Translations under genes and position numbers: made by a program
Shown here: positions 1-64,000 of the stretch, one piece after another
Layout of the letters: each line of letters opens with the position of its first letter
Position numbering within the stretch: position 1 is the first letter of the stretch
Notes under the pieces: model-generated
Database searches by the model: none
Seen by the model: the letters and a program-made list of their open reading frames with translations, nothing else
What the model was told of the DNA's origin: nothing
DNA from: Candidatus Zixiibacteriota bacterium
GTDB taxonomy: Bacteria; Zixibacteria; MSB-5A5; WJJR01
Assembly: GCA_016235085.1 (NCBI GenBank)
Contig: JACRMA010000043.1
Coordinates: 7,327 to 71,326, forward strand
Direction: 5' to 3'
Length of the DNA stretch: 64,000 bases

Positions 1-3000
1 TGTCTTGGCGCGGATCGAATCGAGTACCGGCGGCAGATTGACATTGGTCACCGTTATCGCGACAACTTCCGAATCAGACAGCGAGCCGTCCGTCGTGATG
101 AACGTGACGTTGAAGACTCCCGACTGGGTGAAGTCCGGATTGAACACGAACGACCCGGCGCCATTGAGGGAATCGACGAAAGTCGCATTGGGCGGAACAC
201 CGACTGCGATCAAGGATGGGATCGTTCCGTCCGGATCGGTGGCATGAGTGCGGAACGAAAGCGTCGAACCTTCCGCCACCGACTTCGCGCGGATCGAATC
301 GAGCACCGGCGGCAAGTTGGTGTTCGAAACCGTGATGACAACCAATTCCGAATCGGCCAGGGTGCCGTCGCTGGTGATGAACGTGACATTGTAGCTACCG
401 GACTGGTTGAAGCCTGGATTGAACACGAACGATCCGGCGCCATTCAGCGAATCGACAAACGTCGCGTTCAACGGCACGCCAAGCGCCGACAGGGTCGGGA
501 TGTTGCCATCCGGATCGCTGGCATGTGTGCGGAATGTAAGATTCCCGTTCTCCGCAACCGATTTCGGTCCGATCGGATCGAGGAGAGGCGCGCGGTTCGT
601 ATTGGTGACGGTGATCGTCACGACTTAGGAGTCGGCCAGCGAGCCGTCGCTGGGGATAAAGGTTACGTTAAAGACACCGGCTTGAGAGAAGTCGGGATTG
701 AACACGAACGATCCGGCACCGTTCAGCGAATCAACAAACGTTGCGTTCACCGGCACACCGAGGGCTGTCAATGTCGGGATGGCCCCGTCCGGATCTGAGG
801 CGTGGGTCCGGAACGTCAGGTTCGCATTCTCCGCTACCGTCTTGGCATGGATCGAATCCAGCACCGGCGCGCGGTTCGTGTTCGTGACGGTAATGACGAC
901 GAGCTCAGAATCCGCGAGCGTGCCATCACTGGTAACGAAGGTCACGTTATAGACGCCGGCCTGCGTGAAGTCGGGGTTGAAGACGAAAGAGCCCGCCCCA
1001 TTCAGGGAATCCACAAAGGCGGAGTTGAGCGGGGCGCCGGCCACAGCCAATGTCGGGATGGTCCCATCTGGATCGGTCGCATGCGTGCGGAAGGTCAGAT
1101 TCGCATTCTCAGCCACGGTCTTGGCGCGAATCGAATCGAGCACCGGCGGCAGGTTCGTATTCGTCACCGTGATCGTCACAACCTCGGAATCGGCGAGCGA
1201 TCCGTCACTGGCAATGAACGTAACGCTAAAGACACCCGATTGCGTGTAATCCGGATTGAACACGAGCGATCCGGCGCCGTTCAGCGAGTCAACGAAGGTT
1301 GCATTGAGCGGCACACCGACCGCGCTCAGAGACGGGATCGTCCCGTCCGGATCGGTGGCGTGAGTGCGGAAGGTCAGATTGGCGCCCTCGGCCACCGTCT
1401 TCGCACGAATCGAATCGAGCACCGGCGACAAGTTCGTGTTCGATACCGTGATGACGACCACTTCCGAGTCGGCCAGTGACCCGTCCGTTGTGATGAACGT
1501 GACGGGATAAGTGCCGGATTGCGAGAAGGCGGGATTGAACGTGAATGATCCTGCGCCATTGAGCGAATCCACGAACGTCGCATTGAGAGGCACACCGAGA
1601 GCGGCAAATGACGGGACCGTACCATCGGGATCGCTGCCATGCGTGCGGAAGACCAGCGTTCCGCCCTCGAGGACCGATTTGGCACCGATGGGATCGAGGA
1701 CCGGCGGACGGTTCGTGTTCGTCACCGTGATCGTGACGAGTTCTGAGTCGGCCAATGTTCCATCACTCGCGATGAAGGTCACGTTGTATACACCCGATTG
1801 CGAGAAATCGGGATTGAACACGAATGAACCTGCACCGTTCAGCGAATCCACGAATGTCGCGTTCAACGGCACGCCGACGGCGGTCAGTGTCGGAGTCGTT
1901 CCATCCGGATCTGTCGCCTGGGTCCGGAAGGTGAGATTCGCATTCTCCGCCACTGATTGCGCCCGGATCGAATCCAACACCGGCGCCCGGTCGGTATTCG
2001 TGACCGTGATGGTGACAAGTTCGGAATCCGCCAGGGTACCGTCGCTGGCGATGAAAGTCACATTATAGACACCCGTCTGCGTAAAGTCGGGGTTGAAGCT
2101 AAATGATCCGGCTCCGTTCAACGAATCCACAAACGTTGCATTCACCGGTACACCGAGCGCCGTCAGTGTCGGGATGGCTCCGTCCGGATCGGAGGCGTGG
2201 GTACGGAACGTCAGGTTCACGTTTTCGGCAACGGTCCTGGCGCGGATCGAATCGAGCACCGGCGGACGATTAACATTGGTGACGGTGATGACCACGATCT
2301 CGGAGTCGGCGAGGATGCCATCGCTGGCAATGAACGTCACATTAAAGACGCCAGCCTGAGTGAAGTCCGGATTGAACACGAGCGAGCCCGAACCATTCAG
2401 CGAGTCAACAAAAGTCGCATGCAACGGCACGCCCACGGCAGAAAGATTGGGGATATTGCCGTCGGGATCGGTCGCATGGGTGCGGAACGACAGATTCGCG
2501 TTTTCGGCCACCGTCCTGGCGCGGATCGAATCGAGCACCGGCGGCAGATTGGTGTTGGTGACCGTGATGACCACCAGCTCAGAATCTGCCAGTGAGCCGT
2601 CACTCGAAATGAACGTGACGTTATAGCTGCCGGCCTGCGTGTAGCTCGGATTGAACGTAAACGAACCGGCGCCATTGCCGGAATCTACGAAGACGGCATT
2701 CAATGGGAGATTGACAGCCGTGAGCGATGGTATGGTCGCATCCGGGTCGGTGGCATGAGCCCGGAACGAAAGTGTCGCGCCCTCGGCCACTGTCTTGGCG
2801 CGAATTGAATCGAGCACCGGTGCCAGGTTCGTGTTCGACACCGTAATCACGACAATTTCCGAGTCGGCCAGTGATCCGTCTGTTGTTATGAACGTGACGG
2901 GATAAGTACCGGATTGCGAGAAGGCGGGATTGAACGTGAATGAGCCGGCCCCATTGAGTGAGTCCACAAACGTCGCATTGAGGGGCACGCCAAGAGCTAC

Positions 3001-6000
3001 GAATGTCGGAATCGTACCGTCGGGATCGCTGCCATGGGTGCGGAAGACCAGCGTTCCCCCCTCGAGGACTGATTTGGCACCGATGGGATCGAGCACCGGC
3101 GGGCGATTCGTGTTCGTCACCGTGATCGTCACGACCTCTGAGTCGGCCAGAGTCCCGTCGCTGGTAATGAACGTGACATTAAAGACTCCCGACTGGGTGA
3201 AACTGGGATTGAAGACGAACGAACCCGCCCCATTCAGCGAATCGACGAAGGTCGCATTGGCCGGCACGCCGAGCGCCGTCAGCGTCGGAATCGTGCCGTC
3301 CGGATCGGTCGCATGGGTGCGGAACGTTAAGTTCGTGTTTTCCGCCACCGTCTGCGCGCGGATCGAATCGAGCACCGGCGCGCGGTTTGTGTTCGTGACC
3401 GTAATGACGACGAGCTCAGAATCGGCCAATGTGCCATCACTGGTGATGAAGGTCACGTTATAGACGCCGGCCTGCGTGAAGTCGGGGTTGAGGACGAAAG
3501 AGCCCGCCCCATTCAGCGAATCCACAAAGGTGGAGTTGAGCGGGGCGCCGACCACGGCCAACGTCGGGATGGTCCCATCTGGATCGGTCGCATGAGCCCG
3601 GAAGGTCAAATTCGCGTTTTCGGCAACGGTCTTCGCCCTGATGGAGTCCAACACCGGCGGACGATTCGTGTTCGTCACCGTGATCACAACGACTTCCGAG
3701 TCGGCCAAGGTGCCATCGCTGGTGATAAACGTTACATTAAAGACGCCCGACTGGGTGAAGTCCGGATTGAAGACAAACGAGCCGGCGCCATTCAGCGAGT
3801 CCACAAATGTCGCGTTGAGCGGCACGCCGATAGCGGTCAGGGTTGGGATATTGCCGTCTGGATCGACCGCATGAGTGCGGAACGTCAGATTCGCATTCTC
3901 CGCCACTGATTTCGCCCGGATCGAGTCGAGCACCGGGGCGCGATTCGTATTGGTCACCGTGATGGCGACGACTTCGGAATCGGCCAGGAAACCATCACTG
4001 GTGATGAATGTCACATTAAAGACACCCGACTGGGTGAAGTCTGGATTGAACACGAATGATCCAGCGCCATTCAGAGAATCTACGAACGCCGCGTTGACCG
4101 GCAATCCCACCGCGGACAGTGACGGGGCGTTGCCATCGGGATCGGTTGCGTGAACTCGGACGGAGAGATTCGCGCCCTCCGCGACTGTCTTCGCACGGAT
4201 CGAATCCAGGACTGGCGGCAGGTTCACGTTGGACACCGTGATGACCACGATTTCTGAATCTGCCAATGTGCCGTCGCTGGCTATAAACGTCACGTTGAAA
4301 GTCCCCGACTGCGTGTTGTCGGGCGTAAACGAGAAGGAGCCGGCGCCGTTGGTCGAATCCACGAACGTGGCATGCAGCGGCAGATTGACCGCGGTTAGAC
4401 TCGGGATCGTGGCATCAGGATCCGTGGCATGAGTCCGGAATCGCAGCAGTATCGATTCCTGGACAAACTTCGGTCCGATCGGATCGAGCACCGGACACTG
4501 GTTCCCGGCCTCGAGCACATTGATGCGCACCAGCTCGTTGTCGATCGCACCGGCGGGATCCTCGGCTGCAAACGAAATGAAGTACGTCCCTGATTGAACG
4601 AAACTCGGCTGGAATGTGAACAGGCCGGCACCGTTCCCGGAATCCACAAAGACAGCGTTTTGCGGCAGGAAACTCGTGAATAGCGTGATCAGATCACCAT
4701 CCGCGTCGACTGCGTGCACCCGAATCGAGAGTGTGCCGCCCTCGGTGATGGTCCGCGTCCGGATCGAATCCAAAACCGGGGTCCGATTCGTGTTGGTCAC
4801 CGTGATCGTTACCAACTCCGAATCAGCCAGCGTGCCGTCAGAGGCAATGAAGGTCACATTGAAGACACCAGACTGGTTGAAATCCGGGTTGAAGACAAAG
4901 GACCCAGCGCCGTTACCGGAATCGACCAGTGCTGCATTGGCTGGTACGCCGAGCGCTGTAAAGGCGGGAGCATTGCCGTCAGGATCGGTCGCATGAATCC
5001 GGAAGGTCAGATTCGCATTCTCGGCCACCGTCTTGGCACGAATTGAGTCGAGCACCGGGTCACGGTTCGTGTTGGTCACCGTGATCGCGACCACTTCCGA
5101 GTCCGCCAATGTTCCGTCACTGGCGATAAACGTCACATTGTAGACGCCAGATTGAGCGAAGCTCGGATTGAATACGAATGATCCTGCACCATTCAACGAA
5201 TCGACAAAGGTCGCATTCAGCGGAGCACCGACGGCGGTTAGGGTCGGGATGTTGCCATCCGGATCGGCTGCGTGTGTGCGGAATGTGAGATTCGCGTTCT
5301 CGGCAACGGTCTGAGCGCGGATCGAATCCAGCACTGGCGAACGGTTGGTGTTCGTGACCGTGATCGCGACCACTTCCGAGTCGGCCAGGGTTCCGTCACT
5401 GGTAATGAACGTCACATTGATGACGCCCGATTGCGTGAAGTCGGGATTGAAGACGAACGATCCGGCACCGTTGAGCGAGTCGACGAAGGTTGCGTTGAGA
5501 GGAACTCCCACCGCGGTCAAGGTCGGGATCGTGCCGTCCGGATCAGTCGCATGGGTGCGGAACGTGAGGTTCCCATTCTCCGCTACCGTCTTCGCCCGGA
5601 TCGAGTCGAGCACCGGTGGCAGGTTCACATTCGTCACCGTGATCGCGACGACCTCGGAGTCCGCCAATGTTCCGTCACTGCTGATGAAGGTCACATTGAT
5701 GGCACCCGACTGAGTGTAGTCCGGGTTGAACACGAAGGAACCGGCACCGTTCAGCGAATCGACGAAGGTCGCATTAGTCGGAATGCCGATCGCGGTTAGC
5801 GTCGGGACTGTGCCGTCCGGATCGGTCGCATGCACGCGGAAGGTCAGGTTCGAATTCTCGGCGACGGTCCGCGCGGAAGGTCAGGTTCGAATTCTCGGCG
5901 ACGGTCCGCGCCCGGATCGAATCCAGAACCGGCGGGAGACTTACGTTCGCAACTGTTACCGCCACCACTTCCGAGTCCGCCAGAGTCCCGTCGCTGGAGA

Positions 6001-9000
6001 TGAACGTCACGTTGTAGACGCCCGACTGCGTGAAGTCGGGATTGAAGACGAACGAACCGGCGCCGTTGAGTGAGTCCACGAACGTGGCATTGAGTGGCAC
6101 GCCAATGGCCGTCAAGGTCGGGATTGTGCCGTCCGGGTCAGTTGAATGAGTCCGGAAGGTCAGATTCGCGCCTTCGGCCACGGTCTTGGCTCGGATCGAA
6201 TCGAGCACCGGTGGCAGATTTACGTTCGTGACCGTGATAACCACGACTTCGGAGTCGGCTAGTGATCCGTCACTGGTAACGAACGTCACATTGATGACGC
6301 CCGATTGCGTGAAGTCCGGATTGAACACGAATGACCCGGCGCCATTTAACGAATCGACGAAGGTTGCGTTGGAAGGCACACCTACGGCAGTTAGAGTCGG
6401 GATGTTGCCGTCTGGATCGCTACCGTGGGTACGGAACGTGAGATTCGCACCTTCGGCGACAGTCTTGGCACGGATTGAATCCAGGACCGGTGAGCGATTC
6501 GTGTTCGTCACCGTGATGGTTACAACCTCACTGTCCGCCAACGAGCCGTCACTGGCGATGAACGTCACATTGATATCACCCGACTGTGTGAAGTCGGGAT
6601 TGAACACGAAGGAACCAGCGCCGTTCAGTGAATCGATGAAGGTCGCATTCGGGGGAACACCGATGGCACTGATAGTTGGTATGCTACCGTCTGGATCAGC
6701 GGCATGGGTCCGGATGGTCAGATTCGCATTCTCTGCTACCGACCTGGGACCAATCGCATCGAGAATCGGTGTCCGATTGGTGTTTGTCACCGTGATGACA
6801 ACCACCTCAGTGTCCGCCAGTGATCCATCGCTGGCGATCACGGTCAGATTGATCACGCCTGCCTGCGTGAAATCCGGATTAAACACCAGCGAGCCGGCAC
6901 CATTCAGCGAATCGACGAAGGTCGCGTTAGTCGGAATGCCGATCGCTGTTAGCGTCGGGATCGTGCCGTCCGGATCGGTTGCACGCGTGCGGAACGTGAG
7001 ATTGGCGCCTTCGGCAACTGACTTGGGTCCGATCGAATCCAGCACCGGGACCAGGTTCACATTCGTCACCGTGATCGTGACAACCTCGGAATCAGCAAGA
7101 GTCCCGTCCGTCGCAATAAACGTCACATTGATCACACCCGACTGCGTGTAGTCCGGGTTGAACACCAGTGAACCGGCACCATTCAGCGAATCAAAAAACG
7201 TCGCATTCGGAGGGACACCGAAAGCCGTCAGGGTCGGGATTGTGCCGTCGGCATCGGATGCTTGGGTCCGGAAGGTGAGATTGGCGCCTTCGGCGACAGT
7301 CCTCGCCCGAATTGAATCCAGCACCGGGGATCGATTCGTGTTCGTCACCGTGATGGTGACGACTTCGGAGTCCGCCAATGTGCCGTCAGTAGCAATGAAC
7401 GTCACGTTGATGACACCCGACTGCGTAAAGTCGGGGTTGAACACGAACAAACCCGCACCGTTCAGGGAATCCACGAACGTTGCGTTGATCGGCACGCCAA
7501 TGGCCGTCAGGGTCGGGATTGCGCCGTCCGGATCAGTCGCATTCGTCCGGAAAGTCAGATTGGCGCCCTCGGCGACACTCTTCGCCCGGATCGAGTCGAG
7601 CACCGGCGGCAAGTTTACGTTCGTGACCGTGATCGCCACAACTTCGGAATCCGCCAATGTCCCGTCACTGCTGATGAAGGTCACATTGATGACACCCGAC
7701 TGAGTGAAATCGGGATTGAACACGAATGAACCAGCACCATTCAAAGAGTCTACGAACACCGCATTGGGCGGAACTCCAACGGCGGTCAAGGTCGGGATCG
7801 TGCCGTCCGGATCGGTCGCGTGTGTGCGGAAGGATAGATTCGCGCCCTCAGTGACTGTCTTGGCACGGATCGAGTCGAGGACTGGCAGCAGGTTCACATT
7901 CGTCACGGTGATCGCCACGACCTCAGAGTCGGCCAATGTGCCGTCACTCGTAATGAACGTGACGTTAATCACACCCGACTGCGTGAAGTCGGGATTGAAG
8001 ACCAAGGAACCGGCGCCGTTGAGTGAATCGACGAACGTCGCGTTTGGTGGAACTCCGATCGCTGTTAGCGTCGGGATTGTGCCGTCTGGATCGGTCGCGT
8101 GCGCCCGGAAGGTCAGATTCGCGCCTTCGGCGACAGTCTTGGCACGGATCGAATCCAGCACCGGCGGCAGATTCACGTTCGTGACCGTGATCGCGACAAC
8201 CTCGGAGTCGGCCAATGTGCCGTCACTGGTGATGAACGTGAGATTGAAGACACCAGACTGCGTGAAGTCGGGATTGAAGACCAGGGAACCGGCACCGTTG
8301 AGTGAATCGACGAAAGTTGCATTCGGAGGAACACCAATCGCAGTTAGCGTCGGGACTGTGCCGTCTGGATCGGTCGCGTGCGTACGGAATGTCAGATTCG
8401 TGCCTTCGGCAACGGTTTTGGCCCGGATCGAGTCGAGTGCCGGCGGCAGGTTTACATTCGTCACCGTGATCGTGACGACCTCGGAATCCGCCAACGTCCC
8501 GTCACTGGTGATGAACGTCACATTGATGACACCCGACTGGGTGAAGTCGGGATTGAAGACGAAGGAACCAGCACCGTTGAGCGAATCGACAAATGCCGCA
8601 CTCAAAGGTACTCCGATCGCGGTCAACGTGGGAATTGTGGCGTCTGGATCAGTTGCGTGGGCGCGGAAGGTGAGATTAGCGCCCTCGGCAACGGTCTGCG
8701 CACGGATGGAGTCCAAAACCGGCGCACGGTTCGTGTTGGTCACCGTGATCACGACGACTTCGGAATCCGCCAATGTCCCGTCACTGCTAATGAACGTCAC
8801 ATTGAACACGCCCGCCTGAGTGAAGTCCGGATTGAAGACGAAGGAACCGGCGCCGTTCAGCGAATCGACGAAAGTTGCGTTGAGCGGAGCGCCTAGAACC
8901 GTAAAGGTCGGGACTGTGCCATCCGGATCGGTCGCCTGAGTGCGGAACGTCAAATTCGCATTCTCTGCTACCGTCTGGGCCCGAATCGAATCCAGGACCG

Positions 9001-12000
9001 GGGCACGGTTCGTGTTCGTCACCGTGATCGTGACGAGCTCGGAGTCGGCCAGGGCACCGTCACTGGTGATGAACGTTACATTAATGACACCCGACTGGGT
9101 AAAGTCCGGATTGAACACGAAGGAACCAGCACCGTTCAACGAATCGACGAAAGTCGCGTTGGGCGGTACACCAACCGCGGCCAGGGTCGGGATTGTTCCG
9201 TCCGGATCGGTTGTGTGAATCCGGAAGGTCAGATTCGCATTCTCCGCAACCGTCTTGGCGCGAATCGAATCAAGGACCGGCGGAAGGTTCACATTCGTCA
9301 CCGTAATCGTGACCACCTCAGAATCGGCAAGCGTGCCGTCGCTGGTGATGAAGGTCACGTTAATGCCACCCGCCTGGGTGTAGTCCGGATTGAACACGAA
9401 CGAACCGGCGCCGTTGAGCGAATCGACGAACACTGCATTGGCTGGCACACCCACGGCGGTTAGTGTGGGGATCGTGCTGTCGGGATCCGTCGCGTGTATC
9501 CGGAAAGTAAGATTGGCGCCTTCGGCGACAGTCTTCGCCCGGATCGAATCCAGAACCGGCGGTAGACTCACGTTCGCAACTGTTATCGCCACCACTTCCG
9601 AGTCAGCCAGTGTCCCGTCGCTGGTGATGAACGTCACGTTGTCGACGCCCGACTGCGTGAAGTCCGGATTGAAGACGAATGATCCGGCACCGTTGAGCGA
9701 ATCGACGAACGTAGCATTGAGTGGCAAGCCAATGGCCGTCAGTATCGGGATCGTGCCGTCCGGATCGGTCGCATGGGTGCGGAAGGTCAGATTCGCGCCC
9801 TCGGCCACGGTCTTGGCTCGGATCGAATCGAGCACCGGCGGCAAGTTCACGTTCGTGACTGTGATCGCCACAACTTCCGAGTCAGCCAGGGTTCCGTCGC
9901 TGGTAATGAACGTCACATTGATGACGCCCGACTGCGTGTAGTCGGGATTGAACACGAATGAACCAGCACCATTAAGCGAATCGACGAACACTGAGTTGGG
10001 TGGTGCCCCGACGACCACAAACGTCGGATTCGTGCCGTCCGGGTCAGTCGCATGCGTCCGGAAGGTGAGATTGGCGCCCTCTGCCACAGTCTTCGCCCGG
10101 ATTGAATCCAGGACCGGGGAGCGATTCGTGTTCGTCACGGTAATCGTGACGACTTCACTGTCGGCCAACGATCCGTCGCTGGCGATGAATGTCACGGTTA
10201 CATTGCCGGATTGGGTGTAGTTCGGGTTGAACACGAATGATCCCGCACCGTTCAGCGAATCGACAAAGGTCGCATTAGGGGGAACTCCGACGGCGCTGAG
10301 AGTCGGGACGGTACCATCTGGGTCAGAGGCATGTGTCCGGAACGTCAGGTTGGCATTCTCTGCCACCGTCTTCGCCCGAATTGAGTCGAGGACCGGCGGC
10401 AAGTTCACGTTTGTGACCGTGATCGTCACTAGCTCAGAGTCTGCCAGCGTTCCGTCACTGGTGATGAACGTCACATTAATCACGCCCGACTGCGTGTAGT
10501 CGGGGTTGAACACGAAGGATCCGGCGCCATTCAGCGAATCGACGAACACTGCATTCGGTGGAGCACCCACGGCGGTCAGTGTCGGAATCGTGCCATCCGG
10601 GTCAGTGCCATGCGCCCGGAAGGTCAGATTGGCGCCCTCCGCCACCGTCTTCGCGCGAATCGAATCCAGCACTGGTGAGCGATTCGTGTTCGTCACCGTG
10701 ATGGTCACGACTTCACTGTCCGCCAACGAACCGTCACTGGCGATGAACGTCACATTAATGGCACCCGACTGCGTAAAGTCGGGATTGAACACAAAGGAAC
10801 CAGCACCATTGAGTGAATCAACGAATGTGGCGTTCGCCGGAACGCCGACTGCCGTCAGGGTTGGGATTGTCCCATCGGCATCCGAGGCGTGCGTACGGAA
10901 CGTGAGGTTTGCGTTCTCGGCGACACTCTGCGCACCAATAGCGTCGAGGACAGGTACCCGGTTCGTATTCGTCACCGTAATGGCAACCACTTCGGAATCC
11001 GCGAGCGCTCCATCGCTGGAGATGAAGGTCACATTAATCACGCCCGACTGGGTGAAGTCGGGGTTGAACACGAATGACCCGGCACCGTTGAGCGAATCGA
11101 CGAACACCGCATTCGGTGGAACGCCGACGGCAGTCAATGTTGGAATCGTGCCGTCCGGATCGCTGGCGTGGGTGCGGAACGTCAGATTGGCGTTCTCGGC
11201 CACCGTCTTCGCCCGGATTGAATCCAAAGTCGGCGGCAAGTTCACGTTCGTGACGGTGATCGCCACAACCTCGGAGTCCGCCAGCGTGCCGTCGCTGGCG
11301 ATAAACGTCACATTAATCACGCCCGACTGGCTGTAGTCCGGATTGAACACCAGCGAACCCGCGCCGTTCAGCGAGTCGACAAACGTCGCATTCGGAGGGA
11401 CACCGAGAGCCGTCAGGGTCGGGACTGTGCCGTCGGGATCGGACCGGCGGGCGATCGGTGTTCGTGACCGTAATCGCCACCACCTCGGAATCGGCCAGAA
11501 TGCCATCGCTCGCGATGAAGGTCACGTTGATCACACCCGACTGCGTGAAATCGGGGTTGAAGACCAGAGAACCCGCACCATTGAGTGAATCCACGAACAC
11601 GGCGTTTGGTGGAGCTCCCACGGCCGTCAAAGTCGGGGTTGTCCCGTCTGGATCGGAGGCATGTGTCCGGAACGTCAGGTTGGCGTTCTCGGCGACCGTC
11701 TTCGCCCGGATCGAATCCAGAACCGGCGGCAGATTCACGTTTGTCACCGTGATCGCGACCACTTCCGAATCCGCCAGCGAGCCGTCCGACGTGATGAAGG
11801 TCACGTTGATCACGCCCGACTGCGTGAAGTCGGGGTTGAACACGAACGAACCTGCACCATTCAGCGAATCAACAAACACCGAGTTGGGCGGCGCACCGAC
11901 CACGGTGAAGGTGGGATTGGTGCCATCGGGATCGGTCGCGTGTGTTCGGAAGGTCAGATTCGCACCCTCGGCGACACTCTGCGCGCGGATCGAGTCGAGC

Positions 12001-12325
12001 ACCGGCACCCGATTCGTGTTGGTCACGGTGATGGCGACAACTTCGGAATCCGCCAGCGTTCCATCGCTCGCGATAAACGTGACGTTGATGACTCCGGCCT
12101 GCGTGTAGTCCGGATTGAAGACAAACGAACCGGCTCCATTGAGCGAATCGACGAAGGTCGAATTGAGCGGCGCACCAACGACGGTGAATGTCGGTGTCGT
12201 GCCATCGGCGTCGGTGGCATGCGTGCGGAAGGTGAGATTGGCGCCCTCCGCCACGGCCTGGGCGCGAATAGAGTCGAGAACCGGCGCCTGTCCGCCTGGG
12301 AATTGGATCGCAAACCAGGCAACGT
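1..12325. repeat. Tandem array of near-identical 279-bp coding repeats (~44 units), the body of the giant adhesin gene.
   Basis: Recurring blocks such as ttgaacacgaa.gaaccggc.ccgtt.agcgaatcgacgaa recur with 279-bp periodicity (for example plus-frame ORF starts at 10227 and 10506). Protein-level repeat identity is greater than 80%. Confidence 0.85.
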
Positions 12326-13460
12326 CGGCGGCCGAGCCTGTCCCGTCGCGCGTCACGCCCAGCGCGGTGGTGCTGGTCAAGTTGTGAGTGAAGGCGATTT
12401 CATCAAGACGGGAGGTGGAGGTGCCAGACCCCCCGCGCACATTAATGAGAGTGGCCGTGTTGGCAATTACGACCGGAGTCAGAGTTGCTGATCCGGTGGT
12501 GAGCGTGCTGCCAACCGCTATTGTCCCTGACTGCACGGTGGACGCATCGGTCAACGTCACGACTTCCCAGGCAACGTCCGCCGTGTTGGTTGTGGAGATA
12601 CGATCAAAGGTGAGCTGGGTTGCGGTCGTGATCCGGCCGCGAACGGAATATTGGGCTTCAATCCCATTTGTCGCAGCGGCACCGCGCCCGGACATGACGA
12701 GGAACGACTTGGCCAGATTGACTGATGTAATCGTGGCGGTAGCGGAACTGGCGCCCGAGGCAATCGTTGTCAGCCCGCGCTGGACCGATGCGCCAGTGTA
12801 CGAGACGACCTGCCAGTAGACATCGAGGGCGATCCCCGACTCGTTCCGGGTCAGTGCGAGATTGGTCGAGGTCGTCAATTGCGCGCGCACCGTCCACTGT
12901 TCATCAATCGTGCCACTCGCCGAGTTGGCTGCGACTGAAACCAGGACAAAGCTCTCGGCAAGATTCGCGGAAGTGATCGTCACGTTGACCGTCGTTGCGG
13001 CGGTCGAGAACGCAGCGGTGCCGCGCTGGACCGATACACCGGAAAGGAACTCGACCGCCTCCCAGTTGGCCGCGGTCGTTATCGCCGGAGAACCGAGACG
13101 TTGAAGATTGAGCGTTGTCCCGCTGGCGAGCTGGTAGCCGAAGCGGGTCGAATTGGCATTGGCGCTTGAGTTGCGTCCGCCGCCCCACTGAATCCCGCCC
13201 CAGACGATCGTCTTGGTGGCATCGACCGTGGTCAGAGTTACCGGGAGGGTATTCGCACCGGAAGTGAAAGTCGCGGTGCCGCGCTGAACCGATTTGATGA
13301 CCGCCGCGTGGACGGGATTGGCAGAGACGAGCAGGGCGAGAGCAGCAATCAAGAACAGAGCGCTCGCATTCACTCGGTACCCGGAACAACGCGAACCGCT
13401 GCGGAACGAAGATAGTCCCACAGTGGCCGTCGCCGCTTTCCTGATCGCCGGGGCGCGCAT
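1..13460 (-). CDS. Giant secreted tandem-repeat adhesin, 5' portion (N-terminal signal peptide at 13460; 3' end lies beyond the window start). Three ~100-aa 'VQRG' N-terminal repeats are followed by ~44 cadherin-like/He_PIG Ig-like 93-aa repeats. The reading frame is disrupted (see findings).
   Basis: Minus-strand ORFs 11313..13460, 5774..11506 and 625..5835 are contiguous pieces of one repeat-coding frame. N-terminus MRAPAIRK...ALFLIAALALLVSANPVHA is a signal peptide. The repeat unit ...PVLDSIRAKTVAENANLTFRTHATDPDGTIPTLTAVGVPLNATFVDSLNGAGSFVFNPDFTQSGV.NVTFI.SDGTLADSEVV.ITVTN.N... matches the He_PIG/dystroglycan-type cadherin-like pattern. Plus-strand ORFs in this span are antisense frames of the same repeat. 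Confidence 0.7.
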
Positions 13461-13503
13461 AGTTTGAATTGGCTCTGCGGGTTTCCCCGCAGAGCGTATT
13501 TCG

Positions 13504-16140
13504 CTACTTCATCAACACCATCTTCTTCGTTTCCGAATTGCCGCCGGTGGTCAGGCGATAGAAGTACAGCCCGCTGGCCATCGTTTGTCCGGCTTGATCA
13601 GTGCCATCCCATATGTATTCATATCGGCCGGGCCCCAGGGTCCCATCGAACAGGGTCTTCACCTGCTGGCCCAGGAGATTGTAGACGACGAGGTAGACGG
13701 CAACGGACGGACCGCTGCTGCCGAGATCGCCCAGAGTGAACGCAATCGTTGTGGTTGGGTTGAACGGATTCGGATAGTTCTGGTCCAGGACAAAGCTTCT
13801 CGGAACCGGACTGACTCCGGAAACTTCGATCTGGCTGGCGTCCGGCGCGGCGAGCTTAAGCTCCTGCAGGCGGACCGTTGGTTCGCCCAGTGCCGGCGCG
13901 GAAGACAACGGAATGCGCAACACATCATGCCGGCCGGTCCGCATGTTGGGTGGACCACCCATCAGATTAAAGAGGAGCGCGCGCAAGTGCCCCTGGCCAT
14001 CGTCACGGAACCGCAACTGCATGTTGGTCGCGACGGCAAGGGCCTCCGGAGAACCGAGTGTCACCGTCGCGGGATCGTAGGCCAGTTCGACTTGGGCGCC
14101 CGCGACGTCCGAAGGCAGATCGGCCGACAGGCGGAAGGCGCCGCTGGGACCATCGTTACGGTCATAAATGAACTGCACGGTGGCGGGTGTGCCACCCACA
14201 GGCGGCACTCCGGGAGCCGGAACCACCGGGGCGCCGAAGATGTGGTTGATAATCGCCTGGAGATCGAAGACGTCGACGAAATTGTCGGCGTTGGTATTCG
14301 CCGCGCCAAACTGTCTCGGGTTAAACGGGAATGTCCCGAGGATGTAACCGACGACCGTGACGATATCCGCGACGTCAATACGCGTGTCCAGGTTTGCATC
14401 GCCCAGATTGTCGACCATGATGACGCCGTCGGTGGTCGCGATCGATGCAGAAGGCTCGGTGGGATCGGGATCGATCGAACCCCAGGCATCTTCGAACATC
14501 ACCGGGTAGGCGCCCGGTGCAACCGCTGGATTGATCGAACCAATCACATTGAATAGAACGGTTGTTGTTCCGTTCGCCACCGACTGGCCGGTCAGTGAGA
14601 AAGCGACGATGCGAATTCGTCCGGCGGTGGTTCCCATGTTGTCGTATACCGTGAATCCGATGAGTCTGTCGCTGGTTTGGATGGCGCTCGGTGTGAAGAT
14701 CGTGGCATCGTAGACAAAATCGAACTGAACACCGTAGGAAGCCTTCACATTCAGAAAGTTGATCGGAATCACCACTCCGCCCGTGCCGGGGACTCCGCCC
14801 TGCGCCTCCTGGCCGGGAGCAGACGTGGAGAACAAGCGATCAACCTGTACTTGATTGACCGTGATGGTCACGTTGCAGATAACGCTGAGATTATTCGCTG
14901 TGTCCTTGGCCTGGAATCCGACCGAGAAAATTCCGGACTGCGTGAAGCTGGGCGTCCATTTGAACGTTCCGGACGCCGAACCGGTCCCGCTGACCGGATT
15001 CGCGGGGAGCAGGGAATAACCCGTCGGCGCGTTCACGGGATACAATTGAATCGGATCATTATTGGCATCCGAAGCGCTGATGTTGAACGAGACTTCCTGT
15101 CCCTGATCGACCGTATAGCTGGTGTTTGACGGGCAGATCACCACCGGTGCCACGTTTCCGGTCGGCTGGGTCACCGTGATTGTGACATTGCAAAAACCGC
15201 TGGAGAGACCACCGGGTTGATCCGTCGCCTGGAAACTGACCGTGAAGTTTCCCGTCTGCGAGCTCGTCGGAACCCACGAGAAGTTTCCCGTCGCGGATCC
15301 CGTACCGACTACCGGGTTTGAGGGCGAAAACGATGCGCCGGTTGGCAGGTTGGTCGCGAGGAGAGAAACTGTGTTTCCGTCGGGATCAGTCGCGGGAACA
15401 GCGAATTGCACCAACTGCCCGGCACTGACCGTCACAGGCGCAGGGCAACTTGTGATTGAAGGAGGGTTGTTCCCGCCTCCGGTGGTAATCGTGATCGTTC
15501 CATTGATGAGAACAGGACGCCAAATAAGCAAACCGCTGATTTGAGCAAAGGTGTTGTCCGTTTGCGGATAAACTGGGTCATTCTCAAATGCGATGCTGGC
15601 CGTCTGCGGGGACGCCGTGGACCGGATGAGCCAGCGCATACGAACCGTCGCTCCCGCACCCGGCAGGAAGATATCGGGAGCGGATTTTGGGGCCTGATCC
15701 AACGCGAGCAGTTTGTAGACACCCGATGACGGAAGGCCTTCCGACCAGATGTCCGCATCCATCGCAGGAGACACGGTGGAGAAAGCCGTGCCCCGGATTT
15801 CCGTTGAGCGCTCCGCGGCGATTACCGTGTCAACGCCTGTTATGACAGTATCCAGTAACGGCGAGATAACACTCGGGTCATAGCGAACGCGAAATGTGAA
15901 CGCTCCTAATGTGTCCGCGTTGCGAATGTACAGATCGACATTCACTGTATCGCCCGGGTGCGCGATGGTCACGTTCACGATCCGCATGGTGTCCAGGGTC
16001 GACGGAGTCTGTGCCCAGGCGGAGCCAGCCGATAGGAGCAGCGATGCCGCCGACACAATGGCAATGACCAGAATGATGCGGCACAGCCCTGACACGGGTC
16101 TTCCGCAGGATCTTTCTCGATTTGTTTTCATGGACTTCAT
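13504..16140 (-). CDS. T9SS-secreted modular scaffoldin-like protein: signal peptide, cohesin-like module, two He_PIG/Ig-like domains, second cohesin-like module, dockerin-like module, third cohesin-like module, Por/T9SS C-terminal sorting domain.
   Basis: ORF 13504..16230 with the likely start at ATG 16140 (MKSMKTNRE..., signal peptide ...LLSAGSAWAQ). Cohesin-like signatures: GDTVNVDLYIRNADTLGAFTFRVRYDPSVISPLLDTV, GVQFDFVYDATIFTP, AGAQVELAYDPATVTL. Dockerin-like pair: GDANLDTRIDVADIVTVVGYILG / NTNADNFVDVFDLQAIINHIFG. C-terminus LDQNYPNPFNPTTTIAFTL...SGLYFYRLTTGGNSETKKMVLMK is a typical T9SS CTD. Confidence 0.75.
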   Translation of the reverse strand: MKSMKTNRERSCGRPVSGLCRIILVIAIVSAASLLLSAGSAWAQTPSTLDTMRIVNVTIAHPGDTVNVDLYIRNADTLGAFTFRVRYDPSVISPLLDTVITGVDTVIAAERSTEIRGTAFSTVSPAMDADIWSEGLPSSGVYKLLALDQAPKSAPDIFLPGAGATVRMRWLIRSTASPQTASIAFENDPVYPQTDNTFAQISGLLIWRPVLINGTITITTGGGNNPPSITSCPAPVTVSAGQLVQFAVPATDPDGNTVSLLATNLPTGASFSPSNPVVGTGSATGNFSWVPTSSQTGNFTVSFQATDQPGGLSSGFCNVTITVTQPTGNVAPVVICPSNTSYTVDQGQEVSFNISASDANNDPIQLYPVNAPTGYSLLPANPVSGTGSASGTFKWTPSFTQSGIFSVGFQAKDTANNLSVICNVTITVNQVQVDRLFSTSAPGQEAQGGVPGTGGVVIPINFLNVKASYGVQFDFVYDATIFTPSAIQTSDRLIGFTVYDNMGTTAGRIRIVAFSLTGQSVANGTTTVLFNVIGSINPAVAPGAYPVMFEDAWGSIDPDPTEPSASIATTDGVIMVDNLGDANLDTRIDVADIVTVVGYILGTFPFNPRQFGAANTNADNFVDVFDLQAIINHIFGAPVVPAPGVPPVGGTPATVQFIYDRNDGPSGAFRLSADLPSDVAGAQVELAYDPATVTLGSPEALAVATNMQLRFRDDGQGHLRALLFNLMGGPPNMRTGRHDVLRIPLSSAPALGEPTVRLQELKLAAPDASQIEVSGVSPVPRSFVLDQNYPNPFNPTTTIAFTLGDLGSSGPSVAVYLVVYNLLGQQVKTLFDGTLGPGRYEYIWDGTDQAGQTMASGLYFYRLTTGGNSETKKMVLMK

Positions 16141-16866
16141 TGAGAAGCCCCCTTTCGGGACGGTTAATATGCCTGCAAGGTCTTGCATACTTTCGACTTC
16201 GTCATGGTCAGCCATTCTCTGCACCTGCATGTGGCTTCACCACATTCCGCACTGCATCCGTCGTCGCTGGCCGCCGCGCATCGCTTGGCGGTCAACAGGT
16301 TAGCCCCACTCTTCGGGGCCTCCGGGGAGGGGGGCATCCGGGCAATGACAGGCGGCGTTCAAACCGTTCGCAGTAAGTGCATTGCGGATTCCTGCTTCGC
16401 CAAGGCTTCGCAGGATTTAGGTGGAATGGCGTTCCGCGCCGGAGCCGATCACCGTCCTTTCGCGATGTGGGGGTGGGGTGAAAGTGGACAAAGCGGACGA
16501 GGTGGACGAAGTGGACGAGGACCAAGAGGCAAGTGTCGTCACACGCGTGGGCTCGCCGGCGACCGGGTGGACTGTGTCCACTGGGCGGGTGGGCTCAAGC
16601 TTGTGGCGAACAATGGTGGTCACTGGGCATCCTCTCTATCAACAAAAAACCCCGTCGCGAACAGATCATGCGCCCTAAACTGGGCGCAGCGGGCGGGGAT
16701 CAGCAGTACTTCAAGCAGCATAACTTGTTTCGACCTGCATTTGCTCCTGCCCGCCTGATTGACGGCAGGGGCGGCTTCATCGTTCTCAGTTGTGCAGTCT
16801 TTGTTCCTCCTCTCGTCCGCCTGGCACGCCGTTCCGTCGGCGCCTCGCATTTCTTGGTAAGCAGAT

Positions 16867-16894
16867 CCCGTCCCGTCCAAAAGGACGGGACGGG
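16867..16894 (-). terminator. Perfect 12-bp stem / 4-nt loop hairpin (CCCGTCCCGTCC-AAAA-GGACGGGACGGG) 20 nt downstream of the stop of the 16914..19862 gene; candidate transcription terminator without a U-tract.
   Basis: The inverted repeat is read directly from the sequence and sits immediately 3' of a stop codon. The lack of a U-rich tail lowers confidence. Confidence 0.45.
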
Positions 16895-16913
16895 ATTGCG
16901 TGAACTACAGACT

Positions 16914-19862
16914 TTACTTCATCAGCACCATCTTCTTGGTGGCGGTGAAGTCCTTGGCAGTCAGGCGATAGAAGTACATACCGCTGGCAACCGAGGAGCC
17001 GTTCTCGGAGCTGCCATCCCACGACACGCTCACAGGACCCTGGCCGTTACCGGAGAAGGTACGGACAACCTGACCCGCGATGTTGTAGATGGACAGATTC
17101 CAATCAGACTGGTCCTTCAAGGAGAACTGGATCACCGTGCCCGCGTTGAACGGGTTCGGGTAGTTCTGCAGGAGGGCGTAGCTGGTCGGGACTCTCGAGG
17201 AGGCGTTGACGGACAGAAGCGCACCGCTGGCATCCGACACCTGGGACTCAGCAAGCTCGACCGTGCCGTTGCCGGAGACCGGAACGGTGATCAGGTTGTT
17301 GAGACCAGCCGGGACCTTGGCACCCGCCGCAGTTCCGTAAACCAGAATGCGGAGTTCGCCGTTGGCCGAGGTGGACTTGACCTGGAGGTTGGTGCCCGAC
17401 ACGAGCGAGGGCTGGCCAACCGTCACGCCAGAGTAGTGGTACACGAACAGGGCACCGCCGAGATCGACGTTGGCGTTCGTGCGGATGTTCAACGTACCGT
17501 TGGTCACGTCAGAATTGACGGCCACCGAGTTGGCATAGGGCGACAGCTTGAAGCCCGAGCCCTGCGGCGGGAACGGCTGTGCGTCACCGGTGATGATGCG
17601 AATGAGGTACACCAGATCGGCGACGGTCAGAGGCATGCCATCGTTGTTGATGTCGCTGGCAAGAACCTGAACCGCACGCAGGTTGGCGTTGGACTCAAAC
17701 ACGTTGATGCCGGAGATGAAGTAGCGGCTGTACAGGACCGCGTCGCCGATTTCGTTGGCCACGCCGTTCAAGTTGAGGTCGCCACGATCATCGGGCGGAC
17801 GCTGGATGCAAATCGCACCTGAGCAGAAGTCGATGAACGGATTGACTTCGTGACCCGGCTTGTTGTTGCCGACACAGGTCCAATCCGGGCCCAGGGTGAT
17901 GTCAGGATCGGTCGTGGAAGGAACGTACAGCGTGTAACCGTCCTTGGACGACAGCGAGTTGTCGGTGCAGTCGAACGAGCAGAAGCCAACATGCGGACAG
18001 AGGCCGATGTTGTTGAGGTTGCCGTCTACCTGGAACGTGATCAGGGCAATCACACCGCCGAGGACAAACGCGCCCGGAGCGGGGGTGATGCCGTTGTTGA
18101 TGTCGGCAATACCGACGATCTTCACGTAGCCATTCGGGCATCCACCGCCGCAATTGCCGCCGAAGGCGCCAGTGCGATAGGTGAAATACTCGAAGGACGG
18201 ATCAAGGTTCGGACCACGGGCAACCTTCGAGAAGATCAGGATGCTTTGATCGTAGCAGATCAGGAATTCAAAGCCGCCTGTGCCGCCTGAAGGACCGGTT
18301 GCCGGGTTGACCCAGATACCGAGGGTCTTTTGCACGCCATAAAGGGACGGCGCGTAGGTCACAATGTGCCCGATGGCGGCGGAATCCGGATCCACGATGC
18401 AGATCTGATACGGGGATTCGAACAGCACGTCGACGCAGCACGGAGCCGAGGTGACACAACCATCAAAAGCGGTGAAGCACACGCTGTAAGGCGTGTTGTC
18501 GCCGGACGGACGAGCGCCGACGATCTGGTTGCCGGAGATGCTGAGCCATGACGGCCAAGTACCGGACGCGGCATAAGTCAGGGCATCGCCGTCAGCCTGG
18601 CTGGCCGGGCCCATGGTGATCGAGAGGGGCACGCCAGTCGGGGCGGTCACGGGAGCCGGATTCGAGCAGGTTGCCGGATCGTTGGTGACGGACAAGGTGA
18701 AGTTGCAAGTGGCCGATCCGCCAGTCGCATCCTGCACGGTGACGGTGATCGCATGGTCGCCGACTTGCTGGCAGTTGGACTCGTCTGTCCACACGCCATT
18801 CACATCGACGGAACCAGGAGCACCACCACTGAAGGTGTAAGGCGGGCAACCGCCGGTCACGCCGATCGTCTTGGAGGCAAGCTCGCCCCAATGGACGGAG
18901 ACGTTACCGCAGTTGCTGGTTACTGGAGCGGTTCCAGCCACATCAACGTGGAACGTGGCGGTGCCGCAATTGCCTTGACCGTTGGAATTGTAAACTTCGA
19001 ACACCACGTCAAAGCCGGGGTAGTCGGCGCATGTCGGGGTGTATGACCAGGTACCAGCACCAGCCGGCGGGCCAGGAGTTGTCGTGGAGACAACACCGGG
19101 GCCAGAGATCTTGGCGAAGGTATTGGCTTCGTCGTCCGAGGAAGAAAGAGCCTTGGACGCCGCGACGCCAACCGTCGCACTCACGGTAGCCAGATTGGTG
19201 GTGTTGGTCGGGCACGGGTTGCAAATGACATTGACGACGCCCTTGTTGAATACCGCAACGATCGGCGGTGTGCCGGAGGCTCTCACGAAAACAAAGTGAT
19301 TTGCCGGATCGGCGCAAGCGGTGTCAATCTCGAACGACCCGGGACAAATCGGGTTCGTCCCGGCGTTGATTGTGAACGAGGGCGAGGTGCCATCCGTACC
19401 GGCTGGCAGAGTCGCTCCAAGGATGATACCACGAACGATCATCATTCCAGCCGGAGACGAGCTAACCGGCATGGTGCTCACATCAAGACCTTCGTCTCCA
19501 GTAGACGGAGTCGCATCAGGACCCGGCCAAATCGTGCCGAATCCCGTGCCGCACGCGGCCGCATCGGGAGCCTGATAACCGTTGTAGATCATGACATCGG
19601 CGAGCTTGCCATTCATACGGCCCGAATTGACAGTGAGACCCAGGCTTGTGATGAATGATCCACCGCTAACGGTACGAATAGTCAACGGCGCGATGATGTA
19701 CTTGAGGGCCAGGTCGTTGGTGACGAACACACCGATGTTGGCAGTGCCACCAGCCCCGATCGTGAGCGACTCGACGGTCATTTGGTTGGCCGCAAAGATC
19801 GCCGCACTCGACAGGAAAACCAAACAGGCTGCCAGGCAAATTGTTAATGCAAAACGCTTCAT
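16914..19862 (-). CDS. T9SS-secreted large surface protein: signal peptide, Cys-rich regions, at least one cohesin-like module, a dockerin-like module and a Por/T9SS C-terminal sorting domain.
   Basis: ORF 16914..19925 with the likely start at ATG 19862 (MKRFALTICLAACLVFLSSAAIFA), preceded by GGAG 8 nt upstream. Cohesin-like GFEFLICYDQSILIFSKV. Dockerin-like DLNLNGVANEIGDAVLYSRYF...DINNDGMPLTVADLVYLIRIITG. C-terminus LLQNYPNPFNAGTVIQFSL...SGMYFYRLTAKDFTATKKMVLMK. Confidence 0.75.
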   Translation of the reverse strand: MKRFALTICLAACLVFLSSAAIFAANQMTVESLTIGAGGTANIGVFVTNDLALKYIIAPLTIRTVSGGSFITSLGLTVNSGRMNGKLADVMIYNGYQAPDAAACGTGFGTIWPGPDATPSTGDEGLDVSTMPVSSSPAGMMIVRGIILGATLPAGTDGTSPSFTINAGTNPICPGSFEIDTACADPANHFVFVRASGTPPIVAVFNKGVVNVICNPCPTNTTNLATVSATVGVAASKALSSSDDEANTFAKISGPGVVSTTTPGPPAGAGTWSYTPTCADYPGFDVVFEVYNSNGQGNCGTATFHVDVAGTAPVTSNCGNVSVHWGELASKTIGVTGGCPPYTFSGGAPGSVDVNGVWTDESNCQQVGDHAITVTVQDATGGSATCNFTLSVTNDPATCSNPAPVTAPTGVPLSITMGPASQADGDALTYAASGTWPSWLSISGNQIVGARPSGDNTPYSVCFTAFDGCVTSAPCCVDVLFESPYQICIVDPDSAAIGHIVTYAPSLYGVQKTLGIWVNPATGPSGGTGGFEFLICYDQSILIFSKVARGPNLDPSFEYFTYRTGAFGGNCGGGCPNGYVKIVGIADINNGITPAPGAFVLGGVIALITFQVDGNLNNIGLCPHVGFCSFDCTDNSLSSKDGYTLYVPSTTDPDITLGPDWTCVGNNKPGHEVNPFIDFCSGAICIQRPPDDRGDLNLNGVANEIGDAVLYSRYFISGINVFESNANLRAVQVLASDINNDGMPLTVADLVYLIRIITGDAQPFPPQGSGFKLSPYANSVAVNSDVTNGTLNIRTNANVDLGGALFVYHYSGVTVGQPSLVSGTNLQVKSTSANGELRILVYGTAAGAKVPAGLNNLITVPVSGNGTVELAESQVSDASGALLSVNASSRVPTSYALLQNYPNPFNAGTVIQFSLKDQSDWNLSIYNIAGQVVRTFSGNGQGPVSVSWDGSSENGSSVASGMYFYRLTAKDFTATKKMVLMK

Positions 19863-21511
19863 CTGTTTTGCTCCTTTAAAATTCCTCTCAGTTGACGTTT
19901 TCGAACTCCCCAAAGAGAGACACATTCTGTCGGGGAATCCACGCGATAGTCATTCCCCCTGATTTCGCGCTGAGCATTTGCTTTGTGCCTCAATACCGAT
20001 TTTCTCTAAACCTCACCTCCGTAGATGTCTAAATCGTTCACGGTTTCTGTTGGTTGAAGCGAGCGTTTAAAGACTCTTCGTTCGCAACACCTCCTTTCAC
20101 CGAAAATTGGTTGGGTTGATGGTTAACAACATCAATCATGGTTTTCAATCCCAGCCGGCGGCACAAGAGCGTGGGGCACCGGCGATTTTTTCAACAGAGG
20201 CTTGGGGCCCAAACGCCCGAAACACAGACACGAAAAGCGGCCGCATCAAGACACGGAGTCTCGACACCCAACCGCGTGCAGGACAAGAAACTCGAAGAAA
20301 TGTAAGGCGTGTGGACCATTCACGACCTCCCAATTCGCGTTTCCACTGTCACTTGCGTTCACCGAAGATCCTCTCAGGAGACATTCCCACACCGGGCCAC
20401 GCTCGTGAGCCGAATCGTCCGACTGCTGTCTGCCTTTCCATTTCCCGCTGCGAGCGGGTTGGTGAACTTGTCCGCGAACTTCGCGGTGTGACCTTGGTGG
20501 TTACTGCGCTTGCCGCCTCAGACCATGACTTCAATCCGTCCGACCAGCGCCGCCACCCGAGACTCTTGTAGAACTACCTGTGTTTCAGCTTTGTACCATA
20601 TCGCATGTGGTAACATCACTTGGCGAACTGAATATAGACCCCACCCCCCGATCTGTCAATACCCTAAATGGTTTTTTTTCTCTCATTTGTTGCATCAGCA
20701 GACCGGGCAAATCTGCTTGGGATGACAAGGAGTTAACGTGCGTGACAGTTTGGTGGAAGCGGGACCACCGCGCCTGCGGCGGGGGGCGGGCTGACGGGGA
20801 GGTCCCAACCGCAATACGATCCGCAGACGGGCGACCTCTGATCTACATAAGGTGAGGTCTGATTTTGACAGCCAGTTGAAGTTCTCAGAATTTGAATGGG
20901 GCGGGTTGCGGAGACAAGGTCCAGCTCACGCAATGGCGTGTTGTCAGACAGTGCCTCGTGAATTCGAGGCCGCATCAAGTTGTCCCACCTCCCACTTTCA
21001 CAGTCCGGGAAGAGGCCTGAATCTCGTCTGCGATTTCATCCTGTGCGCTCTCAAGTCGTTGATCCACAACACAATCTACTTCTCCATCCCGTGCGCACAT
21101 CACCTCCTCAGCAGGTGGGACTTTAGGAGCGGCGGGACCTCATGAGACCATCGGAACGGATGATGATCTGGAGAAGAAAGCGGACGATTATGGCGTGGCG
21201 GTAGAAGCGGAAGGGTGGTCTCAAGGGTGATCGTCCTTAAACCGGCGACCGCGCCTTAACCGACGGCATCCATTGGCTTCTTGACGAGGGATGCCCATGG
21301 GAAGCACCGGACGCAGTATGAGCAATTGTCCCCCCGGGGGATCGTATCTCGAAATGTAGTGATTCGGCAATACTACAAGGCCCCGCCACCCATGTTGGTC
21401 CCCGGCTCTTCGGTGGATTCTGGGATCCAACATGACGCGACGAGGGCGGAGAGTCAATCCCCCCACCCTCATCAACGCCAGGAACGAAAACTCGCTGCAA
21501 TCCCTAAGTGC

Positions 21512-22255
21512 TCAGCACGGAGGCTGTCCGTTGTTGAAGACGTACTCAATCAAGTAGATCAGGTCGAAGATGTCCGCCACATCATCGCAGTTGACATCGG
21601 CGAGCGTGGGCGGGCATGACGGACCATTATTGAAGAGATAGTCCTGAAGCGCGGTTATGTCAAATATGTCTGTGACCTGGTCTTGGTTTAAGTCGCCTCG
21701 GGAGGTCGGGCGCACCGTTACGCTCCCGCTGGTCCAGTCCACAGGTGAAATGAATGAGAAGGTGGGCGTCATGAACCAACTGCCAACGCCACCGGCCGTG
21801 AAGGAAACAGTACGATCTTGAAGGGTATCCGCCCAAGCGTCTGGACAGACCGTGTGGACAAGCAATTTGATCAAATTGCCGGATGTGTAGGCGGGAATGG
21901 CGGTTCCGTAACCGGTGATTTGTATGGCCGCGGGGCTGTAATATTGCAACCCCACAGACCAGCTGGCAGTCAGAGTTCCCGCACTGCTCCAGATCGCGAT
22001 TGAATCCCAGTAAGCCAGGTCGGGCCGACTCATGGTAACCAGGAGTTGAAAATATTCAATTGGCTCGTCCATGTTCTGAATGAAGACGGTAATGGTATCC
22101 TGCACATTCCAACCAGAGGTGGTATCACCTAGATCGACGTAAACCTTAGGGGTTTGCGCCCACAGAGATTTTGCACTCCCAGGGAAAGACGCGACGACAA
22201 TGCTGGTCATAAGCAGCAGAACACCACTCCAAACCTTCCGCCGATAGTTCTCCAT
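21512..22255 (-). CDS. Small secreted dockerin-domain protein (signal peptide plus ~150-aa unknown domain plus C-terminal double dockerin-like repeat).
   Basis: N-terminus MENYRRKVWSGVLLLMTSIVVASFPGSAKSLWAQ is a signal peptide. C-terminus DLNQDQVTDIFDITALQDYLFNNGPSCPP...DVNCDDVADIFDLIYLIEYVFNNGQPPC. AGGAGG lies 8 nt upstream of the ATG. The gene is lower-GC than its surroundings. Confidence 0.6.
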   Translation of the reverse strand: MENYRRKVWSGVLLLMTSIVVASFPGSAKSLWAQTPKVYVDLGDTTSGWNVQDTITVFIQNMDEPIEYFQLLVTMSRPDLAYWDSIAIWSSAGTLTASWSVGLQYYSPAAIQITGYGTAIPAYTSGNLIKLLVHTVCPDAWADTLQDRTVSFTAGGVGSWFMTPTFSFISPVDWTSGSVTVRPTSRGDLNQDQVTDIFDITALQDYLFNNGPSCPPTLADVNCDDVADIFDLIYLIEYVFNNGQPPC

Positions 22256-22637
22256 TAGGCACCCTCCTGTTAAGTGAGTTTGTTAGAGTTCTGGCTAGAC
22301 AGCATAACACCACCAACCTCAAGCATAGCAGCACAGAACTAACGTGTCAAGATGTGGGGGCTGATTACTTGCAATCTTGATGTTTTAATTTAGCGGAGCC
22401 TTGGCCCGCAGACGATAATTCTCGACCGTGTATGCCACTGTCCCAAAAGCGTGTTTGAAGAGACCGGACAGAATCGTCCGGACAACCAGATTGAAGCGAT
22501 ACCGGCAGGCCGGACACTTCTTTCCGGCCTCTCGAACTCACTAGGGTGACAGGTATTCCACGCACCCTTAAGTCAGTGGATCACACGAATGAACAACATC
22601 TGAACAACATTGTCGTGCTCTGGTCTTCTGGAGGTCG

Positions 22638-23507
22638 CTAACGGCGGCGCTGGACGGTCAGGATGCGTTCGATGTAGGCGAGGTCACGGTGAATCACTGG
22701 ATCTCCCCAGATCGGGCGGGTCCGCAGGAAGTCGCGGATTTCGTTCCCCTGCCCAAATCCGATTTCGCTGACGACCCATCCACCCGGTTTGAGAAGTATC
22801 TCAGCCCCCACCAGCAATTCGAAGAGGATTTCCAATCCCGAAGGGCCGGCGAAAAGTGCCACGTGTGGTTCAAAATCGACCACCGACCGGTCGAGGTTGG
22901 GATCACCCGGAACGACATAGGGCGGGTTCGAGACGATGAGGTCGAAGATCGCCGCCGGACGGAACATAGTCAGCGACCGTCCCCCGACAAGCTGGACGCG
23001 CGTTCCGAGATCCAGACGCCGGCGATTTTCGTCCGCGAGAATCAGCGCCTGGCGGTCGATGTCGGTGCCAATGATGTGCAGATCGGGGCGCTGGTTTGCC
23101 ATCGCCAACGCGATGTTGCCGGACCCGGTACCGATGTCGACAGCCAGCGGGCGAATGACGCTCCGTGGCTCCGGCAGGCAATCCAATGCGGCGGCAACCA
23201 GTTCCTCGGTTTCCGGACGCGGAATCAGGGCGCGCGGATCACAGAGCAGGTCCAAACCGTAAAACTCCACATGTCCGATGACATAGGCGAGTGGGCGGCC
23301 GGTCAGCCGGTCGGCCACGAACGTGGCCAGCTTCTCCTCGTCAGCCGATTGGATGGCGTTTCCGGCGCGCAGAGTGAGTTCGGTCGGCCCGCAGTTCATC
23401 AGGAAGCCGAGCATGCGGTCGCCTTCCAGTGCTGCCAAATCGCCGGCCACTGGCCGCAGGCGAGCGGTGGTCTGGCGCCGAATTTCGCCGATTGTCATCG
23501 AGTGCAA
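22638..23507 (-). CDS. prmC: Release factor glutamine N5-methyltransferase PrmC/HemK.
   Basis: AdoMet-MTase motifs (VDIGTGSGNIALA) and the substrate-binding NPPY motif (IVSNPPYV); the gene lies in a prfA neighbourhood. Confidence 0.85.
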   Translation of the reverse strand: MHSMTIGEIRRQTTARLRPVAGDLAALEGDRMLGFLMNCGPTELTLRAGNAIQSADEEKLATFVADRLTGRPLAYVIGHVEFYGLDLLCDPRALIPRPETEELVAAALDCLPEPRSVIRPLAVDIGTGSGNIALAMANQRPDLHIIGTDIDRQALILADENRRRLDLGTRVQLVGGRSLTMFRPAAIFDLIVSNPPYVVPGDPNLDRSVVDFEPHVALFAGPSGLEILFELLVGAEILLKPGGWVVSEIGFGQGNEIRDFLRTRPIWGDPVIHRDLAYIERILTVQRRR

Positions 23508-23524
23508 ACTCGGGGTGGAGCCGG

Positions 23525-23746
23525 TTAGAATTGGAGATCGGGCCAGCCGGAGACATCGGCCATCGCGGCGGCGCCTCGATAGCGGGCACAGTCGCGTCCG
23601 GCGGCACCGTAAAGCATTCTTGGCCGCTGGGCCTCGCGGTCGTCAGGTATGGATGTGGGCAGGGCCGGCCACACCGATTCAAGCGGCAGCAGCAGCACGC
23701 CCGCCGCGCAGGTCGTCAGAGTGAGGAATCGCCGCCGGTTCATCAT
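23525..23746 (-). CDS. Small (73 aa) predicted Tat-signal peptide or protein of unknown function, translationally coupled (ATGA overlap) to the upstream TldE-family gene.
   Basis: MMNRRRFLTLTTCAAGVLLLPL is a twin-arginine motif followed by a hydrophobic segment. It is the only support against the high-GC spurious-ORF background. Confidence 0.4.
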   Translation of the reverse strand: MMNRRRFLTLTTCAAGVLLLPLESVWPALPTSIPDDREAQRPRMLYGAAGRDCARYRGAAAMADVSGWPDLQF

Positions 23747-25086
23747 TCGGTATCCTCCACAAAGGTCATGCCGGCGATCTTCATCGCCGGGACATACATC
23801 GCGGCAGAGTACTGGGGATAGACCACCCGATCCTTCCCGATCTGGTCGGCCTTGGCAAAGGCCTCCAGAATCGTCGGCGTCGCCCGGAGATTGCGGACCG
23901 GTTTGGTGATGGCGCCGTTTTCAATCAGGAAGGTGCCGTCACGCGTGGATCCGGAAACCTGGGCCTTCATCGGGTTGAGGTAATTGATGTACCAGAAGTG
24001 GGTGATCAAAAGCCCCATCGAGGTGGATGCGATCATGTCATCGAGCGTCGCATCGCCGGGCGCCATGACCAGATTCTTGGGATAGGCACCCCGCGGATTG
24101 TCGGCGGGCAGCGCGTGCCCCGTCGATTCAACCCCGGCGAGCTTGGCCGATCGGGAATCATGGGCGACTCCCCGCGCGACACCGTTTTCGATCAACGCCA
24201 TTTTGCGCTTGGGTACGCCCTCATAGTCGAACGGCATGCCGGTGAATTCGGCCAGGAACGGATCATCATGGACCGTGATATTCGCGCCGGTGACGAGCTC
24301 GCCGATCTTGCCCGAGAAGATCCCGCGCCCTTCGGCAAACGATTTCCCCGAAAACGCGAGGAACCCGAGGAACAAGAGGAGCTGGCCGACCGCCGCTGGT
24401 TCCAGAATCACCGTGTATTCACCGGCGGGAAGCGTTTGGGGATTGCGCGAGCGGACCGCTTTGTCGATGGCAATCCGTCCCAGTTCCTTTGGGTCGAGTT
24501 GGTCGATCTTGTGGCTGACACCGGTCGACCACCCTTGCCCAAAAGTCGGATCATCGGAGGCCGACACGGATAACTCGGCGACGGTGTCTTGATGATATTG
24601 ACGCGTTCCGGCTGAATTGGCGATGGCAACACGGCTGGTTGTCAGGCGGAAGAGCCCGGAAGCCTGAACACCAGCCGGCTTGGCTTGATCCACAATGTGG
24701 GACACGGCTTGAGCACGGCGTTCCGGCGGACAACTGTCCATGGCCGGGTCGAACGCGTTGACCACCGGCGCTGTGTCGGATTTCACGAAGCCTGGAAACG
24801 CAGCGTCGGGCGCCAGGAAGGACGCGATCTCCAAGGCATCGGCGATGGCGCGGTCCAGGCCTGACACGGACAGATCATTCGTCGAGGAAACGGCAACGCG
24901 GCCGTCTTTCATCAACCGGACAATCACGCGCCCGTCGGATGAGAGCATGTTCTGATGGATGCCGTTTTCCGCAAACCGGGTCGTGGCATCACGAGTCCCG
25001 ACATACACCAGCTCGGTGGCATCGGCTGCCGACCGCTTGAGCGCGGCATCAAGGGATGATAAGATTTGGTCGCTTGGGTCGGGCAT
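23743..25086 (-). CDS. pmbA: TldE/PmbA-family metalloprotease component.
   Basis: 447 aa with PmbA_TldD family-like sequence; paired with the adjacent TldD-like gene, as is typical for TldD/TldE. Confidence 0.75.
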   Translation of the reverse strand: MPDPSDQILSSLDAALKRSAADATELVYVGTRDATTRFAENGIHQNMLSSDGRVIVRLMKDGRVAVSSTNDLSVSGLDRAIADALEIASFLAPDAAFPGFVKSDTAPVVNAFDPAMDSCPPERRAQAVSHIVDQAKPAGVQASGLFRLTTSRVAIANSAGTRQYHQDTVAELSVSASDDPTFGQGWSTGVSHKIDQLDPKELGRIAIDKAVRSRNPQTLPAGEYTVILEPAAVGQLLLFLGFLAFSGKSFAEGRGIFSGKIGELVTGANITVHDDPFLAEFTGMPFDYEGVPKRKMALIENGVARGVAHDSRSAKLAGVESTGHALPADNPRGAYPKNLVMAPGDATLDDMIASTSMGLLITHFWYINYLNPMKAQVSGSTRDGTFLIENGAITKPVRNLRATPTILEAFAKADQIGKDRVVYPQYSAAMYVPAMKIAGMTFVEDTE

Positions 25087-25099
25087 CGATATACCGTTG

Positions 25100-26560
25100 C
25101 TAGGCCGGCTGGCCGACTTTCACATTGCGAAAACGGGCGGGTGAGGCACCCTGGCCGGTGCGCATGTTCTGGCCGGGCTGACCCTTGCCGCACGAGGGTG
25201 TGCCCCAGATGCGATATTCCTCGGGACCGCAGATGCGGTCGCAGGAATTCCAGAAATCCACGGTTGAGCCGCTGTAGACAGCATTCTTGAAGATCTGGCC
25301 GCGTTTGCCGCCTTTGATTTCCCAGGCGATTTCGCCGCCAAGCTGGAAGTTCTCCCGGCGGTCGTCGATCGACCATTTGTCGGGCGTGGAGATCAGAACA
25401 CCATCCTCGGTGTCGGCGATGAGCTGCTCTAACGTGCCGCTTCCCGGCGTGAGATTGATATTGGTCATGCGCACCAGCGGCAGGTCGGTCCACGATTCGG
25501 CGCGCATCGCGCCGGTGGAGTCCTTGTTCACGCGGGCGGCGGTTTCGCGCGACGACAGGTAGTTGACCAGCAGCCCCTTGTCGATCAGAGTCGCAGCATG
25601 GGCCAGCACACCTTCATCATCAAAACCGAATGAACCGAGGCCACCGGGGGCGGTTGGGTCGGATTTGATGGTCACGATCGACGAGGCATACTTCAAGTTG
25701 CCGAGCTTCTCGGGAGTCGCGAAGCTGGTACCGGAGAAATTGCGTTCCGAACCAAAAACGCGGTCGAGTTCCAACGGGTGTCCGACCGACTCATGAAGCT
25801 GGAGGGAAACCAAATCTCCCGCCAGAATGAGATTGGTCCGCCGTTCGGTCAGACTCGGGGCATCCAGCAATGCCAGCGCCTGCTGTGCGATCTCCGGGCA
25901 GGCCGACTCCATTCCCAGCGCGGTGATGATCTCGTACCCGCCGGAGGCGTATTGGCCACCCGAAGTCGGGTACGACCGCTCCCCCACCTCACGCCGGCTG
26001 CGCTTCGCAGCCGCCGTGAATCCGCCACCCGAATGGACAATGTTCTGCGTGACAACCGACCCCGCCGAAGAGTAAAACCACTTCTCCTCGCGGCGGAAAT
26101 CGAGAAATGTTCCGGTGCTGTTGATCCCCTGAGTGGCCTTCAATAACTCGTCGAGGTGCTGGAGATACTGGACTTTTTCTTTTAGGGCCAGGGAGAACGG
26201 ATCGGTTTTGAGCGGTGTCTTGTAATCGCCGTGCACTGGCGACAAAGGAGCGAGTTGTGCCGGACGGGGTGCGAGCTGCGCCGAGGAGCGGGCGATTTGC
26301 ACCGCTTCCCGCAGGCTGTCCGATACGGAAGCTTTGGTGAGATCGGGCGTGGCCGCAAATCCCCAGGCGCCATCGGCCAGAGCACGGATGCCATAGCCAA
26401 AGGTCACTTTGCGATTGATGAGATCGGGCTTGCCATCCGAGAGACGGACCGCCTCGGCCGTGATGGCCACCGCCCGGAAGTCGGCATACGTGGCACCGGC
26501 CTTGCCCGCCTGCGCCGCTACATAGGATCCCGCTTCTTCGATGGCTTTGATATCGGTCAT
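25100..26560 (-). CDS. tldD: TldD-family metalloprotease.
   Basis: Family-level similarity across the ORF, including the conserved C-terminal HExxxGH-like region. The probable start is the internal ATG at 26560 (MTDIKAIEEAG...); the ORF extends upstream to 26761. Confidence 0.75.
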   Translation of the reverse strand: MTDIKAIEEAGSYVAAQAGKAGATYADFRAVAITAEAVRLSDGKPDLINRKVTFGYGIRALADGAWGFAATPDLTKASVSDSLREAVQIARSSAQLAPRPAQLAPLSPVHGDYKTPLKTDPFSLALKEKVQYLQHLDELLKATQGINSTGTFLDFRREEKWFYSSAGSVVTQNIVHSGGGFTAAAKRSRREVGERSYPTSGGQYASGGYEIITALGMESACPEIAQQALALLDAPSLTERRTNLILAGDLVSLQLHESVGHPLELDRVFGSERNFSGTSFATPEKLGNLKYASSIVTIKSDPTAPGGLGSFGFDDEGVLAHAATLIDKGLLVNYLSSRETAARVNKDSTGAMRAESWTDLPLVRMTNINLTPGSGTLEQLIADTEDGVLISTPDKWSIDDRRENFQLGGEIAWEIKGGKRGQIFKNAVYSGSTVDFWNSCDRICGPEEYRIWGTPSCGKGQPGQNMRTGQGASPARFRNVKVGQPA

Positions 26561-26913
26561 CGGGTCGTCTCGAAGTGGCAATTTGACGGAGAGAGGGGTT
26601 TGGGGCAATGGTTTTCTTGGGCATGCCGGACCCATGGCTGGCGGGCGTGTTGAAGAGCCTAGTTCACCAGCGGGGTGCCACGGACAAGCAGATTCTCCGG
26701 GTCTTTGGAGAATCTGCTTGTCCGTGTCTTCTTCTCGCAAACAGTAGAAAGACACGGACAAGGAAGACCGAGCAGAAAAGCCGCTCGGTCTTCCTTGTCC
26801 GTGGCACCCGAATTATCAGGCTTCGGCTTGATTGATCTGGGCTTTTCAACACGCCCTGGCGCCCTGGCGCCATGGGCTAACTTCCGTCGCCCCTCCGGGG
26901 CTGGGGTATCGTG

Positions 26914-28017
26914 TTATGCCTGTGGCGTGGTTAGGGCTTCAGCGCCGGCTTGGATGCGGCGGCGGCGGTCATCTTCGAGCAAGGCTTCGACAAGATCGCC
27001 GAGATCACCGTCGATGATCTGATCGAGCGATTGAAGCGTCAGCCCGATGCGGTGATCGGTGACCCGGTTTTGCGGAAAGTTGTAGGTGCGAATCTTGGCG
27101 GAGCGGTCGCCGGTGGAAACCATCGATTTGCGCTCGGCAGCGAGCTTGGCATTGCGGTCGGCCTCGGCGGCCGCGTAGAGACGGGCACGCAGAACCTTCA
27201 GGGCTTTGTTTTTGTTCTTAAGCTGCGATTTCTCGTCCTGGCAGGTCACCACGGTGTTGGTCGGAAGGTGCGTGATGCGCACAGCCGAATCAGTGGTATT
27301 GACCGACTGCCCTCCCGGTCCTGACGAGCGGTAGACATCGATTTTGAGCTCGTTGGGATTGATGTCGATTTCAACCGGATCGGCCTCGGGTAGGATCGCG
27401 ACGGATGCGGCCGAAGTGTGAATTCGACCGGAGGCCTCGGTGGCCGGCACGCGCTGGACGCGGTGGACGCCCGATTCGAATTTGAGCGTGCCGTAAGCGT
27501 GGGTGCCTTCGACCGAGAAGCTCGCTTCTTTGAAGCCGCCGACGCCGGTGGCGTTGGAGCCGAGCATTTCGACTTTCCAGCCACGCTTTTCGGCATAGCG
27601 GATGTACATGCGCATCAGGTCGGCGGCAAACAATGCCGCCTCTTCCCCGCCGGTGCCGGCACGGATTTCGACAATCGCCGCCCTGTCATCATTAGGATCG
27701 GCCGGGGTCATCAGCTCGCGGATTCGGTCTTCGAGCGTCGTCTTTTCGATTTCGAGACGGGCCCGATCCTCCTGCGCCAGGTCGACGAACTCCTCATCCT
27801 CGCCCTGATCGATGATTGCAATCGCTTCGTCAATCTGGGTCAGGGTCGTGCGATAACGCTCGGAAACTTCGAGGATGTCGGCCAGGCGATGATGCTCGCG
27901 TCCCAATTCCCGCATCCGGGCGGCGTCCTTGACCACGGCCGGATCGGCCATCTGGGTTTCAATGTCGGCCTGGCGGCGGGCAATGTCGTCCAAAATTCCG
28001 AGTAAGGGCAGCGTCAT
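26914..28017 (-). CDS. prfA: Peptide chain release factor 1.
   Basis: GGQ motif ([23 protein letters not shown]) and RF-1 family sequence throughout. Likely start [11 protein letters not shown] at 28017. Confidence 0.9.
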
Positions 28018-28024
28018 GGCCGGC

Positions 28025-28996
28025 TCAATTCTCCACCGATACGCTCTCGGGAAGAGGCATTCCCACAGAGGACCAGATCGCGATGCGGGCAACCTCGAGT
28101 TGGTCGGTATCCGGTGTCCGTGTCGTGATGTGCTGAATCCACAATCCCGGCGCGGCGAGGATCCGCCACCAGATACGGTCCACGTGGCGGGCAGAGGCCT
28201 TCAGCAATTCGAAAGATGAACCCGCAACAAATGGCAGCAAGAGAAAATGGACCAGAAACCGGTTGAGCAGCGGCGGGGGACTTCCAGAGATCACCTGATA
28301 GAGCGAATCGGAGATCGAGTAGACCAGGATCGCCGACAGGGCAACGATGAACAGAAAGCTGGTGCCGCAACGTGGATGAAAGGTCTCATACTTGCGAACG
28401 TTTTCGAGCGTCAGTTCCTCGCCATTCTCATAGGCGAAAATCGACATGTGCTCGGCGCCGTGGTATTCGAAGAGACGACGGAAATCGCGGAAGAAGCTGA
28501 GAGCCCAGACATAGCCCACGAACATGGTCATGCGGATCAGCCCGGCCATGAGATTGAATCCAATTGCCCCCTTCTGGAATCCGAGGACACGGACGATCCA
28601 GAGCGGGATAAAGAGAAAGAAGAAGATACCGACGGTCAGACCCACAACGGTGGTCAGAATCAGCGCGGGAGTCATCCCCGGCTTCTTGGCGTCCGCTTCT
28701 GCACCCGGGGCCGTTGGTCCCTGGTCCTTGGTCACATCGCCCTTGTCCTCACGCGTGGCCACTTCGGCGGAGAAATTGAGCGAGGAGATGCCGAGGATCA
28801 GCATTTCGAAAAACGAGATGGCGCCGCGGACAACCGGGATATTGAGCCAGCGCTTGCGTTTGGTCAGCGAGCGGTAGTCATGCCAGTGCACCACGATACG
28901 ACCCTTTTGATCACGCACCGCGGTGGCGATGCGCTCGGGGGACCGGATCATGACGCCTTCAATGACGGCCTGGCCGCCGACTTTGGTTTCAGACAT
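28025..28996 (-). CDS. DUF1385-family membrane protein.
   Basis: N-terminal [14 protein letters not shown] signature, several predicted TM helices, and the common prfA-adjacent placement of this family. Confidence 0.65.
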
Positions 28997-29029
28997 GGTA
29001 GTGGCTAATCTCCCGGTATTGTGGCGGTG

Positions 29030-29155
29030 TGCAAGGGGCTAAAAGCCTCTTGTCCGCGAGTGTGTCGTTTGCGCCGTTCGCAAGGGGCTAAAAGCCCCTT
29101 GTCCGCAATGGGTGCGCCATTCGTCGAGGACAACGGGCTTTCAGCCCCTTGCCGC
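29030..29155. repeat. Three tandem family B GC-hairpin elements (CAAGGGGCTAAAAGCCCCTTGTCCGC-type) downstream of rpmE; related copies at 32236–32262 and hairpins at 29263–29280 and 37228–37246.
   Basis: The same 8-bp stem / 5-nt loop hairpin plus the TGTCCGCAAT tail recurs. Confidence 0.7.
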
Positions 29156-29285
29156 TCGCGGCGCAATCTGCGTTGTCCTTCCGTTCCGGCAACCAACCCG
29201 CAACTCCTCAACTCCCGACAATACAAACGCGACGGGATGCTTGCGCACCCGTCGCGTGAACGCCCCTTGCGGGGCTGATGAATCG

Positions 29286-29534
29286 CTATGACTTCTGGCC
29301 GGCCTTCTCAGGAGCGGCGGCAGCCGGAGTCGCCTGAGTCATGCCGTATTTCTTCAGGAACTTCTCAACTCGTCCCGCCGTGTCGATGAGCTTCTGCTTG
29401 CCGGTAAAGAACGGGTGGCAGGCGGAGCAGATTTCGACGTGGAGGTCCTTCACGGTCGACCGGGTCGGAATCTCATTCCCGCAGGCGCAGTGGATCTTGG
29501 TGTCATAGTACTTCGGGTGGATTTCTGCCTTCAT
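29286..29534 (-). CDS. rpmE: 50S ribosomal protein L31.
   Basis: [27 protein letters not shown]...[13 protein letters not shown] with Cys motifs diagnostic of L31. GGAG lies upstream. The ORF track extends 5' to 29765, but the conserved start is MKAEIHP. Confidence 0.85.
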
Positions 29535-29656
29535 TGTCATCACTCCAATCAGTCTCCCTGCCTTTTGGGAGACGGATATATTACGCAGAATTTCCGGAAA
29601 TGACAACTGAAAATGTAGCCGAGACGTTAGCCGGTCGTTTCCCAGGCACTTGATGG

Positions 29657-31612
29657 TCAGGTGCCTGGGAGTTGCTTCTTCACCACATTCTCGGCCCCAC
29701 CGGCCACTACAAGTTCCTGTGCGACAGTGCTTAAAGGCGAAAACGGGAAATCGCGTCCGTCGCACTTGATCATCGACTTCTGGTAGTCCACATCGAGTGT
29801 CGGGCCGACGATGGTCGGGGCCTTGTCGTCACGGAACGTCTCGCGCAGGAAATCGACGAGAGTCGGGCACTCAAATACCACAAAGCCATTGTTGAAGGCG
29901 TTGCGCTTGTAAGTCTCGTTGAACGATGCGGCAATGACACACTGAATGCCGCGATAGTCGAGGGCAGTCGCGGCCTGTTCGCGCGAGGAACCCGTGCCAA
30001 AGTTGCGACCGGCGACAATGATGTCGCCCTTGACGGCGATAGCCTGGAAATTCGGGTCGTAGTTGAGCATGCAGGCGGCGGCCATCTCGTCACGTGTGAG
30101 ATTGTCTTTATAGGTAAAGGCGCCACCGTAGATGCCATCGGTATTGAGGTTGTCGACCGGCAGCCAGAGAGCACGGCCGTGAATGGCGGCCGGGAAACCG
30201 GCGACAATCTCGACCGGTTTCGCGGGACGCGGCGGGGCCGTATGCACGACCGCAGTGGATTGGCCGGTGATGTTCTCGAACCGTGTGGGCGATGCAATGT
30301 AACCGGCGATAGCCGAGGCGGCCACGACCGCGGGGCTGCCCAGATAGACCTGCGCATCGCGATGACCCATGCGTCCCTTGAAATTGCGGTTGGTGGCGCT
30401 TATGCCGACCTCGCCGGCGTCGAGCGTCCCCTCCCCCAACCCGATGCACGGTCCACAGCCGGATGGCAGCATGATGGCGCCGGCAGCCGAGAGCGACTGC
30501 CAATGGCCGGCCTCTTCCGCCTGCTTCTGGATATTCGCCGACGCGGCGGCGACATAGAATTTTACACCCTCGGCGACCTTCTTCCCTTTGACGATCTGCG
30601 CGGCTTCGGCCAGGTCCTCGAAGCGGGCGTTCACACAACTCAGCAGGTAGGCTTTGTGGATCTGAACCTTCTTCGCTTCGATCTCGGGAAGGGCAACCAT
30701 GGTCTTGACGTGATTCGGTCCGGAGACATGGGGGATCACGGTAGACAAATCCAGCGTCAGATCGATGGCATAGTGAGCGTCGGAATCCGCCATCGTCCGA
30801 TGCGTGTACCACTCATCAACTTTGGCCCGATTGTAGCGCGGTGTTCCACGTGACACAAGGAAATCTGCCCGCCCGTAAAGATAGTCGCGCAAGACAGTGT
30901 CGAACGGGAAGATGCCGGCGAGCGCGCCCCACTCGGTCGTCATGTTGGCAATGCTCATGCGCTGGTCCATCGACATGCCGGCGATTCCATCGCCGTTGAA
31001 CTCGATGGCCATGTTGAGTACTTCATCATGATTGAATAGACCGCAGAGTGCGATGATCACATCCTTGCCGACCACGCCGGGGCGCAATTCTCCGGACAGC
31101 GTCACACGCGCGACCGGCGGCACTTGCCACCAGGTCTGCCCGGTCGCCCAGATTGCGGCGGCGTCGGTGCGCACAACCGGAGTGCCGAGAGCGGCGGCGG
31201 CGCCATAGAGATTGGAATGAGAGTCGCTGCCGACTACCATGCTGCCCGGCGTCACGTAACCATACTCGACCATCACCTGATGGCTGATCCCGGTTCCGGC
31301 CGGGTAGAAATCGATGCCGTGCTGTTTGGCGAAGGCCTCGATCTTGGCGTACTTCGCCAGATTATCGGGTGTGGTGTTTTGGATGTCGTGGTCGATCGCA
31401 AACACCGGTTGGCGGGGGTCGGCAACCCTGGCAGCGCCAATCGACTTGAACTTGCTCATCACCGCGCTGGTGTTGTCGTGGGTCATGATGTGTTTGGGGC
31501 GGATACGAATAAAGTCTCCGGATACGACCTTCTCCCCTGGCTTCAGTCCCACAGCGTGGGCGGTCGCGAGCTTTTCGACTACTGTTTGACCCATGTCAAT
31601 ACCCCGTTCCAC
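29657..31612 (-). CDS. Aconitase-family hydro-lyase, fused large plus small subunit (LeuC/LeuD-type; 3-isopropylmalate/homoaconitate/aconitate hydratase).
   Basis: [15 protein letters not shown]...[11 protein letters not shown]...large-subunit region and a C-terminal LeuD-like swivel domain ([15 protein letters not shown]). Possible alternative start at ATG 31594. Confidence 0.8.
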
Positions 31613-31619
31613 AATGAAT

Positions 31620-31645
31620 GGTGGGCAGAGCCCACCCTACATTCG
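31620..31645. repeat. Family C hairpin element GGTGGGCAGAGCCCACCCTAC; an identical copy at 33271–33291. Both lie just 5' of gene starts (aconitase gene; ccl).
   Basis: Identical 21-mer at two loci, each immediately upstream of a start codon on the minus strand. Confidence 0.7.
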
Positions 31646-31646
31646 A

Positions 31647-32180
31647 TCAACCGCCAACGAGTTCGAAGTCGATGAAATCAGCGTGGTGGAGGACGATTCC
31701 CTCCGGTGTACGCTTGCCGCCGGCGGCTTCTTTGGAGTGCATCGCCACCACGTGAATCACGGATTCGGGAAGCCCCTGCTCCCAACAGAGTCCTACACCG
31801 CTGAACGGATGGCGGAGCAGACGGCCGTGCTCACTCTTGACGAATTGGCCGTCTTTCTTGGTAAACTCCAGCACTTTGCCGACGTCGGCGAGCATTGCGC
31901 CCGCAACCAGGATATCGCGGTCGACCACGTTGCGGTCACCGTAGGCCTTCTGCAACACATCCCAGCAGGCGATGCACATTTTGCACACGGTGCGCACGTG
32001 TTCCACGAAGGTCACGTTGACATTGGAAACCAGCAGCGTAAACGGCATGGTGCGCAGGTCGTCGTAGGATAGTGTGCTGCGCTTCATTGCGGCGGTCCAG
32101 GTCGCGGCGGTCTTGCTGCGCAGGGTCGCGTCCTTGATTTCGTTGATCTCGGGAAAGATGGAGAGGATTTCGTCGGGCAT
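31647..32180 (-). CDS. HD-domain-like protein; the canonical HD dyad appears degenerate (LADVGK instead of LHDIGK).
   Basis: Pattern H..R...(x)...ADVGK...H...H resembles HD/HDOD phosphohydrolase folds. The match is weak. Confidence 0.35.
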   Translation of the reverse strand: MPDEILSIFPEINEIKDATLRSKTAATWTAAMKRSTLSYDDLRTMPFTLLVSNVNVTFVEHVRTVCKMCIACWDVLQKAYGDRNVVDRDILVAGAMLADVGKVLEFTKKDGQFVKSEHGRLLRHPFSGVGLCWEQGLPESVIHVVAMHSKEAAGGKRTPEGIVLHHADFIDFELVGG

Positions 32181-32365
32181 GGGATTTTCCTCGCTATGGT
32201 CTACAATTGTCGCGAAGGATCACTCGGTTTGGGGTGACGTCAAGGGGCTGAAAGCCCCTTGTCCGCAATCGTGGCTATCAGCGCGATATGGGTACCTCAA
32301 TCGCCGCTCTGCTATTTACGGACTTTGTGGTCAATACTCTGCACCGTTGCCATTGAGCATGCCGC

Positions 32366-32432
32366 GAGGGCGAGGCCCCTGCCGAGCCTCTTTCCGCGCG
32401 GAAACATGGCTCGGCAGGAGCCTCGCCCTCCC
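32366..32432. repeat. Palindromic REP/MITE-like element, family A (GAGGGCGAGGCCCCTGCCGAGCC...GGCTCGGCAGGAGCCTCGCCCTCCC); copy 1 of 4.
   Basis: A near-perfect long inverted repeat read directly; related copies lie at 37795–37880, 43031–43102 and 45903–45938. Confidence 0.8.
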
Positions 32433-32468
32433 AGCCCGCGCCACCTGTCGGATTGTGGACACTCAGTA

Positions 32469-33248
32469 TCATTTAAGGTGGCGGATGGCTGGACCGTCGT
32501 AGGTCGTATCAGTCGGGTGAATCTGGCGCATTGGTTTTTGACGGGTTCGCTCTTCATGGGCATGCGCCACCAAACCGGGCAGACGCGCAATCATGAAGAA
32601 CGCATTCGCCAGGGCGGGCGGCACGTTCAGGTCGAGCAATACCGCTGCAATCGCACCGTCGACATTGAGGGGCAGCGGCTTTCCGGTCACCTTGGCAATG
32701 GTCGTCTCGAGCGCCCGCGCCATCGCCAGTCCGTCTTTCGCCTTGCCAAGGTCGTCGACCAGTTGCAGCAAGCGCGTCGTTCGGGGGTCTTTGGTGTGCA
32801 GGCGATGGCCAAACCCTGGCAAGCGCGCTCCGCGTGCCTTGTAGCTATCAAATGTGGCGAGGGCGGCATCTTCGAACGACAGGCCCTTGCTCTTTGCCGC
32901 AGCCACCGCTTCACTGATTGCCTTCATCGAATCTTCGATGGCGCCGCCGTGGAATTTGGAAATCGAGAGAATGCCGGCGGCAACCGCCGCACCGAGCGGC
33001 GCACCGGTCGAGGCGACGGTGACGGTTGAGAGGACAGATGGCGGCGAGGTGCCATGGTCCACCGATGAGACAAAGATCGCGTTGAGGATGGTGGCGGTCG
33101 CGGGATCAGGAAGTTCGCCAAGGAGGGCCAGATGGATGGCTTCGGCGAAGCTGATCTTGCCCATCAACTCTTCGACCGGGTATCCGCGGAGGCGGATGAC
33201 ATTGGGGCCGATCTCGGTAATTGCGGATGACCAGTTCATGTCGCCCAT
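32469..33248 (-). CDS. ccl: Short citrate-synthase-like protein, candidate citryl-CoA lyase.
   Basis: 259 aa carrying the citrate-synthase family motif GFGHRLHTKDPR and resembling the C-terminal citrate-synthase-like domain of ATP-citrate lyase. It lies immediately downstream of a succinyl-CoA-synthetase-like pair. AGGAG lies 6 nt upstream. Confidence 0.65.
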   Translation of the reverse strand: MGDMNWSSAITEIGPNVIRLRGYPVEELMGKISFAEAIHLALLGELPDPATATILNAIFVSSVDHGTSPPSVLSTVTVASTGAPLGAAVAAGILSISKFHGGAIEDSMKAISEAVAAAKSKGLSFEDAALATFDSYKARGARLPGFGHRLHTKDPRTTRLLQLVDDLGKAKDGLAMARALETTIAKVTGKPLPLNVDGAIAAVLLDLNVPPALANAFFMIARLPGLVAHAHEERTRQKPMRQIHPTDTTYDGPAIRHLK

Positions 33249-33286
33249 GATTGCTCCTGACGTACAAAAGGTGGGCAGAGCCCACC

Positions 33287-34213
33287 CTACTCGATTATGG
33301 GAATCTTCGCGGTCTCCATCGGCCGGATGATCGTCTTCACCGCGTCCGGGATATCGCCGAAGTTGTCGACGACCGTAGCACCGACTTCACGCAGACGCTT
33401 GACCTTGCCGTCGTGCGTGCCCCGGTCGCCTTCAATGATGGCACCGGCGTGGGAGAAGCGCGTTCCCGACTGCGCCCCTTTGCCGCCGATATACGCGACC
33501 AGTGGTTTGGTGAATTTGCCTGATGCGATGAGGTCGGCAACGCGTTCTTCCTGTGAGGTGCCGATTTCGCCAAACATCACGACGCAATCGGTATCGGGGT
33601 CCGATTCGAACAACTCCATGACCGCCGGATGATCGGTACCGATGATCCCATCGCCGCCGACATGGATGATGGTTGATAGCCCGATTCCGGCGCGCGAGAG
33701 GTAATACGCAATTGATGATGTGATACCACCGGAACGAGAGGTCACGCCCACGCGCCCGGGAAGGAACCAATCCTTTGCCGAAGAGGCCGATCCGCCGATC
33801 ATGCCGAATACCGCCCGGCCGGGTGACAGGAGTCCCAGCGTATTGGGACCGATGAAACGGGCACCGGCATCCTTGGCGGCAGCGGCGATCTCTAGAACAT
33901 CATAAATTGGGACACGGTCGGGCACGATTACGAGGAGTTTGATCCCCGCTGCGATGGCTTCGAGAGCCGCGTTCTTCACCAGCGGCGCGGGGACGAAGAT
34001 CGTGGAGACATCGATGGAACCCATCTTCTCGACAGCTTCCATGACGGTATCGAAGACCGGCACACCCAGGACATCCTGTCCCCCTTTGGCGGGTGTGCAG
34101 CCGGCGACAACCCGGGTGCCGTAGCGCTGCATGAGCTGGGTGCGCGCCATCCCCTCGCGGCCGGTGATGCCCTGCACAATGACTGTCTTGGTTTCGTCGA
34201 CGAGGATGCTCAT
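33287..34213 (-). CDS. ccsB: Succinyl-CoA synthetase alpha-like CoA-binding subunit (candidate citryl-CoA synthetase small subunit).
   Basis: VIVQGITGREG...TPAKGG...phosphohistidine loop RFSHAGAIIEG. Confidence 0.75.
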   Translation of the reverse strand: MSILVDETKTVIVQGITGREGMARTQLMQRYGTRVVAGCTPAKGGQDVLGVPVFDTVMEAVEKMGSIDVSTIFVPAPLVKNAALEAIAAGIKLLVIVPDRVPIYDVLEIAAAAKDAGARFIGPNTLGLLSPGRAVFGMIGGSASSAKDWFLPGRVGVTSRSGGITSSIAYYLSRAGIGLSTIIHVGGDGIIGTDHPAVMELFESDPDTDCVVMFGEIGTSQEERVADLIASGKFTKPLVAYIGGKGAQSGTRFSHAGAIIEGDRGTHDGKVKRLREVGATVVDNFGDIPDAVKTIIRPMETAKIPIIE

Positions 34214-34277
34214 ATGTTACCGTTGCGTGCATTCGGAGCCGGGCGCCCACATAGGGGCGCCCCTACGGAATCTGCGA

Positions 34278-35840
34278 CTAAGCCCCCATTATCTTTGCGC
34301 GGTATTCTTCCAGTCCGGGGATCGGGAGGATTACCCGGCCACCGGAATTGCCGCCGATACGGCACTCGACTTCGCACGCCAGACATTCGATGCACTTACC
34401 GGCTTTGGCGTCCTCTCGTGAGATGTTCAGGACAACAACGCCATCCTGATTCTTGAGGATTTGCGGCACACAGGTCTGAACGCAGCTCTTGGTCTGGCAC
34501 TCGCGGCACAGTGCGTGATCGAGCACGACTTTCCCGGTTGGTGTTTCAAACGAGTATGGATCTTTGGCGGTAAAGTCCGGAGTGACCGGCAGGGCCATCT
34601 GGCGCGGGGCGGCTTTGTCCGGTTGCGCCTCGAGCAGTTTCTGCATGCGCTGGGCGCAGAAATCAGCTGTGTCGTCCTTCTTGTAACCTTCCACCGGAGC
34701 CGGGAGATTCTTCGTGTATTCGGTGAGAATCTGGATCGCCTTGTCCTCACCATTGCCGCCAAGCCGGATCACGGCGGGAATCGAGAGATTCTCCTCCCAA
34801 AACGCCTTGACCAGGCCGCGTGCCGAATGGAACTGCTCCTGCGACGCAACACCCGAACCGGAACCGAAGTAGCCATCGATGTTGGGCTGGGAGAGAATAA
34901 TCTTGGCGGCACGATAGACCTTGGATGCCGGCGGATTTCCGGAGGTGTCGGTGAAATTGGCGATCGTGTACCCGCGTTTCACCAGTGCATCCATCGACAT
35001 CATCGAGCCGCCTCCGCCCGCACCATGGAAGCCGATGAATCCTTCGCCCTTCTTGTAGCCGCGCGCCATTTCAATGAAGTAGAAGGTGCCCCGGTAATCG
35101 TCCTTCTCGACAGACCAGGCGATCTTGTCCAGGGCGGTTGGCGGCCGGCCGAATTCACGGGCGATTTCGATTTTGAGCTCAGGATGGCGGAAGACCGCGC
35201 TGTCATCGACAGTGATCCGGCAGTCGCAGGCGACGAGCTTGCCATCGCCACGGAGCACAAGCGGATTGATCTCCGCCGAGCGGGCTTCCCATTGGCGGGC
35301 AACGCGATAGAGTGTCAGCAATGCCTTCGTCAACTCGTTTTGCAACGAGCCGGTCACACCGGTCTTGCGCACCGCCTCGCGCGCTTCGTACTCGCGCAGG
35401 CCGAAGCGCACATCAACCGGAGTCTTGGAAACATTCTTCGGGTATTTGCGCGCCAACTCCTCTATTCCGGAGCCACCGATGGAAGAGAAGATCACGACGG
35501 GGGTCTTGTTGGCATCATCGACGACGATGCCGGCGTAGAATTCACGGTTGATGTCGACCTTTTCTTCGATCAGGACTTCGGTGACATCGAAGCCGCCGAT
35601 CTTCAACGAAAGCATTCGTGCCGCCGCGGCGGTGACGTCACCAGCGTTGTCGGCGATGGCAATGGCGCCCTGAGCCGCTCGGGATGTGGTCCAGGCCTGC
35701 GCTTTGACCACGGCGGGAAGTCCACTGATTGCCAGGGCCGCCGGGACCTCACCTTGCGAGCGGACGACCTGCCCTTTGGGGACAGCAAATCCTGCTTCCC
35801 TTAGGAGCTGTTTGCCGTGATATTCGTGTAGACGCGCCAT
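34278..35840 (-). CDS. ccsA: Succinyl-CoA synthetase beta-like ATP-grasp subunit (candidate citryl-CoA synthetase large subunit) with a C-terminal 2x[4Fe-4S] ferredoxin domain.
   Basis: N-terminus MARLHEYHGKQLLREAGFAVPKG (SucC-like ATP-grasp). The C-terminal ~100 aa carry CRECQTKSCVQTC...CIECLACEVEC, two CxxCxxCxxxC clusters. Start at ATG 35840 with AAGGTGA upstream. Confidence 0.75.
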   Translation of the reverse strand: MARLHEYHGKQLLREAGFAVPKGQVVRSQGEVPAALAISGLPAVVKAQAWTTSRAAQGAIAIADNAGDVTAAAARMLSLKIGGFDVTEVLIEEKVDINREFYAGIVVDDANKTPVVIFSSIGGSGIEELARKYPKNVSKTPVDVRFGLREYEAREAVRKTGVTGSLQNELTKALLTLYRVARQWEARSAEINPLVLRGDGKLVACDCRITVDDSAVFRHPELKIEIAREFGRPPTALDKIAWSVEKDDYRGTFYFIEMARGYKKGEGFIGFHGAGGGGSMMSMDALVKRGYTIANFTDTSGNPPASKVYRAAKIILSQPNIDGYFGSGSGVASQEQFHSARGLVKAFWEENLSIPAVIRLGGNGEDKAIQILTEYTKNLPAPVEGYKKDDTADFCAQRMQKLLEAQPDKAAPRQMALPVTPDFTAKDPYSFETPTGKVVLDHALCRECQTKSCVQTCVPQILKNQDGVVVLNISREDAKAGKCIECLACEVECRIGGNSGGRVILPIPGLEEYRAKIMGA

Positions 35841-36099
35841 AATCACCTTCGACCGGTTGGTTGCCCGGCCGGGCGAGCCAATATCACAGTGGCACAGTGC
35901 GTTGTCAACCATGGTCCGACCGACCCGTTGTAATCGAACCACATTCTGACATCGAAGGTCAACGAGTCTGTGACTGTAGCGCACCGGCCGTGTGTGATTG
36001 ACCTACATTTTGTCCGAACCCAGCCGATTTCACTTGTCCAAGCCGGCAAACTCCGGCAATACTTGCGCCCGACTCAACCGATAGGAAGGAGAACCTACA

Positions 36100-37218
36100 A
36101 TGGCCAAGTATAAGATTGCGTGGATGCCTGGAGACGGGATCGGCAAGGATGTTCTGGATGCGGCACGGGTTGTGCTCGATTCGCTCAAACTTGACGCGGA
36201 CTACATTAACGCGGATATCGGCTGGGAGTTCTGGTGCGAGGAGGGCAATCCGCTCCCCGAGCGTACGCTGAAGATTCTGCGGGAAACCAGGTGTGCCCTC
36301 TTTGGCGCGATTACATCGAAACCCAAGGAGGAGGCCGAGGCCGAACTGGCAGCGTCGCTCAAAGGAAAAGGATTGAAATACTCCTCCCCGATTGTGGGTT
36401 TGCGGCAGGCGTTCAACCTGCACACGAATCTTCGTCCCTGCAAGGCGTACCCCGGCAATCCGCTCAACTATCGCGACGACATCGACCTGGTTGTCTTCCG
36501 GGAGAACACCGAGGATTTGTACGCCGGCGTGGAATTTCATCCGGTGGCCGACGATCTGCGCGCCAAGCTGATCGAGCACAACAAAAGCATGAAGAAGTTC
36601 GACAAGGTCAAGGCCGAAGACCTTGCGATCTCTTGCCGGATCATCACCAGACCGGCGAGCCGCACGATTGTGACCTCGGCATTTGAGTACGCCAAGAAGT
36701 ACAGGTATCCGTCAGTGACACTGGTGGAGAAGCCCAACGTACTGCGCGAGACCTCGGGCCTGATCACCCGTACCGCCCGGGAAGTGGCGAAGGGGTACCC
36801 CGGCATCCAATTCTATGAAGCCAACATTGACGCGATGTGCATGTGGTTGATCAAGAACCCCAAAGATTACGGTGTGATGGTAACCTCGAACATGTTCGGC
36901 GACATCATTTCCGATCTGTGCGCACAGTTGGTGGGGGGGCTTGGGTTTGCGTCATCGGGGAATATCGGCGACAACTACGCTGTGTTCGAACCGACCCACG
37001 GTTCGGCGCCGAAGTACGCCGGCATGTACAAGGTCAATCCGATGGCCACGATTCTCACGGTCAAGTTGATGCTCGATTGGCTCGGCGAGACAGTCATGTC
37101 ATCACGTTTGGAGAAGGCAATTGCCAAGGTCATCAAGGACGGCAAGGTCCGGACGTACGACATGGGCGGCAGCAACACGACGCTCGAGGTGGCCGAGGCG
37201 GTGGCGAAGGCGCTGTAG
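36100..37218 (+). CDS. Isocitrate/isopropylmalate dehydrogenase family (beta-decarboxylating dehydrogenase).
   Basis: MAKYKIAWMPGDGIGKDVL N-terminal motif and family-wide similarity. AAGGAG SD upstream. Subfamily (ICDH, LeuB or homoisocitrate DH) not resolved. Confidence 0.8.
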   Translation: MAKYKIAWMPGDGIGKDVLDAARVVLDSLKLDADYINADIGWEFWCEEGNPLPERTLKILRETRCALFGAITSKPKEEAEAELAASLKGKGLKYSSPIVGLRQAFNLHTNLRPCKAYPGNPLNYRDDIDLVVFRENTEDLYAGVEFHPVADDLRAKLIEHNKSMKKFDKVKAEDLAISCRIITRPASRTIVTSAFEYAKKYRYPSVTLVEKPNVLRETSGLITRTAREVAKGYPGIQFYEANIDAMCMWLIKNPKDYGVMVTSNMFGDIISDLCAQLVGGLGFASSGNIGDNYAVFEPTHGSAPKYAGMYKVNPMATILTVKLMLDWLGETVMSSRLEKAIAKVIKDGKVRTYDMGGSNTTLEVAEAVAKAL

Positions 37219-37260
37219 GTAGACCTGATACTCAAGCCCCTTCGGGGCTGATATTGAGTA

Positions 37261-37851
37261 TTAAAGTGAATCGGTGAGTTTCTTGGTGTCGGTGACTGTG
37301 CCGGTGACTTGGCGGCGCAGTTTGATATGAGTGAGTTCCGGGTCCGATTCGAAGCCGTAGCCGGCCATGACATCTTTGTCGCGGGTGATGACGACATAAC
37401 CGTCGGTGTGGATCACCCGGTTTGAATCGTTCCAGGCCAAATGATCAGACTTGAGTTTCGTGCCCTTGTCGGTGGTGATCCCGACATTCCCGAAGACTTC
37501 CAGGCCGCGGCGGCGTTCACGGAGAAGCGCAGAGTCGGCGCGCAACACCGATGAATGTTTCCCCTCGGCATCAAAGAAGTCCACCAGCAGGCCATGTGAC
37601 CACGCGGAATCGCGATCGGCATAGCTGACGATGCGCTCGCTCTTGATCTTGGTCGTTACGACGGCGCCGGTTAGAAAGACAGTCGTTGCGTTGGTGGCTT
37701 CAGAGGAAGGGAATGACTGTGGCGGCGGTTTGACCGTTGTCTCCTGCGTGCCGCAGGAGGAGATGACGAAAAGGAGAAAGAGTAACGTCAGGCGCGAGGG
37801 AGGGCGATCCGCCGCGGCGGACTGCCGAGCCCCTTTTGCGCGTGGATGCAT
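37261..37851 (-). CDS. lptC: LptC-like LPS export protein (lipoprotein-type signal ...LLFVISSCG).
   Basis: ~190-aa LptC/DUF1239-like beta-rich sequence following kdsD–kdsC, the canonical gene order. The only in-frame ATG (37851) lies inside a palindromic repeat element. Confidence 0.55.
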   Translation of the reverse strand: MHPRAKGARQSAAADRPPSRLTLLFLLFVISSCGTQETTVKPPPQSFPSSEATNATTVFLTGAVVTTKIKSERIVSYADRDSAWSHGLLVDFFDAEGKHSSVLRADSALLRERRRGLEVFGNVGITTDKGTKLKSDHLAWNDSNRVIHTDGYVVITRDKDVMAGYGFESDPELTHIKLRRQVTGTVTDTKKLTDSL

Positions 37852-37880
37852 GGCTCGGCGGGAGCCTCGCCCTCCCTCAT
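37795..37880. repeat. Family A palindromic element, copy 2 (with an inserted GATCCGCCGCGGCGGA sub-palindrome); overlaps the predicted lptC start.
   Basis: Shares both arms with the copies at 32366 and 43031. Confidence 0.8.
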
Positions 37881-37951
37881 TGGCCAAGTACATGTTCCTT
37901 CGGTCACACCATCTCATCATATTTATGGAGGATCGGCCTCACATCTTACTG

Positions 37952-38995
37952 CTACACCGCACCGGAGGTGAGGATGTCGTGCAGGTGGATAATCCCCTGA
38001 GGGCGTCCGTCGTCGGCCACGACAAAGAGGGTTGTAATCTTGAAGTCTTCCATGCGGCCCAAGGCAACGACTGCGAGTTCGGACTTACTGATCGTTTTGG
38101 GGTTTTTCGTCATCACATCGGCTGCGCTGAGGGCAAATAAGTCGCCCTGACGTTCGACGTGGCGGCGCAGGTCGCCATCAGTGAAAATTCCGAGCAACCG
38201 GCCCTCGGAATCCAGCACTCCGGTCGCGCCCAGACGTTTGCGGGTCATTTCGACCAGAACGTCCTTGAACGGCGCATCGATGCCCACCAGCGGGATTTGC
38301 TCGCCGCCATGCATGAGGTCCGCCACGGTCAAGAGCAGACGCCGTCCCAACGCGCCCTTGGGGTGGAGACGGGCGAATTGCTCGACGGTCAGGCCACGTT
38401 CGGAAAGCAATGTCACGGCCAGCGCATCGCCGAGGGCCAGTGTGGCGGTGGTTGAACAGGTCGGCACCAGGTCGTGAGGTTCGGCTTCGCCGTCGACGGC
38501 CGCATCGAGAACCACATCAGCCCGTTTCGCCAGTTCGCAGTCGAGTCTGCCGGTAATGAGAATGATGGGAGTGCCGAGCCGTTTGAATGCCGGCAGCAGG
38601 TCACCGATTTCATCCGAGGCGCCTGACTTCGAGATGGCCAGTACGACGTCTCCGGCACCGACGACGCCAAGATCCCCGTGGCCGGCTTCTGCCGGATGGA
38701 GAAAGAAGGCGGGAGTTCCGGTCGAGGACAACGTCGCGGCAATCTTTTGGCCGATCAAACCGGACTTGCCCATTCCGGTTACGATTACACGGCCTTTGGC
38801 TTTCAGGAGGAGTTCTACGGCGGCGTCGAAATGGTGATCGAGCCGGGCCGCGAGTGCGCCAACCGCATTCGCCTCGCGAATGATCACATCACGGCCGATC
38901 CGGCACCGTCGGGAGGTGTCTCCCAGCGGTGAATGGAGCAATGCGTCGGTCTCCTGCGCCGGGTCAGACCCGATTGGATTCCACTGGGTGGTCAT
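37952..38995 (-). CDS. kdsD: Arabinose-5-phosphate isomerase (SIS plus tandem CBS domains).
   Basis: VIVTGMGKSGLIGQKIAATLSSTGTP SIS motif and C-terminal CBS pair. Operon context with kdsC and kdsA. Confidence 0.85.
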   Translation of the reverse strand: MTTQWNPIGSDPAQETDALLHSPLGDTSRRCRIGRDVIIREANAVGALAARLDHHFDAAVELLLKAKGRVIVTGMGKSGLIGQKIAATLSSTGTPAFFLHPAEAGHGDLGVVGAGDVVLAISKSGASDEIGDLLPAFKRLGTPIILITGRLDCELAKRADVVLDAAVDGEAEPHDLVPTCSTTATLALGDALAVTLLSERGLTVEQFARLHPKGALGRRLLLTVADLMHGGEQIPLVGIDAPFKDVLVEMTRKRLGATGVLDSEGRLLGIFTDGDLRRHVERQGDLFALSAADVMTKNPKTISKSELAVVALGRMEDFKITTLFVVADDGRPQGIIHLHDILTSGAV

Positions 38996-39528
38996 TCGTT
39001 TCCTTCTGTGGGCGGAGGCCAGACATAACCACGCGCCGCGAGCACGGCGTCGATGGCCTCGCGCACGATCCCGCGTCCGCCGGGCGATTGCCCAACCCAG
39101 GCCGCGATCTTTTTCATTGCGGGATTGGCATCGCAGGGGGCCACACTGATCCCCGCCAATTCCAGGATGGGCCGATCCTGCACGTCATCGCCGATGACAA
39201 GGCATTCGGCATCGGTGACCTGGTGCTTCGCTTTCAATTCTTGGTAGGCGATCTTCTTGTCAAAGGCGCCTTGAAATACATCATCAATGCGCAGGAACTC
39301 AGCACGGGTGCGCGTCGTGCGATCCTGGTTCCCCGTGATGATGGCGAATTTGATTCCCGCCAGGTGACCCATAAAGATGCCCACGCCATCGGGCACCCAG
39401 AATCGCTTTATCTTCTCGCCGTCCTCTCCGACGAACACGAAATTGTCGGTCAGCACCCCGTCGAAATCGAAGATCATCAGGCGAATCTTCGCCAGCCGGG
39501 CTTTGCTGGGCTTCCGGTTGTTAGTCAT
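38992..39528 (-). CDS. kdsC: Kdo-8-phosphate phosphatase (HAD superfamily).
   Basis: IRLMIFDFDGVLTDN HAD motif I and a KdsC-like sequence. Start ATG 39528 overlaps the kdsA stop. Confidence 0.8.
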   Translation of the reverse strand: MTNNRKPSKARLAKIRLMIFDFDGVLTDNFVFVGEDGEKIKRFWVPDGVGIFMGHLAGIKFAIITGNQDRTTRTRAEFLRIDDVFQGAFDKKIAYQELKAKHQVTDAECLVIGDDVQDRPILELAGISVAPCDANPAMKKIAAWVGQSPGGRGIVREAIDAVLAARGYVWPPPTEGNE

Positions 39529-40357
39529 GGCGCCCTGCAATCGTGGGGTGCGGCGTACCGGCGATCCGGTCTGCGGCATCGAACAGCCATTGAGTGTCTT
39601 TATCGGAGAGCGCCCGTTCCGGATCGGGATGAACCTCACAGAAGACGGCATCGACACCGACGGCGAGAGCCGCCCGCATCAGCGGCAGTAGAAACTCCCG
39701 TTTCCCGCCGGACCGTCCCCCGGCGGAGCCAGGGGTCTGGACAGAGTGGGAGGCATCGTAGCAGACGGGGAAACCCGCCTGCCGCATGATCGGCAGCGAG
39801 CGGAAGTCCACCACGAGGTCGCCATATCCAAACGTGGTGCCTCGTTCGGTCAGGATCACCTTGCTGTTGCCGGCACCGATGGCTTTGTCCGCGATGTGCG
39901 CCATATCGGAAGCCGAGACGAATTGGCCCTTCTTGATATTGATGGGCTTCCCGGTGGACGCGGCCGCGACCACCAGATCGGTCTGGCGGCAAAGGAACGC
40001 GGGAATCTGCAAAAGGTCCACAACGCCGGCGGCGGTGCGGGCTTCCTCGGGAGAATGCACATCGGTGGTAAGAGCAAGACCCGACTCGGCGCGGACTTTT
40101 TCAAGGACCCTCAGGCCCTCATAGAGCCCCAGACCAGTGAACGAATCCGAACGCAGGCGGTTGGCCTTGGTGTAGGATGCCTTGAAGACGATGGACTTGC
40201 CCGTCATCATTCCCAACTGCGCGAGGTGTCGGGCAATATCCAAGGCCATCTGCTCACTTTCCAAGACACATGGGCCGAGTATCCAAAGAAGTGGACCGCC
40301 CCCAATGGAGGCTGGGCCGATGTGGAAGTGCCGCGCGGAGGTATTGGGCATATTCAT
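39521..40357 (-). CDS. kdsA: 3-deoxy-8-phosphooctulonate (Kdo-8-P) synthase.
   Basis: Family-wide similarity (LLWILGPCVLESEQ..., DVHSPE..., CYDASHSVQ). Confidence 0.9.
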   Translation of the reverse strand: MNMPNTSARHFHIGPASIGGGPLLWILGPCVLESEQMALDIARHLAQLGMMTGKSIVFKASYTKANRLRSDSFTGLGLYEGLRVLEKVRAESGLALTTDVHSPEEARTAAGVVDLLQIPAFLCRQTDLVVAAASTGKPINIKKGQFVSASDMAHIADKAIGAGNSKVILTERGTTFGYGDLVVDFRSLPIMRQAGFPVCYDASHSVQTPGSAGGRSGGKREFLLPLMRAALAVGVDAVFCEVHPDPERALSDKDTQWLFDAADRIAGTPHPTIAGRHD

Positions 40358-40521
40358 GATTGAGCCTTGTACCGATCAGACTGAAGATCGGTGGGCGGAA
40401 TATACGAAATCGCCTGGTGTAGAAGTAGCGGCAAGGCAAACTGAAAACTGCCTGGCAACGCCTTGCCCATCAGAGAACAAGGGGCGGGCATCAGGCCCAC
40501 CCCTTCGTAAGATCAAGATGA

Positions 40522-42946
<2,425 letters not shown>

Positions 42947-43030
42947 TAGTGGATGCCATTTCGCTGAGGAGTGCCGTCACCTTTCGCGGCTCTCCCGGGA
43001 GGAGAGATGAGAAACGAGACCAGAAATCGG

Positions 43031-43102
43031 GGAGGGCGAGGCTCCCGCCGAGCCTCTTTGTTTCCGCGCGGAAACCTGGCTCGGCAGGAGCCTCGCCCTC
43101 CC
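43031..43102. repeat. Family A palindromic element, copy 3 (between kdsB and gatC).
   Basis: GGAGGGCGAGGCTCCCGCCGAGCCTCTTTGTTTCCGCGCGGAAACCTGGCTCGGCAGGAGCCTCGCCCTCCC. Confidence 0.8.
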
Positions 43103-43191
43103 ATCTCCGAATATCTGCGGTCTCAAGCAAGACCTCTGGAACACTTGTAGTTCTGGAGGAGGAATATGATCTTCCTCTCGGAGCGATTTTG

Positions 43192-43485
43192 TCACCCGAT
43201 AACTTTCGGCACACGGAAGAACCCGTCCTTGGAATCCGGTGCCTGTGATAAGGCGGTCTTCTGATCAAACGATGGTACCACGACATCGTCCCGCAACGCT
43301 TGCGCGTTCTTGATTAGCGGGAGGACGGGCTCCGAAGGTTCATCCCCCGTGATCGCTTCGGACAATTGCGCCATGTACTCGGTGATGCGCCCCAGTTCTC
43401 GGCAGAATCGTTCGATTTCCGCCTCGGTCAGTTCCAATTGGGCAAGCTTGGCGGTGTGGGCGACGTCTTCGGGGGAGATCGGCAT
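43192..43485 (-). CDS. gatC: Glu/Asp-tRNA amidotransferase subunit C.
   Basis: MPISPEDVAHTAKLAQLELTEAEIERF... is a typical GatC. The ORF track extends 5' to 43557. Confidence 0.75.
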   Translation of the reverse strand: MPISPEDVAHTAKLAQLELTEAEIERFCRELGRITEYMAQLSEAITGDEPSEPVLPLIKNAQALRDDVVVPSFDQKTALSQAPDSKDGFFRVPKVIG

Positions 43486-43636
43486 GGACGCTCCTGGTAT
43501 TGTCACCAAACAGGTCAGCGACAATTCGATGATAACTCCGGGGATCGGGAGCGTCAATCACGATCAGTCGGAACTTGTTCTGAGCGGAAGCGTCACATTG
43601 ATTGTGCGCGATGATCTTCAGACCGATGGAGGCGAA

Positions 43637-44815
43637 ATGAAGATTCCCATACACGACATTCAACAGATGCTCGCGAAATCCAATCTCGACGGCTGGCTTT
43701 TGTACGACTTCCACGGTTCCAATCAGATTGCTCACAATATTGTCGGCGTCAAGGGCATGGTGACGCGGCGGTGGGCGTATTGGGTGCCGCGCACCGGACC
43801 GGGGCAGATTATCCGGCATGCGATTGAAAGCAGCCCCTTTGCGCATCTGGGCGGCAACCAGCGGACGTACAGTTCGTGGAAGGCATTGGATGCGGCGGTG
43901 CGCGAAACGTTGGGCAGCGCCAGGCGGATCGCGATGGAATATTCGCCCAATAACGCCATCCCCTATATCGCCTGCGTCGACGCCGGGACAATTGAGAAGC
44001 TTCGGGGCTGGGGGTTGGAGATTGTCTCCTCTGCCGATTTGGTGGCCCACTTCCTCGCACGCTGGACACCGGAACAGACCGCTGGACACCACCGCGCTGC
44101 GGCGGAACTGATTGACATCAAAGACCGGGCGTACGCGATGATCGCCGCCCGTGTCCGAAGCGGCGTCGAGCTGACCGAATACGAAGTCACCGAATTCATC
44201 AGGAACGAATTTGGCAATCGCGGTATGGTCACCGACGACGGTCCGATTTGTGCGGTCGATGCGAATGCGGGGAATCCGCATTACGAACCATCGGCCACAC
44301 ACTCGGCCCACATCGAGCGGAACCAACTGGTCCTGCTCGACATCTGGGCGAGACTGGACACCCCTGACTCCGTCTTCGCCGATATCACCTGGACCGCCTA
44401 CACGGGAGGCGACATTCCCACTAACGTCACCGATGTTTTCGAGATTGTCCGGCGGGCGCGGGATCGAGCAGTCGAGTTTGCGAATGAGAAGCTGGCCGCG
44501 GGGGCGCCGCTCTACGGATACGAAATCGACGACGCTTGCCGCGACGTGATCGCTAAGGCCGGGTACGGGGAATTCTTCATTCACCGTACGGGGCATTCGA
44601 TTGGAGGGACAGTTCATGGCATCGGCCCCAACATCGATAATCTGGAGACGCAAGATCAACGGCGGCTGGAAGACGGGATGTGTTTCTCCGTCGAGCCGGG
44701 AATTTATCTCCCGGAGTTTGGGATCCGCTCCGAGATCGACGTGCTTATCGAAAACGGACGGGCGGTGGTGACCACATTGCCGCTGCAAACGGAAGTCGGG
44801 CGGTTGGCGGTTTGA
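43637..44815 (+). CDS. M24-family metallopeptidase (Xaa-Pro aminopeptidase/prolidase-like).
   Basis: C-terminal pita-bread fold motifs (HRTGHSIGGTVHG, SVEPGIY). Start ATG 43637 with a GGAGG SD. The ORF track starts earlier in an antisense overlap with gatC. Confidence 0.65.
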   Translation: MKIPIHDIQQMLAKSNLDGWLLYDFHGSNQIAHNIVGVKGMVTRRWAYWVPRTGPGQIIRHAIESSPFAHLGGNQRTYSSWKALDAAVRETLGSARRIAMEYSPNNAIPYIACVDAGTIEKLRGWGLEIVSSADLVAHFLARWTPEQTAGHHRAAAELIDIKDRAYAMIAARVRSGVELTEYEVTEFIRNEFGNRGMVTDDGPICAVDANAGNPHYEPSATHSAHIERNQLVLLDIWARLDTPDSVFADITWTAYTGGDIPTNVTDVFEIVRRARDRAVEFANEKLAAGAPLYGYEIDDACRDVIAKAGYGEFFIHRTGHSIGGTVHGIGPNIDNLETQDQRRLEDGMCFSVEPGIYLPEFGIRSEIDVLIENGRAVVTTLPLQTEVGRLAV

Positions 44816-44825
44816 GCGTCAGATT

Positions 44826-45767
44826 ATGGGAAGAACGGGAAGTATGGGAAGCATGAAATCGCGCGGCGCGAGGAAGACACTCGCGCCAGCGCGGCGTCGG
44901 ATGTTGGTCGAGCGGATGGCGGGTGTGCCATTCCCGAATCTGCTGGGGATGAAGCTGGTCAAGCTGGTGCCGGGGGAGGCCAGGATCAGCATGGCCGGAG
45001 TGCCGAAGCTGCACCAGTACCAGAAGATCGTGCACGGCGGGGCGATCTCGTCACTGGCCGACACTGCCGCGACCTTCGCCGCACTGGCGAGCGTTCCTGA
45101 CGGGTTCGATGTCATCACGATTGAATTCAAACTCAACTTTCTAGCGCCGTTTGCGAGCGGCAAAGCGATTGCCACTGGACGGATTGTACATCTGGGACGG
45201 CGAACCTGTGTGTCCGAGGTCAGTATCAAGAAACCCGGCTCCGGCGAGACAATCGCGGTTTGTTTGTTTACGATGTTGTGCTTTCAAGTGGTTCCCTTCA
45301 TCAGCGGCAGCCAGAAGCATGGACGGCAGCATGACATCACATTGTATATCGAAGGGGATGGGCAGATCGCGGTGATTGCGAAGCCGTTCTACCCGCCCAG
45401 CCTGTATCGTGCCCCGTCGGGCGGGCTGGAACCCGGTGAAATACTGGAGACGGGTGCGGCAAGAGAGGCACACGAGGAGACAGGGCTCGATGTCAAACTC
45501 GCCAGTTATCTGCTTGTGGCAACGGTAGTCTTTACGTGTCCGGACAAACCTGCAATCGAGTGGCACACGCATGTGTTCTCGGCGACGACCTTTGATCGTA
45601 CACTTGCTCCCACCGATCACCACGAAATTCGCGAAGCCCGCTGGGCCGATCCGTCTGAATTCGCCACCTTCGGTGCCATCATGCGCGAATCGCAACGCGG
45701 CGGGCTGTTGTATCGTGCCGCGCTGCACGATCAAGTTGCGAAGATCCATCCGTTGTTCCAGCATTGA
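44826..45767 (+). CDS. Fusion protein: PaaI/4HBT hotdog thioesterase domain plus NUDIX hydrolase domain.
   Basis: N-terminal half carries IVHGGAISSLADTAA (hotdog/PaaI motif). C-terminal half carries the Nudix box GGLEPGEILETGAAREAHEETGL. Confidence 0.55.
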   Translation: MGRTGSMGSMKSRGARKTLAPARRRMLVERMAGVPFPNLLGMKLVKLVPGEARISMAGVPKLHQYQKIVHGGAISSLADTAATFAALASVPDGFDVITIEFKLNFLAPFASGKAIATGRIVHLGRRTCVSEVSIKKPGSGETIAVCLFTMLCFQVVPFISGSQKHGRQHDITLYIEGDGQIAVIAKPFYPPSLYRAPSGGLEPGEILETGAAREAHEETGLDVKLASYLLVATVVFTCPDKPAIEWHTHVFSATTFDRTLAPTDHHEIREARWADPSEFATFGAIMRESQRGGLLYRAALHDQVAKIHPLFQH

Positions 45768-45902
45768 TCCGGTCTTTGCAACCATTCCACGTAAGACCGG
45801 AAACTCGGTTGTGGCCGCGGCCCTGGTTTCCCGCTTTCACGGGAATGACGTGGGCATTGCGCCGGGTACCAAACGCATTCGCGATCGAGTTATATGCCCC
45901 GT

Positions 45903-45938
45903 GAGGGAGGGCGATCCGCCGCGGCGGATCGCCCTCCC
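45903..45938. repeat. Family A palindromic element, short copy 4 (GAGGGAGGGCGATCCGCCGCGGCGGATCGCCCTCCC).
   Basis: Perfect 17-bp arms shared with the insertion in copy 2. Confidence 0.75.
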
Positions 45939-46242
45939 ACTCGCGCTCTCTCCCGATTCAATCAGAGATCCAGATCAGGCCGCTTCACCTTCCAACTCTT
46001 TTTGGCACGATTGCCACAGTCTGTGGGTTTCATCCTACAACAGTCTGCCTCGCTCTTTGGGAATGCAGGGATGATCAGACGCTTTCTGGTTTCGCGAGCC
46101 CTCCATAATTCATTCCCGTTCAACGTATTACATCTCAACCGATAACCTCGCCAACAGAGAATTCATACCCGGCACCGTGCTTGCAATAGGGGACATCGAG
46201 CCGATGTGTGTCGGCTCTATTGCAGGCGAAAGGACGAGCCTA

Positions 46243-46497
46243 ATGCGTGTCCGGTACATTTTGAGCATGGAGAACCTTCGGGTTCATGGCGAGCTGATTG
46301 AGAGCCTCGTGGTCGATTGGGAAGACGACACGAGCCACGAAGAGATCATGAAGCAATCGCAGAAGTGGATCACGTCGCGGAATTTCCTGACCGACCGGAT
46401 GAACGGTTTGACGGAAGTTGGGGAATCGTCGCTGACAATTGAGCCGATCGATGCGGAAGCGGTCAATGGGATTCAAGAGTTGAGCACATCACCATGA
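46243..46497 (+). CDS. Hypothetical small acidic protein (84 aa), first gene of a three-gene translationally coupled cluster.
   Basis: ORF with AAGGA upstream, preceded by a nested hairpin, in a lower-GC region. Confidence 0.3.
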   Translation: MRVRYILSMENLRVHGELIESLVVDWEDDTSHEEIMKQSQKWITSRNFLTDRMNGLTEVGESSLTIEPIDAEAVNGIQELSTSP

Positions 46498-46826
46498 TTG
46501 CAGGGTTACTCGCCTATATTCTGGGCAATGTTCAGGTTTTCCTGGCGGCGGTGTGGATGCGTGTGGCGGCTCTGGATCAGTTGATTCAGGGCCGCTTTGG
46601 CATTATAGGCAAATTCCTCTTTTGGCTGACGGTGGCGTTCCTGGTCTTGTTTCTGATCACCAAGGCTGCGGGTTTCATCTTTCGAGTTCTCACGCTGGTT
46701 CTGATGCCGGCGGCGGTCCTCAGCATCGTGCTATTGATGCTGATGCCCTGTTGGTCACCGATGAAGACATTTCCCATTCTCACCGGGGCCTGCGCCCTGG
46801 TCACTTTGACACGACGGGCCATGTAA
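46494..46826 (+). CDS. Hypothetical small membrane protein (~3 TM helices).
   Basis: Hydrophobic segments; 4-nt ATGA overlap with the previous ORF. Confidence 0.35.
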   Translation: MIAGLLAYILGNVQVFLAAVWMRVAALDQLIQGRFGIIGKFLFWLTVAFLVLFLITKAAGFIFRVLTLVLMPAAVLSIVLLMLMPCWSPMKTFPILTGACALVTLTRRAM

Positions 46827-46838
46827 GGAGGATCTGGC

Positions 46839-47021
46839 GTGATCAAATTCCGGCGAAAACCCCGCCAATGCCCGATGTGCCGGGCGAAACTGGAACTTCT
46901 TGAGAAACGGTCCCGCGTTTTGGTGTGCCGGCATTGCCTGCTGGTCTGGCACGGTGACACGTTCGAACCGATCACCCAGAACGCACTGGGCTGGTCACAT
47001 TTCTACGACCTGTTCGCTTAA
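46839..47021 (+). CDS. Hypothetical 60-aa zinc-ribbon protein (CPMC...CRHC).
   Basis: Two CxxC pairs spaced for a zinc ribbon. Confidence 0.35.
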   Translation: MIKFRRKPRQCPMCRAKLELLEKRSRVLVCRHCLLVWHGDTFEPITQNALGWSHFYDLFA

Positions 47022-48160
47022 TCGGTGATGGTGTCGATGGTGCCGCCGCCAATAACGCGGTCGGCATCGTAAATGACCGCTGACTGTCCGCGTGTGATGG
47101 CGCGTTGGGGAGTTTCGAATTCCACTTCGGCGCCCTCGCTCGTCGGCAGAACGCAGGCGCGCGCGGCCTCATGCCGGTAGCGAATCTGCACCCCAGCGGG
47201 GAACGCGTCCGTTGGCGGCGGATTGATCCAGTTCAAGTTTCCCAGGAGACAGCGGCGCTTGTACAGGTCGGCATCATCGCCAATGGTGACTGTTCCTGAA
47301 TCCGGGTCGATGCCAGTGACATACTGCGGACGTCCGAGGGCGACGCCGAGGCCATTGCGCTGCCCGATGGTCAGGTACTCGATGCCGTCATGCTTCCCAA
47401 CGGTCTGTCCGGAGCGATCAACGATTGGTCCCGGCGTGCGCTCAACATGATCGCGCTGGGCGCGCTCCGCCATGAATCGTCCGAGGTTTCCATCGGCAAT
47501 GAAACAGATATCCCTGCTTTCTGGAGTCTCGGCATTGGGGAGTCCAAGCTCGGCGGCGATTTTACGAACATCGGACTTCAGCATCGCACCCAGCGGGAAG
47601 ATCGTTCGCGCCAGGTAATCGTGCGGCACGCCCCAGAGAAAGTACGACTGATCGCGCGTGGAATCCATCCCACGCAGGAGCGCCACGTCCCCATCTCCCG
47701 AGACGGATACCTGCGCGTAGTGTCCGGTGGCGATAGCCTCGCAGCCGAAGGCACTGGCCTTCTCCCACAGCGCCGGCCACTTGATCTGGATATTGCAGAC
47801 GGCACAGGGATTGGGAGTTCTCCCCGCACGGTATTCGGAGACGAAATTGCCGATGACTGTTTCCTCGAAACGTGCCGCGAAGTCTATTGCGTAATGGGGA
47901 AAGCCAAACTGATCGGCAACGGCGCGGCAGTCGGCGAAGGATTCCAGCGTACAGCATCGTCCGTCTTTCGCGTTGTCACCGCCGACACTCGCATGATCCC
48001 AGAGCTTCATGGTAATGCCGACAACCTCGCACCCGGCCTTGGCCAAAAGTACCGCCGCCACCGAGGAGTCAACCCCGCCGGACATGGCCACCGCGACCCG
48101 TCGCCCAACCCAACGCGCGCCGACAATCTCCCGGCACATTTCAGAAGTGACGGCCATCAC
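47018..48160 (-). CDS. mnmA: tRNA-specific 2-thiouridylase.
   Basis: PP-loop VAVAMSGGVDSS and GRTPNPCAVCN motifs. Confidence 0.85.
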   Translation of the reverse strand: MMAVTSEMCREIVGARWVGRRVAVAMSGGVDSSVAAVLLAKAGCEVVGITMKLWDHASVGGDNAKDGRCCTLESFADCRAVADQFGFPHYAIDFAARFEETVIGNFVSEYRAGRTPNPCAVCNIQIKWPALWEKASAFGCEAIATGHYAQVSVSGDGDVALLRGMDSTRDQSYFLWGVPHDYLARTIFPLGAMLKSDVRKIAAELGLPNAETPESRDICFIADGNLGRFMAERAQRDHVERTPGPIVDRSGQTVGKHDGIEYLTIGQRNGLGVALGRPQYVTGIDPDSGTVTIGDDADLYKRRCLLGNLNWINPPPTDAFPAGVQIRYRHEAARACVLPTSEGAEVEFETPQRAITRGQSAVIYDADRVIGGGTIDTITD

Positions 48161-48166
48161 GGGAAC

Positions 48167-49159
48167 TCAGACTCTCACCGGAGACATTTTGCGCAACCGT
48201 TGCACCTCCGCAATCACCGTATCGGCGATTGCGGCGCTATCGGTCGGAACATTCTCGCGACCAAAGGAGAATCGGATCGACCCACGCAGGTATCTCTCCG
48301 AAACGCCCATCGCCTGGAGCACATGGGATGGCATGGCGGCGCCGGTCATGCAGGCGGAACCGGTTGACACACAGATGCATTTCAAGTCGAGTGCAATCGC
48401 CAGCGATTCACCATCCACACCGCCGAAACCCACACCAACCGTGTTGGGCAGGCAATTGTCCGGGTCGCCGAAGAACTCGATGTCATCGAGTTGGTGGGCC
48501 AGACGATACCGCAGGTCCTTTGCCATCGCGCCAACACGGGCCGCCTCCTGGGGCGCCGCCAAAGAGAGCAGGTCGACTTTGAGGTCGTCCACATTCACCG
48601 GGATTTTCCCCATCGCCTGAACCGCATCGGTATGGAAAAGCACGCCGCGCTCGCGGGCGATTGTGGCGAGTTGCGCGATCGGATGGATGGTCCCGACTTC
48701 GTTGTTGGCGAGCATGACGGATGCGAGCCGTGTAGTCGGCGTAAGCGCGCGGGCGAAGTCATCCGGGTCAACGTGACCGCGGCTGTCGACCGGGAGGATG
48801 GTCACCTCAAAGCCGTGCCGCTGCGCCCAATCGGCAGAATGGGTGATCGCATGGTGCTCGGTCGCCACGGTTAGGAGATGGCGGCCGGTGGCGTCAGGGG
48901 CATAGAGGCTCCCGAAGATTGCGAGATTGTCCGACTCGCTGCCGGTGCCGGTCAGGATGATCTCCGACGGCTTGGCGCCGATGTACGCAGCAATCTGGCT
49001 GCGCGATTTATCGAGGAGGGCACGTGCCTGCTGGCCAAAGCGGTGGCCCGATGAGGGATTGCCGAAGACCTCGACGGCCGCTTGATGCATGACATCGGCA
49101 ACCCGTGGGTCGGTTCGGGTCGTGCTGTTGTGGTCACAGTAGATGATGCGCTGACTCAT
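48167..49159 (-). CDS. iscS: Cysteine desulfurase (IscS/NifS family) that appears to lack the PLP-binding lysine segment.
   Basis: Class V aminotransferase fold with the catalytic Cys loop STGSAC present. After KVDLLSL the expected SGHK...(~55 aa) is absent in frame. Paired with mnmA. Confidence 0.65.
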   Translation of the reverse strand: MSQRIIYCDHNSTTRTDPRVADVMHQAAVEVFGNPSSGHRFGQQARALLDKSRSQIAAYIGAKPSEIILTGTGSESDNLAIFGSLYAPDATGRHLLTVATEHHAITHSADWAQRHGFEVTILPVDSRGHVDPDDFARALTPTTRLASVMLANNEVGTIHPIAQLATIARERGVLFHTDAVQAMGKIPVNVDDLKVDLLSLAAPQEAARVGAMAKDLRYRLAHQLDDIEFFGDPDNCLPNTVGVGFGGVDGESLAIALDLKCICVSTGSACMTGAAMPSHVLQAMGVSERYLRGSIRFSFGRENVPTDSAAIADTVIAEVQRLRKMSPVRV

Positions 49160-49186
49160 GAAATCCTTTCCGGGATGTGCTCATTC

Positions 49187-49951
49187 TCAGGGCCGCCGGG
49201 CTCCGGCGAATTGCCGGCAGGCATCGATGAATGCGGCGAACAGTCGAATCGTTTCCGAATCCTGCGCACGCACCTCAGGATGCCATTGGACACCGACGAC
49301 GAATCGGTCGCCCGGTTCCTCGACGGCTTCGATGACGCCATCCTCCGGCGAACGGGCAACGACTTTCAATCCCCGGCCGATGTCCTTGATCGCCTGATGG
49401 TGGCTGGTCGCGGCCTGGAAGCGGGCTTTGGCGAGAACGGAATCGAGCCGGCAATTTCCAGAGACTTCAACTTCGTGAGTTTGCACGAAGAATCCGTCGG
49501 GACCACGCGAGTGGTCGCGCGGTTTCTGCGGCATTTGCTGATCGAGATCCTGGTAGAGTGTGCCGCCGCGCGCCACGTTGAGCACCTGTATGCCGCGGCA
49601 GACACCGAGAATCGGCAGGCCGACTTCATCGGCGGCCTTGATGGCGGCGAGTTCCACCGCATCGCGGGACGCATTGACCGTCAGATTGCCGACGGTGTCG
49701 GATTCGCCGAAATATTCGGGCGCGACATCCTCGCCGCCGGTGAGAAACAGGCCATCACACCTCTTGATGGCAAGCGGGACGAACTGCGGGGCACACTCGT
49801 TCGACAGCAAGACGGGGATGCCGCCGGCACGTGTGATTGCGGCGCCGAATGATGACGGGGACCATTCGAAGGGATACGGCGTCGGCTGGCGGCGCGCATC
49901 ATCGGCCGGTTTGCCACGCAGGGTCAATAGGATGATCGGTGATTGGCTCAT
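49187..49951 (-). CDS. Class I glutamine amidotransferase-like / peptidase C26 (gamma-glutamyl-GABA hydrolase family).
   Basis: GVCRGIQ catalytic Cys motif and VQWHPE. Confidence 0.7.
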   Translation of the reverse strand: MSQSPIILLTLRGKPADDARRQPTPYPFEWSPSSFGAAITRAGGIPVLLSNECAPQFVPLAIKRCDGLFLTGGEDVAPEYFGESDTVGNLTVNASRDAVELAAIKAADEVGLPILGVCRGIQVLNVARGGTLYQDLDQQMPQKPRDHSRGPDGFFVQTHEVEVSGNCRLDSVLAKARFQAATSHHQAIKDIGRGLKVVARSPEDGVIEAVEEPGDRFVVGVQWHPEVRAQDSETIRLFAAFIDACRQFAGARRP

Positions 49952-50035
49952 ATGTCTGGCTGCTCTCCCAGTAGGACAAGATCACACTCGTTTACGTGGC
50001 CCGATGATGGATGGTTGGCGGGACAATCAACCGGA

Positions 50036-51949
50036 TTAGAAGGCAAATAGGATCGACAGGTGTACGCGATCCGAACGTGGATAGCCCGGATGGATGACAC
50101 GGCGGGCATAATCGAGACGAAGCGGCCCCACCGGAGCGACATATTGCACGCCGACACCCAGCGAAATCAGCATATCCTTGAGAGTCACATCATGAAAAGA
50201 GTCCCAATTGTTGCCGGCATCGCCAAACAGGGTAAACCAAAACTTGCCGGTCATTGGAGTCCTCAGCTCAAAATTCGCGAGGGCGATCACGAGACCACCG
50301 GTGGGATTGCCCAGCGTATCGGCCGGACCAACGGAGTTCTCGGAGTAACCACGAATCGAATTCGCACCGCCCAGATAGAATCGGTCGGCCGTCGGGATGA
50401 GCTTGCCGCCGGAGTGCAGGCCGGCCCAGCCGGCACGCAACCGTGTGGCCATGATCGTCGGTGCGCTGATCACCTGATACCGCGCCCACGAGAAATCGAG
50501 CTTATAGAAATCGATGGCGCCGCCAAGGATTCCGCCGACGTAGTCGAAATCGATTCGCGTGCGGGCGCCGGACGAGGGCAGAAACAAATTGGGCCGGGTG
50601 TCACGTTCAAGGGCCAATGTCCCGCGCCGTTTGATCGTGATGCCGGCTTCATCGAGGAGTGATTGTCGCTGGTCTGCGGGAATCCCGTAGATGTTCACGC
50701 GCTCATACACCAGCGCCGACCAGACGCGATTGTACTTCCGGAAACGCCGTGTCACGTTCAGTTCCCCGGACATTTTCTCGATGCGGTAATTCTGCGTGGG
50801 CGACCGCACACCCGGCTCATAGGCCAGCGTCAGCGTGGTCGGCAGCCGGAGTCCGAATATCCAAGGCTCGGTGTAGCGGCCACTGAAACGGTGGTGAAGG
50901 ACGCGCCATTCAGTGATGATCACGAAGCCGGACTGCGCCGTAAGCGCCCATCGCCGCCCGGTGCCGAGCCAGTTGCGTGAACCCCACTCGACCGCATAAT
51001 CGAGCGTCAGGTCGCGGTCGGGATCCTGGCCGGCGCCGGTGTGGAAACCGATGTACGATGGCGGGCGTTCGACCAGCCGCACGTTCAGGTCGGCCACCCG
51101 CGAGGCGGCGCCGGAATTGGTGTCGGTGTACTCCGGGGAAATCCGAACCAGAGCGAACAGCCCGGTGCTGTACAAATCCTGCTGCTTCTCCACAAGGCGC
51201 GTACGTGAGTAGAGCTCGCCCGGCTTGAAGCGCAACTCGCGCATCACCACATTCAAACGCGTGCCCTTTAGTCCGTCGATGCTGACCTTGCCGATGCTGA
51301 TTTCCGAGCCGGATTCCAGTGTGAATGCCACGTCAATTGTGTCGGCGCGATGTGCGACTGTCGCCGCAATGTGCGCCAGCGGATGGCCCCTGTCGGCGCA
51401 CTCTGCCTGCATCTGCACGACAATGAGGGCCAGGAGAAGGGAGTCGGCCGGTTTCCCCCGAACCAGTTCATCGGAATATCGATGGAGCCGCGCCGCCAGT
51501 TCGGGAGGCGTGCCTGTTATGACCATCCCCCCCCAAAACGAACGCATCCCCTCTTCGACGAACACACGCATAACGGCGTGTCCGTCGTCACGGTACGGGC
51601 GGGCCATGACACTGACTCTGGCATCCCAATATCCCTGACGCCGGTACTCGCGCTGGATATTCGTCTCTTCACGCCTCAGCATGGTGGGGTGCAACAGTGG
51701 CTGGGACTTCAGGCGCAGCCGCGACCAGAAACCGGCCGGCACCACCTGCATCACGGCGCGAAGGCCCTTGGTCTTGATCGCTTTGTTGCCGCTCATTTCA
51801 ATGCGCGACAAGACGGGCCGCTTGCGCACCCATTGAGACAGCCACACCGCAGAGGTGTCCTGCGTCTGTGCCCACGCAGGGACGTTGGCCAGAAGTATCA
51901 GCACCGCGAGCACGGCGCTCATCGGGTATGAGCGTCTCAATAGTCCCAA
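50036..51949 (-). CDS. tamA: Omp85-family outer-membrane protein (TamA/BamA-like; POTRA plus 16-strand barrel).
   Basis: Signal peptide and a C-terminal bacterial surface antigen (D15) barrel ending ...HLSILFAF. Adjacent to a TamB-like gene. Confidence 0.75.
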   Translation of the reverse strand: MGLLRRSYPMSAVLAVLILLANVPAWAQTQDTSAVWLSQWVRKRPVLSRIEMSGNKAIKTKGLRAVMQVVPAGFWSRLRLKSQPLLHPTMLRREETNIQREYRRQGYWDARVSVMARPYRDDGHAVMRVFVEEGMRSFWGGMVITGTPPELAARLHRYSDELVRGKPADSLLLALIVVQMQAECADRGHPLAHIAATVAHRADTIDVAFTLESGSEISIGKVSIDGLKGTRLNVVMRELRFKPGELYSRTRLVEKQQDLYSTGLFALVRISPEYTDTNSGAASRVADLNVRLVERPPSYIGFHTGAGQDPDRDLTLDYAVEWGSRNWLGTGRRWALTAQSGFVIITEWRVLHHRFSGRYTEPWIFGLRLPTTLTLAYEPGVRSPTQNYRIEKMSGELNVTRRFRKYNRVWSALVYERVNIYGIPADQRQSLLDEAGITIKRRGTLALERDTRPNLFLPSSGARTRIDFDYVGGILGGAIDFYKLDFSWARYQVISAPTIMATRLRAGWAGLHSGGKLIPTADRFYLGGANSIRGYSENSVGPADTLGNPTGGLVIALANFELRTPMTGKFWFTLFGDAGNNWDSFHDVTLKDMLISLGVGVQYVAPVGPLRLDYARRVIHPGYPRSDRVHLSILFAF

Positions 51950-54900
51950 TTGAAGTGCACGTTGAGGCGATAGAGGTTGTCTTTGTCGCGGCTGCCGTCA
52001 AGGTACATGCGGCGGCTGAATCGGTATTCGAAACCGACTTCCTGGCCGGCGCCGACATCCAACGGGCTGCTGCCATAGAGATACAGATGAGGCGAAAACG
52101 AATGGCCCACGAGCACTTGAGTCATTTTGGGATCGGCGCTGGATGATATCTCGAGAGTCTCGATACCAAGCCTGCGGGCGGCGAGCCGCTGGACTTCGGA
52201 AAATAGAACATTGGTGGCCGCAAAACGCAGGCGGTCCGCCCAGGGATCCCGGGCGGTTGTCGTGTCTCCACTGCCGTAGGTCGTGTTGGCAAGCATGAGT
52301 GAGACGACATCCTGCTGGTTGTAAGGCGGCTGGGGCTGAATTAGAGGTTCTGACGCCTTACCGGACACAGTCAAGTTCAGGTCGATGACGTCACGTCCTC
52401 TCCCGGCCGACGCCTGTTCGAGCCGTGGCTGATTGATCCGGAAGGTGACGGCGATGTCCAGAGTGGGATCGGGAGCGTTCGGGTTGTCGAATGTCAGCAC
52501 GCCACGCGTGATGGTTCCCACTTTGTCGTACAGATAGACCTTGCCGCGGATAAACTCAGCGGTGCCAAGGTACACGGGCCGGCCGCGGTCCCGCATCACG
52601 CGCAGGTCCGCCGAGAGTTCGGCATCCATTTGATCATTGTGCAACCAGTAGTTCCCCGGCAGATCGATGGTCATATCCCAATTCCACAGGGACGTGTCGC
52701 TGACCGCCTCCACCTGTTCGCCGGAGAATGGCTCGCGGTCTTCGATGCGTTTCGGCGCGAAATGCCCGCGAACGGTCGGAGGGTTGATTCCGGTGACCGT
52801 CAAGTCGCAGTCTGTTTCCACGTAGAAGTCCTGGAATTCGAAACGTGCCGGGACGTTTCTCCCGGTCAGTTTGAGATTGTAGTCGAACACATTGTAGGCC
52901 AGCAGGCGGATGTAGCCACTGATTTGAATCTGCCCGCTGCGATTCTTGTCGCGGATCGTGGCGACGCCGCGCGTGACTTCGATCGTATCCTGGCGCAGGG
53001 ACAAATCGACTTGCACATCTTCAATGGGATTGGCGATTTCCACGGCTTTGATCGTCGCACCCCGCAGGAATGCTTCTCCCCGAATCAGTGGGACACGCGG
53101 TGTCCCACTCAGGATCGCGGAGATCGAAAATTGTCCGCGGACAGATTCGATTGTCTCCGGCAGATACCGTGACACAATGTCCAGTGAGGTCCCTGTGGCC
53201 GTCAGGCGCCCGGACAATGGCTGATCGAGAATACGGGCGGTCGGTTTGTCGAACCGCAACTCCATTGGGAGACTGCCGGCCACCTGGACCCGGTAGGCGG
53301 AATGAGTCAGTTCCAACTGGTCGGTGCTCAGTTGGCCGTCCTCGTATGACAGCGTACCCGACAGGTTGCCCAGCTGGTCACCCTGGTAGCTGAGCCCAGT
53401 GATGTGGCCATCGAGATCGAACTTGGGCGCCGCCATACTGCCCCGCACTCGTCCGGTACAGGCGAGTTGCCCCTCCACGTCGAACCTCGGATAGAAGCGC
53501 TCCCAGATATCGGCCACCGGCACACCTTCGACCTCCAGAACCATGTTGAGCGTTTGATCGTAGTTAAGACGCCCGTAAGTCTGCAGTGTCCCCCACTCAC
53601 TCTTAACTGAAAGATTCGAGAAGTTGAATCCCAGCGAGTCGGCCACGACGGCAACGGTATCGTTGGCGCTCAGCGTCTGGTCCTGGATGCGCGCAGTGAC
53701 CGGATACAGCCAGATCGGGATCGTGTCGGCTGACCAGTCGAGACGTCCCCGGCCATTAATGACTGCTTGCGCCGAATTCCACGCGAGCGAATCGAACGTG
53801 ATCATGTGTCCCGCCAGGGCCGCTTTGACCATGATCGAATCGACCTCCCATCCCCAGGCGTTGGAATTGCCAAAGCGCGCCTGCACGGTCCCGGTCGGAT
53901 GGGATCTAAAGTGAGGGACAAAGAAACTGGCGGTGAGCTGGCTCGTTCGCAGGTCGAATAGGCGTAGGGAATCGGACGTCAGGCGTCCCGCGACATCCGG
54001 GTCGGCAGTCAATCCGGACAGGTAGATGTATCCTTCGGTACGCCCCGCGAGCGAATCCACAAACACCAGCGAGTCCCAGGGACGCAGATCGTCACACCAG
54101 ACATTGAGCAGCAAATCGAGCGAATCGCTGTACGTGATCCCTCCCCCGCCGATCACGCGCGATGCGCCCCGTGCCATATAGAAGTCCTGCGCGATCACGG
54201 CATTGCGGGGAGTGACGTGGAGCAGACCGGCCGCGGTGTCGAAGGCGACATGGTTGACGTGCCCGGCATGGAGAGCCACGGTCAGGTCCATCGCGAGTGT
54301 GGCGTTGTTGAGCCCCTCCCCTGTCATGCGCACATAGCCGGAAAGATCGCTGGGGAGAGTCTCGGGTGCGAACTCGTTCAAATCGAAATGTTCGACCGTG
54401 CCGGTGTACTCGTACTTCGGTGGTGATGGTCCCAAATCAACTTTGGCCGCTCCGTGCCAGTTGACGCCGTTGATGGCGCCATCCAGCGTGTCGATGGTCA
54501 ACCGTGATCCGTTCAACATGAGGCGGAGTCTGACATCGGCGAGATTGAATCCTTCGAAGGTACCTGAGACGCTTCCGTTGGCCGTTGCGCCTGATTGGGA
54601 GTCCGGCAGTTTGATTGCGCCGTGGTAATCGAGCCGGCCGGTGAGCTTGCCATTGATGTACGGGTTGATGTCCGCAAGGTCCATGGGGGCTGTCTGCACG
54701 ATCCATCCCGTCGGCCCGCCGCTTCCGGACACATGGGATCGCCTGGTGGCCACCGATGCGGAGTCGACGGTCCAGGCGTCCCCGACACTCGTCAATAGTC
54801 CCGAGATCAGGATTGGGCCAATGTCCGGCAGTGAGGCTCTGATCTGATCAATACGGGCATCGAGCCGTTCGCTGGCGCGGTAGGCGGAAAGCTGCAAGTG

Positions 54901-55497
54901 AATCGAATCAGCAAGGGGAATCGAATCGTGACCGCGCAGAATCGTCCCACCGTTCAGTATCAGCGAATTCAGCCGGAATTCAAACAGTGTTGGATGAGAC
55001 ACCTTGTCGTCCACGGTCGCGCGAACGAACGAGCGAATCGTTTTGGTGATGGAATCGCGCGGGAGGTAGACGCGGAGCGAATCGATCAGCATGTTCTCGA
55101 CAATCCAGTGCCGCTTCCAAAGGTCGGAGATGTTGTATTGAACGGAAAAGTGCTTGATGGTTGCGAGCGTGTCCGGCTGGCCCCCCGTGGTCCGAATCAC
55201 AATCTCGTCCGCCACGATACCGGAGAAAGGATTGCCGCTGAGTTCGCCGATATCGACGGCGAGCGTGGTCTTAACAGCCAGCGCCTGATTGACATAGGCC
55301 ATCACGCGGCGCTGGAGCCATCCGGAGCGGAGGACCCAGATGACCGAACCCGCGATTACCAAAATCAGAAACGCGAGGGATAGAAGCGGGATTTTGAATC
55401 TCTTGCGCACGAATGAATTCCACTTTGGAGGACGGGGGCCGGGCCTCGCCCAACCAATCCAGAATACCAAGTGCCGGGCGGCAGTGCAAGCCGCCAA
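51937..55497 (-). CDS. tamB: TamB/AsmA-like translocation-and-assembly-module protein (N-terminal TM anchor, long beta-rich periplasmic domain).
   Basis: 1186 aa with an N-terminal hydrophobic anchor (IPLLSLAFLILVIAGSVIWVL); 13-nt overlap with the downstream Omp85 gene. Confidence 0.6.
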   Translation of the reverse strand: MAACTAARHLVFWIGWARPGPRPPKWNSFVRKRFKIPLLSLAFLILVIAGSVIWVLRSGWLQRRVMAYVNQALAVKTTLAVDIGELSGNPFSGIVADEIVIRTTGGQPDTLATIKHFSVQYNISDLWKRHWIVENMLIDSLRVYLPRDSITKTIRSFVRATVDDKVSHPTLFEFRLNSLILNGGTILRGHDSIPLADSIHLQLSAYRASERLDARIDQIRASLPDIGPILISGLLTSVGDAWTVDSASVATRRSHVSGSGGPTGWIVQTAPMDLADINPYINGKLTGRLDYHGAIKLPDSQSGATANGSVSGTFEGFNLADVRLRLMLNGSRLTIDTLDGAINGVNWHGAAKVDLGPSPPKYEYTGTVEHFDLNEFAPETLPSDLSGYVRMTGEGLNNATLAMDLTVALHAGHVNHVAFDTAAGLLHVTPRNAVIAQDFYMARGASRVIGGGGITYSDSLDLLLNVWCDDLRPWDSLVFVDSLAGRTEGYIYLSGLTADPDVAGRLTSDSLRLFDLRTSQLTASFFVPHFRSHPTGTVQARFGNSNAWGWEVDSIMVKAALAGHMITFDSLAWNSAQAVINGRGRLDWSADTIPIWLYPVTARIQDQTLSANDTVAVVADSLGFNFSNLSVKSEWGTLQTYGRLNYDQTLNMVLEVEGVPVADIWERFYPRFDVEGQLACTGRVRGSMAAPKFDLDGHITGLSYQGDQLGNLSGTLSYEDGQLSTDQLELTHSAYRVQVAGSLPMELRFDKPTARILDQPLSGRLTATGTSLDIVSRYLPETIESVRGQFSISAILSGTPRVPLIRGEAFLRGATIKAVEIANPIEDVQVDLSLRQDTIEVTRGVATIRDKNRSGQIQISGYIRLLAYNVFDYNLKLTGRNVPARFEFQDFYVETDCDLTVTGINPPTVRGHFAPKRIEDREPFSGEQVEAVSDTSLWNWDMTIDLPGNYWLHNDQMDAELSADLRVMRDRGRPVYLGTAEFIRGKVYLYDKVGTITRGVLTFDNPNAPDPTLDIAVTFRINQPRLEQASAGRGRDVIDLNLTVSGKASEPLIQPQPPYNQQDVVSLMLANTTYGSGDTTTARDPWADRLRFAATNVLFSEVQRLAARRLGIETLEISSSADPKMTQVLVGHSFSPHLYLYGSSPLDVGAGQEVGFEYRFSRRMYLDGSRDKDNLYRLNVHFNWDY

Positions 55498-55519
55498 ACG
55501 GATCTGGCAAGGACATGGC

Positions 55520-56899
55520 TTACCGAGGGGTATTGCCGCGCAGCCGGGATAGTTCCTGCCGGAGCGAATCGGCCACGCGCTGCAGCTCTTGCAAACGGCG
55601 GTCGAAGTCTGCCGCCTGGAGTCCGGAGACGGTTGCCGGATCGACAGACCGGGGCCGGTTGGCAGCGTCGGCCGAAGGGATAAACGGTGTCCCGCTGCTT
55701 CCCGAACGGGGCTGCTCGGCCGGTGAACTGGTCAGACGTGGTGACGCCTCGTTCGTAACGGCGCTCAAGTTTGGCGCGTCGGCACGTCCCAACTCGATCA
55801 CCATTTTGAGCGGGACGCCCCCCCGGATGAGATCAAACAGCATGCGCTGGCCCGGCCGTGCCTGGCTGACGACCTGGCGGAAGTGACGCACCGACCGGAT
55901 TCGCTCCCGGTCGACCGCCGTAATGACATCGCCATCGAGCATCCCCGATTTCTGAGCCGGGGTCTTTTCGACTACATCCGACACCAGCACGCCTTCGCTG
56001 GTCTTGAAATGTGTGACATACCATCCGGTCAGGTCCTCAACGTAGACACCGACATAAGCACGTGGGACGGCTCCGGAGGCAATCACCCGTTCGGCGGCGC
56101 GCAGTGCGGCCTGGATCGGCACCGCCAATGACACGGATGAGGTCGGCAGTTCCAGGCGGCGGCCCGGGACCGTAATGCTGCCCCCCTCCTTCCCTGCGGG
56201 ACATTGGAGCGGATCAAGATAGAACGGTTCGGAAATCTTGGCTTTGATCAGGCCGACAACCTCGCCACGGCTGTTCACCAGCGCTCCACCCGTGCTGCCG
56301 GGCGCGACGCCCAGCGAGAGCTGGATCGTACCATCCGGGCGAAAGCCGTTGACCTCTCCCCAAGAGACGCCGCCGGAGTAACCGTACGAGTTTCCAATCG
56401 CTCCAACAAAGGATCCGACACCCAGTTCCACCGCCTCTCCAAAGCGCGGCGGTCTGAGGCCCTGAACCTTGATCTGGAGCACGGCCACTTCGTCGCTCGA
56501 CCCGAGCAGAGCCGCCTGGAACAGCCGTCCATCGGCGGTCTCGACCCAGAAATCGTCTGAGCCCTCGACAACACGGCTGCAGGTGAGAATTATGCCAGTT
56601 GTATCCAGCACAATGCCGGAGCCAACGAGCATGGACGGGTTGGGTACTCCACGGGTGATGCGGGTGCGTTCGGCGCTCTGTGTTCCGCGCACGGTGACCA
56701 TGGACGGTCCGACCGTGCTGACGATCGCGCGCAAATCACGCTCGTACATCTGGAGCACGCTGAGTGGACCGATCGAATCTGTCTGGGCACGGACGCTTGC
56801 GGGCGACGCGGCAAGCGTGGCGAACACAGCGAACAGCGCGACGGCGCGTCGGATCGGTTGGACTCTGTATTTTTGGTGTGCTGACAACCCGTTTCTCAC
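55520..56899 (-). CDS. HtrA/DegP-family trypsin-like protein with a PDZ domain; catalytic His and Ser appear substituted (pseudo-protease).
   Basis: Aligns to the DegP protease core, but TNNHVV becomes TCSRVV and GNSGGAL becomes GSTGGAL. Has a signal peptide, a PDZ-like region and a C-terminal coiled-coil-like tail. Confidence 0.65.
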   Translation of the reverse strand: MRNGLSAHQKYRVQPIRRAVALFAVFATLAASPASVRAQTDSIGPLSVLQMYERDLRAIVSTVGPSMVTVRGTQSAERTRITRGVPNPSMLVGSGIVLDTTGIILTCSRVVEGSDDFWVETADGRLFQAALLGSSDEVAVLQIKVQGLRPPRFGEAVELGVGSFVGAIGNSYGYSGGVSWGEVNGFRPDGTIQLSLGVAPGSTGGALVNSRGEVVGLIKAKISEPFYLDPLQCPAGKEGGSITVPGRRLELPTSSVSLAVPIQAALRAAERVIASGAVPRAYVGVYVEDLTGWYVTHFKTSEGVLVSDVVEKTPAQKSGMLDGDVITAVDRERIRSVRHFRQVVSQARPGQRMLFDLIRGGVPLKMVIELGRADAPNLSAVTNEASPRLTSSPAEQPRSGSSGTPFIPSADAANRPRSVDPATVSGLQAADFDRRLQELQRVADSLRQELSRLRGNTPR

Positions 56900-57080
56900 T
56901 TAAGCATCCGCCTCCTTCGGCATTCCCCCAAGCATTGTACCCCGGTTCCGGCAATCGGCGCCAGCAAGATCATTGTCCCGCATTGGCCTAAACGGGGGGA
57001 TGCTGGATTTGTGGCTCACCCCAGAAATGAAATCGGCCGCTGGGGGTAGCGGCCGAGATCACCACGCAAGTTATTTATGG

Positions 57081-57734
57081 TCAATAACTTACTTTGCGTG
57101 CCATGTCATCGGAGCGCACCACCGGCATGACGTAATTCGCCCCCGGTTTGGCGGCATTGGAATCGTCCAGTCCAACTGTCTGACTCACATAATCGTTCGG
57201 ACCCTGACTGGCATTCAGATAGAGACTTTGTAGACGGCGGGATTCAGGCGAGCTTCCATCCACGGCGAGCCAACCCGAAGGCATACCAGCCGGACGGGTT
57301 CCCGACACGAGGGTCCCGAAATATTCCAGAGTTGACTTGGGGTCGGTCGGTGCCTGCGCCTGCAAAACGTTGCTCGGGCTGCTATTGGTGCTGGCGCGAT
57401 ATGCACCGTATGAAAGCCCCAGCACAAGAATCATCGAACACACCGCCAAGACCGGGCGCCATGGACGAGAGATCATCAGTTGATACCAGGATTGGGTACG
57501 GGACGGCGCAGTCTCGGCACGGTGAATTGCCGCGCGCAATCGAAGATCGAAATCAGGACGCACCGAAACGGATTCCATCCGGCCGGCGGAGGCGGCGATC
57601 TCCGAGAAATAGAACGCCTCCCGACGGCACTCGGAGCACGAAGCGAGATGGTCATCCAAGCGCCCGCGCTGGCGCTCGGAGAGGGTACCGTCACAACGAG
57701 CGGACAGGTACCAGCGAGCCTTGCGACAACGCAC
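57081..57734 (-). CDS. Anti-sigma factor (zf-HC2 N-terminal domain, single TM, periplasmic C-terminal domain).
   Basis: HLASCSECRREA zinc-finger anti-sigma motif at the N-terminus. Lies immediately downstream of, and overlaps, the ECF sigma gene. Confidence 0.6.
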   Translation of the reverse strand: MRCRKARWYLSARCDGTLSERQRGRLDDHLASCSECRREAFYFSEIAASAGRMESVSVRPDFDLRLRAAIHRAETAPSRTQSWYQLMISRPWRPVLAVCSMILVLGLSYGAYRASTNSSPSNVLQAQAPTDPKSTLEYFGTLVSGTRPAGMPSGWLAVDGSSPESRRLQSLYLNASQGPNDYVSQTVGLDDSNAAKPGANYVMPVVRSDDMARKVSY

Positions 57735-58287
57735 GGGATTGCTCCAGTTTCGGTTTGAGTTGTTCTTTCAGTTCCGCCCGCGCGCGGTTCACACGCGACT
57801 TGACGGTGCCGAGTGGGACACCCAATATCTGGGCGACTTCCTCGTAGGACATCTGCTCGACGTCACGCAGCAGGAATGCCGTCTTGTATTTGGCCGGCAA
57901 ACCGGAAATGGCCTGTTGCAGCATGTGGCCCAGCGCGGATGGCCCCATTTTCGGATCGGGGAGCTCCACGCCCTTGCTGGCCAGATCGAGCATATTGATG
58001 AACTTGAACTTGCGATAGCGGCGCAGTTCGTTCTTCGCCAGGTTTAATGCGATTGTGTAAATCCAGGTCGAAAGACAGTACGAGAAATCGTAGTCCTGAC
58101 GGTGAGTCCAGACACGCAGGAAAGTCTCCTGCACCAAATCCTCGGCCTCACTCTGATCGTTGAGCATTCTGTAGATGAGATTGACCAGGCGGGACTTGTA
58201 GCGCCCCACCAGTTCTTCGAAAGCATCGTAATCGTCCTGTTGGACGCGCCGCATTAGGGCATGGTCGACTGCTTTTTGGGTATCCAT
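57691..58287 (-). CDS. ECF (sigma-24 / RpoE-like) RNA polymerase sigma factor.
   Basis: Region 2 (LVQETFLRVW) and region 4 (MSYEEVAQILGVPLGTVKSRVNRAR) motifs. Start ATG 58287 with GGAGAA upstream. Confidence 0.85.
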   Translation of the reverse strand: MDTQKAVDHALMRRVQQDDYDAFEELVGRYKSRLVNLIYRMLNDQSEAEDLVQETFLRVWTHRQDYDFSYCLSTWIYTIALNLAKNELRRYRKFKFINMLDLASKGVELPDPKMGPSALGHMLQQAISGLPAKYKTAFLLRDVEQMSYEEVAQILGVPLGTVKSRVNRARAELKEQLKPKLEQSRALSQGSLVPVRSL

Positions 58288-58640
58288 CGGGTTCTCCAAT
58301 GAGACCTGATCGCCAACGTTCTTGCTAATATACACGGCAACCCTCGTTCCGTTCCGGAGTACTCTACGGAGAATTCTAACAATTTCAATGGGATTTTGTG
58401 CCTGGGAATCCGGGCATTACGTACAATACGCTGTCGTCCAACATGTTACGCATGCCTGCCATCGACCTCGCCGAGGAGTGCGGATTGACATCTATTGAGG
58501 CTTTCGGGTGATCTCCAAACTGCCATTGCATCAATTTGAGGCGTTTTCGATTTCGAATTGTGCGTAGACTGGGGCTCCGGGGATGCTCCCCACCGGTCCC
58601 TTGAGCAACGGGGGACGGATTATCAGGAGTTTTCGGACCA

Positions 58641-59978
58641 GTGTCGATAGATCAAGCCCTTGCATTGAATTCTGCCCGAGCCGGCTTGTCCGGGGCCACT
58701 GCGTTGCTACAGAGCCGTTGGCCGAGGCACGGCCTCGGGGTCGCGGACATTGTGACCGGGGCGTGTCTGATGCGATTTGCCGCAGCTGGAAATCGCTGGG
58801 TATGCGAGAGGCGCGATGGAGCGATCTGTGAGATTGAAACCGGGGAGCCGCTCGAAGGCCTCGAGCGAATCCTGGGCAACGTATCGAGGCACCACCCGGA
58901 AGCAGGCGCCATCGGCTACATCTCGTACGAGGCGGGATACCGGTGGGTCGGATTATCACTGCCTGAATTTCGCGCCGGCGCCTTCCCGATTCCGGAGATG
59001 CAGTTTCTGGTGTTCGACTGCATTCGGTCAGACACCCGTTCCCGCAATCCGGAGTTCGCAACAGCAGGCAAAGCGGTTTACGCTGAACACGACCTGCTGG
59101 CGATGGCCCGCGCCGACAAGGTCCAACCGATCGTTGATCGCATGGCATACGTGGACGCAATCACACGAATCAAGGAATACATCAGCGCCGGGGACATCTA
59201 TCAGGCGAATTACACGCAGGCGTTCGATGTGCAAACCGACCGCGATGGACTCGAGATCTACGAGGACCTGGCGGCATCGAATCCGGCGCCGTTCGCGGCG
59301 TATCTGCGATTTCCCCCCCTCCATTGGATATCAGCCGATGGCGCTGGTTGGGACTTCCCCGCATGCGAGATCATTAGCAACTCACCGGAGCGATTCTGGA
59401 AGAAGAGTGGTTCGGTGGTCGAGACGCGGCCAATCAAGGGGACAATCGCACGCGGACGAACTGGCACTCTGGATCGGGAAAACCTGCGCATCCTTATGTC
59501 GAGCGACAAGGATCGGGCAGAACTGCTGATGATCACTGATCTGGAGCGCAACGATTTGGGGCGGGTGGCCCAGACGGGATCGGTCAAAGTGGAGGCGCTG
59601 CGCCGGGCACGAGCCTGCCCATCGATCTGGCATCTGGAATCAATTGTCACCGCGCAAGTCGGGCCGGAAGTGAAGTGGCCGGAGATTATGCGCGCGATGT
59701 TCCCTGGCGGGTCGATCACGGGTGCCCCGAAACGCCGTGCGATCGAGATTCTGCGCGGGCTTGAGCCGGTCCCGCGCGGAGTTTACTGCGGCGCGATTGG
59801 GTGGATCGGCGCCAAGGGCGACGCGGACTTTTCCATTGCGATTCGCACGGCCCTGAAAGTCGGCCGGCACGTTCGTGTGCACGGTGGTGGCGGGATCGTG
59901 GCAGACTCGGATCCTTTGGCAGAATATCACGAGTCATTGATCAAGATCGCGCCACTCCTGGAGTGTCTCTGCCGATAA
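58641..59978 (+). CDS. pabB: Aminodeoxychorismate synthase component I (chorismate-binding enzyme family).
   Basis: Chorismate-binding C-terminal motifs (TGAPKRRAIEIL, GVYCGAIGW) and the adjacent pabC. Confidence 0.75.
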   Translation: MSIDQALALNSARAGLSGATALLQSRWPRHGLGVADIVTGACLMRFAAAGNRWVCERRDGAICEIETGEPLEGLERILGNVSRHHPEAGAIGYISYEAGYRWVGLSLPEFRAGAFPIPEMQFLVFDCIRSDTRSRNPEFATAGKAVYAEHDLLAMARADKVQPIVDRMAYVDAITRIKEYISAGDIYQANYTQAFDVQTDRDGLEIYEDLAASNPAPFAAYLRFPPLHWISADGAGWDFPACEIISNSPERFWKKSGSVVETRPIKGTIARGRTGTLDRENLRILMSSDKDRAELLMITDLERNDLGRVAQTGSVKVEALRRARACPSIWHLESIVTAQVGPEVKWPEIMRAMFPGGSITGAPKRRAIEILRGLEPVPRGVYCGAIGWIGAKGDADFSIAIRTALKVGRHVRVHGGGGIVADSDPLAEYHESLIKIAPLLECLCR

Positions 59979-60004
59979 TGACTGGAGAAGGGGTGGCGTA
60001 ATCC

Positions 60005-60895
60005 ATGGCATCAGTAGCGACTTTGAAGTCCAAGCGACGGACCGTTGTTTCCATCGATGGGCGGTTGGTGGCAGGCGGACAAGCTCGCATCGGCATTGAC
60101 GACTGGGGATTCCGCTACGGCTGGGGCGCGTTTGAGACCATTCGCGTTTCCGGCGGCCAACCGGTCTTCCTGGAACGCCATCTGGAGCGTTTTGGCAGGA
60201 CAGCCAGAGCACTTCTGCTCACCGGGGAGGACGAAGCCAAGTGGTGGCGTCGCTCAACTGTAACGGTACTAAGCCACGCGGGCCGTGGGGAACGAGTTCT
60301 GAATCTGTATTGGACGCGCGGTGAGGCCCCCCTGTTCCACGGGCGGCGAATCCTATGTCTTCGCCCATTGTCAGCGCCGAGCCATGCCGAAGCACGAATT
60401 TGGATTGCACCCTGGCGGATCGGTGCGGGTGTTCCGGGAATCGGCGCCAAGACGCTGGCGTATCTCCCTTACACGTTTTCGAGCATCTGTGCAGCAGAGG
60501 CTGATTGTACCGACGCCATCTTGTTGAATAGCAGGGGCAAGGTCGCGGATGGTTCCTCGGCCTCTGTCTTCCTGATTGCCGAGGGCCGGCTGCTCACGCC
60601 ACCGCTCACAGACGGAGCATTGCCGGGGATCACTCGGGGTGTGGTCATGGAGTTGGCCAGTCAGTCCGGGATTCCAGTGCGGCAGATCTCACTGACTCAG
60701 AAAAGACTCGAGAGCGCGGATGGGATTTTCCTGACGTCGTCGCTACGCGGCCTGCGGGCGGTGACGCGAGTCAATGAACAGAAAGTGTCGATGTCCGCGG
60801 ATGCCCGGCGAATATTCCTGCGAATCAAGAGAGCCTACGCTGCCGAAGTTGCCAGGGATGTAGCGCTGTTCCGCAATCAGGGAGCAACGGCGTAG
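60005..60895 (+). CDS. pabC: Aminodeoxychorismate lyase (class IV aminotransferase fold).
   Basis: Family-level similarity; 27 nt downstream of pabB. Confidence 0.7.
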   Translation: MASVATLKSKRRTVVSIDGRLVAGGQARIGIDDWGFRYGWGAFETIRVSGGQPVFLERHLERFGRTARALLLTGEDEAKWWRRSTVTVLSHAGRGERVLNLYWTRGEAPLFHGRRILCLRPLSAPSHAEARIWIAPWRIGAGVPGIGAKTLAYLPYTFSSICAAEADCTDAILLNSRGKVADGSSASVFLIAEGRLLTPPLTDGALPGITRGVVMELASQSGIPVRQISLTQKRLESADGIFLTSSLRGLRAVTRVNEQKVSMSADARRIFLRIKRAYAAEVARDVALFRNQGATA

Positions 60896-60962
60896 CGAGA
60901 CCATCCTGGAGTTTCGTTTAGTTCGCTACGCCACCGCGCGCCTTCGCAGGATCAGTCCGGCC

Positions 60963-63900
60963 CTACCAACACGGAGCCGGACCATTCTGGAAGGCGTAAC
61001 TGATCAGATGGATTATGTCGAGGAGATCGACATTCCCGTCACAGTTCACGTCGGCACGGTCCGCCGGTTCGGGAGACGGTGCACCATTGTAGACGATTTC
61101 GATCGAGGCAATCACGTCGAGTACGTCGATGATCCAATCGTCGTTCAGTTCACCTCGCGTTGGTGGCGCCAGACGGAAAGACGACGTGTCCGCCGCACCC
61201 CCGAATTTTAGCGCAGACGAACTGAAGCTGATTCGATGGCGAACTTCCGCGTGACCGTCGATTCCGATTCCGGTCAGGTAGCTGCCAGGGTCACCGATGA
61301 GCACCCAGGTGATCCTGTATGTGCCGGTGTCGGGCGAGGCAATGATGACACGCGAATCAGGCAATCCACCCCCGTCCCAGTCGGTCAAGGAGTCATAGAC
61401 AGCCCGTGACCCAAAAGTATTGATCGCTGGTCCGATCGTGTCCCTTTTGCCCTGCGCATTCGCCGGGCTGATGACTATCACCTGCAGGGCGGGAGACAAA
61501 GCACCGAACCCACTGGTTTTGATCCCGACCGGGACCAACTCGCTGTAAGCGGTGATCCGCAACGGATCGGGAGTGAGGAGTTTGTTGACCGAGAATTCCG
61601 ACGTGTTCCCCGCGGAATCGGTCGCCGTCGCCGTAACTTGCGACCATTCCGGTCGTGCGACTGAACCGAATTGGAACTTGCCGAAGCCGTCCGCGGTCGC
61701 CGATCCAAGGAATTGGTACGCAGGACCGTGGTTCAACGAGCCCGGTTGGAGTGAGGGGTTCCCGAATTCGGCGGCCAGGTACAACTCCACTTTTGCGCGA
61801 GGATGGGCGGTGCCAAACACAGTGAAAGTATCCGCGCCGACTTGAAAGACGGAATCAAACTCGGGGTAGTTGAGCCGGGCATTCGGCCCGCTGTCGAGAT
61901 CACCCGTATCATTGATTGTCGTGCCGTCGTTTCCGATGTCGATCCAAGGTACCGATTTTTGCGCAAGCAGACCCGAGTGAGCGTAGAATCTGCACCTCGT
62001 GATTGTGTTCGAGTCGGAACCTGAACCGGACACCGCCACCGAGGGCCCGATGAAGTTTGCCATTGCCAGCCCAACGATGCGATTGTTCGAAGACTGGATG
62101 TGTAGTCCGGGGACCGTATCCCCCCAGGCATAGGAGAAGTAGCCCCACAAAATCACACTCGGTTTCGACGGTGGCAGCGCTCCAGGGGCGCTGAAGCCAT
62201 CGATTACTGTTCCACCCGACAGGTCCGTCAATGGAGGAAGGGGTGTTTCCGGCTGAATGATCCCGGACGCGGTGAACGTGATGGTGTCGACGCCCTCATG
62301 CGCGTTTGCGGCCAAGATCGCCCACCGAAGGGAGCCATCGCCGGTGTCGGCTGTGTTGGAAACGACCAGCGAGGAGGTCGACATTAGCGTCAAATCGGCA
62401 GAGAACTCCGATGTATTTCCTGAGGTGTCGGTCGCGGTCGCCTCAACAACCAGTGGCCATGGCGCAGGGACTGAGTCGATGCGGAACTTGCCGGCGACAT
62501 CTGCAGATACCGAATCGATGAACTGACAAGACACACCACGATTGGTGAGGGCAGGCGGACACGTATGACCGTCGTAGAAACCGCGGGCCGCATACAATTC
62601 GACTCGCGATAAGGGCGGGGCCGTTCCAAAGATCGAGAAGATGTCCACGTCGAATTCGACCAACGAATCGAACACCGGATGATTGACCAGCATGTTGGGG
62701 CCAATGTCCGCATCACCGGGATCGTTCGGAGTCGGCCCGTCATTCGAAAGGTCTATTCCCTGACCCGTGTTGTTGAACAGGCATCCCATGATCGTGTTGG
62801 AGATCGCGTGAGGACCCGTAATCGCAATGCCAGGGCCGTCCAATCCGCCAATCACCAGGCCCTCGATTCGATTCTGTGAGGATTGCACGACCAATCCGGG
62901 ACCAGAGACTGGAGCGGCATTCCCATCTCCCCGGATTTCAAAGCCCGGAGACATCGGACTTCCGGTTCCAGGTGGTTTCAATCCGAGAATGGTTGTCCCG
63001 CCCGTCAGGTCGGACAATGGGGGAAGGGGACGGTCCAACTGGAGCGAAAAGGATGATGCAGAAAAGGTGATCGTATCGGGACCCGGATTCGCGTTAGCGT
63101 AAGCAATGGCAGACCGGAGTGAACCGATCCCCTTATCATCCTCCCTGTCCACGGCATCAAGAGCGGCGATGCACGAGTTCAATCGGATGGAGATGGTATT
63201 GTCACCGGAGTTGGCGATAACGAGATCGGGACTCCCACTCACATCGAAATCGGCGACCGCCACCGCTGATGGCAGGGAGCTGGTCAGGGAATTCACAGTT
63301 GTGAAGAAGTTCCCACAGCAGTCGTTCTGCAAAATTACGAGTCTATTACTGCCACGATTGGTGATCGCCAGATCAAGGTAGCCATCACCGGTCAGATCGG
63401 CTGCACTGATCGAGGCGGGCATCGAATCTGCCGGAAAATTCTGAGGGGCGTCAAATGTCCCGTCTCCCCTGTTCCGGAGGATTGAAACGTCGTTGCTTCC
63501 CTCATTGGCCACCGCCAGATCAATATCCAGATCAAAGGTCAATTGCGCAGCAACAAGTGCGATGGGGTTCGCGCCAGCACTATAGTGGACGGCGGCGCTG
63601 AACGTGGCATTGCCATTATTGATCAAAACCGTCACATCCCCGCCGCCGTGATTCGAGACGACCAAATCGAGGTAGCCATCGCGGTCGACATCCGCAACTA
63701 CGACACCACTTGGATTGATTCCCGCTGTGTAGCTAACTGAGGAGGCGAAAGTACCGTTCTGATTGTTCGTGAGGACAGAGACATTGTTGCTGCCGGAGTT
63801 GGCAACAGCGAGGTCGAAATAGCCATCGGCGTCAAGATCGGCCACGCAGGTGGCCGCGGGACCGGAGCCTGCAGGGCAGTTAACCGGCGAGAGGAAGGTG

Positions 63901-64000
63901 CCGTCTCCGTTGTTGTGCAGCAGGGAGACGTTGTCACTGCCCTTGTTGGCGACTGCCAGATCGACTGCCCCATCGCGATCGAGGTCCGCAGCCACGATGG
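60963..64000 (-). CDS. FG-GAP/VCBS-repeat beta-propeller protein with a C-terminal double dockerin-like module; partial, N-terminus beyond the window end.
   Basis: Repeated DLDxDGYxDLAVANxGSNNVSVL FG-GAP-like units. C-terminus ELNDDWIIDVLDVIASIEIVY...DVNCDGNVDLLDIIHLISYAFQNGPAPCW. Confidence 0.65.
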   Translation of the reverse strand, partial: IVAADLDRDGAVDLAVANKGSDNVSLLHNNGDGTFLSPVNCPAGSGPAATCVADLDADGYFDLAVANSGSNNVSVLTNNQNGTFASSVSYTAGINPSGVVVADVDRDGYLDLVVSNHGGGDVTVLINNGNATFSAAVHYSAGANPIALVAAQLTFDLDIDLAVANEGSNDVSILRNRGDGTFDAPQNFPADSMPASISAADLTGDGYLDLAITNRGSNRLVILQNDCCGNFFTTVNSLTSSLPSAVAVADFDVSGSPDLVIANSGDNTISIRLNSCIAALDAVDREDDKGIGSLRSAIAYANANPGPDTITFSASSFSLQLDRPLPPLSDLTGGTTILGLKPPGTGSPMSPGFEIRGDGNAAPVSGPGLVVQSSQNRIEGLVIGGLDGPGIAITGPHAISNTIMGCLFNNTGQGIDLSNDGPTPNDPGDADIGPNMLVNHPVFDSLVEFDVDIFSIFGTAPPLSRVELYAARGFYDGHTCPPALTNRGVSCQFIDSVSADVAGKFRIDSVPAPWPLVVEATATDTSGNTSEFSADLTLMSTSSLVVSNTADTGDGSLRWAILAANAHEGVDTITFTASGIIQPETPLPPLTDLSGGTVIDGFSAPGALPPSKPSVILWGYFSYAWGDTVPGLHIQSSNNRIVGLAMANFIGPSVAVSGSGSDSNTITRCRFYAHSGLLAQKSVPWIDIGNDGTTINDTGDLDSGPNARLNYPEFDSVFQVGADTFTVFGTAHPRAKVELYLAAEFGNPSLQPGSLNHGPAYQFLGSATADGFGKFQFGSVARPEWSQVTATATDSAGNTSEFSVNKLLTPDPLRITAYSELVPVGIKTSGFGALSPALQVIVISPANAQGKRDTIGPAINTFGSRAVYDSLTDWDGGGLPDSRVIIASPDTGTYRITWVLIGDPGSYLTGIGIDGHAEVRHRISFSSSALKFGGAADTSSFRLAPPTRGELNDDWIIDVLDVIASIEIVYNGAPSPEPADRADVNCDGNVDLLDIIHLISYAFQNGPAPCW

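What the first reader, a model, noticed from the sequence alone, without database searches (positions are those of the whole stretch)
13504..19862. T9SS-exported cohesin–dockerin scaffold proteins (cellulosome-like surface assembly system coupled to type IX secretion)
Two adjacent large proteins each combine a signal peptide, one or more cohesin-like modules (F.F..YDPSV(I/L) signature, three in the first protein), Ig/He_PIG domains, a dockerin-like Ca-binding duplicated segment and a Por/T9SS C-terminal sorting domain. Cohesin and dockerin in one polypeptide with a T9SS anchor suggests a self-assembling cell-surface scaffold. Dockerin-bearing partners are encoded at 21512–22255 and 60963–64000. 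If the modules are genuine, the genes encode a modular surface complex delivered by type IX secretion rather than by a Gram-positive-style sortase/SLH anchor.
Basis: partly seen in the sequence, partly recalled or inferred. Interest (0 to 1): 0.8.

Follow-up and report, generated by a model that had tools for sequence, protein, structure and literature searches.

The report
T9SS-anchored cohesin–dockerin surface proteins, Zixibacteria
Two neighbouring genes of an uncultured Zixibacteria bacterium encode outer-surface proteins built from the "plug and socket" modules (dockerin and cohesin) known from cellulosomes, but carrying a type IX secretion tail and lying next to a giant adhesin gene. They most likely hold that adhesin and other proteins on the cell surface rather than digest cellulose.

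Summary
Window 13504-19862 (- strand) holds two genes of a Zixibacteria MAG.

- **Shared plan.** Both proteins run: signal peptide, N-terminal module, Ig-like spacers, cohesin, dockerin, cohesin, T9SS type-A C-terminal domain (CTD).
- **Protein 2** has two cohesin-fold modules that Pfam misses. Its dockerin-like module is atypical (13-residue loops) and only weakly supported.
- **Dockerin partners.** The proteins at 21512-22255 and 60963-63995 carry genuine C-terminal dockerins.
- **Conserved cluster.** The order small dockerin protein, protein 2, protein 1, giant cadherin-like adhesin recurs in at least six other Zixibacteria loci. In the one locus where the giant adhesin is complete, it ends in a dockerin and has no CTD.
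- **Reading.** No carbohydrate-active enzyme or carbohydrate-binding module is present. This looks like a non-cellulosomal adhesin-display system, not a cellulosome.
- **Precedent.** T9SS-anchored cohesin scaffolds have been proposed in silico for Cloacimonadota, and cohesin–dockerin-linked giant proteins for Chlorobiota.

Verdict: a new variant of a known kind. Binding and T9SS export are inferred, not shown.

The parts
13504..16140 (-). Gene 1 (protein 1, 878 aa from ATG 16140; NCBI model starts at GTG 16095, 863 aa = P0001). Annotated 'T9SS type A sorting domain-containing protein'.
16012..16140 (-). Protein 1 Sec signal peptide (…LLLSAGSAWA|QTPSTLD)
   Evidence: Read from the sequence; the family alignment shows a conserved A|QTPS junction
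15481..16011 (-). Protein 1 cohesin module 1 (D1)
   Evidence: Partial Pfam Cohesin hit, 23.4 bits. Family profile vs PDB: type II cohesins 3l8q E=2.5e-7, 1tyj E=1.4e-6
14851..15480 (-). Protein 1, two He_PIG / Big_9 Ig-like spacer domains
   Evidence: Pfam He_PIG 58.9 bits, Big_9 42.1 bits
14407..14850 (-). Protein 1 cohesin module 2 (D2)
   Evidence: Pfam Cohesin 28.7 bits, above the 24.1 cutoff
14233..14406 (-). Protein 1 dockerin with two canonical 12-residue Ca loops (DANLDTRIDVAD, NTNADNFVDVFD). It abuts D2 with no linker.
   Evidence: Pfam Dockerin_1 28.5 bits as a segment. Ligand positions are invariant or nearly invariant in 32 orthologs
13801..14187 (-). Protein 1 cohesin-fold module 3 (D3), directly before the CTD
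13507..13800 (-). Protein 1 T9SS type-A C-terminal sorting domain
   Evidence: TIGR04183 35.7 bits (cutoff 23), FlgD_ig 39.8, Por_Secre_tail 30.0
16914..19862 (-). Gene 2 (protein 2, 982 aa), a distant paralog of protein 1 with the same C-terminal cassette
19788..19862 (-). Protein 2 signal peptide. MKRFA.T..LAACL is almost invariant in 27 orthologs.
19218..19787 (-). Protein 2 N1 domain: an unannotated ~185-aa domain. Fold not determined.
   Evidence: No Pfam or PDB hit. 392 cluster representatives at E<=1e-3. 17 of 46 sampled members also carry a dockerin
18417..19217 (-). Protein 2 Cys-rich Ig-like region (Big_9 / He_PIG / HYR-like)
   Evidence: Pfam Big_9 34.3 bits, He_PIG 27.9 bits
17799..18416 (-). 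Protein 2 cohesin-fold module (D2) with Cys-rich insertions
   Evidence: No Pfam hit. D2 part of the AF2 model mostly pLDDT 70-94. Foldseek top 41 PDB hits all cohesins, E 6.6e-9, TM (target) up to 0.83
17583..17798 (-). Protein 2 atypical dockerin-like module with 13-residue loops (DLNLNGVANEIGD, DINNDGMPLTVAD)
   Evidence: Pfam 12.1 bits, E=0.24. PDB profile: best two hits are dockerins, E=0.015 and 0.3. hhalign to protein 1's dockerin 75%. AF2 pLDDT <50, three helices
17187..17582 (-). Protein 2 cohesin-fold module D3, homologous to protein 1 D3
   Evidence: hhalign 95.7%; joint alignment A7; the model built from A7 has the cohesin fold
16917..17186 (-). Protein 2 T9SS type-A C-terminal sorting domain
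   Evidence: TIGR04183 51.1 bits, Por_Secre_tail 34.6 bits
21512..22255 (-). Protein 3 (HZB43_05830, 247 aa): signal peptide, unknown ~145-aa domain, Cys-containing C-terminal dockerin (about 21515-21709). Syntenic partner.
   Evidence: Dockerin_1 27.5 bits. PDB profile 5lxv_B E=1.5e-5. prot3-like genes sit upstream of the protein 2 homologs in L004 and L005
60963..63995 (-). Protein 4: FG-GAP repeats, Ig domain, C-terminal dockerin (about 60966-61148) of the same Cys-containing subtype as protein 3. Its N-terminus may lie beyond the window.
   Evidence: FG-GAP_3 139 bits. Dockerin_1 27.1 bits as a segment.
1..13460 (-). Giant cadherin/Big_9-repeat adhesin gene directly downstream of gene 1. 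It runs off the window start and is split into overlapping ORFs plus an in-frame stop. The complete ortholog in L005 ends in a dockerin.
   Evidence: Synteny. L005 C-terminal Dockerin_1 28.3 bits as a segment and no CTD
16865..16896 (-). Perfect 14-bp stem / 4-nt loop hairpin 18 nt after the stop codon of gene 2. Possible terminator or attenuator between the two genes.

Best explanation
The two genes encode paralogous secreted proteins of a Zixibacteria bacterium. Each has the plan: Sec signal peptide, N-terminal module, Ig-like spacers, cohesin, dockerin, cohesin, T9SS type-A CTD.

Shown:
- the domain composition;
- that the cohesin folds are genuine;
- that the dockerins of proteins 1, 3 and 4 are genuine;
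- conservation of the cluster [small dockerin protein -> protein 2 -> protein 1 -> giant cadherin-like adhesin] across Zixibacteria;
- a C-terminal dockerin on the one giant adhesin whose end could be read.

Inferred mechanism:
1. After Sec export, the CTD directs both proteins through the type IX translocon. They stay on the outer membrane (CTD removal and lipid/LPS attachment, as in Bacteroidota).
2. Their divergent cohesin modules each bind, Ca2+-dependently, one dockerin type of the cluster. Candidates are the giant adhesin, the small protein 3, the FG-GAP protein, and each other's internal dockerins.
3. The result is a non-cellulosomal anchoring/adaptor complex that displays a giant adhesin and accessory binding proteins on the cell surface.
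For: - **Paralogy.** The C-terminal halves of the two proteins are related.
- **Families.** About 30 full-length orthologs of each protein, nearly all from Zixibacteria MAGs or metagenomes. Some protein 1 orthologs are already named 'cohesin domain-containing protein'.
- **Synteny.** Protein 2, protein 1 and the giant adhesin are adjacent in L001, L005, L084 and L085. L002 and L004 show partial versions.
- **Upstream gene.** The gene upstream of protein 2 ends in a protein 3-type dockerin in the window, L001, L004 and L005.
- **Giant adhesin.** The L005 protein (3344 aa) ends in a dockerin (28.3 bits as a segment) and has no CTD.
- **Not a cellulosome.** No CAZyme or CBM appears in the cluster or elsewhere in the window.
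- **Diderm with LPS.** Kdo/Lpt genes and a BamA/TamB-like pair are in the window.
- **Precedents in the same superphylum.** Ca. Stygibacter (PMC8542988) and Chl. chlorochromatii Cag_2037/2038 (bioRxiv 10.64898/2026.03.19.712371).
Against: - No cohesin–dockerin pairing was tested. No multimer modelling was available.
- T9SS core genes (sprA, porU/V, porK-N) are absent from the 64-kb window, and the rest of the genome could not be searched.
- The C-terminus of the window's own giant adhesin lies outside the window. The dockerin is known from a single ortholog (L005, about 39% identical cluster).
- The dockerin-bearing partners lack a CTD, so how they cross the outer membrane is unexplained.
- Protein 2's dockerin has non-canonical 13-residue loops and a low-confidence model.
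- D3 sits where many T9SS cargos have an Ig-like pre-CTD domain, so it could be a structural stalk.
Confidence: 0.6

Rival explanations
1. Self-assembling surface coat. Each protein carries both plugs and sockets (cohesin–dockerin–cohesin). Proteins 1 and 2 (and the third paralog seen in other genomes) would mainly bind each other's dockerins, head to tail, forming a polymer or lattice on the outer membrane. External partners would be secondary.
For: Cohesins and a dockerin share one polypeptide in both paralogs. The paralogs are always adjacent. The cohesin–dockerin–cohesin–CTD cassette is reused at the C-terminus of unrelated large proteins in Ignavibacteria and other Zixibacteria.
Against: The cluster also encodes three or more proteins that have a dockerin but no cohesin. 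This argues for external clients. The cohesin modules outnumber the internal dockerins and differ greatly from one another. No interaction data exist.
Confidence: 0.2
2. True cellulosome analogue. The cohesin proteins would be scaffoldins that collect dockerin-bearing hydrolases encoded elsewhere in the genome, for polysaccharide or protein degradation. This was proposed for Ca. Stygibacter.
For: Multi-cohesin proteins with a surface anchor. In other FCB phyla, dockerin plus CTD is found on an M14 carboxypeptidase with BACON domains (L036). The Stygibacter proposal.
Against: Neither protein has a CBM. No dockerin-bearing enzyme is present in the window or in the conserved cluster. The syntenic clients are an adhesin, an FG-GAP protein and small non-enzymatic proteins. 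The cohesins are divergent singletons, not repeated near-identical modules as in enzyme-integrating scaffoldins.
Confidence: 0.1
3. Structural modules only. The cohesin-fold domains would be plain beta-sandwich spacers or pre-CTD stalk domains, and the dockerins Ca2+-dependent stabilising elements. There would be no specific cohesin–dockerin pairing, and the proteins would be ordinary T9SS adhesins.
For: D3, protein 2's D2 and N1 fall below Pfam and PDB sequence thresholds. D3 occupies the position of the Ig-like domain that precedes the CTD in many T9SS cargos. Gemmatimonadota proteins have dockerin plus CTD without an intervening cohesin (L034).
Confidence: 0.1

Closest known systems
Ca. Stygibacter (Cloacimonadota) putative cellulosome-like complex (Williams et al. 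2021, PMC8542988)
   Same: Also an FCB-superphylum diderm, and also an in-silico proposal. It has a non-catalytic cohesin-bearing protein with a T9SS CTD proposed to attach it to the cell's own surface, and separate signal-peptide proteins with C-terminal dockerins.
   Different: The Stygibacter scaffoldin is 3,755 aa with tandem cohesins and CBM2/CBM3. Its clients are hydrolases (GH18, GH57, peptidases). Here the proteins are about 900-1000 aa with no CBM. Each carries its own internal dockerin between two divergent cohesins. The conserved clients are a giant adhesin, an FG-GAP protein and a small unknown protein.
Chlorochromatium epibiont Cag_2037/Cag_2038 (Chlorobiota) cohesin–dockerin pair on giant BIg-repeat proteins (bioRxiv 10.64898/2026.03.19.712371)
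   Same: Also an FCB-group bacterium. Adjacent genes include a giant Ig-repeat protein with a C-terminal dockerin next to a cohesin-bearing protein. The proposed role is adhesion and cell-surface tethering, not cellulose degradation.
   Different: There the cohesin sits on a T1SS-exported RTX protein, and no T9SS CTD anchor is involved. There is a single cohesin and a single dockerin, with no cohesin–dockerin–cohesin cassette.
Clostridial adaptor and anchoring scaffoldins (e.g. A. cellulolyticus ScaA/ScaB, C. thermocellum SdbA/OlpB)
   Same: They carry cohesins plus a dockerin in one polypeptide (adaptors) or cohesins plus a cell-surface anchor (anchoring scaffoldins). The cohesin folds are the best structural matches.
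   Different: They are Gram-positive, anchored by SLH domains or sortase. Their cohesins are repeated and similar. Their clients are CAZymes, and type II dockerins are preceded by an X module. Here the anchor is a T9SS CTD in a diderm, the module preceding the dockerin is itself a cohesin fold, and no CAZymes are involved.
Non-cellulosomal cohesin/dockerin proteins of archaea (Archaeoglobus fulgidus 2xdh; ANME scaffoldin-like proteins, PMC9012536)
   Same: Cohesin and dockerin occur in organisms that do not degrade cellulose. Proteins combine one dockerin with several cohesins, and their function is unknown or presumed to be surface assembly. 2xdh is among the structural hits.
   Different: These are archaeal, with S-layer contexts and no T9SS.

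Membership tests
Cohesin (Pfam PF00963) | Sequence match to the family model above the curated threshold | tested here: met
   Protein 1 scores 44.2 bits as a whole and 28.7 for D2 (cutoff 24.1). The D1 profile hits solved type II cohesins at E=2.5e-7. This is NOT met for D3 of either protein, or for D2 and N1 of protein 2: no Pfam hit, and best PDB profile E of 0.08-0.4.
Cohesin (Pfam PF00963) | Elongated beta-sandwich (jelly-roll) cohesin fold | tested here: met
Cohesin (Pfam PF00963) | Binds a cognate dockerin | not testable with these tools
   No multimer prediction or experiment was available.
Dockerin type I (Pfam PF00404) | Sequence match above the curated threshold | tested here: met
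   Protein 1: 28.5 bits as a segment and 21.9 in the whole protein (cutoff 22.9). Protein 3: 27.5 bits. Protein 4: 27.1 bits as a segment. Protein 2: only 12.1 bits, E=0.24. Its profile hits the solved dockerin 3ul4_B at E=0.015, so protein 2 is inconclusive.
Dockerin type I (Pfam PF00404) | Two 12-residue Ca2+-binding loops (D/N at positions 1, 3, 5, 9, 12), each followed by a helix | tested here: met
   Protein 1 has DANLDTRIDVAD and NTNADNFVDVFD, with ligand positions invariant or >=90% conserved in 32 orthologs. Protein 2's loops are 13 residues (DLNLNGVANEIGD, DINNDGMPLTVAD), invariant in 27 orthologs. That is not canonical. The AF2 model shows three helices but at pLDDT <50.
T9SS type-A cargo (TIGR04183 / PF18962 CTD) | CTD model hit above cutoff at the extreme C-terminus | tested here: met
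   TIGR04183 scores 35.7 and 51.1 bits (cutoff 23). Both hits end 2-3 residues before the stop codon.
T9SS type-A cargo (TIGR04183 / PF18962 CTD) | N-terminal Sec signal peptide | tested here: met
   By inspection only, since no predictor was available. Each has a basic n-region, a hydrophobic core and an AxA-type site (AWA|QTP; IFA|AN).
T9SS type-A cargo (TIGR04183 / PF18962 CTD) | Genome encodes the T9SS machinery (SprA, PorU, PorV, PorK/L/M/N) | not testable with these tools
The same CTD type is abundant in FCB-superphylum MAGs including Zixibacteria. No paper in the library links Zixibacteria with T9SS.
Cellulosome (sensu stricto) | Dockerin-bearing carbohydrate-active enzymes as clients | tested here: not met
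   The dockerin carriers in the window are protein 1, protein 2, a small unknown protein and an FG-GAP protein. By synteny there is also a giant adhesin. No glycoside hydrolase is in the window. The rest of the genome was not examined.
Cellulosome (sensu stricto) | Scaffoldin with a carbohydrate-binding module and repeated similar cohesins | tested here: not met
   There is no CBM hit. The cohesin modules within and between the two proteins are so divergent that profile-profile comparison barely links them.

The most novel reading that the evidence does not exclude
The cohesin–dockerin contacts form in the periplasm. Proteins that have a dockerin but no CTD (the giant adhesin, the FG-GAP protein, protein 3) would then ride through the type IX translocon bound to the CTD-bearing cohesin proteins. 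On this reading, cohesin–dockerin–cohesin–CTD is a portable 'export-and-anchor adaptor' cassette used across several FCB phyla: Zixibacteria and Ignavibacteria, with dockerin–CTD variants in Gemmatimonadota. This would explain why every client in the cluster lacks its own outer-membrane export signal.
Probability: 0.1. Interest if true: 0.85.

Novelty: new variant of a known kind. Interest (0 to 1): 0.5.

Why it matters
Cohesin–dockerin assembly is understood almost entirely from Gram-positive cellulosomes. This case matters for four reasons.

- **A defined system in a diderm.** It is a conserved gene cluster in an uncultured diderm phylum. The same modules are joined to a type IX secretion anchor and appear to hold a multi-thousand-residue adhesin on the outer membrane.
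- **A testable set of parts.** Five or six divergent cohesins and four or five dockerin subtypes can be tested for pairing specificity.
- **A reusable cassette.** The cohesin–dockerin–cohesin–CTD cassette recurs in other FCB phyla.
- **An open question made concrete.** How do dockerin clients without a CTD reach the surface of a diderm?

It also shows that Pfam misses most of the cohesin modules here, so such systems are probably under-counted in metagenome annotations.

Tried and rejected
- **Exact-sequence look-ups.** Look-ups of protein 3 and P0001 in the contig index found nothing. The rest of the source contig (118,785 bp) could therefore not be read, neither the 3' end of the giant adhesin gene nor any T9SS genes.
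- **PDB profile searches.**
  - Protein 2 N1: no hit.
  - Protein 2 D3 alone: spurious ubiquitin hits.
  - Protein 2 D2: only non-significant cohesin hits, E=0.4.
  - These modules needed structure prediction.
- **Local hhalign.** It gave a spurious 88% between protein 1's D2 and its CTD. It fails to link modules that are both confirmed cohesin folds. I therefore treated neither its positive nor its negative results as decisive.
- **Genome-contig scan with the family alignment.** It was dominated by the CTD motif QNYPNPFN. That made it useful for the CTD's distribution and the cassette search, but poor as a census of true orthologs.
- **Rfam.** No RNA family was found in the window.
- **Promoter/terminator scan.** Counts did not exceed the number expected from shuffled sequence.
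- **Literature.** No paper combines Zixibacteria with dockerin, T9SS or cellulosome, or Latescibacteria with cohesin and dockerin. Peer et al. 2009 is not held.
- **Rejected idea.** I rejected the cluster being a cellulosome proper: it has no CAZymes and no CBM.
Full report
**What is at the coordinates**

The finding spans two genes on the minus strand. Gene 2 runs 19862→16914 and gene 1 runs 16230/16140→13504.
- Gene 2 starts at ATG 19862, 8 nt after AAAGGAG.
- Gene 1 most likely starts at ATG 16140, 7 nt after GAAAGGGGG. The public gene model starts at GTG 16095.

Protein 1 is 100% identical to an NCBI protein named 'MAG: T9SS type A sorting domain-containing protein [candidate division Zixibacteria bacterium]', on a 118,785-bp contig. 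Protein 3 is HZB43_05830 of the same contig. GC content is about 0.59 throughout the window, so nothing suggests a foreign island.

**Protein 1 domains**

Residue numbers in the two domain sections count from each protein's first residue: the 863-aa NCBI model for protein 1, and the 982-aa protein starting at ATG 19862 for protein 2.

Whole-protein hits:

| Model | Bits | Cutoff |
|---|---|---|
| He_PIG | 58.9 | – |
| Cohesin | 44.2 | 24.1 |
| Big_9 | 42.1 | – |
| FlgD_ig | 36.8 | – |
| TIGR04183 | 35.7 | 23 |

Segment scans place the modules as follows:
- A full cohesin at aa 441-547 (28.7 bits).
- A partial cohesin hit at the N-terminus (23.4 bits).
- A dockerin at aa 564-621 (28.5 bits).
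- Nothing at aa 637-765.

Further tests on the weaker modules:
- A 17-sequence family profile of the N-terminal module hits solved type II cohesins significantly: 3l8q at E=2.5e-7 and 1tyj at E=1.4e-6, aligned over about 130 positions.
- The unassigned module (D3) was modelled from a 29-sequence alignment and reached pLDDT 91.7.
- Foldseek returns only cohesins among its top 50 PDB hits.

The dockerin has two canonical 12-residue loops, and the ligand positions are invariant or at least 90% conserved in 32 orthologs.

**Protein 2 domains**

Pfam and NCBIfam see only the CTD (TIGR04183 51.1 bits), Ig-like domains and a 12.1-bit dockerin trace. None of about 28 orthologs carries a precomputed cohesin or dockerin hit.

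- **D2 (aa 483-688).** A model of aa 483-760 built from 20 sequences is confident over D2, with most 10-residue blocks at pLDDT 70-94. Its top 41 Foldseek hits in the PDB are all cohesins (E 6.6e-9, target TM up to 0.83). This is a cohesin fold with Cys-rich insertions.
- **D3 (aa 761-892).** It aligns with protein 1's D3 (hhalign 95.7%).
- **Dockerin-like segment (aa 689-760).**
  - It is nearly invariant in the family.
  - Its two loops are 13 residues long rather than 12.
  - Its profile gives solved dockerins as the two best PDB hits (E=0.015 and 0.3).
  - hhalign to protein 1's dockerin gives 75%.
  - The model shows three helices at pLDDT <50.
  - I call it a divergent dockerin-like module, probable but not proven.
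- **N1 (aa 26-215).**
  - It has no Pfam or PDB match.
  - An exhaustive profile search finds 392 cluster representatives at E<=1e-3.
  - The domain often follows a signal peptide directly.
  - In 17 of 46 sampled proteins it is combined with a Pfam dockerin.
  - Its fold is undetermined.

**Relationship of the two proteins**

The CTDs, D3 modules and dockerins are homologous between the two proteins, and the module order is identical. The two are therefore old paralogs that share a cohesin–dockerin–cohesin–CTD cassette. In both, the dockerin follows the preceding cohesin with no linker, and a Pro-rich linker precedes D3.

**Partners and context**

A motif scan finds dockerin loops in only four proteins of the window.
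- Protein 3 (21512-22255) has a signal peptide, an unknown domain of about 145 aa and a dockerin (27.5 bits; profile hit to 5lxv_B at E=1.5e-5).
- Protein 4 (60963-63995) has FG-GAP repeats and a C-terminal dockerin (27.1 bits as a segment). This dockerin belongs to the same Cys-containing subtype as protein 3's, ending …NG.xPC.

Directly downstream of gene 1 lies a giant cadherin/Big_9-repeat gene. It runs off the window and is broken by frameshifts and one in-frame stop.

The rest of the window is housekeeping: RF1 and a probable PrmC (read from the translation, not scanned), TldD/PmbA, aconitase, ATP-citrate-lyase-like genes, IDH, Kdo/Lpt genes, CTP synthase, a BamA/TamB-like pair, HtrA, and an ECF sigma/anti-sigma pair. 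No T9SS core gene, CAZyme or CBM is present.

**Conservation**

The order protein 2-like → protein 1-like → giant adhesin recurs in these loci:
- L001 (1.57-Mb contig), L084 and L085.
- L002 and L004, both cut by a contig end.
- L005.

L004 and L005 are only about 39% identical to the window's proteins. They add a third paralog and start with a protein 3-like gene. In L001 the upstream gene also ends in a protein 3-type dockerin.

L005 is the only locus with a complete giant adhesin (3344 aa). It ends in a dockerin (22.3 bits in the whole protein, 28.3 as a segment) and has no CTD. This is the main basis for the adhesin-display model. For the window's own adhesin it is an inference.

**Beyond Zixibacteria**

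Local HMMs of the modules were run on 80 loci fetched through the CTD motif.
- The cassette [Cys-rich cohesin – 13-loop dockerin – D3 – CTD] closes large proteins in Ignavibacteria (L008, L038) and an unclassified MAG (L024). Variants occur in other Zixibacteria: L004 and L015 carry all four modules, while L005 and L069 show no D3 hit.
- Gemmatimonadota carry dockerin+CTD proteins, including an M14 peptidase (L034, L036).

**Mechanism**

- Shown: module identities, module order, synteny and the client set.
- Inferred from established T9SS biology in Bacteroidota: Sec export, CTD-dependent passage through the translocon, and CTD removal with surface attachment.
- Inferred from cohesin–dockerin biology: Ca2+-dependent, type-specific pairing.

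The cohesins are highly divergent from one another, and there are at least four dockerin subtypes. This fits an adaptor with distinct sockets better than an enzyme-integrating scaffoldin with repeated identical sockets.

The unresolved step is how clients without a CTD cross the outer membrane.

**Comparison with what is known**

- T9SS-CTD cohesin scaffoldins with dockerin enzymes were proposed in silico for Ca. Stygibacter.
- A cohesin–dockerin link between adjacent giant Ig-repeat proteins was proposed for a Chlorobiota epibiont.
- Non-cellulosomal cohesin/dockerin proteins, with one dockerin plus several cohesins, are described in ANME archaea.
- Nothing in the searched literature links Zixibacteria with dockerins or T9SS.

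I therefore rate this a new variant of a known kind. Its distinguishing features are the internal cohesin–dockerin–cohesin–CTD cassette, the paralogous pair and the giant-adhesin client.

**Verdict**

The function (surface display of an adhesin, not a cellulosome) is the best-supported inference, at about 0.6 confidence. Interest is 0.5.

Noticed in passing
window 19218-19787 (-), protein 2 aa 26-215: N1 is an unannotated ~185-aa domain with the conserved motif …F.IDTTC..PANH…. It has no Pfam or PDB match but 392 cluster representatives at E<=1e-3. It usually follows a signal peptide directly, sometimes occurs in tandem, and 17 of 46 sampled proteins also carry a C-terminal dockerin. It is a candidate for a new domain family. 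Its fold is unknown.
   Followed up: partly
window 19788-19862 (-): The signal peptide of protein 2 (MKRFA.T..LAACL..) is almost invariant across 27 orthologs that are only 45-50% identical overall. It contains a lipobox-like LAAC. Such conservation is unusual for a signal peptide. It might reflect lipidation, a special targeting signal or a constraint at the nucleotide level.
   Followed up: no
window ~16010 (protein 1) and ~22150 (protein 3): In the families of both protein 1 and protein 3, the predicted mature N-terminus begins A|QTP(S/K), with the Gln conserved. From memory, this resembles the 'Q-rule' (N-terminal pyroglutamate) described for signal peptidase I substrates of Bacteroidetes.
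   Followed up: no
window 16865-16896: A perfect 14-bp GC-rich hairpin with a 4-nt loop lies 18 nt after the stop of gene 2. No T-run follows it. It sits in the ~770-nt (16141-16913, from the likely ATG 16140) spacer before gene 1. In L001 this spacer holds a 177-aa ORF that is absent here.
   Followed up: partly
window 19926-21511: A ~1.6-kb stretch between protein 3 and gene 2 has no convincing ORF and no Rfam hit. GC is lower (0.55) in the 2-kb composition window that covers it (20001-22000). A near-consensus sigma-70-like promoter (11/12) lies at 20659-20631 on the minus strand.
   Followed up: partly
window 1-13460 (-): The giant cadherin/Big_9 adhesin gene appears as overlapping ORFs (11313-13460, 5774-11506, 625-5835) plus an in-frame stop near 625. 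The repeats continue to the window edge. These are either assembly errors in near-identical repeats or a pseudogenised or phase-variable gene.
   Followed up: no
window 21515-21709 and 60966-61148: The dockerins of proteins 3 and 4 form a distinct subtype. They have conserved Cys residues (…DVNCD…) and sit at the extreme C-terminus, ending in …PPC / …APCW. The same tail appears in many N1+dockerin proteins.
   Followed up: partly
L034 7574-20096 and L036 (Gemmatimonadota chromosome CP070758.1): L034 has four tandem genes, each ending in dockerin+T9SS CTD without an intervening cohesin. L036 encodes a 2179-aa M14 carboxypeptidase/BACON protein with dockerin+CTD. Dockerin–CTD fusions thus appear in a second FCB phylum (Gemmatimonadota) as well.
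   Followed up: partly
window 29657-37218: Two ATP-citrate-lyase-like genes (ATP-grasp_2 plus citrate-binding domain; CoA-ligase plus citrate-synthase C-terminal domain) lie next to aconitase and isocitrate dehydrogenase. This hints at a reductive TCA cycle in this Zixibacteria MAG.
   Followed up: no
L001 1770-6459, L084 481-5190, L085 762-4615: In three other Zixibacteria genomes the cohesin cluster is preceded by a conserved set of genes: an epimerase (L001 and L084 only), a phosphopantetheinyl transferase, an AMP-binding enzyme, a carrier protein and a class I/II aminotransferase. This looks like a lipid or amino-lipid pathway. The set is absent upstream in the window.
   Followed up: no

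What the first reader, a model, noticed from the sequence alone, without database searches (positions are those of the whole stretch)
21512..22255. Small dockerin-only secreted protein, and a second dockerin-tailed FG-GAP propeller at the window end: candidate cargo for the scaffold
Both proteins end in a duplicated D.N.D..VD..D...L.....NG..P.C segment of the same style. The small gene sits in a lower-GC stretch, possibly horizontally acquired. They are natural ligands for the cohesin-like modules upstream.
Basis: seen in the sequence. Interest (0 to 1): 0.5.

Follow-up and report, generated by a model that had tools for sequence, protein, structure and literature searches.

The report
Secreted cohesin-plus-dockerin connector protein
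The small gene does not encode a bare dockerin tag: it encodes a secreted two-module protein, a hidden "socket" (cohesin) joined to a calcium-binding "plug" (dockerin), from a large unstudied family in uncultivated bacteria, so it is ordinary in kind but more likely a connector than cargo.

Summary
The window comes from a candidate division Zixibacteria MAG. The ORF at 21512..22255 (-) is real: it has an AGGAGG RBS and a signal peptide, and is deposited as a hypothetical protein. Its C-terminal 64 residues are a genuine duplicated dockerin (Pfam Dockerin_1 27.5 bits, cut-off 22.9; canonical Ca loops; family profile against PDB dockerins E 3e-10). The FG-GAP/VCBS protein at 60963..63995 (-), 1471 aa in full, ends in the same dockerin subtype, and so do all nine of its orthologs checked.

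The N-domain defines at least 249 protein clusters. Of 148 listed representatives, 128 carry the same C-terminal dockerin tail, and 5 of 110 score with Pfam Cohesin.

In four other Zixibacteria loci the gene follows a cohesin-only paralog rather than a scaffold.

Best reading: a non-cellulosomal cohesin-dockerin connector, or possibly a self-assembling unit. Partners are untested. The low GC is real but is weak evidence for horizontal transfer.

Verdict: new member of a known kind, moderate interest.

The parts
21512..22255 (-). Gene for the 247-aa secreted cohesin-dockerin protein (HZB43_05830); stop codon at 21512..21514
   Evidence: ORF list; sequence; 100% match to P0001
22263..22268 (-). 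Shine-Dalgarno AGGAGG, 7 nt upstream of the ATG at 22255
   Evidence: read directly
22322..22350 (-). Sigma-70-like promoter match (TTGACA-17-TATGCT with TG), about 67 nt upstream of the ATG; consensus match only
   Evidence: 2 sites found against 1.7 expected in shuffles, so weak
22157..22255 (-). Signal peptide, aa 1-33 (…SAKSLWA|QTPK); the cleavage site is inferred
   Evidence: basic n-region, hydrophobic core and A-x-A-like site read; AQTPK is invariant at the start of the mature domain in homologs; the same AWAQTP junction occurs in the 908-aa protein; the model shows a helix at 2-22
21707..22156 (-). Cryptic cohesin-fold domain, aa 34-183
21515..21706 (-). Dockerin, aa 184-247, two F-hand repeats each followed by FNNG..P..C
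21659..21694 (-). Ca-binding loop 1, DLNQDQVTDIFD (aa 188-199)
   Evidence: D/N at positions 1, 3, 5, 9 and 12
21563..21598 (-). Ca-binding loop 2, DVNCDDVADIFD (aa 220-231); Cys223 covaries with the C-terminal Cys247
60963..63995 (-). C-terminal 1010 aa of a 1471-aa FG-GAP/VCBS repeat protein; its N-terminus lies beyond the window end
   Evidence: Pfam FG-GAP_3 E 7.5e-41; full-length P0045
60966..61157 (-). Dockerin of the FG-GAP protein (aa 947-1010 of the in-window part), ending ..QNGPAPCW
   Evidence: tail HMM 72.6 bits; Pfam Dockerin_1 21.3 bits; the tail is conserved in 9 orthologs
13504..16230 (-). 908-aa surface protein: cohesin (aa ~86-250), He_PIG/Big_9 Ig domains, cohesin (aa 486-596), internal dockerin (aa 609-668, nt 14227..14406), T9SS type A sorting domain (aa 819-905). 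A candidate partner, not shown to be one
17565..17786 (-). Weak dockerin-like module (aa 714-787) inside the 1003-aa T9SS-tailed protein at 16914..19925; its second loop has one extra residue
   Evidence: tail HMM 13.8 bits, E 0.003; alignment; no Pfam dockerin hit

Best explanation
The 247-aa product is a Sec-exported, two-module cohesin-dockerin protein. A divergent type-I-like cohesin (aa 34-183) is joined by a linker of about 5 residues to a C-terminal, internally duplicated, Ca-binding dockerin (aa 184-247). The dockerin probably carries a disulfide clasp between Cys223 in loop 2 and the terminal Cys247.

It most likely works as a non-catalytic connector in a non-cellulosomal cohesin-dockerin assembly of the cell envelope. 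Its dockerin would plug into a cohesin on another protein. Candidates are the cohesin-only paralog encoded next to its orthologs in other Zixibacteria, or the T9SS-anchored 908-aa protein in this window. Its own cohesin would offer a socket for a further dockerin-bearing protein, such as the FG-GAP/VCBS protein, which carries the same dockerin subtype.

Shown: the gene, the signal-peptide-like N-terminus, the dockerin by sequence and by fold, the cohesin fold, and the size and architecture of the family.

Inferred: Ca binding, the disulfide, every binding partner, and the location of the assembly.
For: Dockerin:
- Pfam 27.5 bits, above cut-off.
- PDB dockerins by single sequence, and about 30 PDB dockerins by family profile, best E 3e-10.

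Cohesin:
- AF2 model with pLDDT 69.5.
- Foldseek top 36 are all cohesins.
- 5 of 110 family members score with Pfam Cohesin (best 2.7e-7), and no competing family appears.
- The first 50 residues align to the N-terminal cohesin of the 908-aa protein (hhalign E 0.0015).

Architecture is conserved:
- 249 clusters at E<=1e-3.
- 128 of 148 representatives have the dockerin tail within a few residues of the C-terminus.
- 61 of 110 hit Pfam Dockerin_1.

Possible partners exist:
- Pfam-supported cohesins on a T9SS-tailed protein in the window.
- A cohesin-only paralog immediately upstream in four ortholog loci (hhalign prob 98.3%, E 2e-14).
- The FG-GAP protein and nine orthologs share the tail subtype.

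Precedents:
- R. bromii Amy4, which carries its own cohesin and dockerin (PMC4611034).
- The A. fulgidus Doc(ORF2375)/Coh(ORF2376) pair in adjacent genes (PMC9705933).
- A cohesin scaffoldin-like protein with a conserved C-terminal domain for cell-surface attachment in Cloacimonadota (PMC8542988).
Against: - No binding was tested, and specificity cannot be read from sequence.
- The cohesin is invisible to Pfam and to a PDB profile search in this protein. Cohesin membership therefore rests on a medium-confidence model plus transitive family hits. A cohesin-like sandwich need not bind dockerins.
- The organism is probably diderm: TamB and T9SS sorting domains are present in the window. Neither the small protein nor the FG-GAP protein has a T9SS C-terminal domain. 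How they would reach surface-anchored scaffolds is unexplained.
- Neighbourhood with the scaffold is not conserved.
- The window copy lacks the 28-aa Cys-rich insertion of its closest relatives and has Y in place of the family's conserved G in the 'GFQ' motif. It may be a drifting paralog.
Confidence: 0.55

Rival explanations
1. Self-assembling unit. The cohesin of one molecule binds the dockerin of the next, giving head-to-tail dimers or open chains. This would be independent of the neighbouring scaffold. In canonical loci the cohesin-only paralog would act as the chain end or base.
For: - One cohesin plus one dockerin is the conserved, minimal architecture across about 250 clusters.
- The linker is only about 5 residues, which I infer favours intermolecular over intramolecular docking.
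- Both dockerin repeats carry near-identical putative contact positions (I-F at positions 10/11 of both loops).
- A cohesin-only paralog lies adjacent in four loci.
Against: - There is no evidence at all on specificity.
- In well-studied systems a protein's own cohesin and dockerin usually do not match (established cellulosome knowledge).
- The window copy has no cohesin-only neighbour.
Confidence: 0.2
2. One reading: a dockerin-tagged passenger (cargo) for the cohesins of the adjacent T9SS-anchored proteins. The N-domain would be a passive or ligand-binding beta-sandwich, not a dockerin receptor.
For: - Cohesins and T9SS tails are present 5-8 kb away on the same strand.
- The N-domain does not reach any sequence threshold for cohesin in this protein.
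- The conserved G of the cohesin-like GF motif is replaced.
Against: - The fold matches are exclusively cohesins at the top of two independent searches.
- Family members score with Pfam Cohesin.
- Synteny with the scaffold is absent in orthologs.
- There is a 1.6-kb gap and a separate promoter-like site.
Confidence: 0.15
3. The tail is only a Ca-dependent, disulfide-clasped stabilising or export-related C-terminal module and does not mediate cohesin binding. The whole 'system' would be a coincidence of common extracellular domains.
For: - The tail is always at the extreme C-terminus and ends in P-C plus 0-2 residues on very different proteins, which resembles a sorting tag.
- Non-cellulosomal dockerins mostly have unknown roles (PMC9012536).
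- Weak similarity to the C-terminus of NCBIfam Omp28-related selenoprotein.
Against: - The strong association of this tail with a cohesin-fold domain in the same polypeptide (128 of 148), and with cohesin-bearing proteins in the window, is what a matched pair would look like.
- Archaeal non-cellulosomal pairs have been shown to bind (PMC9012536, PMC9705933).
Confidence: 0.1

Closest known systems
Adaptor scaffoldins of Ruminococcus flavefaciens (ScaC, ScaH)
   Same: [quoted passage not shown]
   Different: - ScaC and ScaH belong to a Gram-positive cellulosome with CAZyme cargo and sortase anchoring.
- Here the host is a probably diderm Zixibacterium, and the dockerin-bearing proteins found carry no glycoside hydrolase domain.
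- The cohesin is too divergent for Pfam.
- The dockerin carries a Cys pair and ends the protein at ..PC.
Archaeoglobus fulgidus ORF2375/ORF2376 non-cellulosomal cohesin-dockerin pair
   Same: - Non-cellulolytic organism, with adjacent genes supplying a dockerin (ORF2375) and a cohesin (ORF2376) that bind strongly (PMC9705933, PMC9012536).
- The ortholog loci here likewise pair a cohesin-only gene with a dockerin-bearing gene.
   Different: - Archaeal, larger protein (dockerin at aa 432-506).
- No detectable sequence similarity to the N-domain here.
- Binding is demonstrated there and untested here.
Ruminococcus bromii Amy4 (amylosome)
   Same: One polypeptide carries both a cohesin and a dockerin and may self-aggregate through them (PMC4611034).
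   Different: Amy4 is a large GH13 amylase; the protein here has no catalytic module.
Scaffoldin-like system of 'Ca. Stygibacter' (Cloacimonadota)
   Same: [quoted passage not shown] Membership of Cloacimonadota in the FCB superphylum is my own knowledge.
- The window has T9SS-tailed proteins with cohesins and dockerins.
   Different: - There the dockerin proteins are hydrolases and peptidases, and the scaffold has CBMs.
- Here the partners found are FG-GAP/Ig/cadherin-type adhesin-like proteins.
- No minimal Coh-Doc protein was described there.

Membership tests
Dockerin (Pfam PF00404, type I-like) | Score at or above the curated Pfam threshold | tested here: met
   Small protein scores 27.5 bits against cut-off 22.9. 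The FG-GAP tail alone scores 21.3 bits, just below cut-off, but 72.6 bits against the small protein's tail-family HMM.
Dockerin (Pfam PF00404, type I-like) | Tandem duplicated segment of about 22 residues, each with a 12-residue F-hand Ca loop (D/N at positions 1, 3, 5, 9, 12) followed by a helix | tested here: met
Dockerin (Pfam PF00404, type I-like) | Ca2+-dependent folding and binding to a cohesin | not testable with these tools
   Needs ITC or native PAGE with and without EDTA.
Cohesin (Pfam PF00963) | Sequence match to the family model | tested here: not met
   - No Pfam hit for aa 34-183, even at E<=10.
- No PDB cohesin found by profile.
- hhalign to the window's cohesins gives E 0.0015 over the first 50 residues of one (0.036 with the shallower profile) and no match to the other (E 0.19-0.25).
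- Transitive support only: 5 of 110 family members hit PF00963, best 2.7e-7.
Cohesin (Pfam PF00963) | Nine-stranded flattened beta-sandwich (jelly-roll) fold of about 140-150 residues | tested here: met
Cohesin (Pfam PF00963) | Binds a dockerin on the 8-3-6-5 face | not testable with these tools
   No coordinates or complex prediction were available.
Cellulosome / adaptor scaffoldin | Dockerin-bearing carbohydrate-active enzymes and CBM-bearing scaffoldin in the same system | tested here: not met
   The dockerin-bearing proteins in the window carry FG-GAP, Ig-like, He_PIG and T9SS domains. No glycoside hydrolase or CBM hit was seen in any protein scanned. Only this 64-kb window could be examined.
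T9SS cargo | C-terminal type A or type B sorting domain | tested here: not met
   There is no Por_Secre_tail or CHU_C hit in the small protein or in the FG-GAP C-terminus; the dockerin is the extreme C-terminus. The 908-aa and 1003-aa neighbours do have the sorting domain.

The most novel reading that the evidence does not exclude
The family of at least 249 clusters of minimal [signal peptide]-[cohesin]-[5-residue linker]-[Cys-clasped dockerin] proteins are building blocks of a previously undescribed extracellular or periplasmic polymer. Subunits would join head to tail by cohesin-dockerin bonds into chains. These chains would be primed or capped by the cohesin-only paralog encoded next door in canonical Zixibacteria loci, downstream of an M48/Tricorn-like peptidase. 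The chains could be decorated with, or terminated by, dockerin-tailed adhesin-like proteins such as the FG-GAP protein.
Probability: 0.12. Interest if true: 0.7.

Novelty: new member of a known kind. Interest (0 to 1): 0.4.

Why it matters
Cohesin-dockerin pairs outside cellulosomes are widespread, but almost none has an assigned role. This case shows three things.
- Sequence models miss a whole family of cohesins, so genome censuses undercount the 'sockets'.
- A very common architecture in uncultivated bacteria is a minimal cohesin-plus-dockerin protein with no enzyme attached.
- In Zixibacteria this protein is paired with a cohesin-only paralog.

If the pair binds, it is a compact, probably disulfide-stabilised, orthogonal protein-protein connector. 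That would be useful for synthetic assemblies. It would also be a handle on how diderm FCB-group bacteria build surface protein complexes alongside T9SS-anchored proteins.

Tried and rejected
- hhalign of the N-domain profile against the two Pfam-supported cohesins of the 908-aa protein: not significant, or only the first 50 residues.
- Profile search of PDB sequences with the N-domain: no cohesin found.
- Word-indexed search with the tail alignment returned only short fragments (50-118 aa), so it is not a usable census.
- Exact look-ups of P0001, P0010 and P0045 were not on record. The MAG beyond the window could therefore not be read and no genome-wide census was made.
- The AF2 model of the FG-GAP C-terminal 240 aa had pLDDT 51. 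It was too poor to fold-search, so its dockerin rests on sequence only.
- Cluster look-up gave no taxon names for distant family members.
- Rfam, tRNA and Pfam scans of the ORF-poor 19926..21511 stretch found nothing.
- tblastn for the orthologs' conserved neighbours (cohesin-only paralog, M48 peptidase) in the window found nothing.
- Peer et al. 2009 (PMC3035643) is not held.
- Horizontal-transfer reading rejected as unproven. In orthologs the gene's GC3 equals that of its neighbours. In the window it is about 2.5-2.8 SD low, which among 26 genes is not compelling. All full-length relatives whose record title gives a phylum are Zixibacteria; L007 is titled only 'bacterium'.

Full report
**What is there**

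The ORF at 21512..22255 on the minus strand encodes 247 aa. An AGGAGG lies 7 nt before the ATG, and a sigma-70-like match lies about 67 nt upstream (consensus only). The product is 100% identical to hypothetical protein HZB43_05830 of a candidate division Zixibacteria MAG, on a 118,785-nt contig. The N-terminus (MENYRRK, hydrophobic core, SLWA|QTPK) reads as a Sec signal peptide. The AQTPK junction is invariant in the five closest homologs and recurs in the neighbouring 908-aa protein.

**The dockerin claim holds**

- Residues 184-247 score with Pfam Dockerin_1 at E 3.6e-6, 27.5 bits, above the 22.9 cut-off.
- They match solved dockerins by single sequence (5lxv_B, E 2.6e-4).
- A profile of 149 family members matches about 30 solved dockerins, best 4fl4_A at E 3e-10.
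- The two halves share 16 of 27 residues. Both start with a canonical 12-residue loop carrying D/N at positions 1, 3, 5, 9 and 12.

**The second protein**

The ORF at 60963..63995 (-) is the C-terminal 1010 aa of a 1471-aa VCBS/FG-GAP protein (P0045).

- Its last 64 residues score 21.3 bits with Pfam Dockerin_1, just under cut-off.
- They score 72.6 bits (E 1e-21) with an HMM built from the small protein's tail family, searched against all 924 six-frame ORFs of the window.
- Nine orthologs (35-59% identity) all end in the same tail, terminating ..PC plus one residue.
- An AF2 model of the last 240 aa was too poor to use (pLDDT 51). This dockerin therefore rests on sequence alone.

**The four dockerin-like modules**

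The same HMM finds exactly four dockerin-like modules in the window.

| Protein | Score |
|---|---|
| Small protein, 21512..22255 | 113.5 bits |
| FG-GAP protein, 60963..63995 | 72.6 bits |
| 908-aa protein, 13504..16230 (internal) | 29.5 bits |
| 1003-aa protein, 16914..19925 (internal) | 13.8 bits, E 0.003 |

Only the first two have the terminal NG..PC ending. The two internal modules sit in proteins that end in T9SS sorting domains.

**'Dockerin-only' is wrong**

Residues 34-183 have no Pfam, NCBIfam or PDB sequence match. The AF2 model (8-sequence alignment, pLDDT 69.5) gives a beta-sandwich at 38-181.

- Foldseek independently puts cohesins in the first 36 places (E 1e-7, target TM up to 0.78).

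Sequence-level support is indirect.

- An HMM of the N-domain, searched against 1.84 billion representatives, finds 249 clusters at E<=1e-3 and 102 at E<=1e-10. Nearly all are 250-450 aa with the domain directly after a signal peptide.
- Of 110 members scanned, 5 score with Pfam Cohesin (best 2.7e-7) and 61 with Dockerin_1. No other family appears apart from isolated EF-hand and He_PIG hits.
- Of 148 representatives, 128 carry the dockerin tail within a few residues of the C-terminus.

The protein is therefore a member of a large, unnamed family with the architecture [signal peptide]-[divergent cohesin]-[short linker]-[dockerin].

**Context**

- The gene lies between housekeeping genes (prmC, pmbA/tldD, prfA) and a block of giant surface proteins. 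These are the 1003-aa and 908-aa T9SS-tailed proteins, a 715-aa cadherin-like protein and two proteins of about 1,700-1,900 aa made of cadherin/Big_9 repeats.
- The 908-aa protein has two Pfam-supported cohesins (28.9 bits, and 23.4 bits which is just under cut-off).
- A cohesin-bearing, surface-anchored protein therefore exists 5-8 kb away. It is downstream on the same strand, after a 1.6-kb ORF-poor gap.
- The linkage is not conserved. Orthologs were found in Zixibacteria MAGs. In four of those loci (L001, L003, L007, L010; three titled Zixibacteria or from Zixibacteria records, L007 titled only 'bacterium') the gene follows an M48 peptidase fused to Tricorn/PD40 repeats and a secreted 212-273-aa protein.
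- That protein is a dockerin-less paralog of the same cohesin-like domain (hhalign prob 98.3%, E 2e-14 over 139 columns).
- The window has no such neighbour.
- A 70-aa ORF from another contig of the same MAG (HZB43_09745) is a truncated, more canonical paralog.
- An FG-GAP ortholog sits among housekeeping genes.

**Mechanism**

The best-supported reading is a connector. The dockerin plugs into a cohesin on another protein, and the protein's own cohesin receives another dockerin. This is as in adaptor scaffoldins (PMC12484212).

A serious rival is head-to-tail self-association, as proposed for R. bromii Amy4 (PMC4611034). The minimal conserved architecture and the roughly 5-residue linker fit this rival.

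The adjacent cohesin-only gene in canonical loci recalls the A. fulgidus ORF2376(Coh)/ORF2375(Doc) pair (PMC9705933).

One unresolved difficulty remains. The organism looks diderm (TamB and T9SS tails), yet neither dockerin-tailed protein has a T9SS domain. Their route to a surface scaffold is unknown.

**Cysteines**

In an alignment of 56 tails, Cys at position 4 of loop 2 ('VNCD') co-occurs with a C-terminal Cys in 34 sequences (a terminal 'PC' in nearly all of them). Only one tail has the loop Cys without it. Tails lacking the loop Cys place cysteines elsewhere. This suggests a disulfide clasp, which is inference only.

**GC content**

The gene has the lowest GC of 26 genes: 0.534 against 0.598 (SD 0.020), and GC3 0.633 against 0.707 (SD 0.027). 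In orthologs GC3 is not depressed. The deviation is about 2.5-2.8 SD on 248 codons. Every full-length relative whose record title gives a phylum is Zixibacterial (L007 is titled only 'bacterium'). Transfer from outside the phylum is not supported, and a diverging paralog is as likely.

**Comparison and novelty**

- Non-cellulosomal cohesins and dockerins are known in many bacteria and archaea (PMC9012536, citing Peer et al. 2009).
- A cohesin scaffold with a conserved C-terminal surface-attachment domain, plus dockerin-tailed enzymes, has been inferred in Cloacimonadota (PMC8542988).
- No paper in the library mentions Zixibacteria together with dockerin.

This is a new member of a known kind. 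What is new is the cryptic cohesin family, its size, and the conserved Coh-only/Coh-Doc gene pair. Function remains untested.

Noticed in passing
window 19926..21511: A 1.6-kb stretch between the small gene and the 1003-aa gene has no ORF over 154 aa and GC of 0.55. It has no Rfam, tRNA or Pfam hit. An 11/12 sigma-70-like match lies at 20659..20631 (-). This is unusually long for a non-coding gap in a bacterial genome.
   Followed up: partly
L001 6172..10828; L003 551..5066; L007 2333..6825; L010 1306..6828: Conserved three-gene arrangement in Zixibacteria-type MAGs: an M48 peptidase fused to Tricorn/PD40 repeats, then a secreted cohesin-only paralog (212-273 aa, motif DTIQGFEI..WDRPDF), then the cohesin-dockerin protein. 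The window copy has lost or never had this neighbourhood.
   Followed up: partly
window 21515..21706 and 60966..61157; 56 tails: Cys at position 4 of the second Ca loop (VNCD) co-occurs with a C-terminal Cys, usually in a terminal PC, in 34 of 56 tails (1 exception). Other tails place Cys pairs elsewhere. In the small-protein family Cys137 (cohesin) and Cys214 (inter-repeat linker) are also invariant. This suggests disulfide clasps.
   Followed up: partly
window 21512..22255, aa ~80-90: The window protein lacks the roughly 28-aa Cys-rich insertion (TCYKC...ACTTVVAYPCT) present in its five closest homologs. It also has EYFQ where the family has a conserved GFQ. It may be a diverging paralog.
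   Followed up: no
window 21515..21706: The tail gives a weak NCBIfam hit to the C-terminal 60 positions of NF045500, 'Omp28-related selenoprotein' (19.8 bits, far below the 200-bit cut-off). That family apparently ends in a similar dockerin-like tail.
   Followed up: no
window 16914..19925: The 1003-aa T9SS-tailed protein has a cohesin-like motif (GGFEFLICYDQSILIF) before, and another beta-rich module after, its weak dockerin-like module. Pfam recognises none of these. Its architecture parallels the 908-aa protein (cohesin, Ig, cohesin, dockerin, module, T9SS tail).
   Followed up: partly
window 625..11506: Two adjacent giant ORFs (1736 and 1910 aa) consist of about 20 cadherin-like/Big_9 repeats each. 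A 715-aa cadherin-like protein lies next to them. None has a dockerin or cohesin hit.
   Followed up: no
window 60963..63995: The FG-GAP protein contains an internal duplication of a roughly 250-aa module, each copy starting with a 'GSLR.AI..AN...DTITF' motif. This is followed by a Big_6-like Ig domain and a roughly 130-aa beta module before the dockerin.
   Followed up: no
P0010 (HZB43_09745, another contig of the same MAG): A 70-aa annotated protein consists of the dockerin tail only, beginning MTITPTSRGD. It looks like the truncated end of a second, more canonical cohesin-dockerin paralog in this genome.
   Followed up: partly

Follow-up and report, generated by a model that had tools for sequence, protein, structure and literature searches.

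A 25-nt GGGAG-footed palindromic unit, probably of the REP/REPIN type, in spacers and in lptC of a Zixibacteria contig

GC-rich inverted repeats in gene spacers and at the 5' end of lptC raise the question of what kind of element they represent, how they came to lie there, and whether one of them provided the lptC start codon. The DNA analyzed is a 64,000-nt Zixibacteria contig section (the window), which has a GC content of 59% and carries ACL-type genes. These two features had at first suggested Nitrospira, an assignment rejected in favor of Zixibacteria on LptC identity and source names. An earlier note had described four such inverted repeats, all of which were recovered near the positions it had given and are designated A to D. 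They share the 25-nt unit GGCTCGGCRGGAGCCTCGCCCTCCC. The elements and the two genes discussed with them are as follows.

32364–32432: element A, a REP-like doublet with 25-nt arms (32364–32388 and 32408–32432) and a 19-nt loop, located 36 nt 3' of the stop of a citrate-synthase-like (citryl-CoA lyase-like) gene and 5' of an HD-domain gene, both on the minus strand
37798–37876: element B, lying within the 5' part of the lptC coding sequence, a hybrid doublet in which the left arm (GGGAGGGCGA + TCCGCCGCGGCGGA + CTGCCGAGCC) and the canonical right arm (37852–37876) enclose a loop (37827–37851)
43030–43102: element C, a canonical REP-like doublet with arms at 43030–43054 and 43078–43102 and a 23-nt loop, in the spacer that separates the stop of gatC (43192) from the start of kdsB (42946), two minus-strand genes
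45905–45938: element D, a 'double-foot' palindrome of 34 nt without mismatches (GGGAGGGCGA-TCCGCCGCGGCGGA-TCGCCCTCCC), 137 nt downstream of a thioesterase-NUDIX gene on the plus strand
37261–37893, minus strand: lptC (PF06835), counted from the conserved upstream ATG at 37893
43192–43485, minus strand: gatC

The left arm of element A contains two mismatches, the arms of element C are 96% complementary, and the left arm of element B carries the 14-nt palindrome TCCGCCGCGGCGGA in place of GGCTC. A variant core of 24 nt is identical at two loci, elements B and D. Searches with the arm motif gave five matches (≤3 mismatches) versus none in 100 shuffles, and the variant core gave three matches versus none expected by chance; a scan of the 64-kb window at ≤6 mismatches revealed no further copies. 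The seven arms of the four elements fall inside 14 kb of the window, with none in the remaining 50 kb, and three of the four elements are intergenic. Loss of gatC at site C was considered and rejected, since the gene is present. The predicted folds of the four elements reached −41 to −76 kcal/mol. The z-scores of A, C and D ranged from −5 to −10, and B, for which a branched structure was predicted, had z-scores of −3.2/−3.6. On the minus strand, which is transcribed at site A, element A folded at −76.0 kcal/mol (z = −10.3) and element C at −72.8 kcal/mol.

Read on the GGGAG strand, the complement of GGCTCGGCRGGAGCCTCGCCCTCCC, the unit consists of a 5'-GGGAG foot followed by GGC-GA-GGC-TCCY-GCC-GA-GCC; the foot is unpaired, and the remainder forms a bipartite GGC/GGC stem with a GA/GA internal loop and a TCCY tetraloop. 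Among 69 distinct arms, this intra-arm fold, (((..(((....)))..))), covaried in 28 doubly changed cells versus 4.7 ± 1.9 in shuffled data, and none of 500 shuffles reached the observed value. Under the same fold 91% of the cells were paired versus 29–58% in slid controls, and the minimum-energy fold of the GGGAG strand was identical to the covarying fold. By covariation and minimum-energy folding, the unit is thus a short imperfect palindrome able to form a stem-loop, as expected for a REP. A 5-bp GGCTC/GAGCC arm hairpin showed no covariation and was rejected. The positions of the foot, the tetraloop and the internal loop were conserved above those of the stem, and the GGGAG/CTCCC tag was conserved to at least 87% at each position. 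This tag takes the position and geometry of a GTAG-like tag with another sequence, being neither GT[AG]G nor CGTC. Alternatively, the whole doublet can form a single long hairpin. Templated mutation can give rise to compensatory changes in quasi-palindromes without selection, which counts against reading these elements as REPs.

The unit was surveyed in more than 130 public loci. The exact 25-mer occurred in 14 viral contigs and, among genomes, at no fewer than 119 loci. Of the genome matches listed, most were from Planctomycetota, including closed chromosomes such as OY970228.1 and OY970289.1; some of the non-Planctomycetota labels look doubtful by GC content. It is common to Zixibacteria (the window and loci L134–L139) and many orders of Planctomycetota, and in several MAGs unit matches were present on 3–6 contigs each. 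By arm, 164 were part of feet-out doublets, 80 were solo, and 21 belonged to direct arrays. All 87 doublets were feet-out and none feet-in, and the median length of their spacers was 27 nt; such inverted pairing with fixed orientation and short spacer characterizes REPINs. Spacers and loops were related among the Zixibacteria copies (TTTCCGCGCGGA core) and unlike between lineages. The doublets are flanked by Y at position −1 and R at position +1. No target-site duplication was detected, since the lengths of direct repeats flanking 59 non-redundant doublets equaled those of the shuffled control. In one locus (L064), a GGGAG arm forms a mosaic with GTAG REPs and a class 3-type REP, all in the same orientation. 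Plasmid and phage collections contained no unit match, the viral scan no match to the D-type palindrome, and the metagenome scan only two chance matches to the Zixibacteria-specific loop pattern. A full-text literature search found neither the unit sequence nor its peptide translations, and Rfam 15 gave no match at gathering thresholds over the whole window, the hits below threshold being miRNA-precursor noise (E ≥ 0.014).

Comparison with syntenic relatives revealed presence/absence variation at all four element sites: elements A, C and D are absent in L138, and element B is absent in L139–142. At the lptC site three alleles were distinguished, namely a canonical doublet, a hybrid and a short double-foot palindrome, with lengths differing by 9 and 45 nt. 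A 119-nt difference between L134 and L135 was rejected as a fresh insertion and is an expansion of an 8-nt tandem repeat.

According to the earlier note, element B overlaps the only in-frame ATG of lptC and may have supplied both the start codon and the n-region of the signal peptide. The overlap with the 5' end of the gene was confirmed. The open reading frame, however, contains four in-frame ATGs (37920, 37917, 37893 and 37851), and the lipobox cysteine is codon 56 of its longest form. The ATG at 37851, at the loop edge of element B, is the start chosen by NCBI (P0048). The ATG at 37893 lies upstream of the element, is kept in all three element-bearing orthologues, is the only one with a purine-rich SD-like tract, and its reading frame is preserved across the 9-nt and 45-nt indels. 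Because this ATG is conserved, is preceded by an SD-like tract and stays in frame, element B is more likely an in-frame insert inside the n-region of the LptC lipoprotein signal peptide than a supplier of the start codon; it supplies n-region residues whichever start is used. A non-ATG start downstream of the element, which the note had named as evidence against its proposal, is excluded, as no ATG, GTG or TTG occurs between the element and the lipobox cysteine. The starts assigned by gene callers vary relative to the element, with the window-type allele (P0048) differing from the L134-type (P0001 and P0049). Start-codon calls confused in this way, and spurious ORFs encoding peptides such as ARQEPRPP, GRSLALP and EGEAPAEP, make the family relevant for genome annotation.

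The window contains further repeats. A second hairpin family, hp2 (CAAGGGGCTNAAAGCCCCTTG), gave matches at 29032, 29081, 29131 and 32241 (8 strand-hits versus 0 expected). The family had been described before as three tandem copies and a separate one; its existence was borne out, but the supposed tandem triplet consists of two direct copies and one inverted, degenerate copy. Three canonical GTAG REPs in the same gene cluster had been missed.

29032–29057, minus strand: hp2 copy 1, GCGGA foot and 9-bp hairpin with one stem mismatch
29081–29106, minus strand: hp2 copy 2, perfect stem
29126–29151, plus strand: hp2 copy 3, inverted orientation, degenerate
32241–32266, minus strand: hp2 copy 4, 5' of the HD-domain gene, with L134 and L138 retaining it at the same site
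31620–31640, minus strand: GTAG REP 1, canonical (GTAGGGTGGGCTCTGCCCACC), between the HD and aconitase-like genes
33270–33290, minus strand: GTAG REP 2, identical to GTAG REP 1, between the SCS-alpha-like and citrate-synthase-like genes
34241–34266, minus strand: GTAG REP 3, of different sequence (GTAGGGGCGCCCCTATGTGGGCGCCC), in the spacer from the ACL-beta-like to the SCS-alpha-like gene

A gene for a partner enzyme of the HUH-Y1 type was found neither in the window nor in approximately 1.1 Mb of element-bearing loci, using tblastn with RAYT, IS200 and IS608 TnpA probes and an HUH...Y regular expression applied to all ORFs; this negative is weak. When the 4927 ORFs of 133 loci were clustered all against all, no HUH-Y1 family emerged either, only families common in planctomycetes (among them DUF1501, PSD1/DUF1553, kinases and MoxR), and neither of two unannotated L134 genes inspected was of this type. 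Inspection of the ORFs between arm pairs 350–1600 nt apart revealed no REPtron-like arm pair flanking a transposase, and no IS-like full-length element was found between arms.

The hairpins might alternatively act as cis-regulatory RNAs of the host (operon-internal terminators, attenuators, processing sites or mRNA stabilizers) that are selected at their sites and are not mobile. REP hairpins of E. coli are established stabilizers of mRNA 3' ends; in line with such a role, the genes on either side of A, C and D run in the same direction, and for A and C the transcribed strand, which has G-U pairs in place of A-C mismatches, gives folds more stable by 7–14 kcal/mol. We consider this explanation unlikely. 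Termination is contradicted by the lack of a U-tract (the sequence following the stems is not T-rich) and by a terminator scan that called none of the four elements on the sense strand, its sole call being, on the antisense strand, a hairpin within an arm of C. Selection at the site fits poorly with the location of one copy (B) within a coding region, with the gains and losses at orthologous sites, and with the recurrence of the same 25-mer across many genomes, where it is solo or has loops of unrelated sequence and adjoins unrelated genes. The covariation favors the small intra-arm fold, a competitor of the long hairpin, and an Rfam match is absent. An RNA effect as a by-product is compatible with the REP/REPIN reading.

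Spreading by gene conversion instead of transposition would be assumed if the units were host sites for a DNA-binding protein or for recombination, a model for which is provided by the BIMEs that bind IHF, gyrase and Pol I. The mosaic with other REP families and the strict conservation of the unpaired positions fit this assumption, as does the identical 24-nt variant core at B and D, which gene conversion could yield. The corresponding factor, however, would have to be conserved from Planctomycetota to Zixibacteria, yet the motif is absent from most bacteria; moreover, the covariation points to a single-stranded folded form rather than to duplex recognition, and the strict feet-out geometry is typical of REPINs, so that we regard host-protein sites as improbable. 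If the elements were MITEs, their 25-bp arms would correspond to the inverted ends of an IS, with its DDE transposase acting in trans. Their shortness, inverted termini, variable interior and presence/absence variation are features that the elements share, but the combination of such termini with a target-site duplication was not found at the 59 non-redundant doublets, nor was a transposase found between arm pairs or a match in the plasmid and phage collections. In addition, 80 arms are solo and 21 lie in direct arrays, and the arms carry a covarying hairpin of their own, which together make a MITE origin very improbable. The initial designation 'REP/MITE-like family' can therefore be narrowed: its REP part is supported by covarying footed arms that occur solo and feet-out, in mosaics with GTAG REPs and in many genomes, and its MITE part is dropped for want of target-site duplications and an IS.

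Elements A–D are thus probably members of a non-GTAG family of the REP/REPIN type, the copies of which would have been mobilized by an HUH-Y1 enzyme. The GGGAG repeat belongs to a known kind of bacterial repeat and is not a new kind of system. Mechanistically, the folded single-stranded DNA unit would be recognized by the HUH-Y1 enzyme via foot, internal loop and tetraloop; the enzyme may be a RAYT or, judged by the architecture of the unit, a relative of class 3 TnpA-Y1, and would copy or move the units without target duplication. The repeat system would have crossed phylum boundaries. Three copies would be passengers in spacers between co-directional genes, where transcribed hairpins of −40 to −76 kcal/mol lacking a U-tract are expected to serve as 3'-exonuclease barriers or RNase III substrates, not as intrinsic terminators. 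The fourth copy would have inserted in frame in the n-region of the LptC signal peptide, where it is presumably tolerated, as the Arg-rich residues it encodes are removed by cleavage. It would later have diversified by substitution of the 14-nt palindrome and by a central deletion resulting in the double-foot palindrome. The lptC alleles would accordingly mark a decay path from the canonical doublet via the hybrid to the double-foot palindrome, and may illustrate how such elements are harmlessly absorbed into coding sequence.

A further-reaching reading, which we put forward tentatively and hold to be rather doubtful, takes the GGGAG unit as a third REP superfamily beside GTAG and CGTC. The unit would be the substrate of a class 3-like HUH-Y1 enzyme, with the GA/GA loop and foot as recognition code, and repeat and enzyme would be transferred horizontally from phylum to phylum, among them Planctomycetota and Zixibacteria and possibly others. 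If true, such horizontal spread would contradict a strictly vertical inheritance of REPIN-type systems, and the unit offers a handle for testing it.

Among known systems, Correia/NEMIS and ERIC-type MITEs resemble the elements as long transcribed intergenic hairpins that are RNase III substrates modulating mRNA stability; they differ in their TA or other target-site duplications, in the terminal inverted repeats of DDE transposases, and in having no intra-arm unit of foot plus hairpin. The insert in lptC recalls Rickettsia palindromic elements (RPEs) and REP-tagged coding sequences, which are likewise palindromic and in frame where an extra peptide is tolerated. RPEs, however, are approximately 100–150 bp long, AT-rich and lineage-restricted, and the lptC insert resides in the cleaved signal-peptide n-region, so that the mature protein is unaltered.

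The REP/REPIN-RAYT systems (Nunvar 2010, PMC2817692; Bertels & Rainey 2011, PMC3116915; Di Nocera 2013, PMC3733652) share more with the GGGAG unit. The latter is likewise a 20–25-nt imperfect palindrome with an unpaired 5' foot; its copies are solo, paired in inverted doublets foldable into a single hairpin, or part of mosaics. Three of its four elements in the window are intergenic, target-site duplications were not found, and GTAG REPs coexist with it in the window. Occasional in-frame insertions of REPs in genes have also been described (PMC3733652). It differs in its foot, which is GGGAG instead of GT[AG]G or CGTC, in its bipartite stem with the GA/GA internal loop, and in that no RAYT was found with the units in the window and the approximately 1.1 Mb of loci. 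REPIN-RAYT systems are regarded as long-term residents that are passed on vertically and have lineage-specific sequences, whereas the GGGAG unit is identical to the letter in Zixibacteria and Planctomycetota; this cross-phylum identity contradicts the vertical picture.

The hairpins flanking class 3 TnpA-Y1 genes in Legionella and Solibacter (CnGAG-CCGC-GA-CC-GTNA-GG-GA-GCGG, PMC6006769) are near-identical across phyla, reach approximately 600 copies in Solibacter, and have hosts centered on Planctomycetes and Acidobacteria (Quentin et al. 2018, PMC6006769, Table S1). The sequences differ (CnGAGCCGCGACCGTNAGGGAGCG against GGGAGGGCGAGGCTCCYGCCGAGCC): GGGAG is preceded by Y and is not a CnGA foot, having only GAG in common with CCGAG/CAGAG, and no class 3 gene was seen beside a GGGAG unit with the tblastn probes and the HUH...Y expression. 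The architectures agree. When the covarying fold was compared with the published hairpins (PMC6006769, Table S1), both comprised a 5-nt 5' foot ending in GAG, a 3–4-bp stem, a 2×2 GA/GA internal loop, a 2–3-bp stem and a tetraloop, with 25–26 nt overall. Host range and near-identical sequence in different phyla are further features in common, and in L064 a class 3-type unit adjoins a GGGAG unit. The GGGAG unit therefore provides a handle for finding its enzyme, possibly among the poorly understood class 3 HUH-Y1 proteins.

The four GC-rich inverted repeats reported in the earlier note (elements A to D) were all recovered, with essentially unchanged positions:

32364-32432: element A, 25-nt arms (the repeat halves) and a 19-nt loop
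37798-37876: element B, inverted repeat within the 5' part of lptC
43030-43102: element C, arms 96% complementary, 23-nt loop
45905-45938: element D, perfect palindrome of 34 nt

The arm GGCTCGGCAGGAGCCTCGCCCTCCC gave five matches (≤3 mismatches) versus none in 100 dinucleotide shuffles, the variant core GGGAGGGCGATCCGCCGCGGCGGA gave three matches in the window versus none expected, and a scan of the 64 kb allowing ≤6 mismatches yielded no further arm copies. Predicted folding energies of the four elements ranged from −41 to −76 kcal/mol, with z-scores of −5 to −10 for A, C, and D and about −3.4 for the branched fold of B. The 24-nt variant core is identical in B and D, so a sub-variant was copied between loci, via either transposition or gene conversion.

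The anatomy of the 25-nt unit was deduced from 281 arm matches (≤6 mismatches) from the window and 133 public loci; covariation was evaluated in an alignment of 69 distinct arms with ≤5 mismatches. Arm variation was non-random: positions 6/15, 7/14, 3/18, and 1/20 co-varied, with GC changed to AU, CG, or UA. For the fold (((..(((....)))..))) plus a 5-nt tail, 28 doubly changed cells were counted versus 4.7 ± 1.9 after shuffling (0 of 500 shuffles reached 28), and 91% of cells were paired in this intra-arm fold versus 29–58% when the partner was slid. The more obvious fold, a 5-bp arm hairpin GGCTC/GAGCC, showed no covariation and was rejected. Taken from the complementary strand, the sequence of the unit is 5'-GGGAG / GGC GA GGC TCCY GCC GA GCC: after a 5-nt foot comes a bipartite stem that has a GA/GA internal loop and ends in a tetraloop. 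The minimum-energy fold of this strand is the covarying fold. The unpaired foot, internal loop, and tetraloop were more conserved than the stems, the pattern that protein recognition of a folded single strand would be expected to leave. Compensatory pairs in quasi-palindromes can also be obtained by templated mutation, which is a caveat on the covariation.

In the window and the 133 public loci, all 87 doublets of two inverted arms (164 arms) had their feet outward and none inward; 80 of the remaining arms were solo and 21 stood in direct arrays. The median doublet spacer was 27 nt. The flanks of 59 non-redundant doublets did not exceed the shuffled control for target-site duplications, and the base beyond the foot was Y at −1 and R at +1 in ~80% of cases. 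Spacers were unlike between lineages, and those of the Zixibacteria copies were related through a common core TTTCCGCGCGGA; within a lineage, the doublet is thus duplicated as a whole, and only the arms are common across lineages. Solo GGGAG units also occurred within longer repeated modules of Planctomycetaceae MAGs (loci L023, L031, L032, L047, L084, L109, and L116), with, for example, ...GGGACCACCGAGCACCAGCTCGGTAAC... or ...GGCCGGGCAGGAATGCCCGGGCTAC... upstream and AAAGGGGACTTTG downstream, so these genomes may contain larger composite repeats.

The exact 25-mer (R at position 9) was present in 14 viral contigs and in at least 119 loci of a one-genome-per-species collection. About four-fifths of the matches listed carried Planctomycetota labels (Pirellulales, Planctomycetales, Gemmatales, Isosphaerales, and Phycisphaerae), and two closed Planctomycetota chromosomes contained it (OY970228.1 and OY970289.1); other labels among the matches listed were Verrucomicrobia, Armatimonadota, Acidobacteriota, Binatia, Nitrospirales, and others. 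Loci labelled Kuenenia, Ignavibacteria, and Chthonomonas (L030, L059, L120, L072, and L089) had a GC content of 56–64%, above the expectation for these taxa. Errors in some MAG labels or bins are therefore possible, and how far the unit extends past Planctomycetota and Zixibacteria is uncertain, so only these two were taken as secure. Plasmid and phage collections gave no matches to the unit, Rfam none to the elements, and a full-text literature search with the unit sequence and its peptide translations found nothing.

Comparison with syntenic contigs from independent assemblies (L134–L142) revealed turnover at all four sites. Site A is filled in the window, L134, and L139, and L138 lacks A together with ~175 nt of flank. 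C, located between gatC and kdsB, is missing from the 50-nt spacer of L138. D is also missing in L138, which has another small hairpin at that site. Site B has no element in L139–L142 and otherwise occurs as three alleles: a canonical doublet in L134–L137, a hybrid in the window, and a short palindrome, GGGAGGGCGA-TCCGCCGCGGCGGA-TTGTCCTCCC, in L138. The window allele looks like an intermediate, and the series fits the suggestion that 'double-foot' REPs arise via central deletion of an inverted dimer (PMC6006769).

Other features of these loci were also noted. A ~75-nt non-coding block at about 45978-46055, ~90% identical to L138 in a spacer that is not alignable around it, contains a small hairpin CCACAGTCTGTGG, has small unannotated ORFs downstream, and gave no Rfam or tRNA match. 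A 4HBT thioesterase and a NUDIX domain share one 313-aa ORF at 44826-45767 and are two genes in L138 (2073-3187); either the genes fused or a stop codon was lost. Inserted genes set the otherwise syntenic loci apart: pyrG and kdsA are separated by an McrBC restriction module in L134 (2821-6161), lptC and IDH by a carbonic anhydrase in L138 (10663-11358), and L139 (4688-6505) carries an asparagine synthase. Contigs L135 and L134 are 99.98% identical; a 119-nt difference between their ACL-beta-like and SCS-alpha-like genes (L135, about 13985-14110) comes from expansion of AAGGACRA, a tandemly repeated 8-nt unit that is absent from the window.

The window LptC is 91% identical to its homologue P0001 and, from Met24 on, identical to P0048 (MBI5867807.1, candidate division Zixibacteria), the start of which was chosen by NCBI. 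In 15 of 18 aligned homologues, the lipoprotein signal peptide is short, of the ordinary kind, and closes with the conserved Cys; element-encoded residues (GGRGSRRA, ARQEPRPP, SAAAD) preceded the hydrophobic core only in the window, P0001, and P0002. Element B had been described as overlapping the only in-frame ATG of lptC; the ORF has four. No ATG, GTG, or TTG lies between B and the lipobox Cys in the window, so the start is inside or upstream of the element, and a non-ATG start downstream of it, which had been considered, is excluded.

The start is probably ATG 37893, which lies upstream of the element. Its position is kept in all three element-bearing loci, it adjoins in the alignment the GTG with which the element-free L139 gene starts, it has the sole purine-rich tract upstream (GAAGGAAC), and the indels of 9 and 45 nt separating the alleles do not disturb its reading frame. 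ATG 37851, the NCBI choice, is a possible but less favoured start: it is buried in the hairpin at the loop edge, has no SD-like tract nearby, and is deleted in L138. From the four observations on ATG 37893 and the weakness of 37851, B was read as an in-frame insertion in the signal-peptide n-region. Of the proposal that the element supplied both start codon and n-region, the part on the n-region residues holds with either start, and the part on the start codon disagrees with the favoured 37893. In either case, the Arg-rich element residues are part of the translated precursor and are lost when the signal peptide is cleaved, which accounts for the tolerance of the insertion in the essential lptC. 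If 37893 is the start, the hairpin begins at about +16.

A, C, and D sit between co-directional genes. The transcribed strand gives A and C the more stable fold, with G-U pairs in place of A-C mismatches. No U-tract follows A, C, or D, and a terminator scan called none on the sense strand. By analogy with E. coli REPs and Correia/NEMIS elements, they would serve as 3'-exonuclease barriers or RNase III substrates. A hairpin with a T-run, GCGACGGGTGCGCAAGCATCCCGTCGCGTTTGTATTG, just after rpmE (29250-29300, minus strand; conserved with L138 19290-19360) looks like a classical intrinsic terminator, which suggests that the organism uses canonical terminators, unlike the REP hairpins.

The second hairpin family of the window proved real as well (eight strand-hits versus none expected). 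Its units consist of a GCGGA foot with a 9-bp stem. Of the four window copies, three lie in the interval from rpmE to the DUF1385 gene, where L138 has one. These three had been called tandem copies; two are direct and one is inverted and degenerate. Canonical GTAG REPs of two sequence types occupy tiny spacers of the ACL-type operon:

31620-31640, minus strand: GTAG REP
33270-33290, minus strand: GTAG REP
34241-34266, minus strand: GTAG REP

The number of orthologous copies varies among L134, L138, and L139, and a near-identical GTAG REP was found in a Planctomycetota MAG (L064). At the left end of the window (1-13460, minus strand), 43 tandem 279-nt (93-aa) units with 66–81% identity and Pfam bacterial cadherin-like and Big_9 domains form one or more giant repeat genes continuing off the window:

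625-5835, minus strand: giant repeat ORF
5774-11506, minus strand: giant repeat ORF
11313-13460, minus strand: giant repeat ORF

Their overlap suggests frameshifts or assembly slips in one very large adhesin gene.

The GGGAG family has the structure by which REPs and REPINs (inverted REP doublets) are defined; its foot differs from the described REP tags, GT[AG]G or CGTC (PMC3733652), and the family is not lineage-specific. In L064 (4108-4237), a class 3-type REP, a GTAG REP, a GGGAG unit, and a further GTAG REP are co-oriented within ~130 nt in a BIME-like mosaic, which argues that the GGGAG unit is the same class of object as REPs. Approximate tblastn probes and regex searches of the window and ~1.1 Mb of element-bearing loci found no HUH-Y1 gene near any unit, making the enzyme the main inferred step. 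The closest match in architecture is to the hairpins flanking class 3 TnpA-Y1 genes, CnGAG-CCGC-GA-CC-GTNA-GG-GA-GCGG, which occur in Legionella and Solibacter (up to ~600 copies in the latter), with a variant in Planctomyces (PMC6006769). Common to both are the GAG at the end of the foot, the GA/GA internal loop, the tetraloop, a comparable length, and the phyla in which they occur; their sequences differ. The GGGAG repeats are a real, well-defined family of a known kind, of which the in-frame insertion in lptC is an instructive case, and are unusual for that kind in their foot, GA/GA-looped stem, and cross-phylum identity.

What the first reader, a model, noticed from the sequence alone, without database searches (positions are those of the whole stretch)
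32469..35840. Citryl-CoA lyase plus succinyl-CoA-synthetase-like pair: signature of the two-step citrate-cleavage system (reductive TCA cycle)
A 259-aa citrate-synthase-like protein (GFGHRLHTKDPR motif, too short for a citrate synthase) sits directly downstream of an SCS-beta-like ATP-grasp subunit and an SCS-alpha-like CoA-binding subunit. This three-gene arrangement matches the citryl-CoA synthetase (CcsA/CcsB) plus citryl-CoA lyase (Ccl) system described in Hydrogenobacter, the ancestral split form of ATP-citrate lyase. An aconitase-family gene and an IDH-family gene flank it. This hints at autotrophic CO2 fixation via the reductive TCA cycle, or a reversible TCA cycle, in this lineage.
Basis: partly seen in the sequence, partly recalled or inferred. 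Interest (0 to 1): 0.7.

Follow-up and report, generated by a model that had tools for sequence, protein, structure and literature searches.

The report
Ferredoxin-tagged split citrate-lyase-like operon
The three genes are real and resemble the two-step citrate-cleaving system, but they belong to a separate, uncharacterised, iron-sulfur-carrying enzyme family, widespread in non-autotrophic bacteria and always encoded beside lysine-pathway-type (homoaconitase and homoisocitrate dehydrogenase) genes, so they give no support for CO2 fixation and may act on homocitrate rather than citrate.

Summary
On the minus strand lie an ATP-grasp SCS-beta-like gene (34278-35840), an SCS-alpha-like gene (33287-34213) and a 259-aa citryl-CoA-lyase-family gene (32469-33248). 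The host is a Zixibacteria MAG.

- The lyase is a true CCL-family member: about 45% identical to H. thermophilus CCL, with the catalytic His/His/Asp invariant.
- The ligase falls in neither the SCS group nor the CcsA/AclB group. It lacks the loop motifs shared by CcsA and AclB-type sequences.
- More distant relatives encode this module as a separate small gene and pair with other lyase types.
- At least 472 species genomes encode a relative of the ligase. In the 80 loci examined, mostly from lineages known as heterotrophs, the order ligase-lyase-HD protein-aconitase family-IDH family recurs.
- The flanking "aconitase" passes NCBI's homoaconitase model.
- The "IDH" carries the fungal homoisocitrate-dehydrogenase loop SSPIV, not the S-x-N of IDHs.
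- Most operons add a second dehydratase (PrpD-like or a second LeuCD pair).
- The window holds no OGOR, POR or fumarate reductase.

My best reading is a reversible, ATP-coupled acyl-CoA ligase/lyase serving a 2-oxoglutarate/2-oxoadipate (homocitrate) module. Citrate chemistry in a heterotroph is a close rival. Autotrophic rTCA is unlikely.

The parts
34278..35840 (-). ATP-grasp large (beta-like) subunit of an ADP-forming acyl-CoA ligase, 520 aa, with a fused C-terminal ferredoxin-like domain
   Evidence: Pfam ATP-grasp_2 E 1e-44, with a weak ACLY Citrate_bind hit (25.7 bits) and no Ligase_CoA hit. Below the SucC cutoffs (232 vs 370). 100% identical to P0001 from a Zixibacteria MAG. Family motifs GFHGAGGGGSMMSMD, DTSGNPPASKVYRAAKIIL and GSGSGVASQEQF are invariant. 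It belongs to a third clade in the NJ tree.
34281..34550 (-). C-terminal 2x[4Fe-4S] ferredoxin-like (FixX-like pattern) domain of the large subunit, residues ~431-520
   Evidence: CxxCxxxxCxxxC(V)P ... CxxCxxCxxxC. All eight Cys (C445, 448, 453, 457, 483, 486, 489, 493) are invariant in 19 homologues from several phyla. The Pfam Fer4_9 match is only E 1.4e-3, so the domain goes unannotated. The AF2 model has pLDDT 80.5. Foldseek hits are weak but are ferredoxin domains. Stand-alone homologues are encoded between the beta and alpha genes in related operons.
33287..34213 (-). CoA-binding small (alpha-like) subunit with the phosphohistidine loop, 308 aa
   Evidence: Pfam CoA_binding, Succ_CoA_lig and Ligase_CoA. 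Below the SucD cutoffs (288 vs 336). PDB scores: SCS-alpha 269 bits, CcsB 163 bits. FSHAGAI is invariant in 51 orthologues. Fused to the lyase in 7 related loci.
32469..33248 (-). Citryl-CoA-lyase-family (short citrate-synthase-fold) acyl-CoA lyase, 259 aa
   Evidence: NCBIfam NF004869 233 bits, above the cutoff of 212. H. thermophilus CCL 6hxp E 3.7e-47. DHG, HGGAIE, G.GHR..DPRT, NVDGAIAA, NAFF...R.PG and PMR.I.P are invariant or nearly so in 44 orthologues.
31647..32180 (-). Conserved HD-superfamily protein of unknown role, 177 aa, an operon member
   Evidence: Pfam HD E 6e-5. Present directly after the lyase in 45 of 80 loci. The His of the HD dyad is Ala here and in many orthologues (LLADVGK) but His in others. 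The AF2 model has pLDDT 91.7. The best fold match is the YhaM HD domain, E 7.5e-6.
29657..31612 (-). Fused homoaconitase-type (Lys4-like) aconitase-family hydro-lyase, 651 aa
   Evidence: NCBIfam TIGR00139 'homoaconitase' equivalog 743 bits, cutoff 530; the aconitate hydratase models all fall below their cutoffs. Best PDB hits are the M. jannaschii homoaconitase large and small subunits. Other phyla have split LeuC/LeuD-like genes of hacA_fam at the same operon position.
36100..37218 (+). Homoisocitrate-dehydrogenase-type beta-decarboxylating dehydrogenase, 372 aa, divergently transcribed here and downstream in the operon elsewhere
   Evidence: The best NCBIfam hit is AksF2 homoisocitrate dehydrogenase (338 bits), but no cutoff is passed. 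The substrate loop KYSSPIVGLRQ matches S. pombe HICDH 3ty3 GYSSPIVALRK. IDHs have S-x-N. SPIV is found in all orthologues where the loop could be read.
35880..35908 (-). Promoter-like site upstream of the 35840 start codon
   Evidence: TTGACA-17-GATATT with an extended TG, 10 of 12 matches. This is a consensus match only.
33270..33286 (-). Perfect 17-nt palindrome GGTGGGCTCTGCCCACC in the alpha/lyase spacer (first copy)
   Evidence: Two identical copies in the window against 0.03 expected. It follows the stop codon directly. It is also present in the 96%-identical locus L001.
31620..31636 (-). Second copy of the same palindrome, in the HD/homoaconitase spacer

Best explanation
This is a split, ATP-citrate-lyase-like machine of a previously undescribed kind.

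Proposed mechanism:
- An ADP-forming acyl-CoA ligase interconverts a citrate-family hydroxy-tricarboxylate plus ATP plus CoA with its CoA thioester. The ligase has an ATP-grasp large subunit carrying a 2x[4Fe-4S] ferredoxin-like domain, and a CoA-binding small subunit with a phosphohistidine.
- A citrate-synthase-fold lyase of the CCL family then interconverts that thioester with acetyl-CoA plus a 2-oxo-dicarboxylate.
- By analogy with ATP-citrate lyase, the pair is near equilibrium. It can therefore either spend ATP to cleave or conserve ATP while condensing.

Proposed role. The pair serves the homoaconitase-type and homoisocitrate-dehydrogenase-type enzymes encoded with it. I judge the tricarboxylate to be homocitrate. 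The operon would then be a 2-oxoglutarate <-> 2-oxoadipate C2 module, the first half of the alpha-aminoadipate route or its reverse, in a heterotroph. It would not be citrate cleavage for CO2 fixation.

What is shown:
- gene content;
- family memberships;
- conserved synteny across phyla;
- the alpha-lyase fusion in some genomes;
- the invariant Cys and catalytic residues;
- the HICDH-type loop;
- the absence of the CcsA/AclB-type loop motifs.

What is inferred:
- the identity of the acid;
- the direction of flux;
- Fe-S cluster binding;
- the role of the ferredoxin module, which may be structural or a redox/oxygen sensor of the ligase.

One further inference bears on the extra dehydratases. 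A Si-type citrate-synthase-fold condensation would yield (S)-homocitrate. That isomer would need a PrpD-like or second LeuCD dehydratase before the homoaconitase-type hydratase.
For: Coupling of ligase and lyase:
- They are adjacent in 67 of 80 loci.
- The alpha subunit and lyase are fused in 7 loci.

Lyase:
- It belongs to the CCL family, and the CS catalytic His/His/Asp and Arg residues are invariant.

Ligase is distinct from both SCS and CcsA/AclB:
- NCBIfam cutoffs are not met.
- The motifs GSGSGVASQEQF and RLGGN replace GG(T/S)xAN(N/F)T and RR(G/N)GP.
- The NJ split has 188/200 bootstrap support.
- Relatives in the same clade sit with HpcH/CitE-like or HMGL-like lyases plus PrpD/LeuCD/PrpF genes.

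Ferredoxin module:
- Eight Cys are invariant.
- Stand-alone homologues lie between the beta and alpha genes in related operons.

Evidence for the homo-series:
- The window's aconitase-family protein passes the homoaconitase equivalog TIGR00139 (743 bits, cutoff 530).
- The split versions elsewhere pass hacA_fam.
- The dehydrogenase scores best against methanogen HICDH.
- It carries SSPIV, as S. pombe HICDH does, and SPIV is found in all orthologues where the loop could be read.
- IDHs have S-x-N.
- Of the 27 loci that carry an Acn-family or Idh-family gene (among the 34 with at least 7.5 kb of downstream sequence), 21 also carry a second dehydratase.

Heterotrophic setting:
- The taxa are mainly known as heterotrophs.
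- Thermoflexus is described as a chemoorganotroph (PMC8129789).
- Zixibacteria RBG-1 was judged non-autotrophic (PMC3903129).
- The window contains no OGOR, POR or FRD.
Against: - The lyase is ~45% identical to a biochemically proven citryl-CoA lyase. Every residue known to bind oxaloacetate or citrate in citrate synthases is conserved. No citrate-synthase-fold enzyme is known to use 2-oxoglutarate.
- The dehydrogenase passes no NCBIfam cutoff. Overall it is as similar to NAD-IDHs (224 bits) as to Thermus HICDH (220 bits).
- Some HICDH-type enzymes use isocitrate well. This applies to the Thermus and Pyrococcus enzymes and rests on my own knowledge.
- Caldithrix abyssi, from a lineage with this operon, is reported to have a conventional homocitrate synthase in its LysW cluster (PMC5317091). 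A second route to homocitrate would then be redundant.
- The window's own operon has no PrpD-like or second LeuCD gene.
- 7 of 34 well-covered loci have the trio without Acn-family or Idh-family genes.
- The NJ tree is approximate, and the reference groups were assigned by motif only.
Confidence: 0.4

Rival explanations
1. The enzymology is as the first reader said (citrate + ATP + CoA <-> citryl-CoA <-> acetyl-CoA + oxaloacetate), but it operates in heterotrophs. The homoaconitase-like and HICDH-like neighbours act as aconitase and isocitrate dehydrogenase. The operon would then be a reversible citrate <-> 2-oxoglutarate branch. It could run as ATP-conserving citrate synthesis, as with ATP-citrate lyase in Desulfobacter. 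It could also run as reductive carboxylation of amino-acid-derived 2-oxoglutarate to make acetyl-CoA and oxaloacetate.
For: - CCL-family membership, with all oxaloacetate- and citrate-binding residues of citrate synthases conserved.
- GGGGS and GNPPA.K.Y..KIILS motifs shared with H. thermophilus CcsA.
- A weak Pfam ACLY Citrate_bind hit instead of Ligase_CoA.
- Very high cross-phylum conservation of the operon, which suggests a central-metabolic role.
- Neighbouring 2-oxoacid dehydrogenase E1/E3/LipB or OFOR genes in some loci.
- ACL-type reactions are near equilibrium (Table 1 of PMC13147460).
Against: - The Asn of the IDH S-x-N motif is replaced by Ile in every orthologue where the loop could be read.
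- The aconitase-family protein passes the homoaconitase model and not the aconitase models.
- A true aconitase would not need the second dehydratase seen in most operons.
- The ligase lacks the loop motifs shared by CcsA and AclB-type sequences.
Confidence: 0.33
2. One reading: a bona fide CcsAB/Ccl two-step citrate cleavage that marks an autotrophic reductive TCA cycle in this Zixibacteria lineage.
For: - The three-gene architecture parallels Hydrogenobacter CCS/CCL.
- ccl in a Zixibacteria MAG has been counted as an rTCA marker in a metagenome survey (PMC11279179).
- Zixibacteria RBG-1 has 2-oxoglutarate:ferredoxin oxidoreductase (PMC3903129).
Against: - The ligase is not in the CcsA/AclB clade.
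- The neighbours are not canonical aconitase and IDH.
- The operon is common in lineages known mainly as chemoorganotrophs, such as Anaerolineae, Thermoflexus, Calditrichia and Marinimicrobia (PMC8129789).
- There is no OGOR, POR or FRD in 64 kb.
- RBG-1 was judged non-autotrophic (PMC3903129).
Confidence: 0.08
3. A catabolic activation-and-cleavage system for some other hydroxy-polycarboxylate, such as methylcitrate-like or aconitate-derived acids. The dehydratases and the dehydrogenase would act upstream of the ligase and lyase.
For: The nearest ligase relatives sit in clearly catabolic-looking operons with HpcH/CitE-like or HMGL-like lyases, PrpD, LeuCD and PrpF. A very divergent PrpD-like gene is present in 13 loci.
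Against: The core operon is embedded among housekeeping genes and is highly conserved across phyla. The dehydrogenase loop retains the Ser and the arginines typical of tricarboxylate substrates. A tertiary alcohol such as 2-methylisocitrate could not be oxidised by such a dehydrogenase.
Confidence: 0.12
4. An ordinary succinyl-CoA synthetase paralogue that happens to lie next to a degenerate citrate synthase, with no functional link between them.
For: The highest PDB scores of both ligase subunits are to true SCS subunits. Public annotations call them SCS beta or ATP-grasp proteins.
Against: - Both subunits fall well below the SucC and SucD model cutoffs.
- The acid-binding loop NIFGGIxRCD of SCS is replaced.
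- Adjacency to the lyase is conserved, and the two are fused in 7 loci.
- The lyase keeps all catalytic residues.
Confidence: 0.03

Closest known systems
Citryl-CoA synthetase (CcsA/CcsB) plus citryl-CoA lyase (Ccl) of Hydrogenobacter thermophilus (PDB 6hxq, 6hxp)
   Same: Both have three separate genes. Both lyases are short citrate-synthase-fold proteins; this one is ~45% identical to 6hxp, with all catalytic residues. The large subunit shares the GGGGS and GNPPA.K.Y..KIILS.P motifs with CcsA.
   Different: - The large subunit lacks CcsA's GGTANNT and RRNGP loops and lies in another clade.
- It carries a fused ferredoxin-like domain.
- The alpha subunit is closer to SCS-alpha than to CcsB.
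- The operon partners are HD, homoaconitase-type and HICDH-type genes.
- The hosts belong mostly to lineages known as heterotrophs.
ATP-citrate lyase AclA/AclB (Chlorobium 6hxj; human ACLY)
   Same: It has the same overall logic of ATP-grasp, CoA-binding/phosphohistidine and citrate-synthase-like lyase modules. In 7 related loci the alpha subunit and lyase are fused as in AclA.
   Different: The genes are unfused in this window. Sequence similarity is low (89 bits to AclB, 131 bits to AclA, 61 bits to the AclA lyase module). There is no GGSxANFT/RRGGP motif. It has an extra Fe-S domain.
Succinyl-CoA synthetase SucC/SucD
   Same: The fold is the same, and SCS subunits give the best overall PDB scores. 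The RL(G/E)GN motif is shared.
   Different: It falls below the NCBIfam SucC and SucD cutoffs. The acid-binding loop differs, a Fe-S domain is present, and the ligase is always partnered with a lyase.
Alpha-aminoadipate pathway enzymes homoaconitase (fungal Lys4; methanogen HacAB) and homoisocitrate dehydrogenase (fungal Lys12, S. pombe 3ty3; Thermus 1x0l)
   Same: The window's aconitase-family protein passes the Lys4-type equivalog model. The dehydrogenase has the SSPIV substrate loop of S. pombe HICDH. Many operons need two dehydratases, as homocitrate isomerisation does in fungi and Thermus (the latter is from my own knowledge).
   Different: No LeuA-family homocitrate synthase lies in the operon; a CCS/CCL-like pair stands in its place. 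The dehydrogenase has two insertions and passes no HICDH cutoff.
FixX-type ferredoxin-like proteins (2x[4Fe-4S])
   Same: The Cys spacing CxxCxxxxCxxxCP ... CxxCxxCxxxC and the size of ~90 aa are the same. The comparison with FixX is from memory. The spacing itself was read.
   Different: Here the module is fused to, or encoded between, the subunits of an ADP-forming CoA ligase. Pfam Fer4 models match only at E ~1e-3. No flavoprotein partner is conserved.

Membership tests
CCS/CCL two-step citrate cleavage (Hydrogenobacter type) | Short (~260 aa) citrate-synthase-fold lyase with the catalytic His, His and Asp, closer to CCL than to citrate synthases | tested here: met
   NF004869 233 bits, above the cutoff of 212. 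6hxp E 3.7e-47 against citrate synthases at E 1e-16 or weaker. The catalytic residues are invariant.
CCS/CCL two-step citrate cleavage (Hydrogenobacter type) | Large and small ligase subunits orthologous to CcsA/CcsB, that is, grouping with CcsA/AclB rather than elsewhere | tested here: not met
   PDB bit scores favour SCS over Ccs for both subunits. In the NJ tree the CcsA/AclB-motif group has 198/200 support, and the split separating it plus SCS-type sequences from the window family has 188/200 support. The tree is approximate, and groups were assigned by motif.
CCS/CCL two-step citrate cleavage (Hydrogenobacter type) | Loop motifs of the large subunit shared by CcsA and AclB-type sequences (GG(S/T)xAN(F/N)T; RR(G/N)GP) | tested here: not met
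   The window family has GSGSGVASQEQF and RLGGN instead, invariant in 19 homologues. That these motifs contact citrate in human ACLY is from my own knowledge.
CCS/CCL two-step citrate cleavage (Hydrogenobacter type) | Citrate-, ATP- and CoA-dependent formation of citryl-CoA and its cleavage to acetyl-CoA plus oxaloacetate | not testable with these tools
   This needs enzyme assays.
Reductive TCA cycle (autotrophy) | Co-occurrence with 2-oxoglutarate:ferredoxin oxidoreductase, pyruvate:ferredoxin oxidoreductase and fumarate reductase in an autotroph | tested here: inconclusive
The operon is common in lineages known as heterotrophs (PMC8129789; PMC3903129).
Succinyl-CoA synthetase SucCD | Score above the NCBIfam equivalog cutoffs for SucC and SucD | tested here: not met
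   Beta subunit 232.6 bits against a cutoff of 370. Alpha subunit 287.9 bits against a cutoff of 336.
ATP-citrate lyase AclAB | Alpha-type subunit fused to the citrate-synthase-like lyase module | tested here: not met
   The genes are separate in the window. They are fused in 7 related loci, for example L035:9534-11303.
Homoaconitase (TIGR00139 equivalog) | Score above the curated cutoff | tested here: met
   743 bits against a cutoff of 529.9 for window 29657-31612.
Homoisocitrate dehydrogenase | Substrate-recognition loop of HICDH type rather than the S-x-N of IDH or the E..LL of IPMDH | tested here: met
   KYSSPIVGLRQ compared with S. pombe HICDH GYSSPIVALRK. IDHs have SSINV or RSLNV. SPIV is found in all orthologues where the loop could be read.
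Homoisocitrate dehydrogenase | Score above a curated HICDH model cutoff | tested here: not met
   The best hit is AksF2_Meth at 338 bits against a cutoff of 540.
2x[4Fe-4S] ferredoxin domain | Two four-Cys cluster-binding motifs, conserved, in a ferredoxin-like fold | tested here: met
   Eight Cys are invariant. The model has pLDDT 80.5. The nearest folds are ferredoxin domains but are not statistically significant. Pfam Fer4 matches fall below their cutoffs. Cluster binding itself was not tested.

The most novel reading that the evidence does not exclude
The ligase/lyase pair is an ATP-coupled homocitryl-CoA synthetase/lyase. It would be a citrate-synthase-fold, iron-sulfur-bearing substitute for homocitrate synthase, or its catabolic reverse. 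It would link acetyl-CoA + 2-oxoglutarate to homocitrate with conservation or expenditure of one ATP. A PrpD-like or second LeuCD dehydratase would be needed to process the (S)-homocitrate that a Si-type condensation would produce. This would be a new entry to, or exit from, the alpha-aminoadipate/2-oxoadipate pathway. The ligase family occurs in hundreds of mostly uncultured bacterial species. More generally, it would reveal a three-component (beta, ferredoxin, alpha) class of ADP-forming CoA ligases.
Probability: 0.35. Interest if true: 0.8.

Novelty: new variant of a known kind. Interest (0 to 1): 0.6.

Why it matters
The presence of ccl/ccs-like genes is routinely scored as a marker of the reductive TCA cycle in metagenome surveys. 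This family would then be miscounted as autotrophy in Zixibacteria, Anaerolineae, Marinimicrobia, Calditrichia, Acidobacteriota and others.

If the family acts on citrate, it is a new, Fe-S-bearing lineage of citrate-cleaving or ATP-conserving citrate-forming enzyme in anaerobic heterotrophs.

If it acts on homocitrate, it is a new reaction and a new way into or out of the 2-oxoadipate/lysine pathway.

In either case, the dedicated ferredoxin-like third component of an ADP-forming CoA ligase is unreported in the literature I could search. Its role may be redox or oxygen sensing, structural, or electron transfer, and it is directly testable.

Tried and rejected
- Other rTCA genes in the window. 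I scanned the large ORFs of the window with Pfam and found only housekeeping and surface-protein genes.
- Literature. I found no description of a ferredoxin-fused CCS, and no paper in the library contains 'homocitryl-CoA'. The Desulfitobacterium 'citryl-CoA lyase beta' hit appears to be a CitE-type lyase, judging by its 'beta subunit' label, and so irrelevant; I did not check this.
- A conserved redox partner for the ferredoxin domain. HdrA-like, FixC-like and OFOR genes occur next to some loci but not consistently, so I rejected them as core components.
- Foldseek of the ferredoxin-domain model. It gave only non-significant ferredoxin-like hits.
- The HD protein model. It matches generic HD phosphohydrolases, with YhaM best, and gives no functional clue.
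- The small-subunit specificity loop of the homoaconitase-type protein. It could not be aligned informatively to the YLRT (homoaconitase) or YLVY (IPM isomerase) loops of the M. jannaschii enzymes.
- Rfam found nothing in 29000-37500.
- The first bootstrap run had a numerical error and was repeated. Within-family clades are poorly resolved; only the deep split is used.
- Whole-genome presence or absence of gltA, acn, icd, homocitrate synthase and LysW genes.

Full report
**Observation.** The minus strand of the window carries, in order of transcription:
- an ATP-grasp SCS-beta-like gene (35840->34278, 520 aa);
- an SCS-alpha-like gene (34213->33287, 308 aa);
- a 259-aa citrate-synthase-like gene (33248->32469) with GFGHRLHTKDPR;
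- an HD-domain gene (32180->31647);
- a 651-aa aconitase-family gene (31612->29657).

An IDH-family gene (36100-37218) is transcribed divergently. The real start of the first gene is the ATG at 35840. All homologues begin MARLHEY there, and a TTGACA-17-GATATT site lies just upstream. The large subunit is 100% identical to a protein from a candidate division Zixibacteria MAG.

**The lyase.** It matches only the C-terminal half of the citrate synthase profile. It passes NCBI's citryl-CoA lyase subfamily model NF004869 (233 bits, cutoff 212). It is far closer to the solved H. thermophilus CCL (E 3.7e-47, about 45% identity) than to any citrate synthase or ACL module (E 1e-16 or weaker). In 44 orthologues the motifs DHG, HGGAIE, G.GHR..DPRT, NVDGAIAA, NAFF...R.PG and PMR are invariant or nearly so. 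These contain the citrate synthase catalytic His/His/Asp and the substrate arginines. It is a genuine CCL-family enzyme.

**The ligase.**
- Both subunits have the SCS architecture, and the phosphohistidine loop SHAGA is invariant.
- Both score well below the curated SucC and SucD cutoffs (232 vs 370; 288 vs 336).
- Against solved structures they score higher with true SCS than with H. thermophilus CCS or Chlorobium ACL. The beta subunit gets 197, 120 and 89 bits, and the alpha subunit gets 269, 163 and 131 bits.
- In the C-terminal, acid-binding domain the family shares GGGGS and ANFTD.(S/G)GNPPA.K.Y..KIILS.P with CcsA.
- It has GSGSGVASQEQF where CcsA and AclB-type sequences have GG(T/S)xAN(N/F)T and SCS has NIFGGIxRCD.
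- It has RLGGN, as in SCS, where CcsA and AclB-type sequences have RR(G/N)GP.

An exhaustive search of 1.84 billion cluster representatives showed two things. The whole family collapses into one 50%-identity cluster. It is surrounded by relatives at 38-52% identity, some with and some without the extra domain. An NJ tree of 50 sequences puts the window family outside the clade that unites SCS-type and CcsA/AclB-type sequences. The split has 188/200 bootstrap support, and the CcsA/AclB-motif group has 198/200. The tree is approximate and the groups were labelled by motif. Membership of the CcsA/AclB clade is not met either.

**A missed feature: an iron-sulfur module.** Residues ~431-520 of the large subunit form a ferredoxin-like domain with the pattern CxxCxxxxCxxxC(V)P ... 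CxxCxxCxxxC. All eight Cys are invariant in homologues from several phyla. Pfam Fer4 models match only at E ~1e-3, which explains why it is unannotated. An AlphaFold model is reasonably confident (pLDDT 80.5). Its nearest structural neighbours are ferredoxin domains, though not significantly.

In two more distant relatives the same module is a separate 92-108-aa gene between the beta and alpha genes. Those ligases are partnered with an HpcH/CitE-like lyase or an HMGL-like lyase, plus PrpD, LeuCD and PrpF genes. The Fe-S module is thus an ancestral third component of this ligase clade, independent of the lyase type. I found no paper describing it (and others).

**Conserved operon and distribution.** In the 80 loci fetched, the order is large subunit > small subunit > lyase > HD protein > aconitase-family > IDH-family. 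It recurs in Zixibacteria, 'Ignavibacteria', Calditrichia, Marinimicrobia, KSB1, Acidobacteriota, Aminicenantes, Gemmatimonadota, Hydrothermota, Thermoflexus and many Anaerolineae. The gene counts are 80, 76, 67, 45, 39 and 33, and many loci are truncated.

In 7 loci the small subunit and lyase are fused into an AclA-like protein. This is strong evidence that ligase and lyase work together. These lineages are known mainly as chemoorganotrophs, for example Thermoflexus (PMC8129789). Zixibacteria RBG-1 was judged non-autotrophic (PMC3903129). ccl in a Zixibacteria MAG has nevertheless been counted as an rTCA marker (PMC11279179). The 64-kb window has no OGOR, POR or fumarate reductase.

**The neighbours are of the 'homo' series.**
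- The 651-aa protein passes NCBI's equivalog model for Lys4-type homoaconitase (743 bits, cutoff 530) and none of the aconitase models.
- Its best solved relatives are the methanogen homoaconitase subunits.
- In other phyla the same position holds split LeuC/LeuD-like genes that pass hacA_fam.
- The dehydrogenase scores best against methanogen homoisocitrate dehydrogenase, though below cutoff.
- Its substrate loop is KYSSPIVGLRQ. The solved S. pombe homoisocitrate dehydrogenase has GYSSPIVALRK.
- IDHs have S-x-N: SSINVAMR, RSLNVALR, RSVNVTLR.
- SPIV is found in all orthologues where the loop could be read.

Among 34 loci with at least 7.5 kb of downstream sequence, 25 carry an aconitase-family gene and 21 the dehydrogenase. 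Of these 34 loci, 27 carry at least one of the two, and 21 of those 27 carry a second dehydratase: either a divergent PrpD-like gene or a second LeuCD pair. A true aconitase needs no helper. From my own knowledge, homocitrate isomerisation in fungi and Thermus needs two enzymes, as does 2-methylcitrate isomerisation (PrpD plus aconitase).

**Interpretation.** The mechanism I consider established by homology has two steps. An ADP-forming ligase works through a phosphohistidine to interconvert an acid, ATP and CoA with an acyl-CoA. A citrate-synthase-fold lyase interconverts that acyl-CoA with acetyl-CoA and a 2-oxo-dicarboxylate. ACL-type reactions are close to equilibrium (about -8 kJ/mol in the cleavage direction, Table 1 of PMC13147460), so either direction is possible.

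The identity of the acid is open.
- The lyase argues for citrate.
- The ligase loop, the homoaconitase-type and HICDH-type partners and the second dehydratases argue for homocitrate.
- A stereochemical argument fits homocitrate. This is inference. Citrate-synthase-fold enzymes are Si-type, so with 2-oxoglutarate they would give (S)-homocitrate. Its acetyl-derived arm is the one aconitase-type enzymes do not dehydrate. That is exactly the problem PrpD solves for methylcitrate. cis-Homoaconitate is achiral and could then enter the normal homoaconitase/HICDH steps to 2-oxoadipate.

I therefore rank the readings as follows:
| Reading | Probability |
|---|---|
| Homocitrate, 2-oxoglutarate <-> 2-oxoadipate module | ~0.40 |
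| Citrate chemistry in a heterotroph | ~0.33 |
| Another hydroxy-polycarboxylate | ~0.12 |
| Autotrophic rTCA | ~0.08 |
| Unrelated SCS plus degenerate citrate synthase | ~0.03 |

Points against the homocitrate reading:
- the lyase is close to a proven CCL;
- the dehydrogenase is as similar to NAD-IDHs as to Thermus HICDH;
- Caldithrix abyssi reportedly has a conventional homocitrate synthase (PMC5317091);
- the window's own operon lacks a second dehydratase;
- 7 of 34 well-covered loci have the trio alone.

**Role of the Fe-S module.** This is unknown. None of the reactions proposed for the ligase or lyase is a redox reaction. No flavoprotein or oxidoreductase partner is conserved. A structural or redox/oxygen-sensing role is the most economical guess.

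**Verdict.** The enzymological analogy to CCS/CCL is reasonable but membership is only partial: the lyase qualifies and the ligase does not. The autotrophy inference is unsupported. What is present is a widespread, uncharacterised variant of the split ATP-citrate-lyase theme, with a dedicated ferredoxin-like component and a conserved link to homoaconitase- and homoisocitrate-dehydrogenase-type enzymes.

Noticed in passing
L087:3239-3517 and L088:9272-9598: Stand-alone 92- and 108-aa ORFs between the beta-like and alpha-like ligase genes are homologues of the fused ferredoxin-like domain. In L087 the first Cys of the second motif is Asp. Their operons use HpcH/CitE-like or HMGL-like lyases with PrpD, LeuCD and PrpF genes. 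This suggests a broader class of three-component CoA ligases in catabolic operons.
   Followed up: partly
L035:9534-11303 (also L034, L038, L053, L069, L072 and others): The small ligase subunit and the CCL-like lyase are fused into one 585-589-aa AclA-like protein. These loci lack the aconitase-family and IDH-family genes. They often have a ~700-aa ADP-ribosylglycohydrolase-family gene directly upstream of the large subunit.
   Followed up: partly
window 31647-32180 (-): A conserved 177-aa HD-superfamily protein sits inside the operon. The His of the HD dyad is Ala in the window and in many orthologues (LLADVGK) but His in others. The AlphaFold model is confident, and its best fold match is the HD domain of YhaM. 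Its role is unknown.
   Followed up: partly
window 33270-33286 and 31620-31636 (-): A perfect 17-nt palindrome, GGTGGGCTCTGCCCACC (7-bp stem, 3-nt loop), occurs twice, each just after a stop codon inside the operon. The flanking GTAG is also identical. The expected number of copies is 0.03. It is seen elsewhere only in the 96%-identical locus L001. It may be an intercistronic RNA hairpin or a small repeat element.
   Followed up: partly
L081:5800-9971 (Marinimicrobia); also L010, L012, L015, L022: Dihydrolipoyl dehydrogenase, lipoyl transferase LipB and a fused E1 alpha/beta 2-oxoacid dehydrogenase component lie directly upstream of the large ligase subunit. In L086, OFOR subunits lie downstream. 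This hints that the 2-oxoacid product is oxidatively decarboxylated next.
   Followed up: no
L082:13801-18553: One operon carries two complete LeuC/LeuD-like pairs flanking the dehydrogenase gene. The small subunits across the loci fall into at least three loop types (NTDVIFPGKYTY, IDTDQIFHNAxLHITD, DTDMIYHGSYLPLTD).
   Followed up: partly
L085:21147-21542: A saccharopine-dehydrogenase-family gene lies about 4 kb downstream of the operon in one locus. This could relate to lysine metabolism or to polyamine synthesis. It may be coincidence.
   Followed up: no
window 625-19925 (-): A run of very large surface-protein genes (1736, 1910, 715, 908 and 1003 aa). Pfam domains found in those scanned (the 1910-aa ORF was not scanned) include cadherin-like, bacterial Ig, He_PIG and cohesin domains. 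The 908- and 1003-aa proteins also have type IX secretion C-terminal sorting domains. A dockerin-domain protein lies at 21512-22255.
   Followed up: no
window 44826-45767 (+): A 313-aa fusion of a 4HBT thioesterase domain and a NUDIX hydrolase domain.
   Followed up: no
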